A stretch of 64,000 nt of DNA. Source: Candidatus Latescibacterota bacterium. GTDB lineage: Bacteria > Latescibacterota > UBA2968 > UBA8231. The notes beneath the pieces are model-generated. The model worked only from the letters and a program-made list of their open reading frames with translations, had not been told where the DNA came from and did no database searches. A program made the position numbers and the translations under genes. Of this stretch, positions 1 to 64,000 are shown in pieces. The stretch spans positions 352,001-416,000 of the forward strand of contig CBDCXV010000009.1 of assembly GCA_965223905.1 (NCBI GenBank), given 5' to 3'. Every line of letters starts with the position of its first letter. Position 1 is the stretch's first letter.

Positions 1-2
1 CG

Positions 3-968
3 AAGAAAACCGCGCTGGGGCTCTACCGGCAGATGCTGGCGATCCGCCGCACCGAGGAGCAGCACGCGCGCTCCTACGCCGCCGGGCTCATCCTCGGCGC
101 CTGCCACACCTACATCGGCGAGGAAGCGGTGGCGGCCGGCGTCTGCGCCCACCTGCGGGACGACGACGCCGTCTTCAGCACGCACCGCGGCCACGGACAC
201 GCCCTGGCCAAGGGGGTGCCGATCCGCGAGGTGATCGCCGAGCTGTTCGGCAAGGTCACCGGCTGTTCCCAGGGCCGCGGCGGCAGCATGCACCTGTTCT
301 CCCCCGAGGTCGGCATGATGGGGACGAGCGGCATCGTCGGGCCCTGCATTCTGCAGGCCGCGGGCGCCGCCTACTCCTTCAAGCTGCTGGAGACCGACCG
401 CGTCGGCGTCGCCTTCTTCGGGGACGGGGCCGTCAGCAACGGCGCCTTCCACGAGGGACTTACGATGGCGGCCAGGTGGGAGCTGCCTGCCCTGTTCGTG
501 TGCGAGAACAACCTCTTCGCCACCGAGATCGCCTTCTCCACGGCGACGAGCAATCCCGAGGTCGCCAACCGCGCCGAGGGCTACGGGCTGCCCGGGGTCG
601 CCCTCGACGGAAACGACGCCGCCGCGGTGTACGAAGCCGCCCGGGAAGCGGTGGCCCGCGCCCGCGGCGGCGGCGGCCCCACCCTGATCGAGTGCAAGAC
701 CTATCGCACCCGGCCTCACTCCGAGGGCATGAGGGACACCGGCTACCGCACCCAGGAAGAGATCGATTCATGGAAGACGCGCGACCCGATTCCGGCGCTG
801 CGTGAAAGGATCCTGGCGGCGAACCTCGCCGCGAAGGCGGAGCTCGATGCCATCGACGCCGGCATCGAGGCGGAAGTGAAGGAAGCGGCGAAGTATGCCG
901 AAGGGTCCCCCTGGCCCGACCCGGCCACCATCTACGACCACGTCTACAGCGGTACCCGCGATGCGTGA
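3..968 (+). CDS. TPP-dependent 2-oxoacid/acetoin dehydrogenase E1 alpha subunit (5' end outside window)
   Basis: STHRGHGH, GRGGSMH, TPP motif GDGA..N..FHE, TYRTRPHS; frame is open from base 3. Confidence 0.93.
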   Translation, partial: KKTALGLYRQMLAIRRTEEQHARSYAAGLILGACHTYIGEEAVAAGVCAHLRDDDAVFSTHRGHGHALAKGVPIREVIAELFGKVTGCSQGRGGSMHLFSPEVGMMGTSGIVGPCILQAAGAAYSFKLLETDRVGVAFFGDGAVSNGAFHEGLTMAARWELPALFVCENNLFATEIAFSTATSNPEVANRAEGYGLPGVALDGNDAAAVYEAAREAVARARGGGGPTLIECKTYRTRPHSEGMRDTGYRTQEEIDSWKTRDPIPALRERILAANLAAKAELDAIDAGIEAEVKEAAKYAEGSPWPDPATIYDHVYSGTRDA

Positions 969-1938
969 GCTCACCTACACGGAAGCGGCCCGCGAGGGCC
1001 TGAGCGAGGAGATGGCCGCCGACCCGACGGTCTTCGTGGTCGGCCAGGGGATCGGTCCTCGGGGCGGCAACTTCAACACCACCACCGGCCTGCACGAGAT
1101 CTACGGCGACATGCGGCTGCGCGACACCGGGATCACCGAGCGCGGGTTCACCGGCCTGTGCACGGGCGCGGCGATGACCGGTTCGCGTCCGGTCGTCGAC
1201 TACATGTTCCACGACTTCGCCCTCGACGCCCTCGGCGAGATCGTCAACCAGATCCCCAAGATCCAGTACATGAGCAGCGGCCGTCTGCGCATGCCGATCG
1301 TGCTGCGCGGCTGCATCGGCGTCGGCGGGGCCGCGGCGACCCATCACTCCGGCAGCTACTATCCGCTGTTCGCGCACCTGCCCGGCTTCCGGGTCTGCCT
1401 GCCGAGCACGCCCCACGACGTCAAGGGGCTGCTGAAGACGTCGATCCGCAGCGACGACCCGGTGATCTTCATGGAGCACAAGTCGCTGCTCAACACCCGC
1501 GGCCCGGTTCCCGAGGAGGAGTACACCATCCCCTTCGGCGAGGCGTCGATCCGCCGCCGGGGCGAGCACGCCACCGTCGTCGCCCTGACCACCATGGTGG
1601 GGCGCAGCCTCGAGGTCGCCGCCGGGCTCGAGGCCGAGGGGATCTCCCTCGAGGTCATCGACCCCCGCACCGTCGCCCCGCTCGACATCGACGCCGTGCT
1701 CGAGTCGGTGCACAAGACCGGACGGCTGCTGATCGCCGACGAGACCTGGGCCCCCTGCGGCATCGGGGCGGAGATCGCCGCGCAGGTGATCGACCGGAGC
1801 TTCGACGATCTCGACGCGCCGATCCGGCGCCTCAATGGAGCCCACACCAACATCCCCTACAGCGCCCCGCTCGAGGCGGCCGTCGTGCCGCAGAAGGGGG
1901 ACATCCGCGACGCTGTCCGGGAGCTGGTCGCCGAGTAG
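961..1938 (+). CDS. 2-oxoacid/acetoin dehydrogenase E1 beta subunit
   Basis: MRELTYTEAAREGL, DTGITERGF, ATHHS, DPVIFMEHK, EVIDPRTVAPLD; ATG at 961 overlaps the alpha stop. Confidence 0.93.
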   Translation: MRELTYTEAAREGLSEEMAADPTVFVVGQGIGPRGGNFNTTTGLHEIYGDMRLRDTGITERGFTGLCTGAAMTGSRPVVDYMFHDFALDALGEIVNQIPKIQYMSSGRLRMPIVLRGCIGVGGAAATHHSGSYYPLFAHLPGFRVCLPSTPHDVKGLLKTSIRSDDPVIFMEHKSLLNTRGPVPEEEYTIPFGEASIRRRGEHATVVALTTMVGRSLEVAAGLEAEGISLEVIDPRTVAPLDIDAVLESVHKTGRLLIADETWAPCGIGAEIAAQVIDRSFDDLDAPIRRLNGAHTNIPYSAPLEAAVVPQKGDIRDAVRELVAE

Positions 1939-1950
1939 GTAGGAGCAGCA

Positions 1951-3027
1951 TTGCCGGTCGACGTCGTCATGCCCCGCCTCGGGTGGACCATGGAGGAGGG
2001 CACCCTGGTGGAGTGGACGAGGGAGGACGGCGACGCGGTCGCCTCGGGTGAGGTGATCATGCTCGTCGAGAGCGACAAGGCGGTCACCGAGGTAGAGTCG
2101 TTCGACGACGGCATCCTGCGCATTCCCCCTGACTCGCCGCCCCCTGGAACCACGGTGCCGATCGGCACCCTTCTCGCCTTCATCCTGCAGCCGGGTGAGG
2201 AGATGCCGGAGGGGCCGTCCGGGAGCGCCCCCGAAGCCGCGGCCTCGGAGCTGCCCGGACCGGTCCCGGCGGCTGCTCCGGAAACCGCGCTGGCAGCCCC
2301 CCCGGTTCCGGCGCAGGCACAGGCTCCGCGCCGCGGGCGCCGCGGTCCGGCGATCTCACCCCGCGCCCGCAGGGTCGCGGTCGAGTTCGGCATCGACTGG
2401 CAGCGTCTGCGCGGCAGCGGCCGCACCGGCCGCATTGTCGAACGCGACGTGCGCGCAGCAGCCGAAACTGCATCTGCCGTACCCGCGTCCTCGGCAGCCT
2501 CTCAAGCCGCAGAGGTGGATATGACGGCGTTCGCCAGCCACTGCGACCGGCTCGCGGAGCTGATGAAGCGGGCCCCTGCCGTGCCGGGAATGTTCGACCT
2601 GGTTCTGCGATCTGTTGGACAGGCCCTGGCAATGGTCCCGTCCCTGTCGGGGCCGGACGCCGACGTCCGCGTTCAGCGCGACGACTCCGCGGCGGTCCTG
2701 AAGCGGTTCTCGTCGCTCTCCGTTCTCGACATCGGCGGGGCCCTGGCTGGGGGAGAAACCGCTGTGTCCGGGACAGTCGCAGCTTCGCCGTTCAGCGTCG
2801 TTGCCCTCGAGGGTGTCGATGCCCTGGCTCCCGGGCTGCCCCCCGGGGCCGTTGCCGTGCTGGGGCTGGGTTCGGTGCGGGAGAGAGAGGGAGCCAGCGG
2901 GCGGAGGAAGTCGCTGAACCTGCAGTTGACCTACGACTACTCGGCGGTGACGGACGCCGAGGCGCAGCAGTTCATGGGGTCGTTGCGGTCGTACCTCGAA
3001 GATCCCTTCAACTGGCTCTCCTGGTGA
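1951..3027 (+). CDS. E2-like protein: lipoyl domain + E3/E1-binding domain + degenerate acyltransferase domain
   Basis: Lipoyl motif VESDKA; PSBD ISPRARRVA...GSGRTGRIVERDV; C-terminal LTYDYSAVTDAEA where DHRxxDG is expected. Confidence 0.8.
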   Translation: MPVDVVMPRLGWTMEEGTLVEWTREDGDAVASGEVIMLVESDKAVTEVESFDDGILRIPPDSPPPGTTVPIGTLLAFILQPGEEMPEGPSGSAPEAAASELPGPVPAAAPETALAAPPVPAQAQAPRRGRRGPAISPRARRVAVEFGIDWQRLRGSGRTGRIVERDVRAAAETASAVPASSAASQAAEVDMTAFASHCDRLAELMKRAPAVPGMFDLVLRSVGQALAMVPSLSGPDADVRVQRDDSAAVLKRFSSLSVLDIGGALAGGETAVSGTVAASPFSVVALEGVDALAPGLPPGAVAVLGLGSVREREGASGRRKSLNLQLTYDYSAVTDAEAQQFMGSLRSYLEDPFNWLSW

Positions 3028-3143
3028 ACTGAGCCGGGGTGTTTCCCTGGAAATGAATGGCCGCGATCGCTCCCGGGCGGGATGAGATTCGCGGCAGAAG
3101 CGGCGCCGGGCGCTGCGGGGTGTTGCCGAGACAGGAGAACGGA

Positions 3144-3884
3144 ATGAAGCTGGCGGGCAAGATTGCAGTTACGACCGGAGGTGCCACAGGCATCGGGGGG
3201 GCTACTGCGGAGCTGTGCGCGGCCGAGGGTGCCGTGTCGATCATCCTCGACTACAACCGGAACGAAGGCCGCGGCACCCTCGAGCGCATCGAGAAAGCCG
3301 GGGGCAGGGGCGAGTTCCACGAGGTGGACGTTCGCAGAGAAGAGCAGGTCGCCGCGGTGTTCGCGAAGATCGCCGCGGCCCACGGCCGGGTCGACGTGTT
3401 GATCTGCAGCGCCGGCGTTCTCACCGGTGCCCACCAGGGAATCACCGAGCTGGCCGAGGAGGACTGGGACACCACCATCGACACCAACCTGAAGGGGACC
3501 TACCTGACCGGCAAGCACGCGGCGCCGCTGCTCAGGGCCTCCCCGTCTTCGGTGCTGTTGCTGATCTCCTCGGGCGCGGGGGTGAGCGGCGGCAGCTCGT
3601 CGTACGCGTACGCGGCGAGCAAGGGGGGGATGCACGGGATGCAGCACAACTTCGGCAAGGAGCTGCCCGGCACCCGGGTCCACGTCGTCTGCCCCGGCAG
3701 TATCGCCACGCCGCTCAAGCTGAAGAACATCGGGCAGGCGGCGGAAAAGCGGGGGGAGGACCCCGAAGCCGCCAAGGAAGCGGCGAAGAAAACCCTGGGC
3801 GACCCGGTGGGGGTGGCCCGCGTGCTCGCTTTCCTCGCCTCGGAGGACGCCGACTACATCAGGGGCGATATCAGGACTCGGTAG
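3144..3884 (+). CDS. SDR family NAD(P)-dependent oxidoreductase
   Basis: TGGATGIG, YAASK, VCPG; AGGAG SD before ATG 3144. Confidence 0.92.
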   Translation: MKLAGKIAVTTGGATGIGGATAELCAAEGAVSIILDYNRNEGRGTLERIEKAGGRGEFHEVDVRREEQVAAVFAKIAAAHGRVDVLICSAGVLTGAHQGITELAEEDWDTTIDTNLKGTYLTGKHAAPLLRASPSSVLLLISSGAGVSGGSSSYAYAASKGGMHGMQHNFGKELPGTRVHVVCPGSIATPLKLKNIGQAAEKRGEDPEAAKEAAKKTLGDPVGVARVLAFLASEDADYIRGDIRTR

Positions 3885-4065
3885 TCCCGGGTCTGCGTGT
3901 GCGGCCGCCGATGCGTCCGGCCTGCAAGGAGACTGAGCGGGGTCGTACGAAGTGGGCGTGCGCCCGCATCATGCGCGTGCGCTTTGAGTCGGGGAGTGAG
4001 GGTGACGCGGGGAGCCTGCCGGGGCCGGCGGGGGCCGAATTTAACCGAGGTCGCGCGCGCAGATA

Positions 4066-4953
4066 CTACGGCATGATCTGCTTGCTGAGGACGGCGCGCG
4101 TCGTCACCGGAAACTCCCCCGGTTCGCAGCACTGGCAGATCTGCACGTCCGCGGCGGCGCTCATCAGCATGTAGGCCTCCTCGAAGCTCAGGCCCATCCG
4201 TTTCCGCATCAGCAGGACCATCTCTTCCGCCGCCATTCTCGCCGCGGCCCCCAGGTCCTGGTGGTCGCCGGTCGTTATCCATGCGTCGTCCGTCTCGATC
4301 AGCGGACGGCGCAGCGGCTCTCCCTTGCGCAGCTCCACCCGGACCGTCACCTCGGCGCAGATCTCCAGGCCGATGAAGGTGATCTCGCCGTCTCCCATGG
4401 CCGCGTGGACGTCGCCGAGCGCAAGTCCCGCTCCCGGAACCGCGACCGGCAGATGGATGCGGCTGCCGGCAGCGGCGTGCTTGTTGTCCATGTTGCCGCC
4501 GTGGGGGCCGGCGAAGGCCGTGCGGATGCCCTCACCGGCGGGGGCTGTGCCGATCACTCCGATCATCGGGTGAGCGGGAAAGCGGATGTCGCCGAAACGG
4601 ACGACTCCGTCCTTCACTTCGACGATGCGCGTAGCGTACTCCTCTGCGAGATGGGCGAGCAGTCCCTCCCCCTTCTTCACGGCGAGAAAGCCGCGGTCAG
4701 CCGGATCGATGGCTTCGACGTGAACGCACAGGCTGTCTCCGGGTTGGGCGCCGCGCACTTCAACGGGTCCTGTCGCCGGATTCGAGCCGTCGGGGTGAGG
4801 GCGGTCGAGCAGGTCGGCGTCGGTGCGGATCGTTCCGGTGCGGGCGTCGAAGGTCTCGAACAGGACGGTATCGCCGCTGTCGATCGTCGCGACAGGGGGC
4901 AGCTCCTTGTCGATACGGTACTGGATGTGGTCGCGGGTGACGCGGTGTATCAT
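4066..4953 (-). CDS. Acetamidase/formamidase family protein
   Basis: NPATGPV.VRGAQPGD, GPHGGNMD, GDVHAAMGDGEI, EAYMLMS. Confidence 0.9.
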   Translation of the reverse strand: MIHRVTRDHIQYRIDKELPPVATIDSGDTVLFETFDARTGTIRTDADLLDRPHPDGSNPATGPVEVRGAQPGDSLCVHVEAIDPADRGFLAVKKGEGLLAHLAEEYATRIVEVKDGVVRFGDIRFPAHPMIGVIGTAPAGEGIRTAFAGPHGGNMDNKHAAAGSRIHLPVAVPGAGLALGDVHAAMGDGEITFIGLEICAEVTVRVELRKGEPLRRPLIETDDAWITTGDHQDLGAAARMAAEEMVLLMRKRMGLSFEEAYMLMSAAADVQICQCCEPGEFPVTTRAVLSKQIMP

Positions 4954-5096
4954 GCTGTCCTGGCTTGTCCGGGGGAAGGTGCTGTTGCGGGGGGCAAAGG
5001 GAGCGCGCGGACTCCGCGTCTACCCGGGATCCGGCATGGTTGAGGGGCTGGTCAGGCTCCGGGGAAGCAGTTGATCGGGAGGACCGGGAGGCGTCC

Positions 5097-5429
5097 TCAA
5101 ATCTCCGTGGCTTCGTCGCTGCCGGTTCCTTCCAGGTCGGCCCTGATCCGCCCGAACTCCTCCTCCTTCTCCGACAGCTCGCGCTCACAGGCCCGGATGC
5201 GGTCGCACAGTTCCTGCACCGCGGAGTCCTCCGGCGCGGGGACCTGACCCGACTGCACGCGGCTGTACACCTCGTTCCCCAGTTCGGCCTTGAGCCGCGA
5301 AAGGCGGGTCTTGGCAGCGGCGATGTCGAGCCGGGCACGGCCGAGCAGGGTCAGCTCCTCGGCCTTGTTGACGGCCAACTCCGCTCCGTCATGGAGCCCT
5401 CTCTTGATGCTGTCCCACATTTTCTCCAC
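5097..5429 (-). CDS. Hypothetical coiled-coil protein
   Basis: Helical charged 110-aa ORF with genome-like codon usage. Confidence 0.65.
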   Translation of the reverse strand: MEKMWDSIKRGLHDGAELAVNKAEELTLLGRARLDIAAAKTRLSRLKAELGNEVYSRVQSGQVPAPEDSAVQELCDRIRACERELSEKEEEFGRIRADLEGTGSDEATEI

Positions 5430-5499
5430 GTCAGGCCTCCGTATTCAATGCCGCTGTCCTGTTGCCGCGGCGCCTCTCGGTCAGTGGTATTCCGCAATC

Positions 5500-5559
5500 A
5501 AAAAAAAACCGCCATCACCTTTCGATGTCGGCTTGCGGCATCGAATCGGCATCGGCGGT
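5500..5559 (-). terminator. Intrinsic terminator downstream of rpsR
   Basis: Minus strand ACCGCC...TTCGATG..CATCGAA...GGCGGT stem followed by a T9 tract. Confidence 0.7.
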
Positions 5560-5654
5560 ATGGAGGGCGGATTCTCCGCGAGCCGGCATCCGGAGGCAGC
5601 AGGTGCCTCCGAGCACTTTGTTCCCAAAGTTCCGGGCTCGAACCCGGCGACGGA

Positions 5655-5876
5655 CTAGCGGGTGTCGTTGATCGAGTACGGCAGCAGGCCGAGGTAGCGC
5701 GCCCGCTTGATGGCCTGGACGATACGCGCCTGCTGCTTGCGGTTTGCACCGGTTCTCCGCGCTGCTTCGATCTTGCCGTTGGGACTCAGGAATCTGGAAA
5801 GGACGTCGAGCTTCTTGTAGTCTATGTCTTCCAGTTTGAGCTTGGCGGTGAACTCTTTGCGGCTGGATTTTCCGAT
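5655..5876 (-). CDS. rpsR: 30S ribosomal protein bS18, Cys-free form, apparent ATC start (not in ORF track)
   Basis: Manual translation: (M)GKSSRKEFTAKLKLEDIDYKKLDVLSRFLSPNGKIEAARRTGANRKQQARIVQAIKRARYLGLLPYSINDTR*, with IDYK, GKI, RRTG and AIKRAR.LGLLPY S18 hallmarks. Confidence 0.93.
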   Translation of the reverse strand: MGKSSRKEFTAKLKLEDIDYKKLDVLSRFLSPNGKIEAARRTGANRKQQARIVQAIKRARYLGLLPYSINDTR

Positions 5877-5911
5877 TTTTCGAATCCCCTGAGAGAAGCG
5901 TTGAGCGGCTA

Positions 5912-5940
5912 AAACTACCGGGTGAGGGCGCCAAAGTCAA
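5912..5940 (-). promoter_or_regulatory. Putative sigma70 promoter for rpsR
   Basis: TTGACT-17 bp-TAGTTT on the minus strand, then an AGGGG SD-like sequence. Confidence 0.6.
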
Positions 5941-5957
5941 TTCCCGATCGGGCTCCG

Positions 5958-6386
5958 GTGAACGACATTCGCATACATTCCGGCCTCGCGATTCCCGAGC
6001 GGGAACTGCGGTTCGTTTTCACCGCCAGCCCCGGTCCGGGAGGGCAGAACGTCAACCGCGTCAACACGCGGGCGGAGCTCCGCTTCGACGTGAAGGGGAG
6101 CCCATCCCTCGACGAGGTGCAGAGAGGCCGCATTCTCCGCGCCCTCGGTTCCCGGCTTTCCAGGGAAGGCATTCTGGCGGTTCGGTCTTCCCGCTTCCGG
6201 TCCCAGGGGCGCAACAGGGCCGATTGCATCGACCGCTTCGTCCGCCAGATCGCCGAAGCCCTGCGCCCGCCCCCGAAACCACGCAAGCGCACCCGGCCCA
6301 GCCCGGCCTCCCAGGCCCGTCGAATCCAGCAGAAGCGCAATCAGTCGCTGAAGAAGGCGCTGCGCCGGCGCCCTTCGACCGCGTAA
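5958..6386 (+). CDS. arfB: Alternative ribosome rescue peptidyl-tRNA hydrolase ArfB
   Basis: SPGPGGQNVN, RSQ..NR, basic C-terminal tail; start is GTG 5958 or GTG 5922. Confidence 0.92.
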   Translation: MNDIRIHSGLAIPERELRFVFTASPGPGGQNVNRVNTRAELRFDVKGSPSLDEVQRGRILRALGSRLSREGILAVRSSRFRSQGRNRADCIDRFVRQIAEALRPPPKPRKRTRPSPASQARRIQQKRNQSLKKALRRRPSTA

Positions 6387-6612
6387 ACAGCCGCCCATCG
6401 CCTGGACGGCGTGTAGCGGTTTTCTGAAGCGCATTCGGATCCGGGTTCCTGAAGTTGTGCGCGGGTTGCCAGACGGCTTCGCCCGCGCCCGGGCGCCATC
6501 ATCCCCTTCGGAACCGCTCGCGGCCGCCAGTGTCCTGCCGGGTTCCACCATCGTCGGCCTCACCCCCCACCCAGTCGGAAATCACACTTGCGAAGGTTTG
6601 ATGCCATGTCGA

Positions 6613-6634
6613 ACTTTGACGTTAACGTAAAAGT
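6613..6634. promoter_or_regulatory. 22-bp near-perfect palindrome (putative operator) upstream of the sigma factor gene
   Basis: ACTTTGACGTT|AACGTAAAAGT, 10/11 symmetric, in an AT-rich patch and containing TTGACG. Confidence 0.5.
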
Positions 6635-6727
6635 CATGAATTGAAATCGGCGGCGCGGGAACCAGGTATCCGGTGGCGCCGTCCATGAAGACTGTAACCG
6701 CCTTGCCGACAGTCAGGAGATAGGTCG

Positions 6728-7576
6728 ATGCCTGGAACGAAAGAGCGGGACAAGGTCGAGAACCTCACCGAGATCTATTGGCGCGATATCAGGGACACCC
6801 AGCCGCTGAGCCGCCTGGACGAGTTCGACCTGTTCACTCGCATCAAGCAGGGGGATGAAGAGGCGAGGGAAAAGGTCATCACCGCCAATCTCAGGTTCGT
6901 CGTCAGCGTCGCGCGTGAATACAAGGAGTACGGGCTTTCGCTGCTCGAGCTGGTCTCCGAGGGCAACGTCGGTCTTCTCGAGGCGGTCAAGAGATTCGAC
7001 GAGACTCGCGGGTTCAAGTTCATCACCTACGCCGTCTGGTGGATCCGCCAGGCGATCCTCAAGGCCCTCGCCGAACAGGGAAGGATCGCCCGCCCGCCGA
7101 TGAGCCAGGTGAACGACCTGCAGAAACTCGAGAGAGAGGCGGGGGTGCTTTCCCAGCGCCTCGGCCGCGAGCCGACCGACACCGAGCTCCGCGAGCATGT
7201 CGACATCAGCTGGGAGCGAACTCGAAACGCCCGGCGGATATCGCAACAGGACCTCTCCTTCGACGCCCCGGTCTTCCCCGACGAGGACACGACCCTCCAT
7301 GCCGTGATCGGGTCGGACCAGGAGGGTGCCGAGGATGTCCTCCACGAGCGCGAGATGAAAGGCAGGATCGCCGACTGCCTCGAGATCCTCGACGAGCGCG
7401 AGTACCGGATTGTCCGCGACTACTACGGGTTCGGCAGCCTGCCGCCGATGACCCTGGAGGAGATCGGCGGAACCCTGGGTGTCACGCGCGAACGCGTCCG
7501 GCAGCTGCGCAACCGCGCCCTGGAAAAGCTGCGCGACAGCTGCGGGGAAACCCTCGTCCAGCTCTCGGAAAACTAG
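6728..7576 (+). CDS. RNA polymerase sigma-70 factor, RpoD/SigA-like without region 1.1
   Basis: ANLRFVVSVA, EGNVGLLEAVKRFDETRGFKFITYAVWWIRQAI, TLEEIG..LGVTRERVRQ. Confidence 0.93.
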   Translation: MPGTKERDKVENLTEIYWRDIRDTQPLSRLDEFDLFTRIKQGDEEAREKVITANLRFVVSVAREYKEYGLSLLELVSEGNVGLLEAVKRFDETRGFKFITYAVWWIRQAILKALAEQGRIARPPMSQVNDLQKLEREAGVLSQRLGREPTDTELREHVDISWERTRNARRISQQDLSFDAPVFPDEDTTLHAVIGSDQEGAEDVLHEREMKGRIADCLEILDEREYRIVRDYYGFGSLPPMTLEEIGGTLGVTRERVRQLRNRALEKLRDSCGETLVQLSEN

Positions 7577-7717
7577 GGGTCGCGTCCTCCCGAAAACCGG
7601 GAGTTGACTCGCATGGCGCAGCTTGGGGAACCCTCTTCCCCTCTGCGCATTGCGCCTTTTCCGCCCATTCGGCGCCAGCGCTCCTGCGGTGGGGCGCTCG
7701 GTCACCGATTATCCCAT

Positions 7718-9574
7718 TTATTCCGGCACACCAGCCGGCGGTTCCCCGGACCGCCCGCCACCCGGCGATTTCTCCAGGCGCGGCAGCAGGGCTTCGAGCT
7801 GTTCTACCGGCTCGCGCAGGGTCTCGATGGCGCCGCGCCAGAAGGCCGGGGACTCCAGCTCGCAGGCGACCGTGGAGCGCGCCACCTCCTCGGCGGTAGC
7901 GCTTCCCGTCAGCCGCAGGAACTGCTCGTAGCGCGGCAGAAAGCCGGCTCCCTCCTCCCTGAAGCGGGCGAACAACCCCCGGCTGAGCAGGAATCCGTAG
8001 GTGTAGGGGAAGTTGTAGAAGGTCACTCCGGTGATGTAGAAGTGCAGCTTCGAGGCCCAGAACAGCGGGTCCTCCCCTCCCGGAATCAGCAGGTCGCCGA
8101 ACAGCTCGCGCTGGGTCGAGACCATCAGTTCCTTCAGACGGCTGACCGCGACCTCACCCTCCGAGCGCTCCTCGTGAAAGCGCTTTTCGAACTCGTAGCG
8201 CACCGGGATGTCCATCAGGTAGATGGTCGCGTGAGCGGTCTCCAGGTCGAGGATGCGCGCCTTCTCCTCGTCTCCGATCCCCGGGTCGGCCAGCAGCCCC
8301 TCCGTCAGAATCATCTCGGCAAAGGTCGACGCCGATTCGGCGAGTGTCATCGGGTACTGGTGCGCCAACGGGCGCACTTCCCGCATCACGTGGCTGTGGA
8401 AGGCGTGGCCGGCCTCGTGCGCCAGTGTGCGCACGTCGTTGGCGCTGTCGTTGAAGGTCATGTAGATCCGCGATTCCCGCGTCAGCAGCGAGCCGGTGCA
8501 GAACGCCCCCGGCCGCTTGCCCGCCCGCGGCTCCCATTCGATCCACCCGGCGTCGATCAGGCCGCGGGTGAAGCGGCCGAGCTCGGGATAAGCGCTGGAG
8601 AAGGCCGAGGTGACCAGCTCCCCGGCCTCGGCCCAGGAAATTTCGGGTGACGTCCCGCTCTCCAGGGGCAGGGGCGCTTCGAGATCGTACCAGGCGACCC
8701 CGTCCGTGCCCATGGCCTCCGCCTTGAGCCGCAGGATGCGCCGCGGCAGCTCGGAGGCGTCGAAAATCGCCTCGAACATCGCGTCGAGGGTCTTGCGGGA
8801 GGTGGCCGTCTGAAACAGGGCGACGTCGAGAAAGTGGTCGATGCCGCGATTGCGGTTGAGCGTGAGGCGCGTCCCGGCGATGGCGTTGAGGGCCGCGGCG
8901 GCCACGTCCTCGGCTTCCTCCCAGGCGCGGTTGCCTCCTGCGAAGGCAGCCTGCCGCACCGCCCGGTCCGGGTGGCCGGTCAGGGCCCGCCGCTGGGACA
9001 TCGGCAGGCGCTCGCTGCGGCCGTCCGGCCAGGCCATGTCGAACTCCAGCTTCCCCGACAGGGTGTCGTAGAGACGGCCCCAGGCGTGGATCCCGTCCAC
9101 TGCGAGGTCTGAGGCAACCCGTTCTTCTCCGGGCGCCATGGTGCGCCGCCCCAGCTCGCGGACGCGGGTCAGGAAGTGGGCGCAACCGGCGAGCCCGGGG
9201 GCTTCGAGGAAGGCGGAGAACTCCGCTTCCCCGGCTTGCGCGAGGCCTCGCTTGAGCTCGACGTCCAGCTTTTCCGAGCGCGCCTCGATCAGGGCGAAGG
9301 CCGCTTCCTCTCCCTTGCAGGCCTCGTTGGCGGCGTCGGCCGCGGTCAGGCAGCCGAGGTAAGAGCCCAGGTGGGAAAGCCGGGCCAGCAGCTCCTCGGT
9401 GCGGACGAAGACAGCTACCCAGTCGCCGGTGTTGTCGTCCTGTCCGAGCGGGGCCAGGGAAGCGGCCTCCTGTTCGACGGCATCCAGGTCGCGCTCGAGC
9501 TCCTGCTTGAAGCGGCGCATCTCCGGCCCGTCGAAAGAGGGGAAGTAGCTGCTGAGATCCCAGTTCATTGGCAA
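7718..9574 (-). CDS. M3 family oligoendopeptidase (PepF-like)
   Basis: WDLS N-terminus, GKRPGAFC, TLAHEAGHAFH, LAESAS, FYNFPYTYG. Confidence 0.93.
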   Translation of the reverse strand: MPMNWDLSSYFPSFDGPEMRRFKQELERDLDAVEQEAASLAPLGQDDNTGDWVAVFVRTEELLARLSHLGSYLGCLTAADAANEACKGEEAAFALIEARSEKLDVELKRGLAQAGEAEFSAFLEAPGLAGCAHFLTRVRELGRRTMAPGEERVASDLAVDGIHAWGRLYDTLSGKLEFDMAWPDGRSERLPMSQRRALTGHPDRAVRQAAFAGGNRAWEEAEDVAAAALNAIAGTRLTLNRNRGIDHFLDVALFQTATSRKTLDAMFEAIFDASELPRRILRLKAEAMGTDGVAWYDLEAPLPLESGTSPEISWAEAGELVTSAFSSAYPELGRFTRGLIDAGWIEWEPRAGKRPGAFCTGSLLTRESRIYMTFNDSANDVRTLAHEAGHAFHSHVMREVRPLAHQYPMTLAESASTFAEMILTEGLLADPGIGDEEKARILDLETAHATIYLMDIPVRYEFEKRFHEERSEGEVAVSRLKELMVSTQRELFGDLLIPGGEDPLFWASKLHFYITGVTFYNFPYTYGFLLSRGLFARFREEGAGFLPRYEQFLRLTGSATAEEVARSTVACELESPAFWRGAIETLREPVEQLEALLPRLEKSPGGGRSGEPPAGVPE

Positions 9575-9803
9575 TGGCTGTGGTTGCGCCGGCCAGCGAG
9601 GGCCGGCTTGTGCGAGTCAGGTGCGGTGACGAGGTCGATGCGGGTCCTGCCGGCGACTACGCCCTGCGCCCGCTACAGGTTGACGGCCGTCGGCTAGTTC
9701 CGCAGCGGTTGGCAAACGGTATGGCGAGCAGCTCGCCGGGGCTCTGCAGGAAGTCGGCCCTCGGGGGGCCGGCGGGACGGGAGGGAGTTGCAGCCGGCGG
9801 AGG

Positions 9804-11690
9804 CTACAGGAATTTGCAGGACTTGACCTCGCGGGAGGAGAGGCGGATGCCCCCCGCCTTCAGGCCGCGAACCGGGTAGTCGGACACGGCGAAAGACTCG
9901 TTCAGCACACGCACCCGGGGCTTCGGCTTGAAGTCGACGGAGACGGTGGCGTCCGGCCTGGTGGTAAGGCGGAGCAGCTTGCAGCCTTCCGGGACCAGCT
10001 CGTACGAGCGGTTGAGGATGAACTTGTCGATGACGCAGCGCTTGATGCAGGGGCGGCCCTTCGGGTCGCGGTAAACGGCGTTGAAGACCGTGTCCTTTTC
10101 GACGAAGCCGCAGTGAAGCATCCCCTTGCCTACGAAGAGCTTGTCGGGAGCGTCGATCACCGAGTAGGAGCCGTCGGCGCGGATCACCAGGACGCGGTCG
10201 TACTGCGACACGTTGAACTGCGCCTGTCCATTCACCTCGTAGCCGAGATAGCCGCTCGCCTTGTCGTAGGCCAGCTTGAGGTCGCGCTTGGCCGCCTCGC
10301 GGACGTCGACCTTTTCCAGGGAGAGTATCTCGGTGCGGCGCGGAAACAGCGGGCGCTGCTTCTCGATCAGGTTTTCGAGAAAGGCGATCGCGTAGGGAAC
10401 GATGTTTTCGAGGTGGTGGGCGACCTGCTTCAACCGCTCTTCGATCTCGTGCGATTCCTTTTTGGCGCGCTCGATGTCGTAGAGCGAGATGCGGCGGATG
10501 GGGATCCTGAGCAGGGTGTCGACGTCGTCGCGGGTAACCTCCCTGCCGATCTCTTCATGGTGGGGCTCCAGGCCGGACAGTACCGCATGCAGGACGGCGT
10601 CGGCGCTCTTCTTGTCCTCGATCTCCTGGTAGATCCGGTTTTCGATGAAGATCCGTTCGAGCGTCCGGGCGTGCAGCCTGTCCTCGAGCCGGCCTCGCTC
10701 CACCCCCAGCTCGGCCTTCAGGATGTCGACGAGCCGGTCGACGTTGTGCCGCAGGATCTCGCCGACGCCCATTTCCCGCGGTTTGTCGCCGTCGATCACC
10801 ACCGGGTTGCAGGACAGGGACAGCTCGCAATCGGTGAAGGCGTAAAGCGCGTCGACCACCTCCTGGCCGTAGACGCCGCGCGGCAGCTTGATCTCGATCT
10901 CGACGTTCTCGGCGGTGTAGTCGTGAATGCTGGAGATCCTGACCTTGTTCTTGCGGGCGGCGTCCTCGATCGAGGCGATCAGCAGCTCCGTCGTCGTGCC
11001 GTAGGGGATCTCGGTGATGACGATCCGCTTGGGATCGGACAGGTCCATGCGCGCCCGCACCAGCACCTTGCCGGTGCCGTCGGCGTACTGCGACACGTCG
11101 GCCATGCCCGCCGTCCGGAAATCCGGGAGGAGCTCGAACTCCCCGTCCTTCATGTAGGCGACCTGCGCCTCGAGCAGCTCGATCAGGTTGTGCGGCAGGA
11201 TGCGCGTCGCCATGCCGACGGCGATCCCTTCGGCTCCCTGCGCCAGCAGCACCGGTAACTTCGCCGGCAGGATCACCGGCTCCTTGTTGCGACCGTCGTA
11301 CGAGTCGACGTACTCGGTGATATCGGGATCGAACAGGACCTCGGAGGCGAGAGGGGACAGGCGGCACTCGATGTAGCGGGCCGCGGAAGCCATGTCGCCG
11401 GTGTAGATGTTGCCGAAGTTCCCCTGCCGGTCGATGAACAGCTCCTTGTTCGCCAGCACGACGAGGGCCGAGTAGATCGAGGCGTCGCCGTGCGGGTGGT
11501 ATCTCATCGTGTGGCCGACGACGTTGGCGACCTTGTGAAACTTGCCGTCGTCGAGCTCGAACAGGGCGTGCAGGATGCGCCGCTGCACCGGTTTGAGTCC
11601 GTCGTCGACGTGTGGGATGGCGCGGTACTTGATCGCGTACGAGGCGTACTCGACGAAGTTCTTCTCGTACAGGGTGTCTACGTAAGCCAT
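9804..11690 (-). CDS. parC: DNA topoisomerase IV subunit A
   Basis: DGLKPVQRR, YHPHGD, catalytic AARYIE, GIAVGMAT; short CTD and no GyrA box seen. Confidence 0.88.
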   Translation of the reverse strand: MAYVDTLYEKNFVEYASYAIKYRAIPHVDDGLKPVQRRILHALFELDDGKFHKVANVVGHTMRYHPHGDASIYSALVVLANKELFIDRQGNFGNIYTGDMASAARYIECRLSPLASEVLFDPDITEYVDSYDGRNKEPVILPAKLPVLLAQGAEGIAVGMATRILPHNLIELLEAQVAYMKDGEFELLPDFRTAGMADVSQYADGTGKVLVRARMDLSDPKRIVITEIPYGTTTELLIASIEDAARKNKVRISSIHDYTAENVEIEIKLPRGVYGQEVVDALYAFTDCELSLSCNPVVIDGDKPREMGVGEILRHNVDRLVDILKAELGVERGRLEDRLHARTLERIFIENRIYQEIEDKKSADAVLHAVLSGLEPHHEEIGREVTRDDVDTLLRIPIRRISLYDIERAKKESHEIEERLKQVAHHLENIVPYAIAFLENLIEKQRPLFPRRTEILSLEKVDVREAAKRDLKLAYDKASGYLGYEVNGQAQFNVSQYDRVLVIRADGSYSVIDAPDKLFVGKGMLHCGFVEKDTVFNAVYRDPKGRPCIKRCVIDKFILNRSYELVPEGCKLLRLTTRPDATVSVDFKPKPRVRVLNESFAVSDYPVRGLKAGGIRLSSREVKSCKFL

Positions 11691-11760
11691 CTCTGTTCAG
11701 TCGGGTTGACGGCCGCGGCCGCTTGAAGCCAGGTCGCGGAAGGCCTGCCGGTGCCGGCCG

Positions 11761-13656
11761 TCAGACGAGGTTCTCCATGATGTACTCGCGGCGCTCGGGG
11801 GTGTTCTTGCCCATGTAGAAGGACATGGTTCCCGGCACCTCGGCAATCGACCGGACGCTGACCTTCACCAGCCGCATGTCGCCGCCGATGAACTGCCCGA
11901 ACTCCTTCGGCGAGATCTCGCCGAGCCCCTTGAACCGCGTCACCTCGGGCTGCTGCATGCCTTCGAGCGCCCGGTCCCGCTCCTTCTCGCTGTAGCAGTA
12001 AACGGTCTCCTTTTTGGACCGTACCCGGAACAGCGGCGTTTCGAGTATGTAGAGATGCCCGGCGATGACGAGCTCCTCGAAGAAATTGAGGAAGAACGTC
12101 ATCAGCAGGTTGCGGATGTGGAAGCCGTCGACGTCGGCGTCGGTGGCGATCACGACGCGTTCGTAGCGCAGGTTCTCGATGCCGTCCTCGATACGGAGGG
12201 CCATCATCAGGTTGAACAGCTCTTCGTTCTTGTAGGTGGCGGCCTTGCCGCGGCCGAACATGTTCTGCGGTTTCCCCTTGAGGGTGAAGATCGCCTGCGT
12301 ATTCGGGTCGCGCGCCGACACGATCGACCCGGCCGCGGACTGCCCTTCGGTCAGGAAGATCGTCGACTCCCCGCCGTGCCTGTGGCCGCGGTGGTACTTG
12401 CAGTCGCGCAGATTCGGATTCCTGATCTGGATTTTGCGGGCGGCGTCCTTGGCCTCCTTCTTAACGGCGTTCAGCTCCTTGCGCAGCTTCTCGTTATGAA
12501 CGATGCGCCCTTCCAGGGTTTCGGCGGCGTCGCGGTTCTTGTGCAGGAAGTCGACGACTGCCCCCTTGACCTCGTTGACGACCCAGCCGCGCAGGTCGGT
12601 GTTGCCGAGCTTGTTCTTGGTCTGCGACTCGAACACCGGATCCCGCAGCTTGAGGGCGACCGCCCCGGCCAGTCCCTCGCGCACGTCGACGCCGCCGTAG
12701 TTCTTGCGGTAGAACTCGTTGACCCCCTTGAGAATCCCTTCGCGGAAGGCGCTCTGATGGGTGCCCCCGTCGCTGGTGAACTGGCCGTTGACGAAGGAGC
12801 GATAGGACTCGCCGTAGCCGTCTATGTGGGTGAAGGCGAACTCGAGCGCCTGCGACCGGAAATAGGCCGGGGGGTAGGTTTCCCCGTCTCCCACCTCGCG
12901 TTTCAGCAGGTCGAGAAGGCCTCCCTTCGACTCGAACTTCTCACCGTCGAGGAACAGCTGCAGGCCCCTGTTGAGGCAGGCGTAGTTCCACAGGCGCCGG
13001 GCGAGGAAATCGCGCTCGTACCTGTATTCTCCGAAGATCTCCTCGTCAGGGGTGAACTCGACCAGGGTGCCGGCCGGCTCGCCCGCGGCCTTGCCCTTCC
13101 TGGTGGAGCCCACCTGGGTACCGCGTTCGAACAGCGCCTCGGCGTATTTGCCGTCGCGGTAGCTGACGACGCGGAACGACCTCGAGAGGGCGTTGACGGC
13201 CTTGGTGCCGACACCGTTCAGGCCGACGCTGAACTGGAACACGTCGTCGTTGTACTTGGCGCCGGTGTTGATGACGGATACGCACTCGACCACCTTGCCG
13301 AGCGGAATGCCGCGCCCGTAGTCGCGCACCCGCACCGCTTCGACCGCGGTCCCGTCCTCGATTGCGATCTCGATCTTCTTTCCGAATCCCATGATGTGCT
13401 CGTCGACGGCGTTGTCGATCACCTCCTTGATCAGCACGTAGATGCCGTCGTCCGGGTCCGACCCGTTGCCGAGGCGCCCGATGTACATGCCGGTGCGCAG
13501 GCGGATGTGCTCGAGAGAGCTGAGGGTCTTGATCTTGCTCTCGTCGTACGCCGAGCCGGGATGTTGCTTGTCGTTCTTTCCGGAGCCGTTGGCGCCGGAT
13601 TTGGAGAACGATATCTCGCTCTGAAGTGTCGTCGAAGTCATGGTTTGCTTTTTCAT
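11761..13656 (-). CDS. parE: DNA topoisomerase IV subunit B
   Basis: EVIDNAVDE, DYGRGIP, GLNGVG, TEGQSA, TDADVDGFHI, RFKGLGE. Confidence 0.88.
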   Translation of the reverse strand: MKKQTMTSTTLQSEISFSKSGANGSGKNDKQHPGSAYDESKIKTLSSLEHIRLRTGMYIGRLGNGSDPDDGIYVLIKEVIDNAVDEHIMGFGKKIEIAIEDGTAVEAVRVRDYGRGIPLGKVVECVSVINTGAKYNDDVFQFSVGLNGVGTKAVNALSRSFRVVSYRDGKYAEALFERGTQVGSTRKGKAAGEPAGTLVEFTPDEEIFGEYRYERDFLARRLWNYACLNRGLQLFLDGEKFESKGGLLDLLKREVGDGETYPPAYFRSQALEFAFTHIDGYGESYRSFVNGQFTSDGGTHQSAFREGILKGVNEFYRKNYGGVDVREGLAGAVALKLRDPVFESQTKNKLGNTDLRGWVVNEVKGAVVDFLHKNRDAAETLEGRIVHNEKLRKELNAVKKEAKDAARKIQIRNPNLRDCKYHRGHRHGGESTIFLTEGQSAAGSIVSARDPNTQAIFTLKGKPQNMFGRGKAATYKNEELFNLMMALRIEDGIENLRYERVVIATDADVDGFHIRNLLMTFFLNFFEELVIAGHLYILETPLFRVRSKKETVYCYSEKERDRALEGMQQPEVTRFKGLGEISPKEFGQFIGGDMRLVKVSVRSIAEVPGTMSFYMGKNTPERREYIMENLV

Positions 13657-14024
13657 CTCACTCGACCCGGCCGGGAGACAGGCGGGCCAAGCGGCCGCGG
13701 AGAACGGATGGGTTGTCCCGCGGATTTTGCGTTGGACCGGGGATGGAGAAGCGGCGTCACCGGGGAGGCAGCCGACCGACGTTTGCCAAGATAATCACGC
13801 TTGCGGATCGGCGCACCGGGCGCTGCGGCAGGGAGAATTCGGGCTGGCTCTGCCGGGTCGTCTTCCCGTCGTCGGCGGATATGCATGCTCGGGGTCCCGA
13901 TCCTTGGCCGGGAGCACATTCTCACGCCTTCAAACCGCTGCCGGCGGTCGGCCTCGCAACGATACCGGAACTCATTGTTTCGATAACGGCCGCGGGCGCG
14001 ACCGTGTCAAGCAGAGGCGCCGCT

Positions 14025-15251
14025 CTACCGCCGTTTTCCCCGGTGCTCGCGGTGATGCGGCGGTCCGTGGTGCTCCACTCGTCCGGCGCCCCTTTCTTCC
14101 GGCCGGGGCCGGCCGCGGCGACGGCGCCCGCCGGCATGCGACAGGTCCGGCTCGCGCCCCCGCCAGGTCGGCTCGATGCCGTTGGCGTGGAGCAGGCTCT
14201 TAAGGTCCCTGAGGTCGCGATCGGTCACCAGGGTCATGGCGATCCCGGTGCGGCCCATGCGGCCGGTGCGGCCGGTGCGGTGGGTGTAGGTCTCGGCGGT
14301 CCTGGGGAAGTCGTAGTTGATCACGTGGCTCACGTGGGTGAAGTCGAGCCCGCGGCCGGCGACGTCGGTGGCGATCATGTACTTGATCTTGCGCTCGCGG
14401 AAGCGCGTGAACAGCGAGGTGCGGCGATCCTGGGTCAGGCCCCCGTGGATGATTTCGAGCGATTGCAGGCGCCGGCGCAGGTCGCGGTGCAGGTCGCTGG
14501 CCTTGTCGCGGGAGTTGCAGAAGATCAGCGCCTGCCGGATTCCGTCCTCGGTGAGGAAGCTCTCGAGGGCCTTCATGCGGTCGCGGCCGGTGTGCAGGAA
14601 ATGGTGTTGCAGCGATTGCGGCGCCTGCTGCTCGCGGTTGAGCTGAACGCGGACCGGATCGCGTTGGAAGCGCTTGGCCAGGGAGTCGATCTCCGGGGGC
14701 ATGGTCGCCGAGAACATCAGCGTCTGATGCTCCTGCAACAGGCAGGAGAGGATGAAGTCGACGTCCTCGATGAACCCCATCTTCAACATTTCGTCCGCCT
14801 CGTCGAGAACGACGGTGCGGACCTGCGTCAGGTCGAGCCGGGTGTTCCAGATGAAGTCGATGAGGCGGCCGGGCGTCGCCACCAGGATGTGGACCCCGTG
14901 CTTCAACTTGGACTTCTGGATACTCATGTCGAAGCCGCCGAAGACGGCGAAGCAGACGGCTCCGGTGTGCCCGGCGAGGGAGTCGAGCTCCTGCACGTAC
15001 TGGAGTGCGAGCTCCCGCGTCGGGACGAGTATGAGGTACTGTATCGCCCCGGTTTCGGGATCGGCGGCGTTGACCATCGGCACGCCGCAGGCCGCGGTCT
15101 TTCCCGAGCCGGTCTCGGCCAGTCCCAGGAGGTCGCGCCCCTCGAGTATGTGGGGGATGGCTTCCTCCTGGATCGGGGTCATGTCGTCGTACCCCATTTC
15201 GGCGAGGGCCTCGAGGACTTCCGGCTTTAGATCTGTTTCAGTGAATTTCAC
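14025..15251 (-). CDS. DEAD-box RNA helicase
   Basis: Q motif, AETGSGKT, PTRELA, DEAD, SAT, HRTGRTGR; GTG 15251 with AAGGAG upstream. Confidence 0.94.
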   Translation of the reverse strand: MKFTETDLKPEVLEALAEMGYDDMTPIQEEAIPHILEGRDLLGLAETGSGKTAACGVPMVNAADPETGAIQYLILVPTRELALQYVQELDSLAGHTGAVCFAVFGGFDMSIQKSKLKHGVHILVATPGRLIDFIWNTRLDLTQVRTVVLDEADEMLKMGFIEDVDFILSCLLQEHQTLMFSATMPPEIDSLAKRFQRDPVRVQLNREQQAPQSLQHHFLHTGRDRMKALESFLTEDGIRQALIFCNSRDKASDLHRDLRRRLQSLEIIHGGLTQDRRTSLFTRFRERKIKYMIATDVAGRGLDFTHVSHVINYDFPRTAETYTHRTGRTGRMGRTGIAMTLVTDRDLRDLKSLLHANGIEPTWRGREPDLSHAGGRRRRGRPRPEERGAGRVEHHGPPHHREHRGKRR

Positions 15252-15626
15252 GTAGGGTTGATACTCCTTGCAGGGTGATATGCGCGTCCGCACCGTGGCG
15301 ACGGACTGTTTGGTGCTTTGGGTTCGAGGAGCTGGGAACTGCCGCCGGGGGCCGGCAATCAGCTGGCGTCTGCGGTGGGAGACTATAAAGGTAGGGACAG
15401 GGACCGAACCGGTAAAATCCGAGCGCGCGGATCACGCGGTCCGGCCTAGGTGAATCCGCTGCGGCTCGCCAGCGCCGGGCCCGTTCCGGGCCCGGCGCCC
15501 CCCCTCCGCGAAGATCGCCGCGGCGAGCCGCAATCGCCGGCATCGGCTGCTGTCCCGGAGAATCGGTCCTCCCGGCAGCCCACGGCCGCCCGGATTCGGG
15601 AGTCAGCCAGGCAACGTGCGCGCGGC

Positions 15627-16667
15627 TCAGATTCCTCCCAGCACCGACTGGGTCTGCTTTTCCACCTCGTCCCAGTCGAACTCGGCGCCCAGACCGGGGC
15701 CCTGCGGAACCGGAAGGTGGCCGTTCTCCACCGCGAGGGGATTGACGATCAGGGGCTCTCCCCCCTGTGACCCGGTCGCCGTGGTTTCGTAGAAGGTGCA
15801 GTTCCTGATGGCGCCGATGACGTGGGCGTGAACGAACCCGTGCATCACTCCGCGCGAGGTGATCTCGCAGTTCATGCCGAACGCTTCCGCGAGGCGGGCG
15901 ATCATGAGCATGTCGGTGATGCCGCCGCGCCAGGGGACGCTGGCGCGCACGATGTCCACCGCCTGTTGGGCTACCAGCTGCGAGGTGGAGTAGATGGTTC
16001 CAGGCAGGTACTCGGTGGCGGCGATCGGGATGTCGAGGGCCGCGGCGAGCTTCTTGAGCCCCATGAGGTCGAAGTCCCTCAGCGGCTCCTCGAACCAGAA
16101 GTACTCCTCTTCCTGCAGGACGCGGCCGACGCGCAGGGCATCGCTGAACACGTACTGCTGCACGGCGTCGTGCATCAGGTGGAAATCAGGGCCGACGGCG
16201 CGCCGGGATTCCCGCGCCACCTCCATCATCATTTCCGGCGGATTGTCGCGGAAGTGGTCCTTGTAGCCGTAGAACCCCTCATCCCGGGCCTGCACCGCCT
16301 CGGCGACGAAGCGCTCCACCGTGTCGAAGTTGGGGCCCATCTTGTAGGCGGGGATCGAGTCGCGGAATCCGCCGATGAGCCGGTACACCGGCAGGCCGGT
16401 CGCCTTCCCGAGCAGGTCCCAGATGGCGACGTCGACGTGCCCGCGCACCGGTTGCGGCAGGTACTGGAAGCGGTCGCGGCGGCTCAGCTCCTCCCAGATG
16501 CGCTGGCGGTCGAACGGGTCCTGGCCGATCAGGTAGTCGCGGTAGGCCGACTGAATGTGCCGTGCGGTGTTCTCGTCCAGTCCGAGACAGCAGCCCTCGA
16601 TGCCCTCGTCGGTGCCGATGCGCAGGAGCCCGATCGGCTGGTGGATGCGGATGTCGGTGATTTTCAT
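15627..16667 (-). CDS. Mandelate racemase/muconate lactonizing enzyme (enolase superfamily) protein
   Basis: DVAIWDLLGK..GLPVYRLIGG, metal ligands MHD/FEEP/ATE, PQGPGLG. Confidence 0.9.
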   Translation of the reverse strand: MKITDIRIHQPIGLLRIGTDEGIEGCCLGLDENTARHIQSAYRDYLIGQDPFDRQRIWEELSRRDRFQYLPQPVRGHVDVAIWDLLGKATGLPVYRLIGGFRDSIPAYKMGPNFDTVERFVAEAVQARDEGFYGYKDHFRDNPPEMMMEVARESRRAVGPDFHLMHDAVQQYVFSDALRVGRVLQEEEYFWFEEPLRDFDLMGLKKLAAALDIPIAATEYLPGTIYSTSQLVAQQAVDIVRASVPWRGGITDMLMIARLAEAFGMNCEITSRGVMHGFVHAHVIGAIRNCTFYETTATGSQGGEPLIVNPLAVENGHLPVPQGPGLGAEFDWDEVEKQTQSVLGGI

Positions 16668-16779
16668 TGCTTGCCTTCGCCTGGTTCGTCGGAGCGGTAT
16701 CCGGAAACGGGAAATACCGGCTGCTGCAGGAGCCGAGTCAACATATGCCCGCGTGGATGCACATCCCCGACCTGATCGC

Positions 16780-17563
16780 ACCAGGCACCCGGGCCGTTCG
16801 CCAATCTCCATCAGTGTGGCGGCACCAGAAGAACTCGAGCGGCATCCTCCTCGATGCGGGGGTTCACTATGCCGACATCATGGAGTACTTCCTCGGGGAG
16901 GCCGATTCGGCCTACGCGCAAACGCGCCTGCACGAGCCGACCCGCACAAACCCGGTAGCCGGCCGCACCGGCGTCAGCAGCGGCTCGCCGGGGGGCGTCT
17001 ATGAACGCTGGCAGAAAGACATGCCCGGGGAGTTTGCGGCCACCGCGGACGACGCGGCCTACGCCACCATCCTCTTCAAGAGCGGCGCGGTCGCCCAGTA
17101 CATCGAAGACTACGCGGCCCACGGCCAGAACCTGCGGCGGCGATCCATCCACGGCAGCCTGGGCTCGCTGGAGCTGCCGGGCGATCGCTCGGGAAACGGC
17201 CTCGCGCTTCACCTCGACGGCGCAGACCCCATGGACGACCACGATCTCCTCGACCTCGTGCCCGATCACCGCCTCGACGAGGCCACGGCCGCGCTCTTCG
17301 GCGGCGACCGCCTGTTCGAGTACCCCTTTCCCTTTCCCGAGACCGACCGCAAGCTGATCGCCGTCGAATTCCACGAGCTCGGCACCTGCATTCGACAGGG
17401 GCGACAGCCCGAAGTCGATGCTCGGCAAGGCGCTCGTTCCGTGGGCCTGTCCTACAGCCTGATGGAGTCGCAGGTGGCCGGCCGCGCGCGCTCCGTTGAT
17501 GCCGTCTGCGACGACCGGATCAACGCCTACCAGGCCGAGATCAACGAGCACCTGGGGCTCTGA
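16780..17563 (+). pseudogene. Gfo/Idh/MocA oxidoreductase C-terminal part, NAD-binding N-domain missing
   Basis: WRHQKNSSGILLDAGVHYADIMEYFLG and ADDAAYATILFKSG; no Rossmann GxG N-terminus and no room for one before the divergent gene; 5' boundary approximate. Confidence 0.7.
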
Positions 17564-17753
17564 AACGATGGTTCTGAAGCGCACCTGGTTTCCCGTGGCC
17601 CAGGTTGGCCGATGCGGGGGAAAGGTCCGGCGAGGCGGTAGAGTTCCGTCCCTTGACCATACAAAGTGCCGGGTTACCCTGCCCACCGCCGCTTGTTGAC
17701 CCCGCTGCAGGAGGCCGATTCCTTTAGGTCCAATGCGCATTCTGGAGCCTGAC

Positions 17754-18113
17754 ATGCACGAAGCTGCAAGAGACTGGTTGGCACAGTGCCGGAACAAGCT
17801 CCGCACCGAAGCGATTACCGCCGCGGATCTCGACCGTCTCGGCGACCTGCTCGCCGAACCCCGCCAGCAGGTCCTCTACCTCTACGGCAAATCGACCAAT
17901 ATGCGCTCGCCGCTGGCCAGCTGGGCCTTGTACGACCCTACCCAGCCGCAAACGCCGACCCTGCCCAGCGACGAACCACCCTACGAATCGGTGCTCGCGG
18001 CCATGGCCGATGGCTGGCGCGTGGTGCAGTTTCCCATCGCCAAGCTCTACGCGTACGAGGGTCAGGACAACGACTACCTCGGTTACGAGTTCGTGCTCGA
18101 GAAATTCGTTTAG
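17754..18113 (+). CDS. Conserved-looking hypothetical protein coupled to the PhyH gene
   Basis: RQQVLYLY...WALYD...PPYESVLAAMADGWRVVQFP...YEFVLEK; ends 9 bp before PhyH; start 17733 or 17754. Confidence 0.7.
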   Translation: MHEAARDWLAQCRNKLRTEAITAADLDRLGDLLAEPRQQVLYLYGKSTNMRSPLASWALYDPTQPQTPTLPSDEPPYESVLAAMADGWRVVQFPIAKLYAYEGQDNDYLGYEFVLEKFV

Positions 18114-18122
18114 GAGAAACGG

Positions 18123-18920
18123 ATGTATTCAGTTGAACCGACGCTGAACGACGACGGCGTCATGGACTTCGTCGCTTCCGGTCTGGTCGTCCTCGAAGGG
18201 GTCATCGAAGAGAGCTTCAACCGCGGCTGCGACGACCTCGCCGCGGGCAACTGCGACGCCTTGATCGCTGCGGACGACTTCACCTGCCAGGTGCTCCTGC
18301 ATCCCCAGGTCGCCGGGGTCGCGCGCTCGCTTCTGGGCGAGGACTTCCTGGTTCCTCGAGGCGGGCACCACCACTATTTCAAGGGGCCGCACCTCGGCCA
18401 GACCTGGCATTCGGACGGGCTTTCGGGCAGCGGCTACGATGTCGTCGAGCTCCAGTGCTACTACTACCCTCACAGCGTCGAGCTGGCCGACGGGCCGACC
18501 ATGGTTCTGCCCGGATCGCATTGCCGCGCCGTCGACCGCGAGGCCATCGCCCACTACGGCGATATCCGCGGCCAGGTCTCGCTGACGGTGCCGGCCGGCA
18601 CCGTGGCGATGACCTGCTATGGCATCTGGCACAAGGCCGGCCCCAAGACCAACGACCGCGCCCGCAGCATGCTAAAGTTTTCCTACCACCGGACGGCGGA
18701 ACCCCGGAGAGACTGGCTCTTCGACACGCCGGAGATCCCCGCCTACCGCGATCGCCCGCGCCTGCCGTATGTCACCGAAGTCGAATCCTACCGCGACCGG
18801 GTGCGGCGCATCCGCACCTGGAACTGGCTCTGCGGCATGGACCAGGAGGTAGCGCTGCTGCACTGGGAAACGTCGAGGCGTGTCTCGGAACTGACAGGCG
18901 AAGGCACTCCAACGTCATAG
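18123..18920 (+). CDS. Phytanoyl-CoA dioxygenase (PhyH) family Fe(II)/2OG dioxygenase
   Basis: WHSD, GPTMVLPGSH, VPAGTV, WHKA..N...R. Confidence 0.85.
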   Translation: MYSVEPTLNDDGVMDFVASGLVVLEGVIEESFNRGCDDLAAGNCDALIAADDFTCQVLLHPQVAGVARSLLGEDFLVPRGGHHHYFKGPHLGQTWHSDGLSGSGYDVVELQCYYYPHSVELADGPTMVLPGSHCRAVDREAIAHYGDIRGQVSLTVPAGTVAMTCYGIWHKAGPKTNDRARSMLKFSYHRTAEPRRDWLFDTPEIPAYRDRPRLPYVTEVESYRDRVRRIRTWNWLCGMDQEVALLHWETSRRVSELTGEGTPTS

Positions 18921-18983
18921 GACCCTGGGCGCCGTTCCGGCCTGGTAGCCCAGGAGCGCGGCTGAACGTATCCATCTTCATCA

Positions 18984-18999
18984 CCCCCCCCCCCCCCCC
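18984..18999. repeat. C16 homopolymer
   Basis: Direct reading of the sequence. Confidence 0.9.
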
Positions 19000-19136
19000 G
19001 CCGCCGCGTCTCCCTCCGCGTCATCGCCATCGGGGCCTTCGGATGCCTCGCCACCGCCGCGAGCCATTTGGCGTCCAGCCGGCCGGGGCGGTGCGAAAGT
19101 CCAGCAGCAGACCCTTTTGCCGAAGGCCATGCGCCG

Positions 19137-19585
19137 TTACCCGCCTCCCGAGGCCACCATATCGTCGTAGCGCTTTTGCATCTCTTCCGGTGATACCTCT
19201 TCGATGCTGTGACCGATGTTCCAACGATGGCCGAAGGGGTCGCGCAGGATTCCGGATCGTTCCCCGTAGAACTGATCGGTGGGGGCCATCTCGATGCTGG
19301 CGCCCGCTTTTGCCGCCCGCTCGACCACCGCGTCGGCGTCGTCGACATGTAGATGGATGGTGACCGGCGGCCGCCGACGGTGGGCGGCGCCTCGATGCCG
19401 TACTCGGGAAACTCGTCGGACAACATGAGGGTCGCGCCATCGAACTCCATCTCGGCGTGACCGATGCGACCGCCCGCCTCGGACAGGCGAAACTTCTCCC
19501 GCGCGCCGAACGCCCTGGCGTAGAAGTCGAGCGCCTCGGCGGCGTTCTGAACACACAGGTAGATGAACATCTCGTGGATGGCCAT
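19137..19585 (-). pseudogene. VOC/glyoxalase (PhnB-like) protein, frameshifted
   Basis: MAIHEMFIYLCVQNAAEALDFYARAFG...GHAE...LSDEFP in one frame, continuing as IHLHVDDAD...DQFYGERSGILRDPFGHRW in another; shift near 19370. Confidence 0.82.
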
Positions 19586-19604
19586 GCCGATACTCCCTTT
19601 CCTT

Positions 19605-20383
19605 TCAGGAATGTTCGAAAACGGTCTGTCGCATGCTCCAGGAAACCGGTTGCCGTCCGTCAAGTTGAGATCTGGCATGGAGCGCGTCCGCCAATGCGGC
19701 AAGTTCTGCCGGGCTGGTCGAAGCCTGCACTGCTGGATCCTCACAAAGGGGTTATGAAGGTCATCCCGAACATGGTGGCTGCATCCTTTGCCGCCAAGGT
19801 GTGCGGGGCGACGCGGTTTGAGCGGACACGGAGGCCGTTCAGCCCCCTGATCGCCGCCAGCCTCGGCCCGACGTAGAGCTCGCTTCCCCTGCTGCCGATG
19901 GCTTCTTCCACCAGGGCCAGGTACTCCGCGAACACCGGGTCGTCGGTGTGGATGGATTCCACCTCGTCCACCAGGATGACTCCCGTGGGGCAAATGCAGT
20001 CTTTCCAGGACTCGATGGCCCGGGCAGGATCCGGGAGGTGGGAGAGCAGCAGATGGCAGAAAACAAGGTCCGCGGGGTCGATTGGCGGAGGGCCTTCGGT
20101 CAGATCGTGCCGGAGGAACCGCAGCGTAGGCGCAGACTCGGCGGCCAGACGCAGGAAGTGCTCCGACCGGTCGACGCCAATAGTCAGGGCGGCGCCCGAT
20201 GTCTGCTGCAGGAGCCGGGTGGTGTAACCGGGGCCGCACGCCCAGGTCCACCGCAACCTCGGGATCAGGGGACGCGGCATCCCCGATGAACCTCGTCATC
20301 TCGGGCTCGAAGAGCCGCGCGGCGACCTTCAGCCGCTCGGCCGCCTGGTCGGAGTCTCCTAATGCGTATGCCTCGTCGCTCAT
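19605..20383 (-). pseudogene. Class I SAM-dependent methyltransferase, frameshifted
   Basis: VDLG|CGPG motif I split by an extra base near 20240; a second break near 19750; C-terminal SWSMRQTVFEHS*. Confidence 0.75.
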
Positions 20384-20394
20384 GGCGAGGCCGG

Positions 20395-20949
20395 TTACTT
20401 TGGCGGCAGGCTCAGCGCGTATGAAGCGCCGGTGGTCAAACTTTTGCCGGCGTATCGCAAAATGTGGTGCCGGGGAGGATGGTAGAAGCGGCCCACCTCC
20501 TCCAGGATTTCGCGTTTGCGCCGCATACATTCCCTTGCCGGGAGGGTCTTGTGCTGAATCTCCATCTCCAGCCGCAGCTGGCGCGGGGACAATCCGTCGT
20601 GGTAGCCCAAGACCTGAAGGACTCGATCCTGTACGCTGTTGAGAACCTTCAGCGGCCGGCGAAACGCGGTGGCGTAGAGTTCGAAATCCGCGGCCAGCAC
20701 ATAGCCGATTCTGCCGCCGGAGAACCGGCCTTTAAGCAGGTCGTGACGGGCGCGCAGGGTTTCGGCCAGGGCCCGGTCGTCCCCAAGGCAGCGGTGCATG
20801 AGCCGGGGGGGCGAGCCCGGCATGTCGCGAGCTACGGGAGTCACCGGCTGCAGTCTCCTCACAAGCTCGAGGTATTCCCTCTCGTCGCGGGCAGGCGATA
20901 CCAGTCCGTGGCGCCTGAGGCGGTGGGCGAGGATGGATTCCTTTCTCAT
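20395..20949 (-). pseudogene. Winged-helix / AlkZ-like DNA glycosylase family protein, probably internally deleted
   Basis: RLRRHGL...LQPV...LLKGRF.GG.IGYV then an HTH-like segment; much shorter than family members. Confidence 0.45.
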
Positions 20950-20995
20950 GGCCGGGGCTATTTGTCGGGGCGGGGCGCCGTACTCGGCCCTGGTG

Positions 20996-21592
20996 CTATA
21001 AACCGCGCGCTTCGGGATGTGCGGCTTTCAGGTTTTTGGCGGCCAGCCGTACGGTTTCGCTGACGCGTCTGGCGCGAGTTTCTTCGCGCTTCGCCGTCTT
21101 GATCCAGAGCAGGATGACTTTCTTCACCGCCTTGTTGAACGCTTCGAAGTTGCTTTTCGCTGGTTTGTTCCGGGCGAGCGCCTGTGCAAGATCTTCCGGG
21201 ATAAAGAGCTTCTCGACGTCGTCGAGAAACGCCCATGAGCCGTCTTTCTTTGCCGCGTCGATTTTCGCCTGCCCGGCGGGCGGCATGAGGCCGGCTCTGG
21301 CAAGCCGCCTGACGCGTTTCTTGTTCGACTCCGACCATGTACTTCCGGGTTTCCTCGGTGCAACGAGCAGCATCGTGCGATCGTCGTCGAGTCGGTTGGT
21401 ACGGGCATCCACCCAGCCGAAACAAAGCAACTCCTCGACCACGTGGTCGTACGGCAGGTATTGCTCGGTCACATGTTTTTTGTAAGTAACCAGCCAGAAC
21501 GTGTCTGCGGTTTCGTGATTGGTCCGCAGCCATTTGCGCAGGGCAGCCCGCGATGCGAATTCAATCCTTGGGAAGTCTCGTAACTTGCTCAT
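20996..21592 (-). CDS. YdeI/OmpD-associated family protein
   Basis: LRKWL..NH, VEELLCFGWVD, PRKPGSTWSESNK, IPEDL, WIKTAKREETRARR. Confidence 0.88.
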   Translation of the reverse strand: MSKLRDFPRIEFASRAALRKWLRTNHETADTFWLVTYKKHVTEQYLPYDHVVEELLCFGWVDARTNRLDDDRTMLLVAPRKPGSTWSESNKKRVRRLARAGLMPPAGQAKIDAAKKDGSWAFLDDVEKLFIPEDLAQALARNKPAKSNFEAFNKAVKKVILLWIKTAKREETRARRVSETVRLAAKNLKAAHPEARGL

Positions 21593-21661
21593 GCGCAATC
21601 TGGCTTGCCGCGTAGCCGTCGCATCGGCGGTCGCATCTCGCGAATACAGTCCGACTGCGGG

Positions 21662-22492
21662 CTACCGCTTCTCCGCGATGATCCCGAGCATCGGCGGCGC
21701 CGACAGGAACGCGCCGGGATCCTGCTCGCGCTCACGCCACTCGGCCTCGAACGCACGGCGTTCCGCTCCCGTCAGCAGCCCGGCTTCCACCAGCCTCGGC
21801 ACGTAACCGAAGAAGAACCCCGCCGGCCACTGCCAAAACTCCGTCCCGGGTCGGGCGAAACGCAATATCGGGACGAGGTCGAGCACACGGCATCCGGCTC
21901 TTGCTAACAACCCCGGAAGCCGCTCGCCGACGTTGAGATCTCCTCCGGTGCGCCGCCAGCTCTCGTACACCGCCGCGAGCACGCGGTCGAATGCAGGGCT
22001 TCGCGGATACAGCTTCGTCGCGTGGTAGTTCAAGTAATCCCAGGCCACGAACCGGCCCCCCGGCCGCAGGCCCGACACCACCCTCTCGATGACCGGCGCC
22101 GGATCCGGGAGAAAGCAGAACAGCCAGCGCGCGAAGGCGCCGTCGAGGGAGCCGGGTTCGAACTGCAGGGCCTCAACCCGCTCCACGCGCGCCGCGAGCT
22201 GCGTGAGTCCGCGCCGCTTCGATTCCTGGACCAGCTTTTCGATGAAGCGTGGCGACTCGTCTACCGCGAGCACGTGTCCGCTGGCGCCGACCCGGTGCGC
22301 CAGCTCGAGAGCGGCGAACCCCGGACCGCAGCCGAGATCGAGCAAACGGTCGCCCGGGCCGAAACCGGCGCGGTCCCAGAGGTCGTGCGCTTCCTGCGAC
22401 CACAGGCGATGCTGCGTCTCGAGCCGCCGCCCTTCCTCGGGATCTGTGCCGAGGAGATACGGATTTTCCGGGGAGGGGCCGGTGTCTGTCAC
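21662..22492 (-). CDS. Class I SAM-dependent methyltransferase
   Basis: LLDLGCGPG, ARWLFCFLPDP, LRPGGRF. Confidence 0.9.
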   Translation of the reverse strand: MTDTGPSPENPYLLGTDPEEGRRLETQHRLWSQEAHDLWDRAGFGPGDRLLDLGCGPGFAALELAHRVGASGHVLAVDESPRFIEKLVQESKRRGLTQLAARVERVEALQFEPGSLDGAFARWLFCFLPDPAPVIERVVSGLRPGGRFVAWDYLNYHATKLYPRSPAFDRVLAAVYESWRRTGGDLNVGERLPGLLARAGCRVLDLVPILRFARPGTEFWQWPAGFFFGYVPRLVEAGLLTGAERRAFEAEWREREQDPGAFLSAPPMLGIIAEKR

Positions 22493-22631
22493 TGTTTGAG
22501 GTCGGGGTGGTGGAACGGCGCGTCCCCCTTGATGGAGACGCGGAGGTTCGCTGCTGCGCTGACGCTCACGGCGATCGCCTCACTCCTTCGTCCCGCGGTT
22601 CCCGCCCAGCCAACATCGGGCGGGCGGAGGA

Positions 22632-23205
22632 TCATCTGTCGCGGAAGCCTTTGCCGTCCAGGATCTTCCGGGCGTACTTCCCGACTCGTGCGGCGCGGGT
22701 CTTGGCTTGCCTGGCACCTGAGAAGTACAGGTTGTACTCCCGCTGGCGACCGGGGGTCAGCGACTCGAAGCAGCCTTCAACGCCGGGTCCTGGTCCAGGC
22801 GACTCTGGAGCTCCGCGACCAGGAGGAGCTCGGGGGCCGGGCCCACCTTCAGGCCCGCCTCCTCAACACCGATGGCCTCGTCGATGTATGCCTTGACGGT
22901 GTCGGCCAGCCGGGCAACGTCCTCGACCGAGGTGAACGGGATCCGGCGAGCTGACCGTGAGTTCGGCCGTTGCTCCTCGAGAACGCCTTCAGGATCATTC
23001 AACAGGGAACCCTTGAAGAACTGAGGGCAAGGAACTCCTTCATCTCCTGGAGGATGACGATGTTCCTGCCCTCATGGCTATAGCAGGGTTTGCGCCACTT
23101 GATCTCCTCGGTCAACCCACAGCTTAGCAGGATAGGCCGCAGCCGGGTCATCTCCTCCGGCCACTTCTCGGACCGTCTGATGCAGGCATCAACCTTGGGG
23201 TTCAT
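22632..23205 (-). pseudogene. YdeI (DUF1801 + OmdA) family protein, two frameshifts
   Basis: MNPKVD...LTEEIKWRKPCY | FFKGSLLNDPEGVL...SARRIPFT | FESLTPGRQREY..YFSGAKQARTR...GKGFRDR*. Confidence 0.85.
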
Positions 23206-23222
23206 GACCACTCCGATTTTCC

Positions 23223-23285
23223 GTGGACATCAGCGAATGCGCGGCCTGTGGTGGTCGCCTGAAAATCATCGTCCATCTGGTAATC
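23223..23285 (+). mobile_element. Short remnant resembling the C-terminal Zn-ribbon of IS91/ISCR-type transposases
   Basis: VDISECAACGGRLKII resembles the D...C..CGG.L.II tail; sits at the boundary of an AT-richer segment. Confidence 0.45.
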
Positions 23286-23381
23286 GGCGATCTTCTGTCC
23301 CTGTGCGTCAAAGATGAAGGGTTTCTGGTGACTTGGGATTTCCTTTCTCTTACTTCAGAGGATCGTTCGGATATTCGCTGC

Positions 23382-24086
23382 TTATTTCCTTACCCCGCCC
23401 TTCGTCTTGGATTCATTTATTAGTTCTTCGACCCTCTCGAGGGGTGTGAAACCCACTAAGCCAGTGTGCTGCTTTATGTAGTCTCCGGTTTCCTTGCCTG
23501 CGCGATAGACTGGTCTACGAACTGTTGGGAAGTGAGTGATGATTCCTGCGATAATCCAGTCGTCTGTTCCAACGGGGAAGACGATAGCTCCGCCGGAGAA
23601 GCCTGCATTTATGTATGAGGAACTGTAGGTTCCCTTTTCTGTCGAGGCGAAGTTGGATATTGCAAGTGCTACGATTGGTATAGGTCTCCCTCCGACTTCA
23701 GGAACGTGGTCCGTTTCTGGTCCATGTTCTCCGTAGAATCCGGGGTAGCCTAGAGCGTATCCGATCTGTCCGTATATCACTCCATGTATTTTTCCGTGTC
23801 TTACTGGGATCTTCGATTCATCGAGCACCATGTCTGTTCTTAGGATTGCTATGTCGTCTGCCTTGCTGATTGCTACGGTTTCCCACGTGATCCCGTTCCA
23901 CTTGTTGTTGAATCTCACCAAGGGGTTCATGCCGCAGGGCTCTACCACGTGAAGTGCCGTTACCAGATATTCGGCCCCGTCAAGACGAATTACCACTCCG
24001 CTTCCTGCCGGGATCACAGTTCCCTTCTGGTGGCATCCTAACCAGAGGATCGGGTTCAGTACGTTGGCGGTGGGCCATTTTGCCAT
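23382..24086 (-). CDS. Trypsin-like serine protease domain protein
   Basis: Catalytic triad motifs VTALHVV, DDIAIL, NAGFSGG; visibly lower GC. Confidence 0.85.
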   Translation of the reverse strand: MAKWPTANVLNPILWLGCHQKGTVIPAGSGVVIRLDGAEYLVTALHVVEPCGMNPLVRFNNKWNGITWETVAISKADDIAILRTDMVLDESKIPVRHGKIHGVIYGQIGYALGYPGFYGEHGPETDHVPEVGGRPIPIVALAISNFASTEKGTYSSSYINAGFSGGAIVFPVGTDDWIIAGIITHFPTVRRPVYRAGKETGDYIKQHTGLVGFTPLERVEELINESKTKGGVRK

Positions 24087-24390
24087 GTTCGACTCACTAT
24101 CTCTTAGTCATTTCCAGCCACCCGGGTGCTTTCTGGGACCAAAGTCTTTCCCGAACACGCAAGTAGGGCCGTGAGGGTTGCCAGGGCTGTCCATATGGGT
24201 GGCTTGAGCATCCAGAAGTCCTTTCCTTCCATCCCGTCTGAAGGGATTGCGAATCCGGCACTCTTGAATGTACCCGCGCCGTCCTCTAGAGTTCAACCGG
24301 CCGCTGTCAGTACGGTGGGCATCTTTCTGGAGGACCGTAAATTGGACAGGCAGGGTAAGCGAAGGGCTCGAGCCAGCGGGGACCGCGAAA

Positions 24391-25254
24391 ATGTCCATTT
24401 GCCTCAGGAAGCTGCATCCATCGATCGGGGCTGAAGTCACCGGGGTCGATCTGGCCGGCCCCCTCGACGGGGCCACCGTGGAAGCCATCCAGAGCGCCTG
24501 GAGCCGGTACGGCGTGCTCCTCTTCCCGCAACAACCGATTACCGATGAGCAGCAGGTGGCCTTCAGCCGCCATTTCGGGTCGCTGGAGATCTTTCCCCAG
24601 GCGGCAAACCGTTCCCGGACAGTCCCGGAGATCTTTCGCGTCACCAATGTGGGCGATGACAACCGCATCCGGCCGGTCGACTCCCCCGGCGCCCGTTACA
24701 GCACGCTGATTTGCGTCTGGCACACCGACAGCAGTTACCGTCGAGTGCCCAGCAAGGGGGCGGTGCTTCATGCCATCGAGGTGGTCGGCAAAGGCGGCGA
24801 CACCCTGTTTGCCAACATGTGCCACGCCTACCAGCAGATGCCGGGGGAGCTGAAAGAGAGGATTGCGGGGCTGAAGGCGCGCCACAGTTTTGAATACTCC
24901 CGCCAGCTGCGCCAGCTTCCTCCCATGGATCCGGCCGAGGCGGCCCAGGTGCCGCCGGTGGACCATCCCCTGGTCCGCCGGCACCGGGACGGGCGCCTCT
25001 CGCTCTACGTCAGCGCCACCTACATGGAGCGCATCCCGGGGCTGAACGAGGCCGACAGCAGGCGGCTCATCGACGAGCTGATGGCCTGGGCCACACAGGA
25101 CCGGTTCGTCTACCGGCATCGCTGGCGTCGCCACGACGTCCTGATGTGGGACAACCGCTGGTGCATCCACGTGGTGACCCCTTTCGATCACGGGGCCGAA
25201 CGCCGGGTGATGCATCGCACCACCCTCGCCGGCACCGAACCGGTGGAAGGGTGA
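24391..25254 (+). CDS. TauD/TfdA family Fe(II)/2OG dioxygenase
   Basis: IGAEVTGVDL, WHTDSS, GGDTLFA, HPLVRRH, WDNR..IH, RVMHR. Confidence 0.93.
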   Translation: MSICLRKLHPSIGAEVTGVDLAGPLDGATVEAIQSAWSRYGVLLFPQQPITDEQQVAFSRHFGSLEIFPQAANRSRTVPEIFRVTNVGDDNRIRPVDSPGARYSTLICVWHTDSSYRRVPSKGAVLHAIEVVGKGGDTLFANMCHAYQQMPGELKERIAGLKARHSFEYSRQLRQLPPMDPAEAAQVPPVDHPLVRRHRDGRLSLYVSATYMERIPGLNEADSRRLIDELMAWATQDRFVYRHRWRRHDVLMWDNRWCIHVVTPFDHGAERRVMHRTTLAGTEPVEG

Positions 25255-25419
25255 GCGGGATACAGCCGTTGGCGCCCTGCTCGGTCGCGCGCCGCCAACA
25301 GGTCTTTTTTCTGGTGCTGCAACGACCGCTCGCGAGTGCAGTTCTCCAAAGCTGTCGAGGGTTTCGAGCGCGACGGTTTTGAGCTTGACTGAGTGGGTAG
25401 AGATCCGTACGGTCTGCGT

Positions 25420-26484
25420 ATGACAGAACCTAGGCAACCGGTCGAGACCGCCCCCGCCATCGACGACGGATCCACGACGCGCGACGCCAAAGGCGAGTGG
25501 ACCCCTCGGTTTCTGGGGAAAGCACAGCCTTTCGCTTGGCCGATCCAGCCCAAAAAGCTCCTCCAGTTTCTTCTCGGTTTCCCCGGTTTCCTTTGGCCGT
25601 TCGGCGCGGTCGCCTTCTACGGGCTCGCGGCTGTAACGTGGCACCATCTCCAGCCGGGGGCCGACCAGTTGAGCAACTTCAGCGAGCTGCGCGCCTCCTG
25701 GATCCTGCCGATGTTCGCCCGCAACGTCGCCTTGCTGGTGTTCGTCGCCGGCTCTCTGCACCTGATCCTCTACTTGCGCCGCGTCCAGGGGACCCGCTTC
25801 AAATACAATTCGCGGTGGCCCGGAACCAACAGCAAAGCGTTTCTGTTCAACGACCAGGTCAAGGACAACATCTTCTGGAGCGTCGTCAGCGGCGGTACGG
25901 TCTGGACTCTGTACGAAGTGCTCATGTTGTGGGCGTATGGCAACGGCTGGGCGCCTTACATTTCGTGGCAGGACAACCCCGTCTGGTTCTTCGCGCTGGC
26001 CGCGGTTCTTCCGTTCTGGCAGGACCTGCACTTCTACGTCATACACCGCATTTCGCACTGGAAACCGCTCTACAAGTGCTCCCACTACCTGCATCACCGC
26101 AACACGAACGTGGGGCCTTGGTCCGGCCTGTCGATGCACCCGATCGAGCACCTGCTCTATTTCACCCGCTGGATCATCCTGTTCCTGGTGCCGTCGCACC
26201 CGATCCACATGTTCTTCCTGATGCAGCGTCCGGCGCTCAACCCCGCCCTGGGTCACACTGGCTTCGACAGGATCGTCCTGAAAGAGGAGAGCGAGGGCAT
26301 GTCCATCGACTCCTATTTCCACTACCTGCACCACCGCTACTTCGAGTGCAACTACGGCACCGTCACGGTGCCTTTTGACCGCTGGTTCGGATCGCTGCAC
26401 GACGGCTCTCCAGAGTCGTACGAGCGCATGCGACGCAAGCAGCGGATCCCGGCTAAGACGGACCCAGAGGCGGGTAGCGCGTAA
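25420..26484 (+). CDS. Sterol desaturase / fatty acid hydroxylase family membrane protein
   Basis: His boxes HRISH, HYLHH, HPIE, GH, HYLHHR...CNYG...FDRWFGS; TM segments. Confidence 0.9.
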   Translation: MTEPRQPVETAPAIDDGSTTRDAKGEWTPRFLGKAQPFAWPIQPKKLLQFLLGFPGFLWPFGAVAFYGLAAVTWHHLQPGADQLSNFSELRASWILPMFARNVALLVFVAGSLHLILYLRRVQGTRFKYNSRWPGTNSKAFLFNDQVKDNIFWSVVSGGTVWTLYEVLMLWAYGNGWAPYISWQDNPVWFFALAAVLPFWQDLHFYVIHRISHWKPLYKCSHYLHHRNTNVGPWSGLSMHPIEHLLYFTRWIILFLVPSHPIHMFFLMQRPALNPALGHTGFDRIVLKEESEGMSIDSYFHYLHHRYFECNYGTVTVPFDRWFGSLHDGSPESYERMRRKQRIPAKTDPEAGSA

Positions 26485-26700
26485 GGGAGCCCTTCTCCCG
26501 GGTCTGCTGCGACGACGCTGCGTCTGATCTTCTTCTCTGCCCTGGCCGAACCACCCACTTTTTTCTGCATACACCGTCCGATCGGTATGTTTCGCGCCGC
26601 GAATCGGATGGATGCCTCTACCAGCGCCGCTGATCCTGTCGGTGGCCGCTCAGCAGACCGCGGTCTTTCGGCGCGCCCAGCGAGCGCAATCACCAACGTC

Positions 26701-26729
26701 TTGATGTCCTGACGTTATAACGCTACGTT
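26701..26729 (+). promoter_or_regulatory. Putative sigma70 promoter with palindromic operator for the TA operon (probably leaderless)
   Basis: TTGATG-17-TACGTT, spacer palindrome CGTTATAACG, ATG 7 nt after the -10. Confidence 0.55.
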
Positions 26730-26736
26730 CATCGTT

Positions 26737-26970
26737 ATGACGGATACTACGAAGAGAAGCACGGTGTATTTCGATCGATCGATTCACCGGGCGCTGCGGT
26801 TGAAGGCGGCTGAAACGGATCGGTCGATTTCTGATCTGGTCAACGACGCTGTGCGCCTGTCACTGGCGGAAGATGCAGAGGATCTGGCGGCATTCGAAGA
26901 TCGTGCTGCGGAGACCGATCTCGCATTCGAGGATGTGTTGAAGTCTCTGAAGCGCAGTGGCAAGATATAA
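26737..26970 (+). CDS. CopG/ribbon-helix-helix antitoxin
   Basis: KRSTVYFD..IHRALRLKAAET..SISDLVNDAVR, acidic tail; overlaps relE. Confidence 0.85.
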   Translation: MTDTTKRSTVYFDRSIHRALRLKAAETDRSISDLVNDAVRLSLAEDAEDLAAFEDRAAETDLAFEDVLKSLKRSGKI

Positions 26971-27217
26971 CCTTCGGATCAAGCCCTCTGCGATCCGAGA
27001 AATTGAGGCGATCCCCCTGAAAAGGGTGCGTCAGCGGATCGTCCGGCGAATCCGCTCACTCGCCGATGACCCGCGCCCTACGGGTTGTGAGAAACTATCT
27101 GGCAAGGAGCGCTATCGGGTCCGGCAGGGTCAGTATCGCATCGTCTACTCGATCGAGGATCGAGAGCTTGTCATCTACGTCGTAAAGGCAGGTCACCGTT
27201 CGAGTGTCTACCGGTAA
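26957..27217 (+). CDS. Type II toxin, RelE/ParE family
   Basis: DPRP.GCEKL, YRVRQGQYRIVY, GHR..VYR. Confidence 0.9.
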   Translation: MARYNLRIKPSAIREIEAIPLKRVRQRIVRRIRSLADDPRPTGCEKLSGKERYRVRQGQYRIVYSIEDRELVIYVVKAGHRSSVYR

Positions 27218-27365
27218 CCGAAAAGCTCCTTCCCGCCGGGTGAGTCACCTCACCTTTTTTCGGCCGGCGATCGGATCGCCTGCTTCAGCAAACGGTCCTT
27301 GAAGTTCGTGAAGCCAGACAAGCCCACCGGAAACAGGGCCCTCAGCGGGGGCGACTCCGCGGCCG

Positions 27366-28794
27366 ATGACGGACATACTTCATAGTACCGGATTCACTGA
27401 GGCCAGCACCGCCTGGGACCTCTCTCCAGGGGCGAAGCAAGGTGTCGACGTCGGTCCCGATGGCGCGATGCTGTCACCTCCCGAGGGTGAAACCGCCTCG
27501 CTGCGGGGCGGCGGCGTGCACGCCCGCAATGGCGACAGCATCGAGGTGCGTTTCCGCGTGCTGGAGGGAAGCGGCCGGCTGCGTTTCGGGTTCGACGCGG
27601 AGCTGCACGAGCATGCCCGTGTTGAAGTCTGTATGAAGACGGGAACGGTTTCGCTGTTCACGAGCGATTGGCGGCTCGAGCAGCCGGTTGCCGCGGTCCG
27701 AGGCGAGGTGCTAGCGGATCGATCGCACAACCTCCTCATCGAGAAGACGGAGGGCGCGGGCGCACTGATCAAGAACGCCCATGTGACCGTCTATCTGGAC
27801 GGGGCGCGGATCATGCACCTCGAGAACCTGGACCTGCTGCCGGAAATGGGTGTGCTCGTGGAAGTGAGCGGGGCCCGGGTGCTCGTCGAGGAGTTCGTGC
27901 ACCGGGGCCGGCCATCGGAGATACCGGAATACCTGCATCTGGGCGGCTGCCAGGTGCTCAACGTCGACAACATCGAAGAGAACCTCGGGTCTATTTGCCG
28001 CGGGCTGGAAATGGCTGCCGAGGCCGGCGTCGAGCTGCTGGTTACGCCGGAGATGTCCCTTACCGGACTGTATCCCACGAGTCCACGCACGCGGGAACCA
28101 GAGCCGGTAGCCGCGGCCGAAGCGCAGCTGCGGCAGTTCATTCGCGAGCTTCCGGACGCCCCGCACGTCATTGTCGGTCTGCCGGTCTGGGAAGCGGTGA
28201 CAGAGCACGATCTGCCAGAGACGAGGTATATCGCCTCACGCGTGTACGATCCCGACGGCGAGGTTCTGTACACAGCGCGCAAAGTCCATTCAGCGGAACA
28301 GGAGATGTGGCACGGGTACCGGCTCAACGAGTTCGACATCCAGGGCGTCCCCGTTTCGCTCTACATCTGCCACGATCACCGCTATCCGGAGCTTCAGACC
28401 CTGCCGGTGTATGTTCGGGACTCGTCTCCTCCTGCATCCCTCGAACGGCGGTGTCGTCAGTGGCACCATCAGCGCGTTCGAGGCGAGCGCCAGGGCAGCG
28501 AGCAGACAGACACACGCCTTTCACATGCACGTGAACGCCGGCGGTGGCAGCTACATCGTCGGTCCGGAACGGGAGGCGGAGCTGCTGGCTGCGAGTGAGG
28601 AATCACGGAGCGACAACCCCGACAACCCGACAGTTGGAAAGCCGGCAGAGTGCTTCTTCCACGCCAACGTGCGCATCCACGACGCCTTCGGGTACTGGCC
28701 GACCCGCGCTTTCCGCGCCTCCGAGTCCATCGCGCGGGCGTACGCGGACCTGTACCGGGAGATTGGCGGCATGAGGCAGATACCGCCATGCTGA
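27366..28794 (+). pseudogene. Carbon-nitrogen hydrolase (nitrilase superfamily) with extra N-terminal beta-rich domain; frameshift near 28408
   Basis: Catalytic E-K-C: VTPEMSLTG, RKVH, ICHDHRYPE; continues as MFGTRLLLHPSN in another frame. Confidence 0.75.
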
Positions 28795-28960
28795 CAAACA
28801 GCGACAAGGCGAAACCAATCGGGCGGCAGGAGGAGAGAACGGCACAGCTCGGTGGTTCAGCGATTGAAGGCGACCAACACTCGATGAAGCTCGCTCGTCC
28901 GTATTAACGAGGTGTTTCATTCCTGGAAGGCCACGGATCTCTCCGTTCGGCCTCTACATC

Positions 28961-29941
28961 CTACGCGGTTGGCAGCACCTCCGGGTTGACGCAGTACTCC
29001 GGAGCCTCCCCGTTCAGCACCTTCACCATGCTCGTCGCCATGGAGTGGTAGATCCGCGCCATGGCCACCTCGCTCGTAGCGACCGTGTGGGGCGAGAACA
29101 GACAGCGCTGGTCGCGGAACAGCCGGTGGCTCGTGTCGGGCGGCTCTTCCTCGAACACGTCGAGGCCCACGGCACTCAGCTGCCCGGACTCCAGACCGTC
29201 GGCGAGGACGTCGTAGCTCTCGACGACTCCACCACGTGCGGTGTTGATGAAGACGGCGCCCGGTTTCATGCGGGCCACGGCCGCTGCGTCAATCAGTCCT
29301 CGCGTGTCGTCGTTCAGCGGAACGTGCATCGATATGTAGTCACTGCGCGCCAGCAGCTCGTCGAGCGCCACGACGGTGACGCCGATTTCGCTCACACTTT
29401 CCTGCCCTACGACGGGATCGTACCCGAGTACCTCCATCTCGAAAGGCTGCAGAAGCCGGGCGAGCCGAGCCCCGATGCGGCCGAGACCGATGATGCCGAG
29501 GGTTCGGGTGGTCATATCGCCGGTGAGAAAGTGGAAACGCTCATGCCAGCGACCTTCGCGGACCATCGCGTCTGCCTGCGGCAGGCGCTTGACCAGGGAC
29601 AGCAGGATGGCCAGCGCGCCCTCGGCCACGGCAAACCCGCCTACCGGCGCATACACGAGGGGAATCTCGCGGGCCGTCGCAGCTTCTACGTCGACGGTGT
29701 CGTAGCCGGCGCCGGGCCGCCCGATCACGCGCAGCTCGGGAGCGGCCTGTATGATCTCGGCGGAGATCGGGATCTCCATTCCCCTGCTGACGATGCCGAT
29801 GGCGTCGCCCAGCGAGGAGACCAGGGTCTCCTCGTCGGAAGCGCTTTCTACGGGAGCGACTGTTTGCAAGACATCAATCGCCTCGGGACCGATGGCGCCG
29901 GTGGTCAGGATGCGTTTTCCTGAATAGTCGGTTCTGTTCAT
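28961..29941 (-). CDS. D-isomer-specific 2-hydroxyacid dehydrogenase (SerA-like)
   Basis: GIIGLGRIG, HVPL, INTARG, LDVFEEEP, SPH. Confidence 0.92.
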   Translation of the reverse strand: MNRTDYSGKRILTTGAIGPEAIDVLQTVAPVESASDEETLVSSLGDAIGIVSRGMEIPISAEIIQAAPELRVIGRPGAGYDTVDVEAATAREIPLVYAPVGGFAVAEGALAILLSLVKRLPQADAMVREGRWHERFHFLTGDMTTRTLGIIGLGRIGARLARLLQPFEMEVLGYDPVVGQESVSEIGVTVVALDELLARSDYISMHVPLNDDTRGLIDAAAVARMKPGAVFINTARGGVVESYDVLADGLESGQLSAVGLDVFEEEPPDTSHRLFRDQRCLFSPHTVATSEVAMARIYHSMATSMVKVLNGEAPEYCVNPEVLPTA

Positions 29942-29988
29942 GTCAGCGCTGAGCCTCCTTTGTGGGAACTTGACGGGTCGGCTTTGGG

Positions 29989-30085
29989 TTACACATCGCG
30001 AAAGGCCCTTTCCAGGGCAGCGACATCCAGCTTCTTCATCTGCAGAAAGGCCGCGGTGGCGCGCTCGAACGCCGCTGCATCGCTA
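29989..30085 (-). pseudogene. C-terminal remnant of a VOC/PhnB (3-demethylubiquinone-9 methyltransferase-like) gene
   Basis: RATAAFLQMKKLDVAALERAF* resembles the family's C-terminal helix. Confidence 0.5.
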
Positions 30086-30122
30086 CTGTTCCTCTCACTG
30101 AAGGGACCGAAAGCGTGCGGGA

Positions 30123-31108
30123 TCAAGGTGCACCGCGCTCTTTCAGGAGCGCTGCCGCCCGGGTCGCGCCGCCGAACTCCGCCCAACCCAGGGGGGTACC
30201 GCCGTGCGTTCCGTCGACGACGGTGGCGTCGGCACCGCGGTCCAGCAGCAGCTTCACGCAGCCCACCGCGTCGTGTTGGGCCGCCAGGTGCATGGCGACC
30301 GCGCGCACGCCGTGTCCCTCGCCGCCCCAGTCGTGGCGCAGATCCGGATCGGCGCCGTGATCGAGAAGCCAGGCCGCGGCTTCCACCTTGTCGCTGTAGC
30401 AGGCCCACAGCAGCGGCGTGCCGCGGAACGGGTTGGCGTTGACCCTGGCGCCACGGGCTACGAGCTCGGCCATCCTGCCGCACTGGTTGTTCCGCGCCGC
30501 CCACGACAGGGCCTCGTCGACGACCTCCTGGCGCTCGAGCGTCCTGTTCCAGTCGGGGAAGAACACCGGGGCGTAGAAGCCCAGGCCTTCCCGCGCGGCA
30601 GGCGTCAGCTCGCTCCCCTTGAAGAACCTGCCGACGCCGGCGCCAAGGGCCGAGGCGGCGCGCAGGTTGTCCGGGTACACCGGCGTCAGCACCTCGCCCA
30701 TGCAGGCCTTGGCATAGAACAAGGCGTACGACAGGGGAGAACCGCCCTCTTTTCCGTAAGCCTCGGCACCGACGGAGGCCCCGGCCCGCACCAGGCGGGC
30801 GCCGAGGTCGGTGTGGCCCGCCATGGCGGCGGTGTGCAGCGGCGTCCAACCGTCGTTGTCGGCCGCGGAAGGGTCGGTGCCTGCGGCCAGGATCATGTCC
30901 ACGGCCGCGTGCTGCTGCCGGGTGCCGGGATCGAGAGGAATGGCGATGTCGCCGGTGGCCGCGCGGCAGGCCAGATCGAGCAGGCTGCGCCCGGCAGCAT
31001 CGGCGGCGGCGGTTGCGGAAGGAGAATCGGCAAGGATGGCCGCGAGGGACTCGAGATCGCCCGCACGGGCGGCCGTTGCCGCCTCTGCGTCAGTGCGTCT
31101 TCAGCCAC
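30123..31108 (-). pseudogene. Ankyrin repeat protein with a 1-nt frameshift near its 5' end
   Basis: DGWTPLHTAAMAGH, GSPLSYA, GTPLLWA, GTPLGWA; GTG 31108 with SD is out of frame with AATAARAGDLESL (shift near 31085). Confidence 0.78.
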
Positions 31109-31232
31109 GCCGGTCTCCCCTGGTCGGGGGGCTTCCGCATCACCTCGGGAACTCCTTGCCAAAAAGGGGATGAAGCGCCGGGCACGAGCTCGAATGCTTC
31201 GAGTTCCACGTCCGGCAAAAGCGGAGCCGCGT

Positions 31233-31529
31233 TTAGTTCCGCCCTTGCCGAACTTCCCGCCAAAGCCTCACGGCCAGCGGGAAGTCGCCGTCCCTGAGAG
31301 CGACCAGAGCCAGCACCTTGAGGGAATCGCGGGATCGGTGGAGGGCGCAGGCGCGCTGAGCGCAGGCGCGGGCTCGCGTGCTGCAACCGCGTTCAAGCGC
31401 CGCACGTGCGGATCGCCGTTGGCGGTCTGCGGCCTGTTCGACCGCCAGCACCTGGCGCAAATCGGTCTGGCAGCGATGGCAGCAAAGGCCCCCCTGGTAC
31501 CGGGCCCTGCAGGTCGGACAGCGTTCCAC
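31233..31529 (-). CDS. Small Zn-ribbon + TPR-like protein (last gene of Hsp70 operon)
   Basis: CPTC...CHRC then helical repeat; starts 5 bp after the Hsp70 stop. Confidence 0.72.
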   Translation of the reverse strand: MERCPTCRARYQGGLCCHRCQTDLRQVLAVEQAADRQRRSARAALERGCSTRARACAQRACALHRSRDSLKVLALVALRDGDFPLAVRLWREVRQGRN

Positions 31530-31534
31530 GCAGG

Positions 31535-33277
31535 CTATTCCAGATAGAAGAGAATCTCGTCGAGTTCCTGCCTGCAGGCAGCGACCTTTTCCGCCTGCCC
31601 TTCCCTCAGGGCATCGCGCAGATCCTCCATGAGATTGACGATCTCTTCGCGATCCTGGGCCGGGGCGGTATCGAGAGCTTTTTCAGCTCGTTCCAGGGTG
31701 TCCTTGACCTCATCGGGCGCCTCGACGCGGCCGACCTCCTCCACTGGTGTGGCTTCCTCTACCCCCCAGAGTGCCTCGACCCGCTTCCTGGATGCGCTGA
31801 GTTCTTCTTCAGTGGAACGCCCCATGGCGTCTTCCACTACACCGTGGATTTCCCGGCCGGTCGCCCGTTCGACTGCGTGAATTTCCAGGAGGCCGTCGAG
31901 ATCCAGACTGTAGGTAAAGAGAATCCCCTGCTCCTGGGCGCCTTTCTGCTGGTTCAAGTCGCCAAAGTGGAAGGTGCCGATCTCCACGTTCTTCAAGGCG
32001 TCCGGATCTTCTCCTTGATAGACCTTGATCTCCACGCTTTCCTGATGTTCGTGCATGGTGAAGAATACTTCCGTCCGGGTAGCCGGGAGTCTGGCGTTGC
32101 GCCGGATGAGGGGAATGAACTGGTGAGCGTAAGGCATACCGTAGAGTTCCCCGACGGCACTGGTGCCGAAAGTATAGGGCGTGATATCGACGAGGACGGC
32201 CTGCACCTCCTGCCCCGTCTCGATCCCCGCCTGCACCGCAGCCCCCAGCGCCACGCACAAATCCGGGTCCACGCCGCCGTGCGGCTCCTGCCCGAGTCGC
32301 TCCGAAAGGAGTTGGACAATGCGCGGAATGCGGGTCGAACCTCCCACCAGCAGAATGCGGTCGAGCTGGCTCGGGCGCACATCGGCGTCGTTGAGCGCCG
32401 TAGTAACAGCCTGCATGGTGCGGGCCAGCGGTTCTTCCAGCGCGCGCTCAAAGTCGTCGCGGCTCAGTTCGCAGGAAAGATGCAGGGCCTCGCCGTTGAC
32501 CGAAGCGACGTGGTCTTCCTCCACGCAGGCGTACGGCTGATGGGAGAGTTCGATTTTGGCTCTTTCCGCCGCCTGCCGCAGCCGCGCCTGCAAAAGCCGG
32601 TTCCCGCGGCTGTCCGCAAGGCCCAGTTCGGTTTCGATGTGGGTGTTGAGGCGCTCGAGGAGGACCTGATCGAAATCGTCGCCCCCCAGGTGGTTGTCCC
32701 CGGTGGAAGCCAAGACCTCAACCACCCCTGCTTCCATGCTCACCACCGAGACGTCGAAGGTGCCCCCGCCTAGATCGTACACGAGGATTTTGCGGTGTCC
32801 CTCGCTGCTGCTTTCGTAACTGAGCGCAGCGGCGGTAGGCTCGTTGATAATCCGCACCACCTCCAGGCCGGCGAGATCGCCGGCTTCCCGGGTGGCCTGC
32901 CGCTGGGCATCGGTGAAATAGGCCGGTACCGTGATGACGGCCTTGGACACGGGCCGGCCCAGAGCCGAGCTCGCCCGCTCTTTGAGCGCCTTGAGAATAA
33001 AGGCAGAAATCTCCTGCGGCCTGTATTCCTCCGCTCCCATCGGCACCTTGGTCTCGGAACCCATCAGGCGCTTGATGGAAAGCACCGTGCGCTCAGGGGC
33101 GACCGCGTACTGATTGCGGGCCTGGTGCCCGATGATGACCTGCCCCGTCTCATCGAGCCCCACACACGAAGGCAGAATCGCTTCATCCCCCTCCCGGACG
33201 ATCCGGGGCGTCCCCCCGGAAATGACCGCCACTTCCGAGTTGGTCGTGCCCAGGTCAATACCGATAATCGGTTCCAT
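31535..33277 (-). CDS. Hsp70 family chaperone (specialised DnaK paralogue)
   Basis: GIDLGTTNS, TVPAYF, NEPTAAA, DLGGGTFD, LVGGSTRIP, linker VLVDITP; short lid. Confidence 0.95.
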   Translation of the reverse strand: MEPIIGIDLGTTNSEVAVISGGTPRIVREGDEAILPSCVGLDETGQVIIGHQARNQYAVAPERTVLSIKRLMGSETKVPMGAEEYRPQEISAFILKALKERASSALGRPVSKAVITVPAYFTDAQRQATREAGDLAGLEVVRIINEPTAAALSYESSSEGHRKILVYDLGGGTFDVSVVSMEAGVVEVLASTGDNHLGGDDFDQVLLERLNTHIETELGLADSRGNRLLQARLRQAAERAKIELSHQPYACVEEDHVASVNGEALHLSCELSRDDFERALEEPLARTMQAVTTALNDADVRPSQLDRILLVGGSTRIPRIVQLLSERLGQEPHGGVDPDLCVALGAAVQAGIETGQEVQAVLVDITPYTFGTSAVGELYGMPYAHQFIPLIRRNARLPATRTEVFFTMHEHQESVEIKVYQGEDPDALKNVEIGTFHFGDLNQQKGAQEQGILFTYSLDLDGLLEIHAVERATGREIHGVVEDAMGRSTEEELSASRKRVEALWGVEEATPVEEVGRVEAPDEVKDTLERAEKALDTAPAQDREEIVNLMEDLRDALREGQAEKVAACRQELDEILFYLE

Positions 33278-33281
33278 GGAA

Positions 33282-33950
33282 TCACTCCTTCAGGTCGAGA
33301 CGGTTGACGGCTACCTCGGCCAGGCGCAGTACCTGGCCGTCTCGCGTAAAACCGCTGAGAAACTCCTCGACGACCACATTGTCGGCGAGTTGGGCGACCC
33401 GGCGCGTCTCCACCGACCGCATGGTGCGGGCATCGAAGGGATGCCCTACGGTCGGCAAGAGCTGGACGCCGAAACCACCCAGCATCCGGTCGAAGCGTCT
33501 GAGAGCCAATTCATAGCCTTGCACCACCCCGGCAATCCCCGGTGCGCGGCGCCGGAACAGCAGCGGCGGTCGACGCAGTTCGCCTGCCGCCGCCCGGCCT
33601 CGCACCAAAGCGTCGCGCACCTCGAAAAAAGGCCGCAGGCAGCGATCCTCGGCCGCCCTGGCGACGCGCTGCTCGAAGGATGCCAGGTCTTCTTCCCGGT
33701 GCTGCGCCCAGTCCGCGACCGTTTCGTATAGAGCGCCCGCCCTGGTCAACTCCCGGCCAACTCTGGCCTGCTCCCGGTTCTGCAGGCGGGTCTCCTGCCG
33801 CAGGGCGGCAATTTCTGCGAACAGGTCGCGCAGGTCGCACTCGGCGGTTTCCCCGGCATCCGCCGCTGGAGGGTCCCCGGTCCACTCCTCCAGCCACTGC
33901 CCGAAATCCGCCAGCGCCTGTTGCTTCCAGTCGTCGCCCGGCCTACCCAT
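33282..33950 (-). CDS. grpE: Nucleotide exchange factor GrpE paralogue
   Basis: Coiled coil, VGHPFD, VVEEFLSGF...VLRLAEVAV. Confidence 0.82.
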   Translation of the reverse strand: MGRPGDDWKQQALADFGQWLEEWTGDPPAADAGETAECDLRDLFAEIAALRQETRLQNREQARVGRELTRAGALYETVADWAQHREEDLASFEQRVARAAEDRCLRPFFEVRDALVRGRAAAGELRRPPLLFRRRAPGIAGVVQGYELALRRFDRMLGGFGVQLLPTVGHPFDARTMRSVETRRVAQLADNVVVEEFLSGFTRDGQVLRLAEVAVNRLDLKE

Positions 33951-34269
33951 CGCTGCCGTTGCCTTTCACCGGCACCTTGCCCTCCGCAGCAAGGAGCGTT
34001 TTCAAGCCCGGTGTCCTGCCCCGGGCCGGCCGCGCCTGGACCAATGCCTTGAGAGCGAGTTCAAATTCGCCGTACCGGGCCATCCCGAAGATGGCGGTTT
34101 CCACTCGCGAGCGGTCGTCCTTCAAGGCGTCGTATGCGGCGGCAATTTGCTGGAAGCGCTGCGGGTTCCGGCCGGGTGGATGGGTGCGGACCAGCTGCAA
34201 ATAGCGCTGGCGAATCTCTGCCTGGGAGGCGGTCGGAGAAAGCCCCAGGACCAGGTAATGAGCCAGCAT
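33943..34269 (-). CDS. J-domain protein with atypical HPP motif
   Basis: YLVLGL..TAS.AEIRQRY..LV..HPP...FQQIAAAYDAL. Confidence 0.85.
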   Translation of the reverse strand: MLAHYLVLGLSPTASQAEIRQRYLQLVRTHPPGRNPQRFQQIAAAYDALKDDRSRVETAIFGMARYGEFELALKALVQARPARGRTPGLKTLLAAEGKVPVKGNGSDG

Positions 34270-34289
34270 GTCTCAGCTCCTCGACGAGG

Positions 34290-36932
34290 TCATTTCTTTT
34301 TACGGGCGAAGAGTAAAAAGAACACTTCCGGCGATAGCGAGTCGCTCAGATTCTCTGCCTCGCACTCGCGGGCGATCCGTTCCAGGTCTCGCCGCGTCTC
34401 AGGACTGGATCTGAAATCGCCGGCAAATTCCTTGAGTGCGGACAGGGGGGCTCCTCGCAGGTTGTTTTCATCGATGATGTCTTCCAGCTCGAACAGTTCT
34501 TCTTCTATACGGCTGCCGCCCGGATCCGGAAACGCCGGAGCCCCGGCCCCGTCGCTGAGCGGCCCGCCCGTCCCGCCGAGGAGGTCCAGCGGAAACCCAC
34601 CCCCGAACAGGGCCAAGGGCAAGTCGAGCAGGTCAAAGCGGAACTCCTGCAGGGCCTTCCGCAAGGGGCCGTACACGTTGCCGGCGAGCCGCGCCGCAGC
34701 CGCCCGCAGCCGCGTCTGGTCGGCGGCATCGGCCGCGTCGAGGACTTCCATAAAGCGCCTCGAATCGTAGTCCTGGCCCTCCTGGTAGCGAATCACCGCC
34801 AGGTAGAACAGCAGCAGCCGGTCGCGTCGGGCCTTTTTGCCGCCCCGCAGGCGGCGGTCTATTTCGGCGCGGACCGGAGCGAGCTCGTCGCAGGCCATCA
34901 GGATATCGAAAAAGGCCAGCAGGACATCCCCTTCGAGGCGCTCCATGAGTGCCGGCCACCACTCGGCGAGGACCGGAGCCGTCTGCAGGCGTTCGTAGAG
35001 GATGTGGAAGTCAGCCGGCAAGGGGGCGACGAGCTCGAGTATTTCGTCGGGGCCGAGTTTGTCCAGGGCGGTTGATTGCCGGCGGAGCAACACCTTCAGG
35101 GCACTTGCCATTTCGGGCGCGACGTTTTTGACATGGCTGTTTTCCGCCAGGTCGTGGAGCAGCAGGGCCAACGTCCTGAGCCGGGCACCGGGCGGCAGGC
35201 ACTCCAGGTGGGGAGCGACGATCTCGGCGGCGTCCCCGCCGGCGGATACAATCGCCAGAAGAAGACGCTTCACCCGCAAGACCAGAGCCAGCCGCGGACG
35301 CTCCAGGTTCCCGGCGCGCTGGAGGTCCCTGTCGGCCAACTCGAACCTTCCGCGCTTGCGGCTCTGATCGGCGGATTTGAGGAAGCCGATGGCCTGCATA
35401 TCCAGAAGACGCTCGTCGTGGGGAGCCCGCCGCCGGCCCTCAGCCAGCGCTTTTTCGGCGCGCCGGTACGCATTCCTGGCATAGTGGAGGGCCGCCAGTT
35501 CCAGATGGGGGTCCGGATCGTCGGGGAAGCGGGCGGCCATATCGTCCAAGGTCTTTTCGAAGCTTGACCGGTACTCGGGGTGGCCCCGCAGCAGACCGAG
35601 GAGAAAGCGATAGCCGTCGCGGTTGCCGGGGTCTGCCGCGAGGCTGGCGGTCATCAACCGGGCCAACAACATCCCGGGATCTCCGAGCGGTTCGTTTATC
35701 AAGGCCGCGAGACACTCTACCGTTTCGGAAGGCAGGTGGTGGGGCTGAAGACCGACCTTGTCAGCGGTCCGGGCAAGGCCCTCCAGCACGCGGCCACGGG
35801 CCAGGGCCCGGTCAGGCGCATGGGGAAACACCATGGGTAGCTGGTTGAGATACAAAGCAGCCGGCGTGGGATCCCACATGTGGGGAACTATCTGCTGGAA
35901 CAGCATGCCGATCTGGGCGATGGCACCAGGCACCCGTTCAGCCGGCAGGAGCCGGCTGGCCAGGCGGGGGAGGGAATCGATGGGCACTTTGTTCTGGGGA
36001 AGGGCCAGACCAACCACCTGCAGCAGGGCGATCCGGGCCTGGAGAGGCTCTTCGGGGTAAATGGCAGCGGCCAGGCCGGGAACAAGTCGTTCAATATCGC
36101 GCAGACGCCCTTTGTGGATCGCTTCGCCCAGTTGGTCGGCCAAGGCCGCGCTGCCCGTCCCCAGGGCTTGCTGAACGGCCGCCGACCCGCCCTCGCCTTC
36201 GCCGGTGCAATGACGTCTCCATTCGGCGACTGTGCGCGGCAGGGCAAAATCGGCCGGCAACAGGTCGAGAATCCGGAGCAACCCCTCGCTGTCGCCGTTG
36301 CCGAAACACACCATGGCCTTGCAAAACAGACGCCAGGCAGCAAACGGGGAGCGCCGGCTGATTCCTTGCAGCAGGCCGCCGGCCCGCTCCCAGTCCCCGG
36401 CGTCCATGGCTTCAAGGCTCTCCTGGACTGGCGCGGCGTCTCGCCGGAGGGGGTGATCCGCGGCGAGGACTTCGAGGCCCTGCCAGCACCGTTGGACCAC
36501 GAGCAGATCCGCCAGCATCCGCTCGACCTGGAGAATGGGCGGCAATGGGGTCTGCAGATAGTCCGCATATTCCGCCAGTACTTCCGCCCCGTCTGCGTGG
36601 CGGAAGTACTGCACCAGGTCTTCTTCGGCCAGCTGCTGGAAGGAAATGGAGGTTCGGTACTGGGCAGCACCTGCCCGCATCGCACCGGCTTCCTTGGCCA
36701 GGCCCTTTTCCGCCAACTGACGGGCGCGTTGCATGCAGGCACAAAAAAGCAACAGCGGCAGTTCCTCCATCGCGGGATCGCCGTGCTGGGCCTGCCTGAG
36801 CAGGTCGAGGGCTCCGCGTCCATCCCCCTCTGTCAAAGCCTGCCGGGCCTGCGTCAACAGATGCCTGGGCGGAACGCGCCTTTGTTTCAGCCGTTTCCGC
36901 TTTCGATCTCTGCGGCTGTGCTTACCAGGCAT
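34290..36932 (-). CDS. Large helical-repeat/TPR-like protein of unknown function
   Basis: About 880 aa, Leu/Ala-rich helices, TPR-like ARFPDDPDPHLELAALHY...AEKAL...APHD; ATG 36932 lies 1 bp after the upstream stop. Confidence 0.78.
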   Translation of the reverse strand: MPGKHSRRDRKRKRLKQRRVPPRHLLTQARQALTEGDGRGALDLLRQAQHGDPAMEELPLLLFCACMQRARQLAEKGLAKEAGAMRAGAAQYRTSISFQQLAEEDLVQYFRHADGAEVLAEYADYLQTPLPPILQVERMLADLLVVQRCWQGLEVLAADHPLRRDAAPVQESLEAMDAGDWERAGGLLQGISRRSPFAAWRLFCKAMVCFGNGDSEGLLRILDLLPADFALPRTVAEWRRHCTGEGEGGSAAVQQALGTGSAALADQLGEAIHKGRLRDIERLVPGLAAAIYPEEPLQARIALLQVVGLALPQNKVPIDSLPRLASRLLPAERVPGAIAQIGMLFQQIVPHMWDPTPAALYLNQLPMVFPHAPDRALARGRVLEGLARTADKVGLQPHHLPSETVECLAALINEPLGDPGMLLARLMTASLAADPGNRDGYRFLLGLLRGHPEYRSSFEKTLDDMAARFPDDPDPHLELAALHYARNAYRRAEKALAEGRRRAPHDERLLDMQAIGFLKSADQSRKRGRFELADRDLQRAGNLERPRLALVLRVKRLLLAIVSAGGDAAEIVAPHLECLPPGARLRTLALLLHDLAENSHVKNVAPEMASALKVLLRRQSTALDKLGPDEILELVAPLPADFHILYERLQTAPVLAEWWPALMERLEGDVLLAFFDILMACDELAPVRAEIDRRLRGGKKARRDRLLLFYLAVIRYQEGQDYDSRRFMEVLDAADAADQTRLRAAAARLAGNVYGPLRKALQEFRFDLLDLPLALFGGGFPLDLLGGTGGPLSDGAGAPAFPDPGGSRIEEELFELEDIIDENNLRGAPLSALKEFAGDFRSSPETRRDLERIARECEAENLSDSLSPEVFFLLFARKKK

Positions 36933-36933
36933 T

Positions 36934-38172
36934 TTACCCCGTCCGCTCCGCCAGGTTGAGGCAGACGATTTCCTGTTCGTCGCGGAGGAAGAGATGGCCC
37001 CCCGCGAGTGTGGGCAGCGTCCAGCAGCGGCCCTTGAGAGCGGGAAAGCCGGCCTTTTCGACGAAGCCCGCGGGCGTGGCCTCGGCCAGGCCGAGATTGC
37101 CGCGTTCACCCAGGATGACGAGGTGGCCGTCGGCGGCGATCAAAGTGCCCTTGCCGTAGCCCCGGGTCTTCCACTTTTCCGCGCCGGTCCCGGCGTCGAT
37201 GCACTTGAGGATCGAGTTGTCGAAACCGTAGAGGTGGCCCTGGTAGTAGATGGAGGTGGCGAAGTGATTTTTCATTTCCGTATTGCGCCAGATCTCCTTC
37301 ACACTATAGCCGCGGTCTGTGGCGGAGACCTCCACCACGGTGCCGCCCGTGCCGTAGCCGGAGGAGACAAAGAAGCGGTCGGGTGGTATGAAAACCGGGG
37401 TGGCGGCGTTGACGTCGTGCCTGGTCGTCCAGGGGTGTTTCCACAGTACCTGGCCGTTTTGCGGCGCGACCGAGACCAGCCCGTAACCGGTGAAAAACAC
37501 CGCCTGGGGCGTCTGGCCGATGGTGACAGCGATGGGAGAGGAGTAGCCCAGCTTGTCGCTGCCGGTGGTCCAGGCGACCTCGCCGCTGGTTTTGTCAAAG
37601 GCTATCAGCGAATGACCGCCACCGCCGGCTTCGATCAGGACCAGGTCTCCTGCGACCAGAGGCGACGGACAAAAGCCCCAGCGGGCCCTCTTGCTGCCGT
37701 ATTCGCGCACCAGGTCGCGGCTCCATTTTTGAGAGCCGGTCCGACTGTCGAGGGCGTAGAGTTTGCCGTAGGCGCTGGAGACATAGACCGTCGTGTCGTC
37801 GACGGTGGGGGAGGCACGCGGACCGTCGCCGCCCTGCCGTTCCATCAGCATCCCGTCGGTGCGGGTGCGCCACAGCACTTCGCCGTTGCGGGCGTCGAGA
37901 CAGACCGCGTATTCATCCCCGCCGTGGATGTACATCGTATAGATGCGATTGCCGGCTACGGACAACCCGGAAAAACCCTTCCCGCCTTGAACCCGCCAGG
38001 ACTCATGTAACGACAGCTTGTCGCCGAACAGGCCGGTCTCCGACGAAATGCCGTTGCGGTCGGGGCCGAGCCATTGCGGCCAGCCCGCCGACTGCCAGCG
38101 CGACCAATCCTGGGCCAAGGTTGGAAAGGCGCATAAGAGGAGGGTCAGGGCAACTCCCAATATCTTCTTCAT
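36934..38172 (-). CDS. Secreted PQQ-binding-like beta-propeller protein
   Basis: Signal peptide, WPQWLGPDRNG, repeated LDA.TG...W blades. Confidence 0.88.
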   Translation of the reverse strand: MKKILGVALTLLLCAFPTLAQDWSRWQSAGWPQWLGPDRNGISSETGLFGDKLSLHESWRVQGGKGFSGLSVAGNRIYTMYIHGGDEYAVCLDARNGEVLWRTRTDGMLMERQGGDGPRASPTVDDTTVYVSSAYGKLYALDSRTGSQKWSRDLVREYGSKRARWGFCPSPLVAGDLVLIEAGGGGHSLIAFDKTSGEVAWTTGSDKLGYSSPIAVTIGQTPQAVFFTGYGLVSVAPQNGQVLWKHPWTTRHDVNAATPVFIPPDRFFVSSGYGTGGTVVEVSATDRGYSVKEIWRNTEMKNHFATSIYYQGHLYGFDNSILKCIDAGTGAEKWKTRGYGKGTLIAADGHLVILGERGNLGLAEATPAGFVEKAGFPALKGRCWTLPTLAGGHLFLRDEQEIVCLNLAERTG

Positions 38173-38309
38173 TGGACCGCTTCGTTGAGTTGCGGGTGGA
38201 GGTTAAAATTCGGTCGGGCGCGATGGACAGGAGTCGCGCGCTGATGTACAGGTAAAATAAGACACCTTTCCGGACTCTCTGCTCCTCGCGCATGGCCTTG
38301 ACGGGACAC

Positions 38310-38342
38310 AAAAAAACGCGGAGCAGACGAGCTGCCCCGCGT
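38310..38342 (-). terminator. Intrinsic terminator after the Spy/CpxP gene
   Basis: ACGCGGGGCAG-loop-CTGCTCCGCGT followed by a T run on the minus strand. Confidence 0.75.
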
Positions 38343-38367
38343 CGTGAAGGAAAACAGGAACCGGTGC

Positions 38368-48352: not shown

Positions 48353-49024
48353 TCAGGGATTCAGGGAACCCACCCTGATCTTGGCCGAATTGCTGCCCTC
48401 CCCATCCAGGCTGATCCCCACCTGGAGTACGACGCCTCGATTGTACACGGTGACAGCGATTCCCCTTTCCTCGAGAATGCTGGAGAAACCGGCGAACCGC
48501 GCTTCGAGACCGCTGTGTCCGAGCTCCTGTATGGGGCATACGGCGCGTTGGACCGCGATCCCGCGCTTCTCTGCCTCGGCAAGAATAGCCTTTGCATTGG
48601 ACTGGCCGCCGAGGTACTCGCTGGCACCCACGTAGAACTGCGTGGGCAGCGCATTATCGCTCCCGGCATTGGGATCCGCCGTGTTGAGCACGAGAACGGG
48701 GATACCCTCCGCGTGCGCGCGCTCGACGCTCTCCCGGATCGTTTCCGGATCCGGGCAGGTAATTCCGATGCCATTGACCTTGTTTGCGATGGCATCGTCG
48801 AGGAAATCGGGCATATCCTCGATTGAAAAGGTGGGATTGCTCAGGCATTGCACGTCGACATCGTAGCGTTCGGCCGCGTCTTCCATGCCCTTGATCACCA
48901 CGTTCCAGAACGGATTTCCCGGCCCGCCATGCGTGACGAAAGCGAACTTGTAGCGTTCCTGGGCGACTGCGGGGTGCAGACAAGTGAATACAAGAAAAAG
49001 CGCGGGAATACAGCGAATAATCAT
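48353..49024 (-). pseudogene. Sugar ABC transporter periplasmic binding protein, 3'-truncated and orphan
   Basis: Signal peptide, FVTHG...NPFWNVVIKG, GIPVLVLN, YVGASEYLGG, LEARFAG; similarity ends near 48450; no permease or ATPase nearby. Confidence 0.75.
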
Positions 49025-49162
49025 TGGGAACTCCTGTCTCGAAATGATGGCTTCAGAGGGGGACGGAATGTCTCCCTTCAGGCGCTCTCGGGTCAAGATG
49101 CTGACCAACGGCGACCAGGGTTCGGGCCGACCACCGAGTCCCCGCCGGTCCGGGCCCGCGAC

Positions 49163-49192
49163 TTGTAAGGGCGAACGGTATTACCGTACACT
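49163..49192 (+). promoter_or_regulatory. Putative hig promoter/operator
   Basis: TTGTAA-18-TACACT with palindrome ACGGTA-T-TACCGT; ATG 6 nt downstream. Confidence 0.55.
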
Positions 49193-49234
49193 CAGAGCAT
49201 GTTTATCCGCACTGTTCACCACCGAGGACCGCCA

Positions 49235-49540
49235 ATGGCTACCGACGGCATCAAAGTGAACATGACCCCTTCTCATCCAGGTGATTTCATTCGTACGGAG
49301 ATCATCGAGGAGTTGGATCTGAACGTGACAAGGGCAGCCGAGATTCTGGGGGTTCGGCGGGCAACGCTTTCGGATTTACTGAACGGCCACGCTGTGCTGT
49401 CGCCTGAGATGGCACTGCGTATCGAGAAAGCCTTCGGCGTGGGTATGGACATGCTACTGAGGATGCAGGCCTGGTATGAGGCCTCGCAGATGCGCGCTCG
49501 TGAAAGCGAGATCAGCGTCCAGCGTTATGAACCTGCCTGA
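49235..49540 (+). CDS. higA: HigA family antitoxin (Xre HTH), orphan
   Basis: PSHPGDFIR.EII, AAEILGVRRATLSDLLNG, LSPEMALRIEKAFG, LLRMQAWY. Confidence 0.9.
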   Translation: MATDGIKVNMTPSHPGDFIRTEIIEELDLNVTRAAEILGVRRATLSDLLNGHAVLSPEMALRIEKAFGVGMDMLLRMQAWYEASQMRARESEISVQRYEPA

Positions 49541-49651
49541 CCGACATCGCTCCGGGCCATCGTGAGGTTTACGGAAGACCCCGGCAACAGAGGGAGATAT
49601 GCGCGTAACCAGGCCGGAACCCGGCCGTTTTGAAGCAAGGAGCAAAGGCAA

Positions 49652-50890
49652 TTGAAAGCCCGACCTGACCTCGTCCCCGAGACCGAGCGGGACCATCTGG
49701 AAGTCATTCAGCTCACGGATGAGTCGATTCCCTCATCGCATGTCTATATGGAGGCGCAGATCTTCACGCCCGATTCGCAGCGGCTGATCCTCCACCGCTC
49801 AGCGCACCCTCACGGCTCTGATCCGCAGGACCCCGAGCATCAGTTTCTGATTTGCAACCTGGCAGACAATTGCAGCCTGGCGCCGATCACCGCCGAGCCT
49901 GGAACGACGGGGCCGTCTATCTCACCAGATGGCGACTACCTGTACTACTTCGTCGATGAAACAGAGCCAGGAACAGACGGACGACTGACGCTGAAGCGGG
50001 TCGGGCTGGATGGGTTTGAACGCGAGATCGTCTACGTCCTGGATCACGCGATTCCGGGGACCGGTTTCAGGCTGAGCCGGCCGTATCCGCTTTCGACGAT
50101 TTCATCCGATGGCGGGCGCATCGCCATCTCGGGATTCCTCGGGGACGGCAACACCGCCGGGGCGCCCTGGGGTCTGCTCGTCTTCGAGATCGAAGAGCCA
50201 TCCGTGCGGTTGGTCGTGCACGGTCCCACCTGGTGCAACCTGCATCCGCAGTACACGCGTCAGACGGATCCCGCGGCTTCCCACGACATCATGATCCAGG
50301 AAAATCACGGGAATACCGTTTCAGCCGATGGCAGGCTGGAAAAGCTCGTCAGCGGGCTTGGCGCGGACATCCATCTGATCCGGGACGATGGCACGGATCT
50401 GCGCGACTTCCCCTGGGGCCGGGACGGGAACGAGTTCTGTCAGGGGCATCAGTGCTGGCAGGGGAGAAGCGACATTGCCATCACCAGCACCTCGACGCGC
50501 GAACCGGACGAAAGACAGCTCATCTCGGGCAGGGCGACCGCGCACGTCGGCGATGAAGGCATCAACACGCCGGGCGGCTGGCGCAACGATCTGTCCCGCT
50601 CCTTTGCCGGGCCCGATTTCTGGCATTTTGCAACGGACATGGACGGGACCCGTCTGATAACAGATGCGGGTCCGAAAGACGGGGGCGGCGCGGTCTGGCT
50701 GTTCGACCTTCCCGAGGAAGAGGAAGGTGCGCTCGCCAATGCGCGGAAGGTCGCAAACCCCGGATCGTCCTGGCAGAAGGACACCCACATCCATCCTTTC
50801 CTCTCGCCGGATGGAGGTTGGGGCTTCTTCAATTCCGATGAAAGTGGCGTGTTGCAGGCCTATATGGTGCGCGGCTGGGAAGTGACGTGA
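49652..50890 (+). CDS. TolB-like / oligogalacturonate-lyase-like beta-propeller protein
   Basis: HVYME.QIFTPDS, ISPDG repeats, HIHPFLSPDG..GFFNSD.SG..Q.Y. Confidence 0.65.
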   Translation: MKARPDLVPETERDHLEVIQLTDESIPSSHVYMEAQIFTPDSQRLILHRSAHPHGSDPQDPEHQFLICNLADNCSLAPITAEPGTTGPSISPDGDYLYYFVDETEPGTDGRLTLKRVGLDGFEREIVYVLDHAIPGTGFRLSRPYPLSTISSDGGRIAISGFLGDGNTAGAPWGLLVFEIEEPSVRLVVHGPTWCNLHPQYTRQTDPAASHDIMIQENHGNTVSADGRLEKLVSGLGADIHLIRDDGTDLRDFPWGRDGNEFCQGHQCWQGRSDIAITSTSTREPDERQLISGRATAHVGDEGINTPGGWRNDLSRSFAGPDFWHFATDMDGTRLITDAGPKDGGGAVWLFDLPEEEEGALANARKVANPGSSWQKDTHIHPFLSPDGGWGFFNSDESGVLQAYMVRGWEVT

Positions 50891-50925
50891 GAGAGTGGCA
50901 TTGATAACCGGCTGTTCTGCGGCTG

Positions 50926-51432
50926 TCAGCAGGTGTCCAGCAGTTTGCGGAGCGCGGCCTTTTCACGGGCATCGACGCTGAGTTTGTACTTCGTCTTCAC
51001 CCGGATGATGGTTCGTGCGAACCAGCATTTATTCCGTCTGGGTGACCAGCCGGCCGCATCCTTGTTGTATTTCCTTCGATTGACGCTCGGCAGGGCCAGA
51101 ACCAGGTTGTCCAGGTCCTGGGCAAACTGTTCGCGTCGAGCATAGGAAGCGCCGCACATACCAGAATCGTGGGCTTCGGACAGGGCCACTACGTGCTCGA
51201 TGTGGCTTTCGTTCAGGCTGGAGAACCGGTACCCGGTATAGCGGGAAACCCTTCCGTCCCGTTTTGCAATCAGGGGTTCAACAGATTGCGGGTAGTAGTA
51301 GTCGGACCGATCGTAGGAACTGCACCGGTATTCCGGCCTCACTGTCAGGGTGTTCAGCTTCCTGGTATCTGAGCAGGAATACCAGGCATAGACCAACAAC
51401 AGCAACACCAAGGCACATACCCAACGATTCAT
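50926..51432 (-). CDS. Exported HNH endonuclease family protein (DUF1524-like)
   Basis: Hydrophobic N-terminus; IEHVVALSEAHDSG, FAQDLDNL, VNRRK, VKTKYKLSVD. Confidence 0.8.
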   Translation of the reverse strand: MNRWVCALVLLLLVYAWYSCSDTRKLNTLTVRPEYRCSSYDRSDYYYPQSVEPLIAKRDGRVSRYTGYRFSSLNESHIEHVVALSEAHDSGMCGASYARREQFAQDLDNLVLALPSVNRRKYNKDAAGWSPRRNKCWFARTIIRVKTKYKLSVDAREKAALRKLLDTC

Positions 51433-51540
51433 CGCTTTTTGTACAAGAAGCCGAGCTGGTGATTCATCCTTTGCTTGAGTCTCCGCAGGACCTTCAGGTC
51501 AATTTCCGGATGGTCCAAGGTGGGTACATCGACTCCTTGT

Positions 51541-51954
51541 CTAACTGTGTATCCCGTCCAGTTCGGGCAAGAGTTTAACGCTCTCTTGTTCGTTGGGGTC
51601 CGTCCGGGCGATCACGGCAGTGCAGGTTTCGGTCTTGCTGGGATTGTAGGGAAGGTGAGGGATGCCGGCGGGGATGTAAATGAAGTCGCCGCTGTCGATG
51701 TCTGCATGTTCTTCCAGCCGCTCGCCATACCACATTCCAGCCTGGCCGCTGATGACATAAACAGCTGTCTCGTGGTTTTCGTGCAGGTGTGCCCTGGCTC
51801 GTTCTTCAGGAGGCATGTTCAGCAGGTGCATGCAAATCCCCTGCGAGCCGGTGTTCTCGGCGGCGATCCCCGCAATATAGGAGAGTGCCTGTTTGCCTTC
51901 GTAGGATTCCCGGCTGCGTATCACTTTGCAGGATGGGCTGGAGTGCTCTGACAT
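51541..51954 (-). CDS. Cupin domain protein
   Basis: AHLHENHETAVYVISG, GDFIYIPAGIPH, ARTDPNEQESV. Confidence 0.88.
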   Translation of the reverse strand: MSEHSSPSCKVIRSRESYEGKQALSYIAGIAAENTGSQGICMHLLNMPPEERARAHLHENHETAVYVISGQAGMWYGERLEEHADIDSGDFIYIPAGIPHLPYNPSKTETCTAVIARTDPNEQESVKLLPELDGIHS

Positions 51955-52182
51955 TGGTTTCCTCCGTGGATTTTGCAGATCAAAGACACCAGTCCGTCGA
52001 ACAGGTACTTCTGTGCCCGGCCGAGTTCCTCGTAGCTGGGGGTCTTCTGCCTCTCGGGATTGGCGATTTAGAAGGAGTTTTGTGCCCGCGCCGCCACCGT
52101 GTTGAAAATGGCGCGGTGGTCCAAGTCCGTCTTCACAATGGCCAAGTGCGTCCGAACTGCTTCGAGAGATAGGGAGTCACCA

Positions 52183-53349
52183 TCATTCGGGTTCTTCTCT
52201 CTGTGACTCGGGCCTTAAAGTCCTGAATCGCTGGGTGCGGTGGTACTCCAGTGGGGAAATGTGGCGGTCATCAACCAATCGCAAGCGCATCCCCTTGTGC
52301 ACCCCGAGGGCAGCCGCATCGGATCCGGACAAGGCTGGGGAGATGAGGATCTTCCCATTGTCGGCAAAGCTGATCATGCCCACCTCGAACAGCGCGTCCA
52401 TGTGGACAGCCAGCAGCAGTCCGTTGAACAGGTTGGTCCGGTCCTGGATGGATGCCTTCCGCCAGGGGATGATGTGGGCGGCGCGTACCAGGTCCGGGTC
52501 TGTCACCCCCGTCACTGCACAGCTTCCCCAGTGGTCGATGAGTGCATCTCTGAACCGGCCTTGGCCTATGCGAGCCTTCACCACCGCGTCGCGCTCCGTC
52601 GGTCCGAGCTCTTCGTAGTCCCGCACGTCAGGAAGCGCCCCATCCTCCTCCATCTGTCGCCCGATGATCCAGGCAAAGGAGTGGGCGTCAAGGGCCGTGA
52701 CTTCACAGTTCAGTTGTTCCGACAGCAGGGCTTGGAGTTCCAGCAGGATGGCGTTGAACTCCTGGTAGTTCACCCAGGAGCACTTGCCCCTCGCCGAGAA
52801 GTCGATGCCGAGGCGGGGGAGAGACCGTTCGAAGGTCTTGGGGGCGATGGGCAGGAACCGTGTTCGGTCCTTCAGGAACATCAGGTAGGCAAGGAGGGGA
52901 TAGTTCTTCCCGACAATCTCAACGAGATCCTCGAAAGCTTTCCGTGTGTCGCGGTCCCGGTAAAGCCTGAACAGGCAGGCTTCCACTTGGCTGCGTGCCT
53001 CGTCGGAACCAAGGGCAACGTAGAAAAGTTGGTGTGCACGTTTATTCTCACCGCGGCGGCGGTCCCACTGCACAAGGTTGTTGACGGGAATCTCGATTGC
53101 GCTGATAACGGCCTTCAGGATCTGGCCGGTACCGACAGAGGAAGTTTCCCAGTTTCCGAAGTTCAGTGCCTCGTTGCCGACCATGCTGACCTCGAGCTTG
53201 TAGCCTTCCTCCCGACGGATATAGGGGTTGGAGGCAAACGATTCGAAATGCATCCCGCACTTGCGCTCGACGAACTTGAGAAAGGCGTCCAGGTGCTTCT
53301 CGAACAGGTAGGGGTCGATTGAGTGATTGCTGGCGCTCAACGTAGTCAT
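52183..53349 (-). CDS. HNH endonuclease with N-terminal putative recognition domain (type IV restriction-like)
   Basis: ARIGQGRFRDAL, CAVTG, AAHIIPW, NLFNGLLL..HMDALFE.G.ISF. Confidence 0.85.
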   Translation of the reverse strand: MTTLSASNHSIDPYLFEKHLDAFLKFVERKCGMHFESFASNPYIRREEGYKLEVSMVGNEALNFGNWETSSVGTGQILKAVISAIEIPVNNLVQWDRRRGENKRAHQLFYVALGSDEARSQVEACLFRLYRDRDTRKAFEDLVEIVGKNYPLLAYLMFLKDRTRFLPIAPKTFERSLPRLGIDFSARGKCSWVNYQEFNAILLELQALLSEQLNCEVTALDAHSFAWIIGRQMEEDGALPDVRDYEELGPTERDAVVKARIGQGRFRDALIDHWGSCAVTGVTDPDLVRAAHIIPWRKASIQDRTNLFNGLLLAVHMDALFEVGMISFADNGKILISPALSGSDAAALGVHKGMRLRLVDDRHISPLEYHRTQRFRTLRPESQREEPE

Positions 53350-53637
53350 GGTCACTGCCCCTCGTATTGACTTCGACACTTGTATATGAAACTTCGTGGC
53401 TTTCCATCCCCAGGGAACGGATTCCGTGGGTCCGGGTCAAGGAGGGGGTTGCCATGCAGAAACCGCCGCCTGACCCCAAGCCCAGCAGGGGTGAATGTTA
53501 GCCGCGTGACGGGATCAGCGTCCGTTTCCCTACCTTCTTGGTGGTATCATTTCTGCCTCTTCATTTAATAGCACGCAGGGCCAAGAAACGCTGACCTCGC
53601 ATCCGGGGTTGGCCGTTCCCAATCGGAGAGCAGGTCC

Positions 53638-57099
<3,462 letters not shown>

Positions 57100-57183
57100 C
57101 GGTAACCGTCGATACCCTTTCCAGCATCGAATTCACGCCTTTTGGACCCGGCTCGCCGGGTCCAGCTCCCCTCACCGCACCGG

Positions 57184-57212
57184 TTGCTAGCGAGTAAGCA
57201 TTTACCTATACT
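57184..57212 (+). promoter_or_regulatory. Near-consensus sigma70 promoter
   Basis: TTGCTA-17 bp-TATACT, followed by an AGGGAG SD at 57226-57231. Confidence 0.7.
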
Positions 57213-57237
57213 GAAGGCATAACCTAGGGAGAGAATA

Positions 57238-57372
57238 ATGGCGGGGACGAAACGTATCGTACGGGAGGCACCCAAAAGGGGCACGGTAAAGATATCCACA
57301 ATTAAAAAGGCAGTTGCCAGTGTCAAGAAAAATAGGACGCAAGGTAGGAAGTCTACTCGCAAATCTAGATAA
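57238..57372 (+). CDS. Small very basic protein, 44 aa (not in ORF track)
   Basis: MAGTKRIVREAPKRGTVKISTIKKAVASVKKNRTQGRKSTRKSR*; has a promoter and SD; stop lies 2-5 nt before the next start. Confidence 0.62.
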   Translation: MAGTKRIVREAPKRGTVKISTIKKAVASVKKNRTQGRKSTRKSR

Positions 57373-57377
57373 GCGTG

Positions 57378-57992
57378 ATGGATATTGAGCACAATGCTGG
57401 GAACGTGTTCATCAATTGTCCGTTTGACAATGATTATTTGATACTCAGGAATGCTCTTCTATTTGCCATATTTGACTGCGGCTTCATCCCGCGATGTACT
57501 CTGGAGGAAGATGACAGCGGTAACGTGCGTTTTAACAAAATCCAGAAAATTATATCGGAGTGTCGGTTTGGCGTCCACGATATATCACGCACCGAACTAG
57601 ACCAAGAGACACAAACTCCACGTTTCAATATGCCCTTCGAATTGGGGGTATTCCTAGGCGCAAAGCTCTTTGGGAACAGGCAACAGAAAGGAAAGGTTTG
57701 TCTGGTTCTGGATCGCGAGGAATACCGATACCAAACCTTTATATCAGACATTGCCGGGCATGATATTCGTTCCCATGAAAACAAGCCTGAAATCGTCATA
57801 AGACATATACGAAACTGGTTAAACAACGCTTCGGGTAGAAAGACCATCCCGGGGGGGCAGGAGATTATTCGCAGGTGGAAGCGATTCGAGGCAGATTTGC
57901 CAGCTATGTGTAAGCAATCTGCCATTGAGGTTGATGAATTGACCTACAACGATCAGACTAACTTCATTTCCGAATGGCTGAGTGTAGAATAG
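57378..57992 (+). CDS. NDT/TIR-like Rossmannoid protein
   Basis: VFINCPFD, KI...I..C.FGVHDIS, RFNMPFELG (Glu at the NDT/TIR catalytic position), ISDIAG.DI; lower GC. Confidence 0.7.
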   Translation: MDIEHNAGNVFINCPFDNDYLILRNALLFAIFDCGFIPRCTLEEDDSGNVRFNKIQKIISECRFGVHDISRTELDQETQTPRFNMPFELGVFLGAKLFGNRQQKGKVCLVLDREEYRYQTFISDIAGHDIRSHENKPEIVIRHIRNWLNNASGRKTIPGGQEIIRRWKRFEADLPAMCKQSAIEVDELTYNDQTNFISEWLSVE

Positions 57993-58118
57993 TCATCCAT
58001 ATCACGTCTTTCGCTCGCGACACCAAGATGTTCATCCAAGGTGAAAAGGGTTCCGTCCCTTCCATCCTTCAGATAGCTACGGCCTTTTCCGGTCCTCCGT
58101 CTACCAAGTCCTTGTAGC

Positions 58119-58970
58119 TCAGCCGGCGTGTCCCTTCGCGGCTTGGAGGAACGCATCGGAAACCGCGTAACGGCGCAGGCGATCGGCAAGTACGAGCGCG
58201 ACGAATCCATGCCGAGCTCAGGAATCCTCATTGCGCTGGCCGATGCCCTTTCGGTCCCGGTGGACTACTTGGTCGGTAACTAGGAAATGGCTCTGGAAGC
58301 CGTCGAGTTCCGTAGAAAAAAGATCACGAGCAAGCGTGAAGAGGCGCAGGTCGAGGCAAAGGTCCTGCACTTGCTGGAGCGCTACCTCATGGTCGAGGAG
58401 TTTCTCGGACTGACCAGCGTCAACTGGGACAAGCCCCGGGGAGCCCCCTAGGCGCACGAGCTTGGACATCTGGTCCTGGAAGTAACCGCAAAAGTAGATG
58501 CCGAAAGGGCCGCCTTCCGTTTCGCCAGAGCATTCCTGATACCCGCCGAGGCCTTGTGGGCCTCCATGGGCAAGCACCGCACGTCCATCGGCTGGGGCGA
58601 ACTCTTCGACCTCAAACGGCTGTTCGGGGTGAGCGTCCAGGCACTCACCTATCGGTGCAAGGATCTTGGAATTTTCAGAGAAACCCTGTACCGGCGGCTG
58701 TTCAAGGACATCTCGCAATTGGGCTGGCGCACTCCGCCCTACCAGGAGCCCTTCGCCATGGAGCAGGAGATTCCCCGACGTTTCGAGCGCCTGTGCTTCC
58801 GTGCTCTGGCCGAGGGAGCAGTCTCCGAGGCCAAGGCTGCGGAGCTGCTGGAAATCTCGGCTCACGAACTGAACCAGCGCATGGAAGAGCCCCCGGACCT
58901 GGAAGAGTCGCCAGACCTGGAGTATGCGGGCAATGAAGGTGCTGGTTTCGGACACCTCCGTCCTGATTGA
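58119..58970 (+). pseudogene. XRE-HTH + ImmA/IrrE metallopeptidase, multiple stops and deletions
   Basis: SLRGLEERI..VTAQAIGKYERDESMP..ILIALADAL...*...*AHELGHLVL...LKRLFGVSVQALTYR...SEAKAAELL. Confidence 0.8.
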
Positions 58971-58972
58971 CC
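58933..58972 (+). pseudogene. 5' stub of a PIN-domain gene
   Basis: [13 protein letters not shown] overlaps the ImmA 3' end, then the similarity stops abruptly. Confidence 0.6.
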
Positions 58973-58990
58973 GGAGCAAGGAGAGGACAA

Positions 58991-59910
58991 CATCCACCGC
59001 AAGAAGCTCATCGAAGTCGCCCTGCCCCTCGACGCCTTCAACGCCGCGTCGGCGCGGGAGAAGTCGATCCGGCCCCGAGCACCCTGCATCTGTGGTGGCC
59101 GCGGCGCGGTCGGTGATCTTCGCGCAGATGGTGGACGATCCCTCGGACTGCCCCGAGGAGTTCCCCACCGAGGCGGCCCAGAAGCAGGAGCGCGGGCGGC
59201 TGTTCCGCCTCATCGAGGAGCTGGTCCGCTGGGAGAACACGACCAACCAGGAGCTGCTGGAACAGGCGCGGGCGGAGATCCGCAGGAGCTGGCGCCGCAC
59301 CTGCGCGGACAATGCCGGGCATCCGCGCTCCGCCAAGCTGTTTGACCCGGACAGGCTGCCGGCCTTCCACGATCCCTTCGCGGGCGGAGGCGCCCTGCCG
59401 CTGGAAGCGTAGCGCCTGGGGCTGGAGGCCCATGCCAGCGATCTCAACCTGGGGGCGGTGCTCATCAACAAGGTGATGATCGAGATCCCGCCGAAGTTCG
59501 CCGGCAGGCCGCCGGTCAACCCGGAAGCCCGGCCCGGCGGGTCGTCGGCCAAGGCGTCGCTGATCGAGCGCGGCTGGACCGGCGCGCAGGGGCTCGCCGA
59601 GGGCGTGCGCTACTACGGGCAGTGGATGCGCGACGAGGCGGAGCGGCGCATCGGGCATCTGTATCCGCCGGTGGAGGTCACCGCGGAGATGGTGCGGGAG
59701 CGGCCCGACCTCAAGCAGTACCAGGGCCGCAAGCTGACGGTGATCGCCTGGCTGTGGGCGCGCACGGTGAAGAGCCCGAACCCGGCCTTCGCCGACATGG
59801 AGGTGCCGCTGGCCTCGACCTTCATGCTGTCGACGAAGCGGGGCAAGGAGGCGTATGTCGAGCCGGTGATCGAGGGGCGCGGGTACCGGTTCGCGGTGAA
59901 GGTGCCATGA
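58991..59910 (+). pseudogene. DUF1156 adenine-specific DNA methyltransferase, degraded 5' part
   Basis: [57 protein letters not shown]; frameshifts, in-frame TAG and 3' truncation. Confidence 0.85.
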
Positions 59911-60539
59911 GCGCGACCGGCAACCCCGTTCTCACCATCGGCCATTCCAACCACGCCCAGGAATTCCTCATCGGGCTCCTTCGCCGGCACCATGTCACTG
60001 CCTTGGCGGATGTCCGCTCGGCGCCCTACAGCCGCTTCAATCCCCAATTCAACCGCGACGCTCTGGCTGCCGGTCTCAAGAAACATGGGATCGAGTATGT
60101 GTATCTCGGTCATGGGTTGGGCGGCCGCTCCGATGACCCTTCCTGCTACGAGAACGGGCGCGTCCGCTACGACCGTGTCGCCAGCACGGAGTCGTTCCGG
60201 CAGGGCCTCGGTCGCGTAGTTCACGGCGCAGCCGATAACCGCATCGTGCTCCTGTGTGCGGAGCGGGAACCGCTCGAATGTCACCGGACCCTCCTCGTCG
60301 CCAGGGCACTTGACGAGCGGGGTATCGAGGTCGCTCATATCCACGCCGATGGCGGACTGGAGTCTCATGGCGAGGCGATGGATCGTCTGCTCGACCGCTT
60401 CAACCTGCGTTCCGGCGACGATCTCTTCCGTGCGACTCAACCGCGGGAAAAGCTGGTTGCCGAGGCCGTTGAGCTTCAGGCAAAGCAGGTTGCCTTCGTG
60501 GACAAGAACCTGGCCTCAACTTTCGAGAAGTCTCCATGA
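59907..60539 (+). CDS. DUF488 domain protein
   Basis: [34 protein letters not shown]. Confidence 0.85.
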
Positions 60540-60973
60540 ACCTCTCTACCATCGGCTTCACCAGGAAACCGGCCCGCCGTTTCTTCGAGCTGCTGCGCCA
60601 GTCGGGCGCCAGGCGCGTCGTCGACGTGCGGCTCAACAACGGGTCGCAGCTCGCCGGTTTCACCAAGAAGGATGACCTCCCCTACTTTCTCGATAAGCTT
60701 TGCGGCATGGAGTACGTTCACCTTCCCGCGCTGGCCCCCACTAAGGAAATCCTCGACGACTACAAGAAGCGGAACGGCGATTGGGCGACTTACGAAGACC
60801 GCTTCCTCGCCCTCATGCGCGAGCGGCGGATCGAGGAGACGATCCCCAGGGAGATCGTCGCGGACGGTTGCCTCCTGTGCAGCGAGGACAAGCCCCACTA
60901 CTGCCACCGGCGGCTCGTTGCCGAGTACCTGAACCAGCATTGGGGCGGCATTGAGATCTCCCATCTCGGATAG
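60536..60973 (+). CDS. DUF488 domain protein (second, shorter type)
   Basis: TIGFT, DVRLNNGSQLAGF, LAPT, LLCSEDKPHYCHRRLVAEYL; ATGA overlap. Confidence 0.85.
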   Translation: MNLSTIGFTRKPARRFFELLRQSGARRVVDVRLNNGSQLAGFTKKDDLPYFLDKLCGMEYVHLPALAPTKEILDDYKKRNGDWATYEDRFLALMRERRIEETIPREIVADGCLLCSEDKPHYCHRRLVAEYLNQHWGGIEISHLG

Positions 60974-60982
60974 AAGCCTGGC

Positions 60983-61309
60983 ATGAATAAACCGGCCGTT
61001 GAAACTTTCATACCGACCATGGTGGACCGCATCGTGGAGGGCTTCCAGCCTGCACGGATCGTCCTCTTCGGCTCTCATGCACGGGGCACGGCTACCGAAT
61101 GGAGTGATGTGGACCTGCTCGTGATTCTGCCCAACGTGTCCGACAAGCGGGACACGGCAATCGAGATCCGCCGGACCTTGGGGGATCTGCCGGTCTGCAA
61201 GGACATAGTGGTAGCGACTCCGGAGGAAGTCACCCGCCGGGGCCACCTTGCCGGCACCGTGTTGCGTTCGGCACTTGGTGAAGGACGGGTCGTTTACGAA
61301 CGACCCTGA
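60983..61309 (+). CDS. Minimal nucleotidyltransferase (MNT antitoxin type)
   Basis: IVLFGSHARG...SDVDLLVI, DIVV.TPEE, EGRVVYE. Confidence 0.88.
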   Translation: MNKPAVETFIPTMVDRIVEGFQPARIVLFGSHARGTATEWSDVDLLVILPNVSDKRDTAIEIRRTLGDLPVCKDIVVATPEEVTRRGHLAGTVLRSALGEGRVVYERP

Positions 61310-61350
61310 AACCGTAGACGAAGCTCGCCGCTGGCTTCGTTTCACAAGTG
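61296..61350 (+). pseudogene. 5' stub of a HEPN toxin gene (ACG in place of ATG)
   Basis: (T)NDPETVDEARRWLRF resembles HEPN helix 1 and overlaps the MNT 3' end. Confidence 0.55.
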
Positions 61351-61415
61351 GATGGGCCACTCAGCTCAACATTCGCAGACTGGCTTCGGCAATTATTCAA
61401 GTGATGGAATGACCT

Positions 61416-62591
61416 ATGCAAATAACGCAGATCGAAATCAAGAATTACCGCTCCTTCCACCACGCCGTGTTCGGAAATCTCCCCCAGATGACCGCGGTCG
61501 TGGGGGCCAACGGCTCGGGAAAGTCCACGCTGTTCGACGTATTCTCCTTCCTCAAGGACGCACTGTCTCAGAACGTCGCCACGGCCGTGGCAAGACGTGG
61601 TGGATTCCGCGAACTCGTCAGCCGGGGGAAGACAGGGCCAATAGAAATCACGATCAAATTCCGCGAGAGGGAAGGGCCGCTAGCCACCTATCTCTTGCAG
61701 GTTGCCGAGGACCAAGGACGCGTAGTGGTGGACCGCGAGATTCTGCGATACCGGAGGGGCAGCCATGGCAAGCCCTGGCACTTTGTGGATTTCTCGAAGG
61801 GCAAGGGAAATGCAATTACGAATGAGTCGGTTTATGGTGAGGAAGGAGCCGTCGAGGCGCGTGAGGAATACGAGCTTGACGACCCGAGCATTCTGGCGAT
61901 CAAGGGCCTGGGTCAGTTCCGCGAATTCCGGTCCGTTTCGGAGTTTCGCGGGCTCATTGAGAACTGGCATGTCTCGGATTTCCACATTGCCGACGCCCGG
62001 CCCAGCAGCGAGGCCGGGTATGCGGAGCATCTGTCCAGCCGTGGCGATAATGTCGCCCAGGTAGCCCACTATCTCTACGAGAACCACCGCGACCGCTTCG
62101 ACGAGGTGCTGGAGGTTATGAGCCGCCGCGTTCCCGGGGTAAGCGGAGTTGAAGCTCGACCGACAGAGGACGGGCGGCTTGTCTTGCGTTTTCAAGACGG
62201 CAGCTTCAAGGACCCGTTCATTGCCCGTTACGTTTCCGACGGCACGATAAAAATGTTCGCCTATCTCGTGTTGCTGTATGACCCGAAGCCCCATCCCCTG
62301 CTTGCGGTCGAAGAACCCGAAAACCAGCTATACCCCCAATTGCTGACAGAGTTGGCCGAGGAGTTCCGGGACTACGCCCGAAGCGGCGGCCAGGTGTTCG
62401 TTTCGACACACTCCCCCGACTTCCTTAACGGGTTGAAACTGGATGAAATCTTTTGGCTGCTGAAGAAAGACGGCTTCACGACCGTGCACCGGGCGTCCGG
62501 CAGCGATCTGCTTAGAAGGCTTGTCGCAGAGGGAGACTTGCCGGGAGCCCTCTGGAAGCAGGGGCTTTTCGAGGGAGTTGGCCTCGGGTGA
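61416..62591 (+). CDS. ABC-type (AAA_21-like) ATPase
   Basis: GANGSGKS, signature VSDGT, Walker B AVEEPEN, STHS. Confidence 0.9.
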   Translation: MQITQIEIKNYRSFHHAVFGNLPQMTAVVGANGSGKSTLFDVFSFLKDALSQNVATAVARRGGFRELVSRGKTGPIEITIKFREREGPLATYLLQVAEDQGRVVVDREILRYRRGSHGKPWHFVDFSKGKGNAITNESVYGEEGAVEAREEYELDDPSILAIKGLGQFREFRSVSEFRGLIENWHVSDFHIADARPSSEAGYAEHLSSRGDNVAQVAHYLYENHRDRFDEVLEVMSRRVPGVSGVEARPTEDGRLVLRFQDGSFKDPFIARYVSDGTIKMFAYLVLLYDPKPHPLLAVEEPENQLYPQLLTELAEEFRDYARSGGQVFVSTHSPDFLNGLKLDEIFWLLKKDGFTTVHRASGSDLLRRLVAEGDLPGALWKQGLFEGVGLG

Positions 62592-63160
62592 ATCGAATCG
62601 TGTTCCTGTTGGAAGAAGACTCGATGAAGACCCTGCTGGACGGGCTGCTGCCGAGGCTGTTTCCGGAACTCCAATTCCTGTGCGTGCCACACGAGGGCAA
62701 ACAGGACTTGGAGAAAAGCATCCCGCGCAAGTTGAAGGCTTGGCGTGAGCCGGGCGTGCGTTTCGTTGTGTTGCGGGATCTTGACAGTGCGGATTGCATG
62801 GAAGTGAAGGAAAACCTTGTCCAGCTGTGCCGGAGATCCAGGCGGCGTGACGTTCTTGTCCGCTTGGTTTGTCAGGAGCTGGAGTCATGGTACGTCGGAG
62901 ACCCGGATGCCCTTGTGCTGGCGTACCCCCAATCCCGGCAGAGGACGATACGCGAACTGGGCAGGCGCCGATTCCGAAATCCGGATTCGGTCGTCCGGCC
63001 TTCCGATGCCATTCCCATGCTGATCCCCGAATTCCAGAAACGGTCCGGTGCCAGACGTATGGCGGAGTTCTTATCGAGAAACAACCGCTCTCGCAGCTTT
63101 CAGGTCTTCGCCGAAGGAATCGAAGGTTTGTGGGCCTCCATGCAAACCGCGAAAGGATAG
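62588..63160 (+). CDS. DUF4276-like TOPRIM-fold protein
   Basis: FLLEEDSM, HEGKQDL, LRDLD (DxD), ELESWY.GD, NRSRSF; GTGA overlap with the ATPase. Confidence 0.75.
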   Translation: MNRIVFLLEEDSMKTLLDGLLPRLFPELQFLCVPHEGKQDLEKSIPRKLKAWREPGVRFVVLRDLDSADCMEVKENLVQLCRRSRRRDVLVRLVCQELESWYVGDPDALVLAYPQSRQRTIRELGRRRFRNPDSVVRPSDAIPMLIPEFQKRSGARRMAEFLSRNNRSRSFQVFAEGIEGLWASMQTAKG

Positions 63161-63166
63161 GCAACG

Positions 63167-63525
63167 ATGGCAATCACGAACCACGAGCGCGTCGGCACGG
63201 CGATGGAGTTGCTCCGCCAGGGACTTGCCCCGTTCGTCGAACGCGAGCTGAACGACAAGGTCAAGAGGAACGCCGTCGACATGGACGTTCTTCGCCGCTT
63301 CGAGATCGACAAGCCGTACCGCGAGTGGGACGCGGCTGCCCTCCTCCGGCTGATGGGGGGATAACTGGAGGGACGTCTTCAGCGACACCCTCGGCTACAC
63401 AGAGCGCAGCCTGGTTTCCGAGCTGCGTGAATGGCGCAACAAGTGGGCGCACCAGGAGCGCTTCTCCAGCGACGATGCCGACCGCGCCCTTGACTCCGCG
63501 GAGCGTCTTCTCACCGCCGTTTCCC
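63167..63525 (+). pseudogene. 5' remnant of DUF499 ATPase (Swt1-like HEPN N-domain), frameshifted and truncated
   Basis: MAITNHERVG.AMELLRQGLAPFVERE...WDAAALLRLM | NWRDVF...ERSLVSELREWRNKWAHQERFSSDDADRALDS; shift in the G-run at 63355-63360. Confidence 0.8.
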
Positions 63526-64000
63526 GCCTGACCCTCAGCCCACTTGTGGCCATAGTCCTGGCCCTTGCGGCCGGTTGGCGGGTTCCGCGGACCGCCGTCC
63601 AGCCTGGTTCGACACCGGCCCCCCTGCCCCGGTTGCCGCTGTTCCCCTCGGGTTTTTCTGCCTGTCGGCGGGCTGCGGATGCGGGCCCTCCGCGCCGAGA
63701 TTCGACCGCACGGGCCCATTTCCTGCCGTTGCCCTTTGTGTCGCAAATTGAGACAGGCGTCGCATATCGCGACACATGGCCCTCACTGCCGTGCCCTGGG
63801 TTTTATAACCCGTTTATAAACAGTTGTTTGAACAGGTGAACCCCCTTCAGGAAACCCCTGGGGCAGGCGCAGGAATGTTTCAAAATGCGACACTCGACCC
63901 CTTTTTCCCCCGGCTTCTCTCCAATGCTTCAACTCGTTTATCTGCAAGTAGTTAGCTCCATTTCTTCGCAGATGGCACAGTCTTTGCACGCTCATACAGG

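Follow-up and report, generated by a model that had tools for sequence, protein, structure and literature searches.

Bacterial Hsp70 paralogues are largely unexplored 'dark matter', HscA and, less so, HscC excepted, according to the available part of a recent review (2026; PMC13580251). In Escherichia coli, HscA and the small class-C J-domain protein HscB are encoded in an operon with their target at the isc locus, and no grpE is annotated in 8 kb of that locus. The E. coli ybeQ-hscC locus carries the specialised Hsp70 HscC beside its own class-C J proteins, DjlB and DjlC; by annotation, the TPR-like (Sel1-repeat) proteins YbeQ and YbeT adjoin there. In Myxococcus xanthus, the non-housekeeping DnaK paralogue MxDnaK2 (SglK) and the GrpE MXAN_6672 form one operon that is not heat-induced; the operon comprises just these two cistrons, no J protein is encoded beside it, and TPR or zinc-ribbon partners are not reported in the accessible portion of the source (PMC11019930). 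In the sections available, the GAP1-N2 conflict systems have a GTPase and FNIII-repeat proteins as their defining parts and occur chiefly among actinobacteria and firmicutes (Kaur et al., 2020; PMC7159879). All J-domain systems examined to date are reported, in the text available, to require the HPD motif (PMC8215388).

The locus described here lies in a 64 000 nt stretch of a Candidatus Latescibacterota genome (contig CBDCXV010000009.1, positions 352 001 to 416 000), referred to below, as a whole, as the window. The ORFs and junctions, read directly, agree with the initial annotation: six intact minus-strand genes lie within 31233-38172, with the spacings that it gave. The features, in window coordinates, are as follows.

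38315..38343, minus strand: terminator-like hairpin, 12-bp stem with 8 G-C pairs and a T-run, 3' of an LTXXQ gene
36934..38172, minus strand: beta-propeller protein, PQQ_2/BamB-like, secreted, 412 aa (Pfam PQQ_2, 6.6e-36)
34290..36932, minus strand: bigTPR, a large TPR solenoid, 880 aa (ORF; Pfam TPR_19, 2.5e-6)
33943..34269, minus strand: J-like protein, 108 aa (Pfam DnaJ, 5.1e-11)
33282..33950, minus strand: GrpE-type exchange factor, 222 aa (Pfam GrpE, 5.3e-15)
31535..33277, minus strand: Hsp70, 580 aa (Pfam HSP70, 3.6e-142)
31233..31529, minus strand: ZnR, a zinc-ribbon and two-TPR protein, 98 aa, GTG start (ORF)

Five of the six genes, in the order bigTPR, J-like, GrpE, Hsp70 and ZnR on the minus strand, make up a conserved core, the cassette. 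The ATG of bigTPR at 36932, which gives 880 aa (939 aa in the GTG-extended ORF), follows the propeller stop codon after 1 nt. A 20-nt gap containing GAGGAG separates bigTPR from the J gene, which overlaps the start of the GrpE gene by 8 nt (ATGGGTAG); the GrpE-Hsp70 and Hsp70-ZnR gaps are 4 and 5 nt. Upstream, the hairpin at 38315..38343 is the strongest stem in a consensus scan that found 12 sites, compared with 8.0 ± 2.6 in shuffled sequences, and from that scan by itself it is likely to be the upstream boundary of the transcription unit in the window genome.

Comparison of 47 related loci, all collected through bigTPR, reveals that the five genes are collinear and tightly spaced in 38. A further seven loci are limited by contig ends and agree with the cassette order over the sequence present. 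In locus L022, bigTPR is intact and the other four genes are absent from the 8 kb downstream, while L047 holds only a 90-aa bigTPR fragment. The junctions recur as well: bigTPR and the J gene are no more than 30 nt apart in 39/44 loci, the 8-nt J-GrpE overlap is present in 33/42, GrpE-Hsp70 spacing is ≤12 nt in 38/38, and Hsp70-ZnR spacing is ≤30 nt in 33/38. With its order and its short spacings both recurring, this arrangement lies well outside anything that chance would produce. The neighbourhood test set by the initial annotation thus came out in favour of a conserved unit, with bigTPR homologues adjoining J, GrpE, Hsp70 and ZnR genes in the same 38 loci, and the cassette is confirmed as a real, tightly packed and conserved chaperone unit. 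It occurs in at least seven groups at phylum or class level, namely Latescibacterota, Acidobacteriota, Binatota, Spirochaetota, Alphaproteobacteria, Gammaproteobacteria and one record labelled Syntrophobacterales, and one chromosome carries two copies (L037 and L038). The pairwise-distance matrices of the five proteins correlate (r 0.86-0.95), as shared descent alone would also predict. No published description of the function of this cassette was found in the literature searched.

The sixth gene, that of the propeller, does not belong to the unit. A propeller homologue adjoins the core in only one of the 47 loci, L001, the closest relative of the window. The propeller, whose translated N-terminus resembles a signal peptide, is a lineage-specific upstream neighbour outside the conserved cassette; in the window genome it is probably co-transcribed with it.

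The cassette Hsp70 is complete, with nucleotide-binding domain (NBD), linker, beta substrate-binding domain (SBD) and lid, and its Pfam HSP70 match reaches profile position 589/599. All of the ATPase and allosteric residues checked are kept: K70, E171, D194, T199, D201, R167, N170, Q378, L391, D393 and P419 are invariant in 39/39 sequences. The arch and latch residues differ from those of DnaK. The C-terminus ends in a near-invariant LDEILFYLE, with neither a disordered tail nor an EEVD motif. Identity to the E. coli proteins is 38% for DnaK and 35% each for HscA and HscC. In the tree, the cassette Hsp70s (38 rows) form a separate clade (UFBoot 95, SH-aLRT 91, stem 1.69), within which inter-phylum branches are short (0.03-0.17). 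E. coli DnaK plus HscA, and HscC, all fall outside this clade; the placement of HscC is unsure because of the great length of its branch (7.27).

A complete Hsp70 with all its catalytic residues, encoded in one operon with a GrpE and a J-type gene, could be an unusual form of the main DnaK operon of the genome, and neither the window nor the fetched loci hold a second Hsp70 or a canonical dnaK. The protein nevertheless scores well below the NCBIfam DnaK equivalog cut-offs (NF001413, 499.7 vs 648 bits; TIGR02350, 489 vs 822.55), and its 108-aa J partner lacks the G/F region, zinc finger, client-binding domains and HPD motif. One chromosome carries the cassette twice, the window contains no CIRCE heat-shock operator, and such tight clustering across phyla would, in our judgement, not be expected of housekeeping DnaKs. 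Taken together, a housekeeping role is very improbable.

Nor does the cassette correspond to either of the two specialised E. coli systems. It resembles HscA/HscB in pairing a dedicated Hsp70 with a small class-C J protein, but E. coli HscB keeps the HPD motif, no isc genes were found in the window or the flanks examined, and the TIGR01991 score (390.2 vs 708.55 bits) is below the HscA cut-off; identity with HscA/HscB was rejected on the score and the neighbourhood. The likeness to the HscC locus extends to the J proteins beside the Hsp70, to the adjoining TPR-like proteins and, in DjlB and DjlC, to the same short loop between helices II and III with a non-Asp third residue (HPE). Unlike the cassette J protein, however, DjlB and DjlC are ~480 aa and retain H and P, no GrpE gene lies in 10 kb of the hscC locus, and the HscC system has no zinc-ribbon protein and no 900-aa solenoid. 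With the Hsp70s only 35% identical and HscC apart in the tree, insecurely placed as it is, identity with HscC/DjlC was also rejected. MxDnaK2, compared by description only, is similar in being a non-housekeeping Hsp70 with its own GrpE; the cassette adds the J-like protein, bigTPR and ZnR.

The J-like protein consists of a J domain with a degenerate HPD loop (HPP in the window) followed by a conserved C-terminal tail, TPGLKTLLAAEG, and nothing else. It belongs to the J-domain fold family (Pfam DnaJ, 43 bits vs a cut-off of 27.8), but is not a class A/B DnaJ (TIGR02349, 32.1 vs 377.2 bits) and lacks the HPD that characterizes functional J-domain proteins. Among 45 sequences, the triplet at the HPD position is HPP in 30, HRP in 11, and YPP, HRT, HRV and TPP in one each. 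The third position is never acidic, and the HPD aspartate is absent throughout. Whether the histidine, the aspartate or both are lost varies with the alignment register; aligned to DnaJ and DjlB in the HMM register, the invariant P32 is the P of HPD, so that H is replaced by P or R and D by S or G. Helix II remains basic, with R20 and R22 invariant. An HMM of the cassette J proteins matches DjlB (1.7e-7) and not HscB (E 0.17). The combination challenges the rule that HPD is essential: R167 and Q378, the residues that contact HPD, are kept in a complete Hsp70 whose J-like partner lacks HPD in 45/45 sequences. A J domain without the essential His and Asp may fail to activate Hsp70, which leaves the trigger of ATP hydrolysis unexplained. 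The GrpE-like protein is a member of its Pfam family over residues 92-216 (55.9 bits vs a cut-off of 25.8), and is a divergent one, because its scores fall short of all the NCBIfam GrpE equivalog cut-offs by a wide margin (best 26.3 vs 231).

Analogous partner proteins are known from eukaryotic chaperone systems. Tah1, Hop and Tom70 are small or large TPR modules that dock Hsp70 or Hsp90, Pam16 is an HPD-less J-like regulator, and Zim17/Hep1 is a four-cysteine zinc protein that escorts mitochondrial Hsp70. In ZnR, C4, C7, C17 and C20 are invariant in 25/25 sequences. Its AlphaFold2 model (pLDDT 92.7) has a zinc knuckle at residues 1-23 followed by four helices, which superpose on consensus TPRs with an r.m.s.d. 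of 1.1-1.9 Å over ~63 residues (E 0.05-0.3); as modelled, ZnR is a zinc knuckle plus two TPR motifs. Pfam gives weak TPR, DZR_2 and Zn_ribbon matches to it, all below the cut-offs. The 25 ZnR proteins match 36 Pfam families at E≤1; the 25 families listed are TPR and generic zinc-ribbon families, and zf-DNL (Hep1/Zim17) is not among these 25. Tah1, Hop TPR2A, FKBP51 and Tom70 are among the fold matches of the two cassette TPR proteins, bigTPR and ZnR; the matches are those of a generic TPR (E 0.05-0.3 for ZnR), and the cassette Hsp70 differs from its eukaryotic counterparts in having no EEVD; the likeness is one of functional analogy, and homology is not claimed.

The largest cassette protein, bigTPR, is all-alpha in its AlphaFold2 model (pLDDT 90.5, pTM 0.70), and Foldseek returned only generic long TPR scaffolds for this model (TM 0.12-0.21). 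TPR_19, which scores above its cut-off, is the only Pfam family that it matches, no sequence match was found in the PDB, and no non-TPR domain was present in 20 diverse relatives. On this basis bigTPR is modelled as an enzyme-free TPR superhelix, a member of the TPR-repeat class. Both of its termini are polybasic; residues 772-805 form an acidic disordered linker, and the C-terminal domain is small and helical. The family comprises 452 cluster representatives at E≤1e-3. A distant branch of bigTPR occurs in Desulfobacterota.

A simpler account of this protein is that the other four genes just fold or assemble bigTPR, as HscA/HscB do for IscU, with no scaffold or adaptor role for it. Specialised Hsp70s that are already known have their client encoded in the same operon (iscU lies beside hscBA in the E. 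coli isc locus), a long solenoid could plausibly need a chaperone, and bigTPR is both the first gene and the fastest-evolving protein of the cassette (mean pairwise identity 0.51 vs 0.73 for Hsp70). Against this, a single 880-aa client hardly accounts for a full dedicated cycle and two extra TPR-bearing partners. In addition, residues ~465-540, where bigTPR is best conserved, have the look of TPRs that bind a ligand, and not of a segment that poses a folding problem. A role for bigTPR as client only is therefore rather unlikely.

The initial annotation also considered a chaperone-gated stress or conflict module. Such an immune or stress-sensing system would be akin to the published GTPase systems. 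The cassette resembles the GAP1-N2 systems in combining HSP70, GrpE, a DnaJ domain and TPRs outside the housekeeping operon, and the sections available of that work describe HSP70, GrpE and DnaJ- or TPR-fused proteins in conflict systems (PMC7159879). No GTPase or FNIII domain was detected in the cassette or in 21 flanking proteins, and a GAP1-N2 GTPase/HSP70 system was rejected accordingly, the GTPase being the defining part of those systems. The patchy spread across phyla, the short inter-phylum Hsp70 branches and the presence of two copies in some genomes would suit a defence function. A defence-like island also lies 3-30 kb from the window cassette, with STAND-like ATPases, HNH, AAA_15/21 plus DUF4276, HEPN fragments and an SNF2-family helicase with a NOV_C domain, and AAA_15/21 genes are downstream of the cassette in two Spirochaetia loci. 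The flanks are, however, conserved only within clades and consist of unrelated enzymes; in most lineages these are metabolic genes, such as PhyH, hydantoinase, AcrB and aminotransferases. None of the five proteins has an effector domain by Pfam, and none significantly matches a PADLOC model: in PADLOC-DB v2, Hsp70 gave one marginal match (PDC-M61B, E 0.0011, no passing stretch) and the other four gave none. No bigTPR matches were found on plasmids or phages, and for an immune gene the sequences are strongly conserved. With the PADLOC, effector-domain and CIRCE searches negative and ordinary enzymes beside the loci of other lineages, no positive evidence for a stress or conflict module emerged, and a defence role is improbable. 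The surroundings in the window had been described as full of broken genes. This holds in part: a DUF1801 gene is split across two frames (22760-23229), GmrSD_C and HEPN_Swt1 are present as fragments, and a gene for a periplasmic binding protein is truncated, but the majority of the neighbours look whole.

The best explanation of these data, to which we assign a probability of roughly 55%, is an autonomous five-gene specialised Hsp70 machine around a TPR scaffold, inherited and moved as one unit. The initial view of the locus, as a specialised Hsp70 system complete in itself that has a dedicated GrpE, a J protein lacking HPD and two helical partners, is supported. We infer who binds whom from gene order and conservation. 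The 880-aa bigTPR solenoid would be the platform for chaperone work, and may itself be remodelled as a client. The J-like protein would dock on Hsp70 via helix II, without the canonical HPD trigger, and its C-terminal tail could tether Hsp70 to the scaffold or act as a pseudo-substrate. GrpE would reset the Hsp70 cycle. ZnR may be a minimal TPR co-chaperone or adaptor on Hsp70, for which the LDEILFYLE end of the Hsp70 lid is a candidate contact. Instead of general protein folding, the machine would use ATP to assemble or open a complex scaffolded by TPRs, or to make it release its cargo.

A wider reading can be offered only tentatively, and we consider it doubtful. Here the cassette would represent a class of bacterial Hsp70 machine that had gone unrecognised, is shared horizontally and works without a canonical HPD trigger. 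An HPD-less J-like tether and a zinc-ribbon/TPR adaptor would link the fully active cycle of Hsp70 and GrpE to a TPR superhelix of ~900 aa, and the cycle would drive the assembly or disassembly of scaffold or cargo. If true, this would be a bacterial counterpart of the eukaryotic TPR-organised or coat-uncoating Hsp70 systems. Because it is a clean and widespread case, strictly collinear and with known partners, the cassette is directly testable. The cargo of the scaffold, once found, would reveal what a family of at least 169 protein clusters does (E≤1e-30, 50% identity level); those of its members that bear names are all 'hypothetical' or 'TPR'. The cassette may occur preferentially in bacteria that have large genomes, are structurally complex or associate with hosts (Latescibacterota, Binatia, Vicinamibacterales and Spirochaetia), a tendency that possibly extends to the filamentous or multicellular Desulfobacterota with distant bigTPR relatives.

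The locus consists of six intact genes on the minus strand (31233–38172), recovered from the ORF listing with a codon-position G+C filter, in DNA of about 0.65 G+C. Family assignments of the window genes are upheld by Pfam.

Genes and flanking hairpin of the minus-strand run
38343–38315, minus strand: strong terminator-like hairpin, preceding the propeller gene
36934–38172, minus strand: PQQ_2/BamB-like β-propeller (propeller), 412 aa, with a signal-peptide-like N-terminus
34290–36932, minus strand: large helical protein (bigTPR), 880 aa from the ATG at 36932
33943–34269, minus strand: J-domain protein (J-like), 108 aa
33282–33950, minus strand: GrpE-like protein, 222 aa
31535–33277, minus strand: Hsp70, 580 aa
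31233–31529, minus strand: CxxC...CxxC protein (ZnR), 98 aa, GTG start

The initial annotation had claimed near-zero spacing throughout this run, and direct reading of the junctions agrees with it in every case. A single nucleotide separates the propeller stop codon from the bigTPR ATG, and the 20 nt gap between bigTPR and the J-like gene contains GAGGAG. The J-like and GrpE genes overlap by 8 nt (ATGGGTAG), Hsp70 follows GrpE after 4 nt, with AAGGAG just before, and ZnR follows Hsp70 after 5 nt. Because the hairpin precedes the propeller gene, the six genes probably form a single transcript in the source genome. A sigma-70 promoter scan of 30000–39200 gave one site against 0.8 expected, an uninformative result; the window contains no CIRCE operator with three or fewer mismatches, and an Rfam scan of its whole length gave no match.

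A word-indexed search with bigTPR returned 238 proteins at E ≤ 1e-3; among the 120 of these listed, identity is 50–99%. When the representatives of 50%-identity clusters were searched exhaustively, 452 passed E ≤ 1e-3 and 169 of them E ≤ 1e-30; full-length matches are mostly 770–1090 aa, with identity down to 24%. A profile search with a diverse alignment (A2) recovered the same near subfamily with no additions. One genome per species was scanned by pattern plus tblastn, which yielded 47 bigTPR loci, all in MAGs, labelled as Latescibacterota, Vicinamibacterales/Acidobacteria, Binatia, Spirochaetia, Alpha- and Gammaproteobacteria, and Syntrophobacterales. The gene content of these loci was determined by tblastn with the window's proteins. 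This neighbourhood check supports the proposed conservation of the core: bigTPR, J-like, GrpE, Hsp70 and ZnR lie in this order on one strand in 38 of the 47 loci, and seven more (L008, L013, L014, L018, L023, L031 and L032) reach the contig end and are concordant up to that point. The cassette is present in L046, where bigTPR identity is 29%, and its carriers include the complete chromosome OZ242214.1. The sole exception among loci where the five-gene rule is testable is L022 (8001–10706), which has an intact bigTPR (52% identity, residues 19–877) followed by a 945 aa ORF on the opposite strand, the other four genes being absent within 8 kb downstream. L047 retains only a 90 aa bigTPR fragment.

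Gene junctions across the loci (start codons chosen heuristically)
bigTPR to J-like: within 30 nt in 39/44 loci
J-like to GrpE: 8 nt overlap in 33/42 loci
GrpE to Hsp70: within 12 nt in 38/38 loci
Hsp70 to ZnR: within 30 nt in 33/38 loci

The five genes are co-inherited, with spacing of a coupling type, in varied genomic contexts. Pairwise-distance matrices of the five proteins correlate at r 0.86–0.95 (38 sequences), which fits a unit that travels together, yet common descent alone would yield the same correlation. The propeller had been included in the gene set, but it recurs only in L001, the closest relative of the window locus (bigTPR identity 89%); the survey therefore identifies the five-gene cassette as the conserved entity and the propeller as a local neighbour. 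The LTXXQ, ankyrin, nucleoside-hydrolase and 2-hydroxyacid-dehydrogenase neighbours likewise recur only in L001, and the first three, like the propeller, were rejected as cassette members. The ankyrin-repeat protein (30123–30902, 259 aa, same strand, about 330 nt downstream of ZnR), beside the cassette only in L001, is matched by two PADLOC models, PDC-M72A and 'Ankyrin', and the repeats alone probably account for this.

When all flank ORFs of the loci were clustered, no universal sixth gene emerged; flank families are common to at most six loci, mostly of one clade, as in five Binatia-type and five Spirochaetia loci. Immediate neighbours are unrelated across loci and include PhyH dioxygenase, hydantoinase A/B, AcrB, DegT aminotransferases, Fic, a BNR/sortilin protein, DUF3604 and AAA_15/21. 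Several genomes hold more than one copy or trace of the cassette. An alphaproteobacterial chromosome (OZ243972.1) carries two near-identical cassettes that differ in their flanks and lie about 410 kb from each other (L037 and L038), one gammaproteobacterial MAG carries two diverged copies (L007 and L008), and a Vicinamibacterales chromosome (OZ244976.1) has a full cassette (L029) in addition to the separate 90 aa remnant (L047).

The bigTPR model, built from a 63-sequence alignment (pLDDT 90.5, pTM 0.70), comprises about 50 helices and no strands, with an acidic disordered stretch at 772–805 and a small helical C-terminal domain at 808–874. As modelled, bigTPR is an enzyme-free TPR superhelix, with polybasic N- and C-termini. 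Foldseek against the PDB matched only long TPR scaffolds (IFT-A, Ctr9, Ski3, Naa15, OGT, APC subunits and Tom70) with TM-scores of 0.12–0.21, and these generic matches point to a common repeat type and no specific relative; homology to IFT-A, Ctr9, Ski3 or Naa15 in particular was dropped. Searched against PDB sequences, the bigTPR profile gave no match at E ≤ 1. The sole Pfam domain of the window protein is a single canonical TPR unit near residues 455–530. Among 20 diverse relatives, 17 likewise have this unit alone and three have no match; no extra domain was found in these 20, longer relatives included. ESM Atlas matches are 'hypothetical' or TPR clusters only and serve as leads to phyletic range. 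The sources of a distant branch, about 29% identical to the bigTPR of the window, include Desulfonema magnum, Desulfocicer vacuolatum, Candidatus Magnetomorum and other Desulfobacterota, and its members are all named hypothetical or TPR proteins.

The Hsp70 matches Pfam HSP70 over nearly the entire profile but does not reach the NCBIfam equivalog cut-offs, scoring 499.7 versus 648 and 489 versus 822.55 for DnaK and 390.2 versus 708.55 for HscA. In an alignment with the E. coli proteins, as annotated in the K-12 record, its identity is 38% to DnaK and 35% to each of HscA and HscC; DnaK and HscA share 42%. Residues D8, T11, K70, E171, D194, T199 and D201 are invariant in 39/39 cassette Hsp70s, as are R151, R167, N170, Q378, L391, D393 and P419, and the protein is complete and catalytically intact. 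The positions of the substrate arch (M404, A429) and lid latch (R467, D540, H544) are not DnaK-like. The chain stops at the final lid helix, whose terminal LDEILFYLE is near-invariant, and the lid carries a variable, acidic or proline-rich internal insert. In L016 (Vicinamibacterales, 11906–14152), an Ala/Gly-rich C-terminus replaces this lid end in an ORF of 559 aa, perhaps because the lid region is frameshifted or decaying; ZnR there begins only 285 nt after Hsp70.

In a careful IQ-TREE run of 41 rows, from which the divergent L016 was omitted and in which E. coli DnaK, HscA and HscC served as comparison rows without housekeeping DnaKs from the cassette phyla, all 38 cassette Hsp70s lie on one side of a branch of length 1.69 (UFBoot 95/SH-aLRT 91). 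DnaK and HscA are paired (100/99) and HscC is on a very long branch. Within the cassette clade the branches between phyla are only 0.03–0.17, the Syntrophobacterales-labelled row nests within Binatia, and the Rhodobacterales row L039 stands apart from other Alphaproteobacteria, which together hint at horizontal spread in a tree whose only reference Hsp70s are from E. coli. The Syntrophobacterales-labelled Hsp70 (L020) is almost identical to that of Binatia L044 (branch 0.016) and has Binatia-type flanks too, which points either to transfer in the very recent past or to a problem with the taxonomic or binning label.

The GrpE-like protein passes the Pfam GrpE cut-off (55.9 versus 25.8 bits) and falls below all NCBIfam GrpE equivalogs. 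The J-like protein similarly passes for Pfam DnaJ (43 versus 27.8 bits), with invariant helix II arginines (R20, R22) and a conserved C-terminal PGL..LL..E motif. In place of the His-Pro-Asp (HPD) motif of the helix II–III loop, the 45 J-like sequences have HPP (30), HRP (11), or YPP, HRT, HRV or TPP (one each); the third loop residue is acidic in none. The family HMM places invariant P32 opposite the HPD proline of DnaJ and DjlB, a register with P or R at the histidine and S or G at the aspartate. DnaJ D35 is reported to bond DnaK residues R167 and Q378, and replacement of H or D in HPD to abolish ATPase stimulation in every system tested (Mayer 2021, PMC8215388). The cassette therefore pairs an Hsp70 in which the HPD-contacting R167, Q378 and P419 are kept with a J-like protein from which HPD is missing, and this pairing is its oddest trait. 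That the cassette is simply the main DnaK operon of its host is highly improbable, given Hsp70 scores below the DnaK cut-offs, a separate Hsp70 clade, two copies on one chromosome and the loss of HPD from 45/45 J-like proteins.

ZnR has four invariant cysteines and one invariant tryptophan. The model (pLDDT 92.7) depicts a Zn-knuckle/two-TPR protein: a predicted knuckle at residues 1–23 is followed by four helices that superpose on consensus TPRs at 1.1–1.9 Å over about 63 residues, with weak E-values (0.05–0.3), not unexpectedly for a query of this length. Tah1, Hop TPR2A and FKBP51 are among many generic TPR fold matches. Pfam gives TPR and zinc-ribbon matches, all sub-threshold, with zf-DNL absent among the 25 families listed, and a PDB profile search gave chance-level matches only (best E 0.11, the bL32m zinc ribbon). 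ESM Atlas look-alikes, leads only, are 'hypothetical' clusters from Acidobacteriota, Planctomycetota and Thermodesulfobacteriota.

We propose that the cassette encodes a chaperone machine dedicated to the bigTPR scaffold rather than to general folding. The J-like protein would bind Hsp70 via helix II, and its tail could tether Hsp70 to the scaffold or serve as a pseudo-substrate. GrpE would reset the Hsp70 cycle, and ZnR may act on Hsp70 as a minimal TPR adaptor, for which the invariant lid end is a candidate site. ATP turnover would then assemble, open or unload bigTPR or its cargo. Hydrolysis could be triggered by non-canonical action of the J-like loop, by substrate alone, or, if the J-like protein is a regulator, by a housekeeping DnaJ. 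Eukaryotic parallels, as analogies only, are Pam16, Zim17/Hep1, Tah1/Hop and auxilin-type uncoating. An alternative account, in which bigTPR is simply the protein being folded, is considered unlikely.

The cassette resembles the E. coli hscC locus, which has a specialised Hsp70, the J proteins DjlB and DjlC with HPE, and Sel1/TPR-like neighbours. The K-12 region (L050, 676000–686000) is annotated with the Sel1-repeat genes ybeQ and ybeT, two DUF1266 proteins, djlB and djlC, the DjlB/DjlC loop being HPE, not HPD. The pyrimidine nucleoside hydrolase gene rihA adjoins hscC and an IU_nuc_hydro gene lies 2 kb from the cassette in the window, which we take to be coincidence. The closest known arrangements are this system, HscA/HscB, the Myxococcus xanthus MxDnaK2–GrpE pair (PMC11019930) and GTPase-centred conflict systems with HSP70 (PMC7159879); the cassette differs from each in the features that define it. 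Full-text searches, confined to main texts and largely to papers outside the subscription journals, found no description of the five-gene set. A 2026 review terms bacterial DnaK derivatives largely unexplored (PMC13580251). We place the cassette among specialised Hsp70 systems, set apart by a conserved partner set that is novel and by a J-like component that lacks HPD.

A role in defence or conflict, which the patchy distribution of the cassette and its paired copies (L037/L038 and L007/L008) could suggest, has a published precedent in the HSP70/GrpE/DnaJ/TPR themes of GTPase-centred conflict systems (PMC7159879), and the window also carries a defence-like island at 41–64 kb. However, the cassette proteins have no effector domain and no GTPase, a PADLOC scan of cassette and neighbours gave no significant match, flanks elsewhere are metabolic, and tblastn of bigTPR against plasmids and against phages found no copies. 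This role is therefore regarded as distinctly doubtful, more so than simple folding of bigTPR.

The island itself (41507–63836) is defence- or mobile-looking, with a lowered G+C of 0.56–0.60 at about 46–54 kb and 56–58 kb. It also includes an Xre HTH gene and DUF488 + NTP_transf_2.

Features of the island
41507–42742: STAND-like AAA_22 protein, first of two adjacent
42735–45338: second STAND-like AAA_22 protein, with MarR-type wHTH and TPR_12 repeats
45486–47184: LRR protein adjoining a Por_Secre_tail/FlgD_ig ORF
52183–53379: HNH_2 protein
53638–57099: SNF2-family helicase with NOV_C domain, 1153 aa
61416–63160: AAA_15/21 and DUF4276

The initial annotation had described the intact cassette as surrounded by decay, which holds only in part, in that some genes are likely broken. 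These are a DUF1801 gene split over two overlapping frames (22760–23229), a GmrSD_C-only fragment (50929–51498), a HEPN_Swt1 C-terminal fragment (63354–63836) and a truncated periplasmic-binding-protein ORF (48353–49108) that covers only profile positions 4–154 of 258. At 26713–27214, a small RHH antitoxin-like ORF overlaps an ORF for a ParE-family toxin, an arrangement typical of type II toxin–antitoxin pairs.
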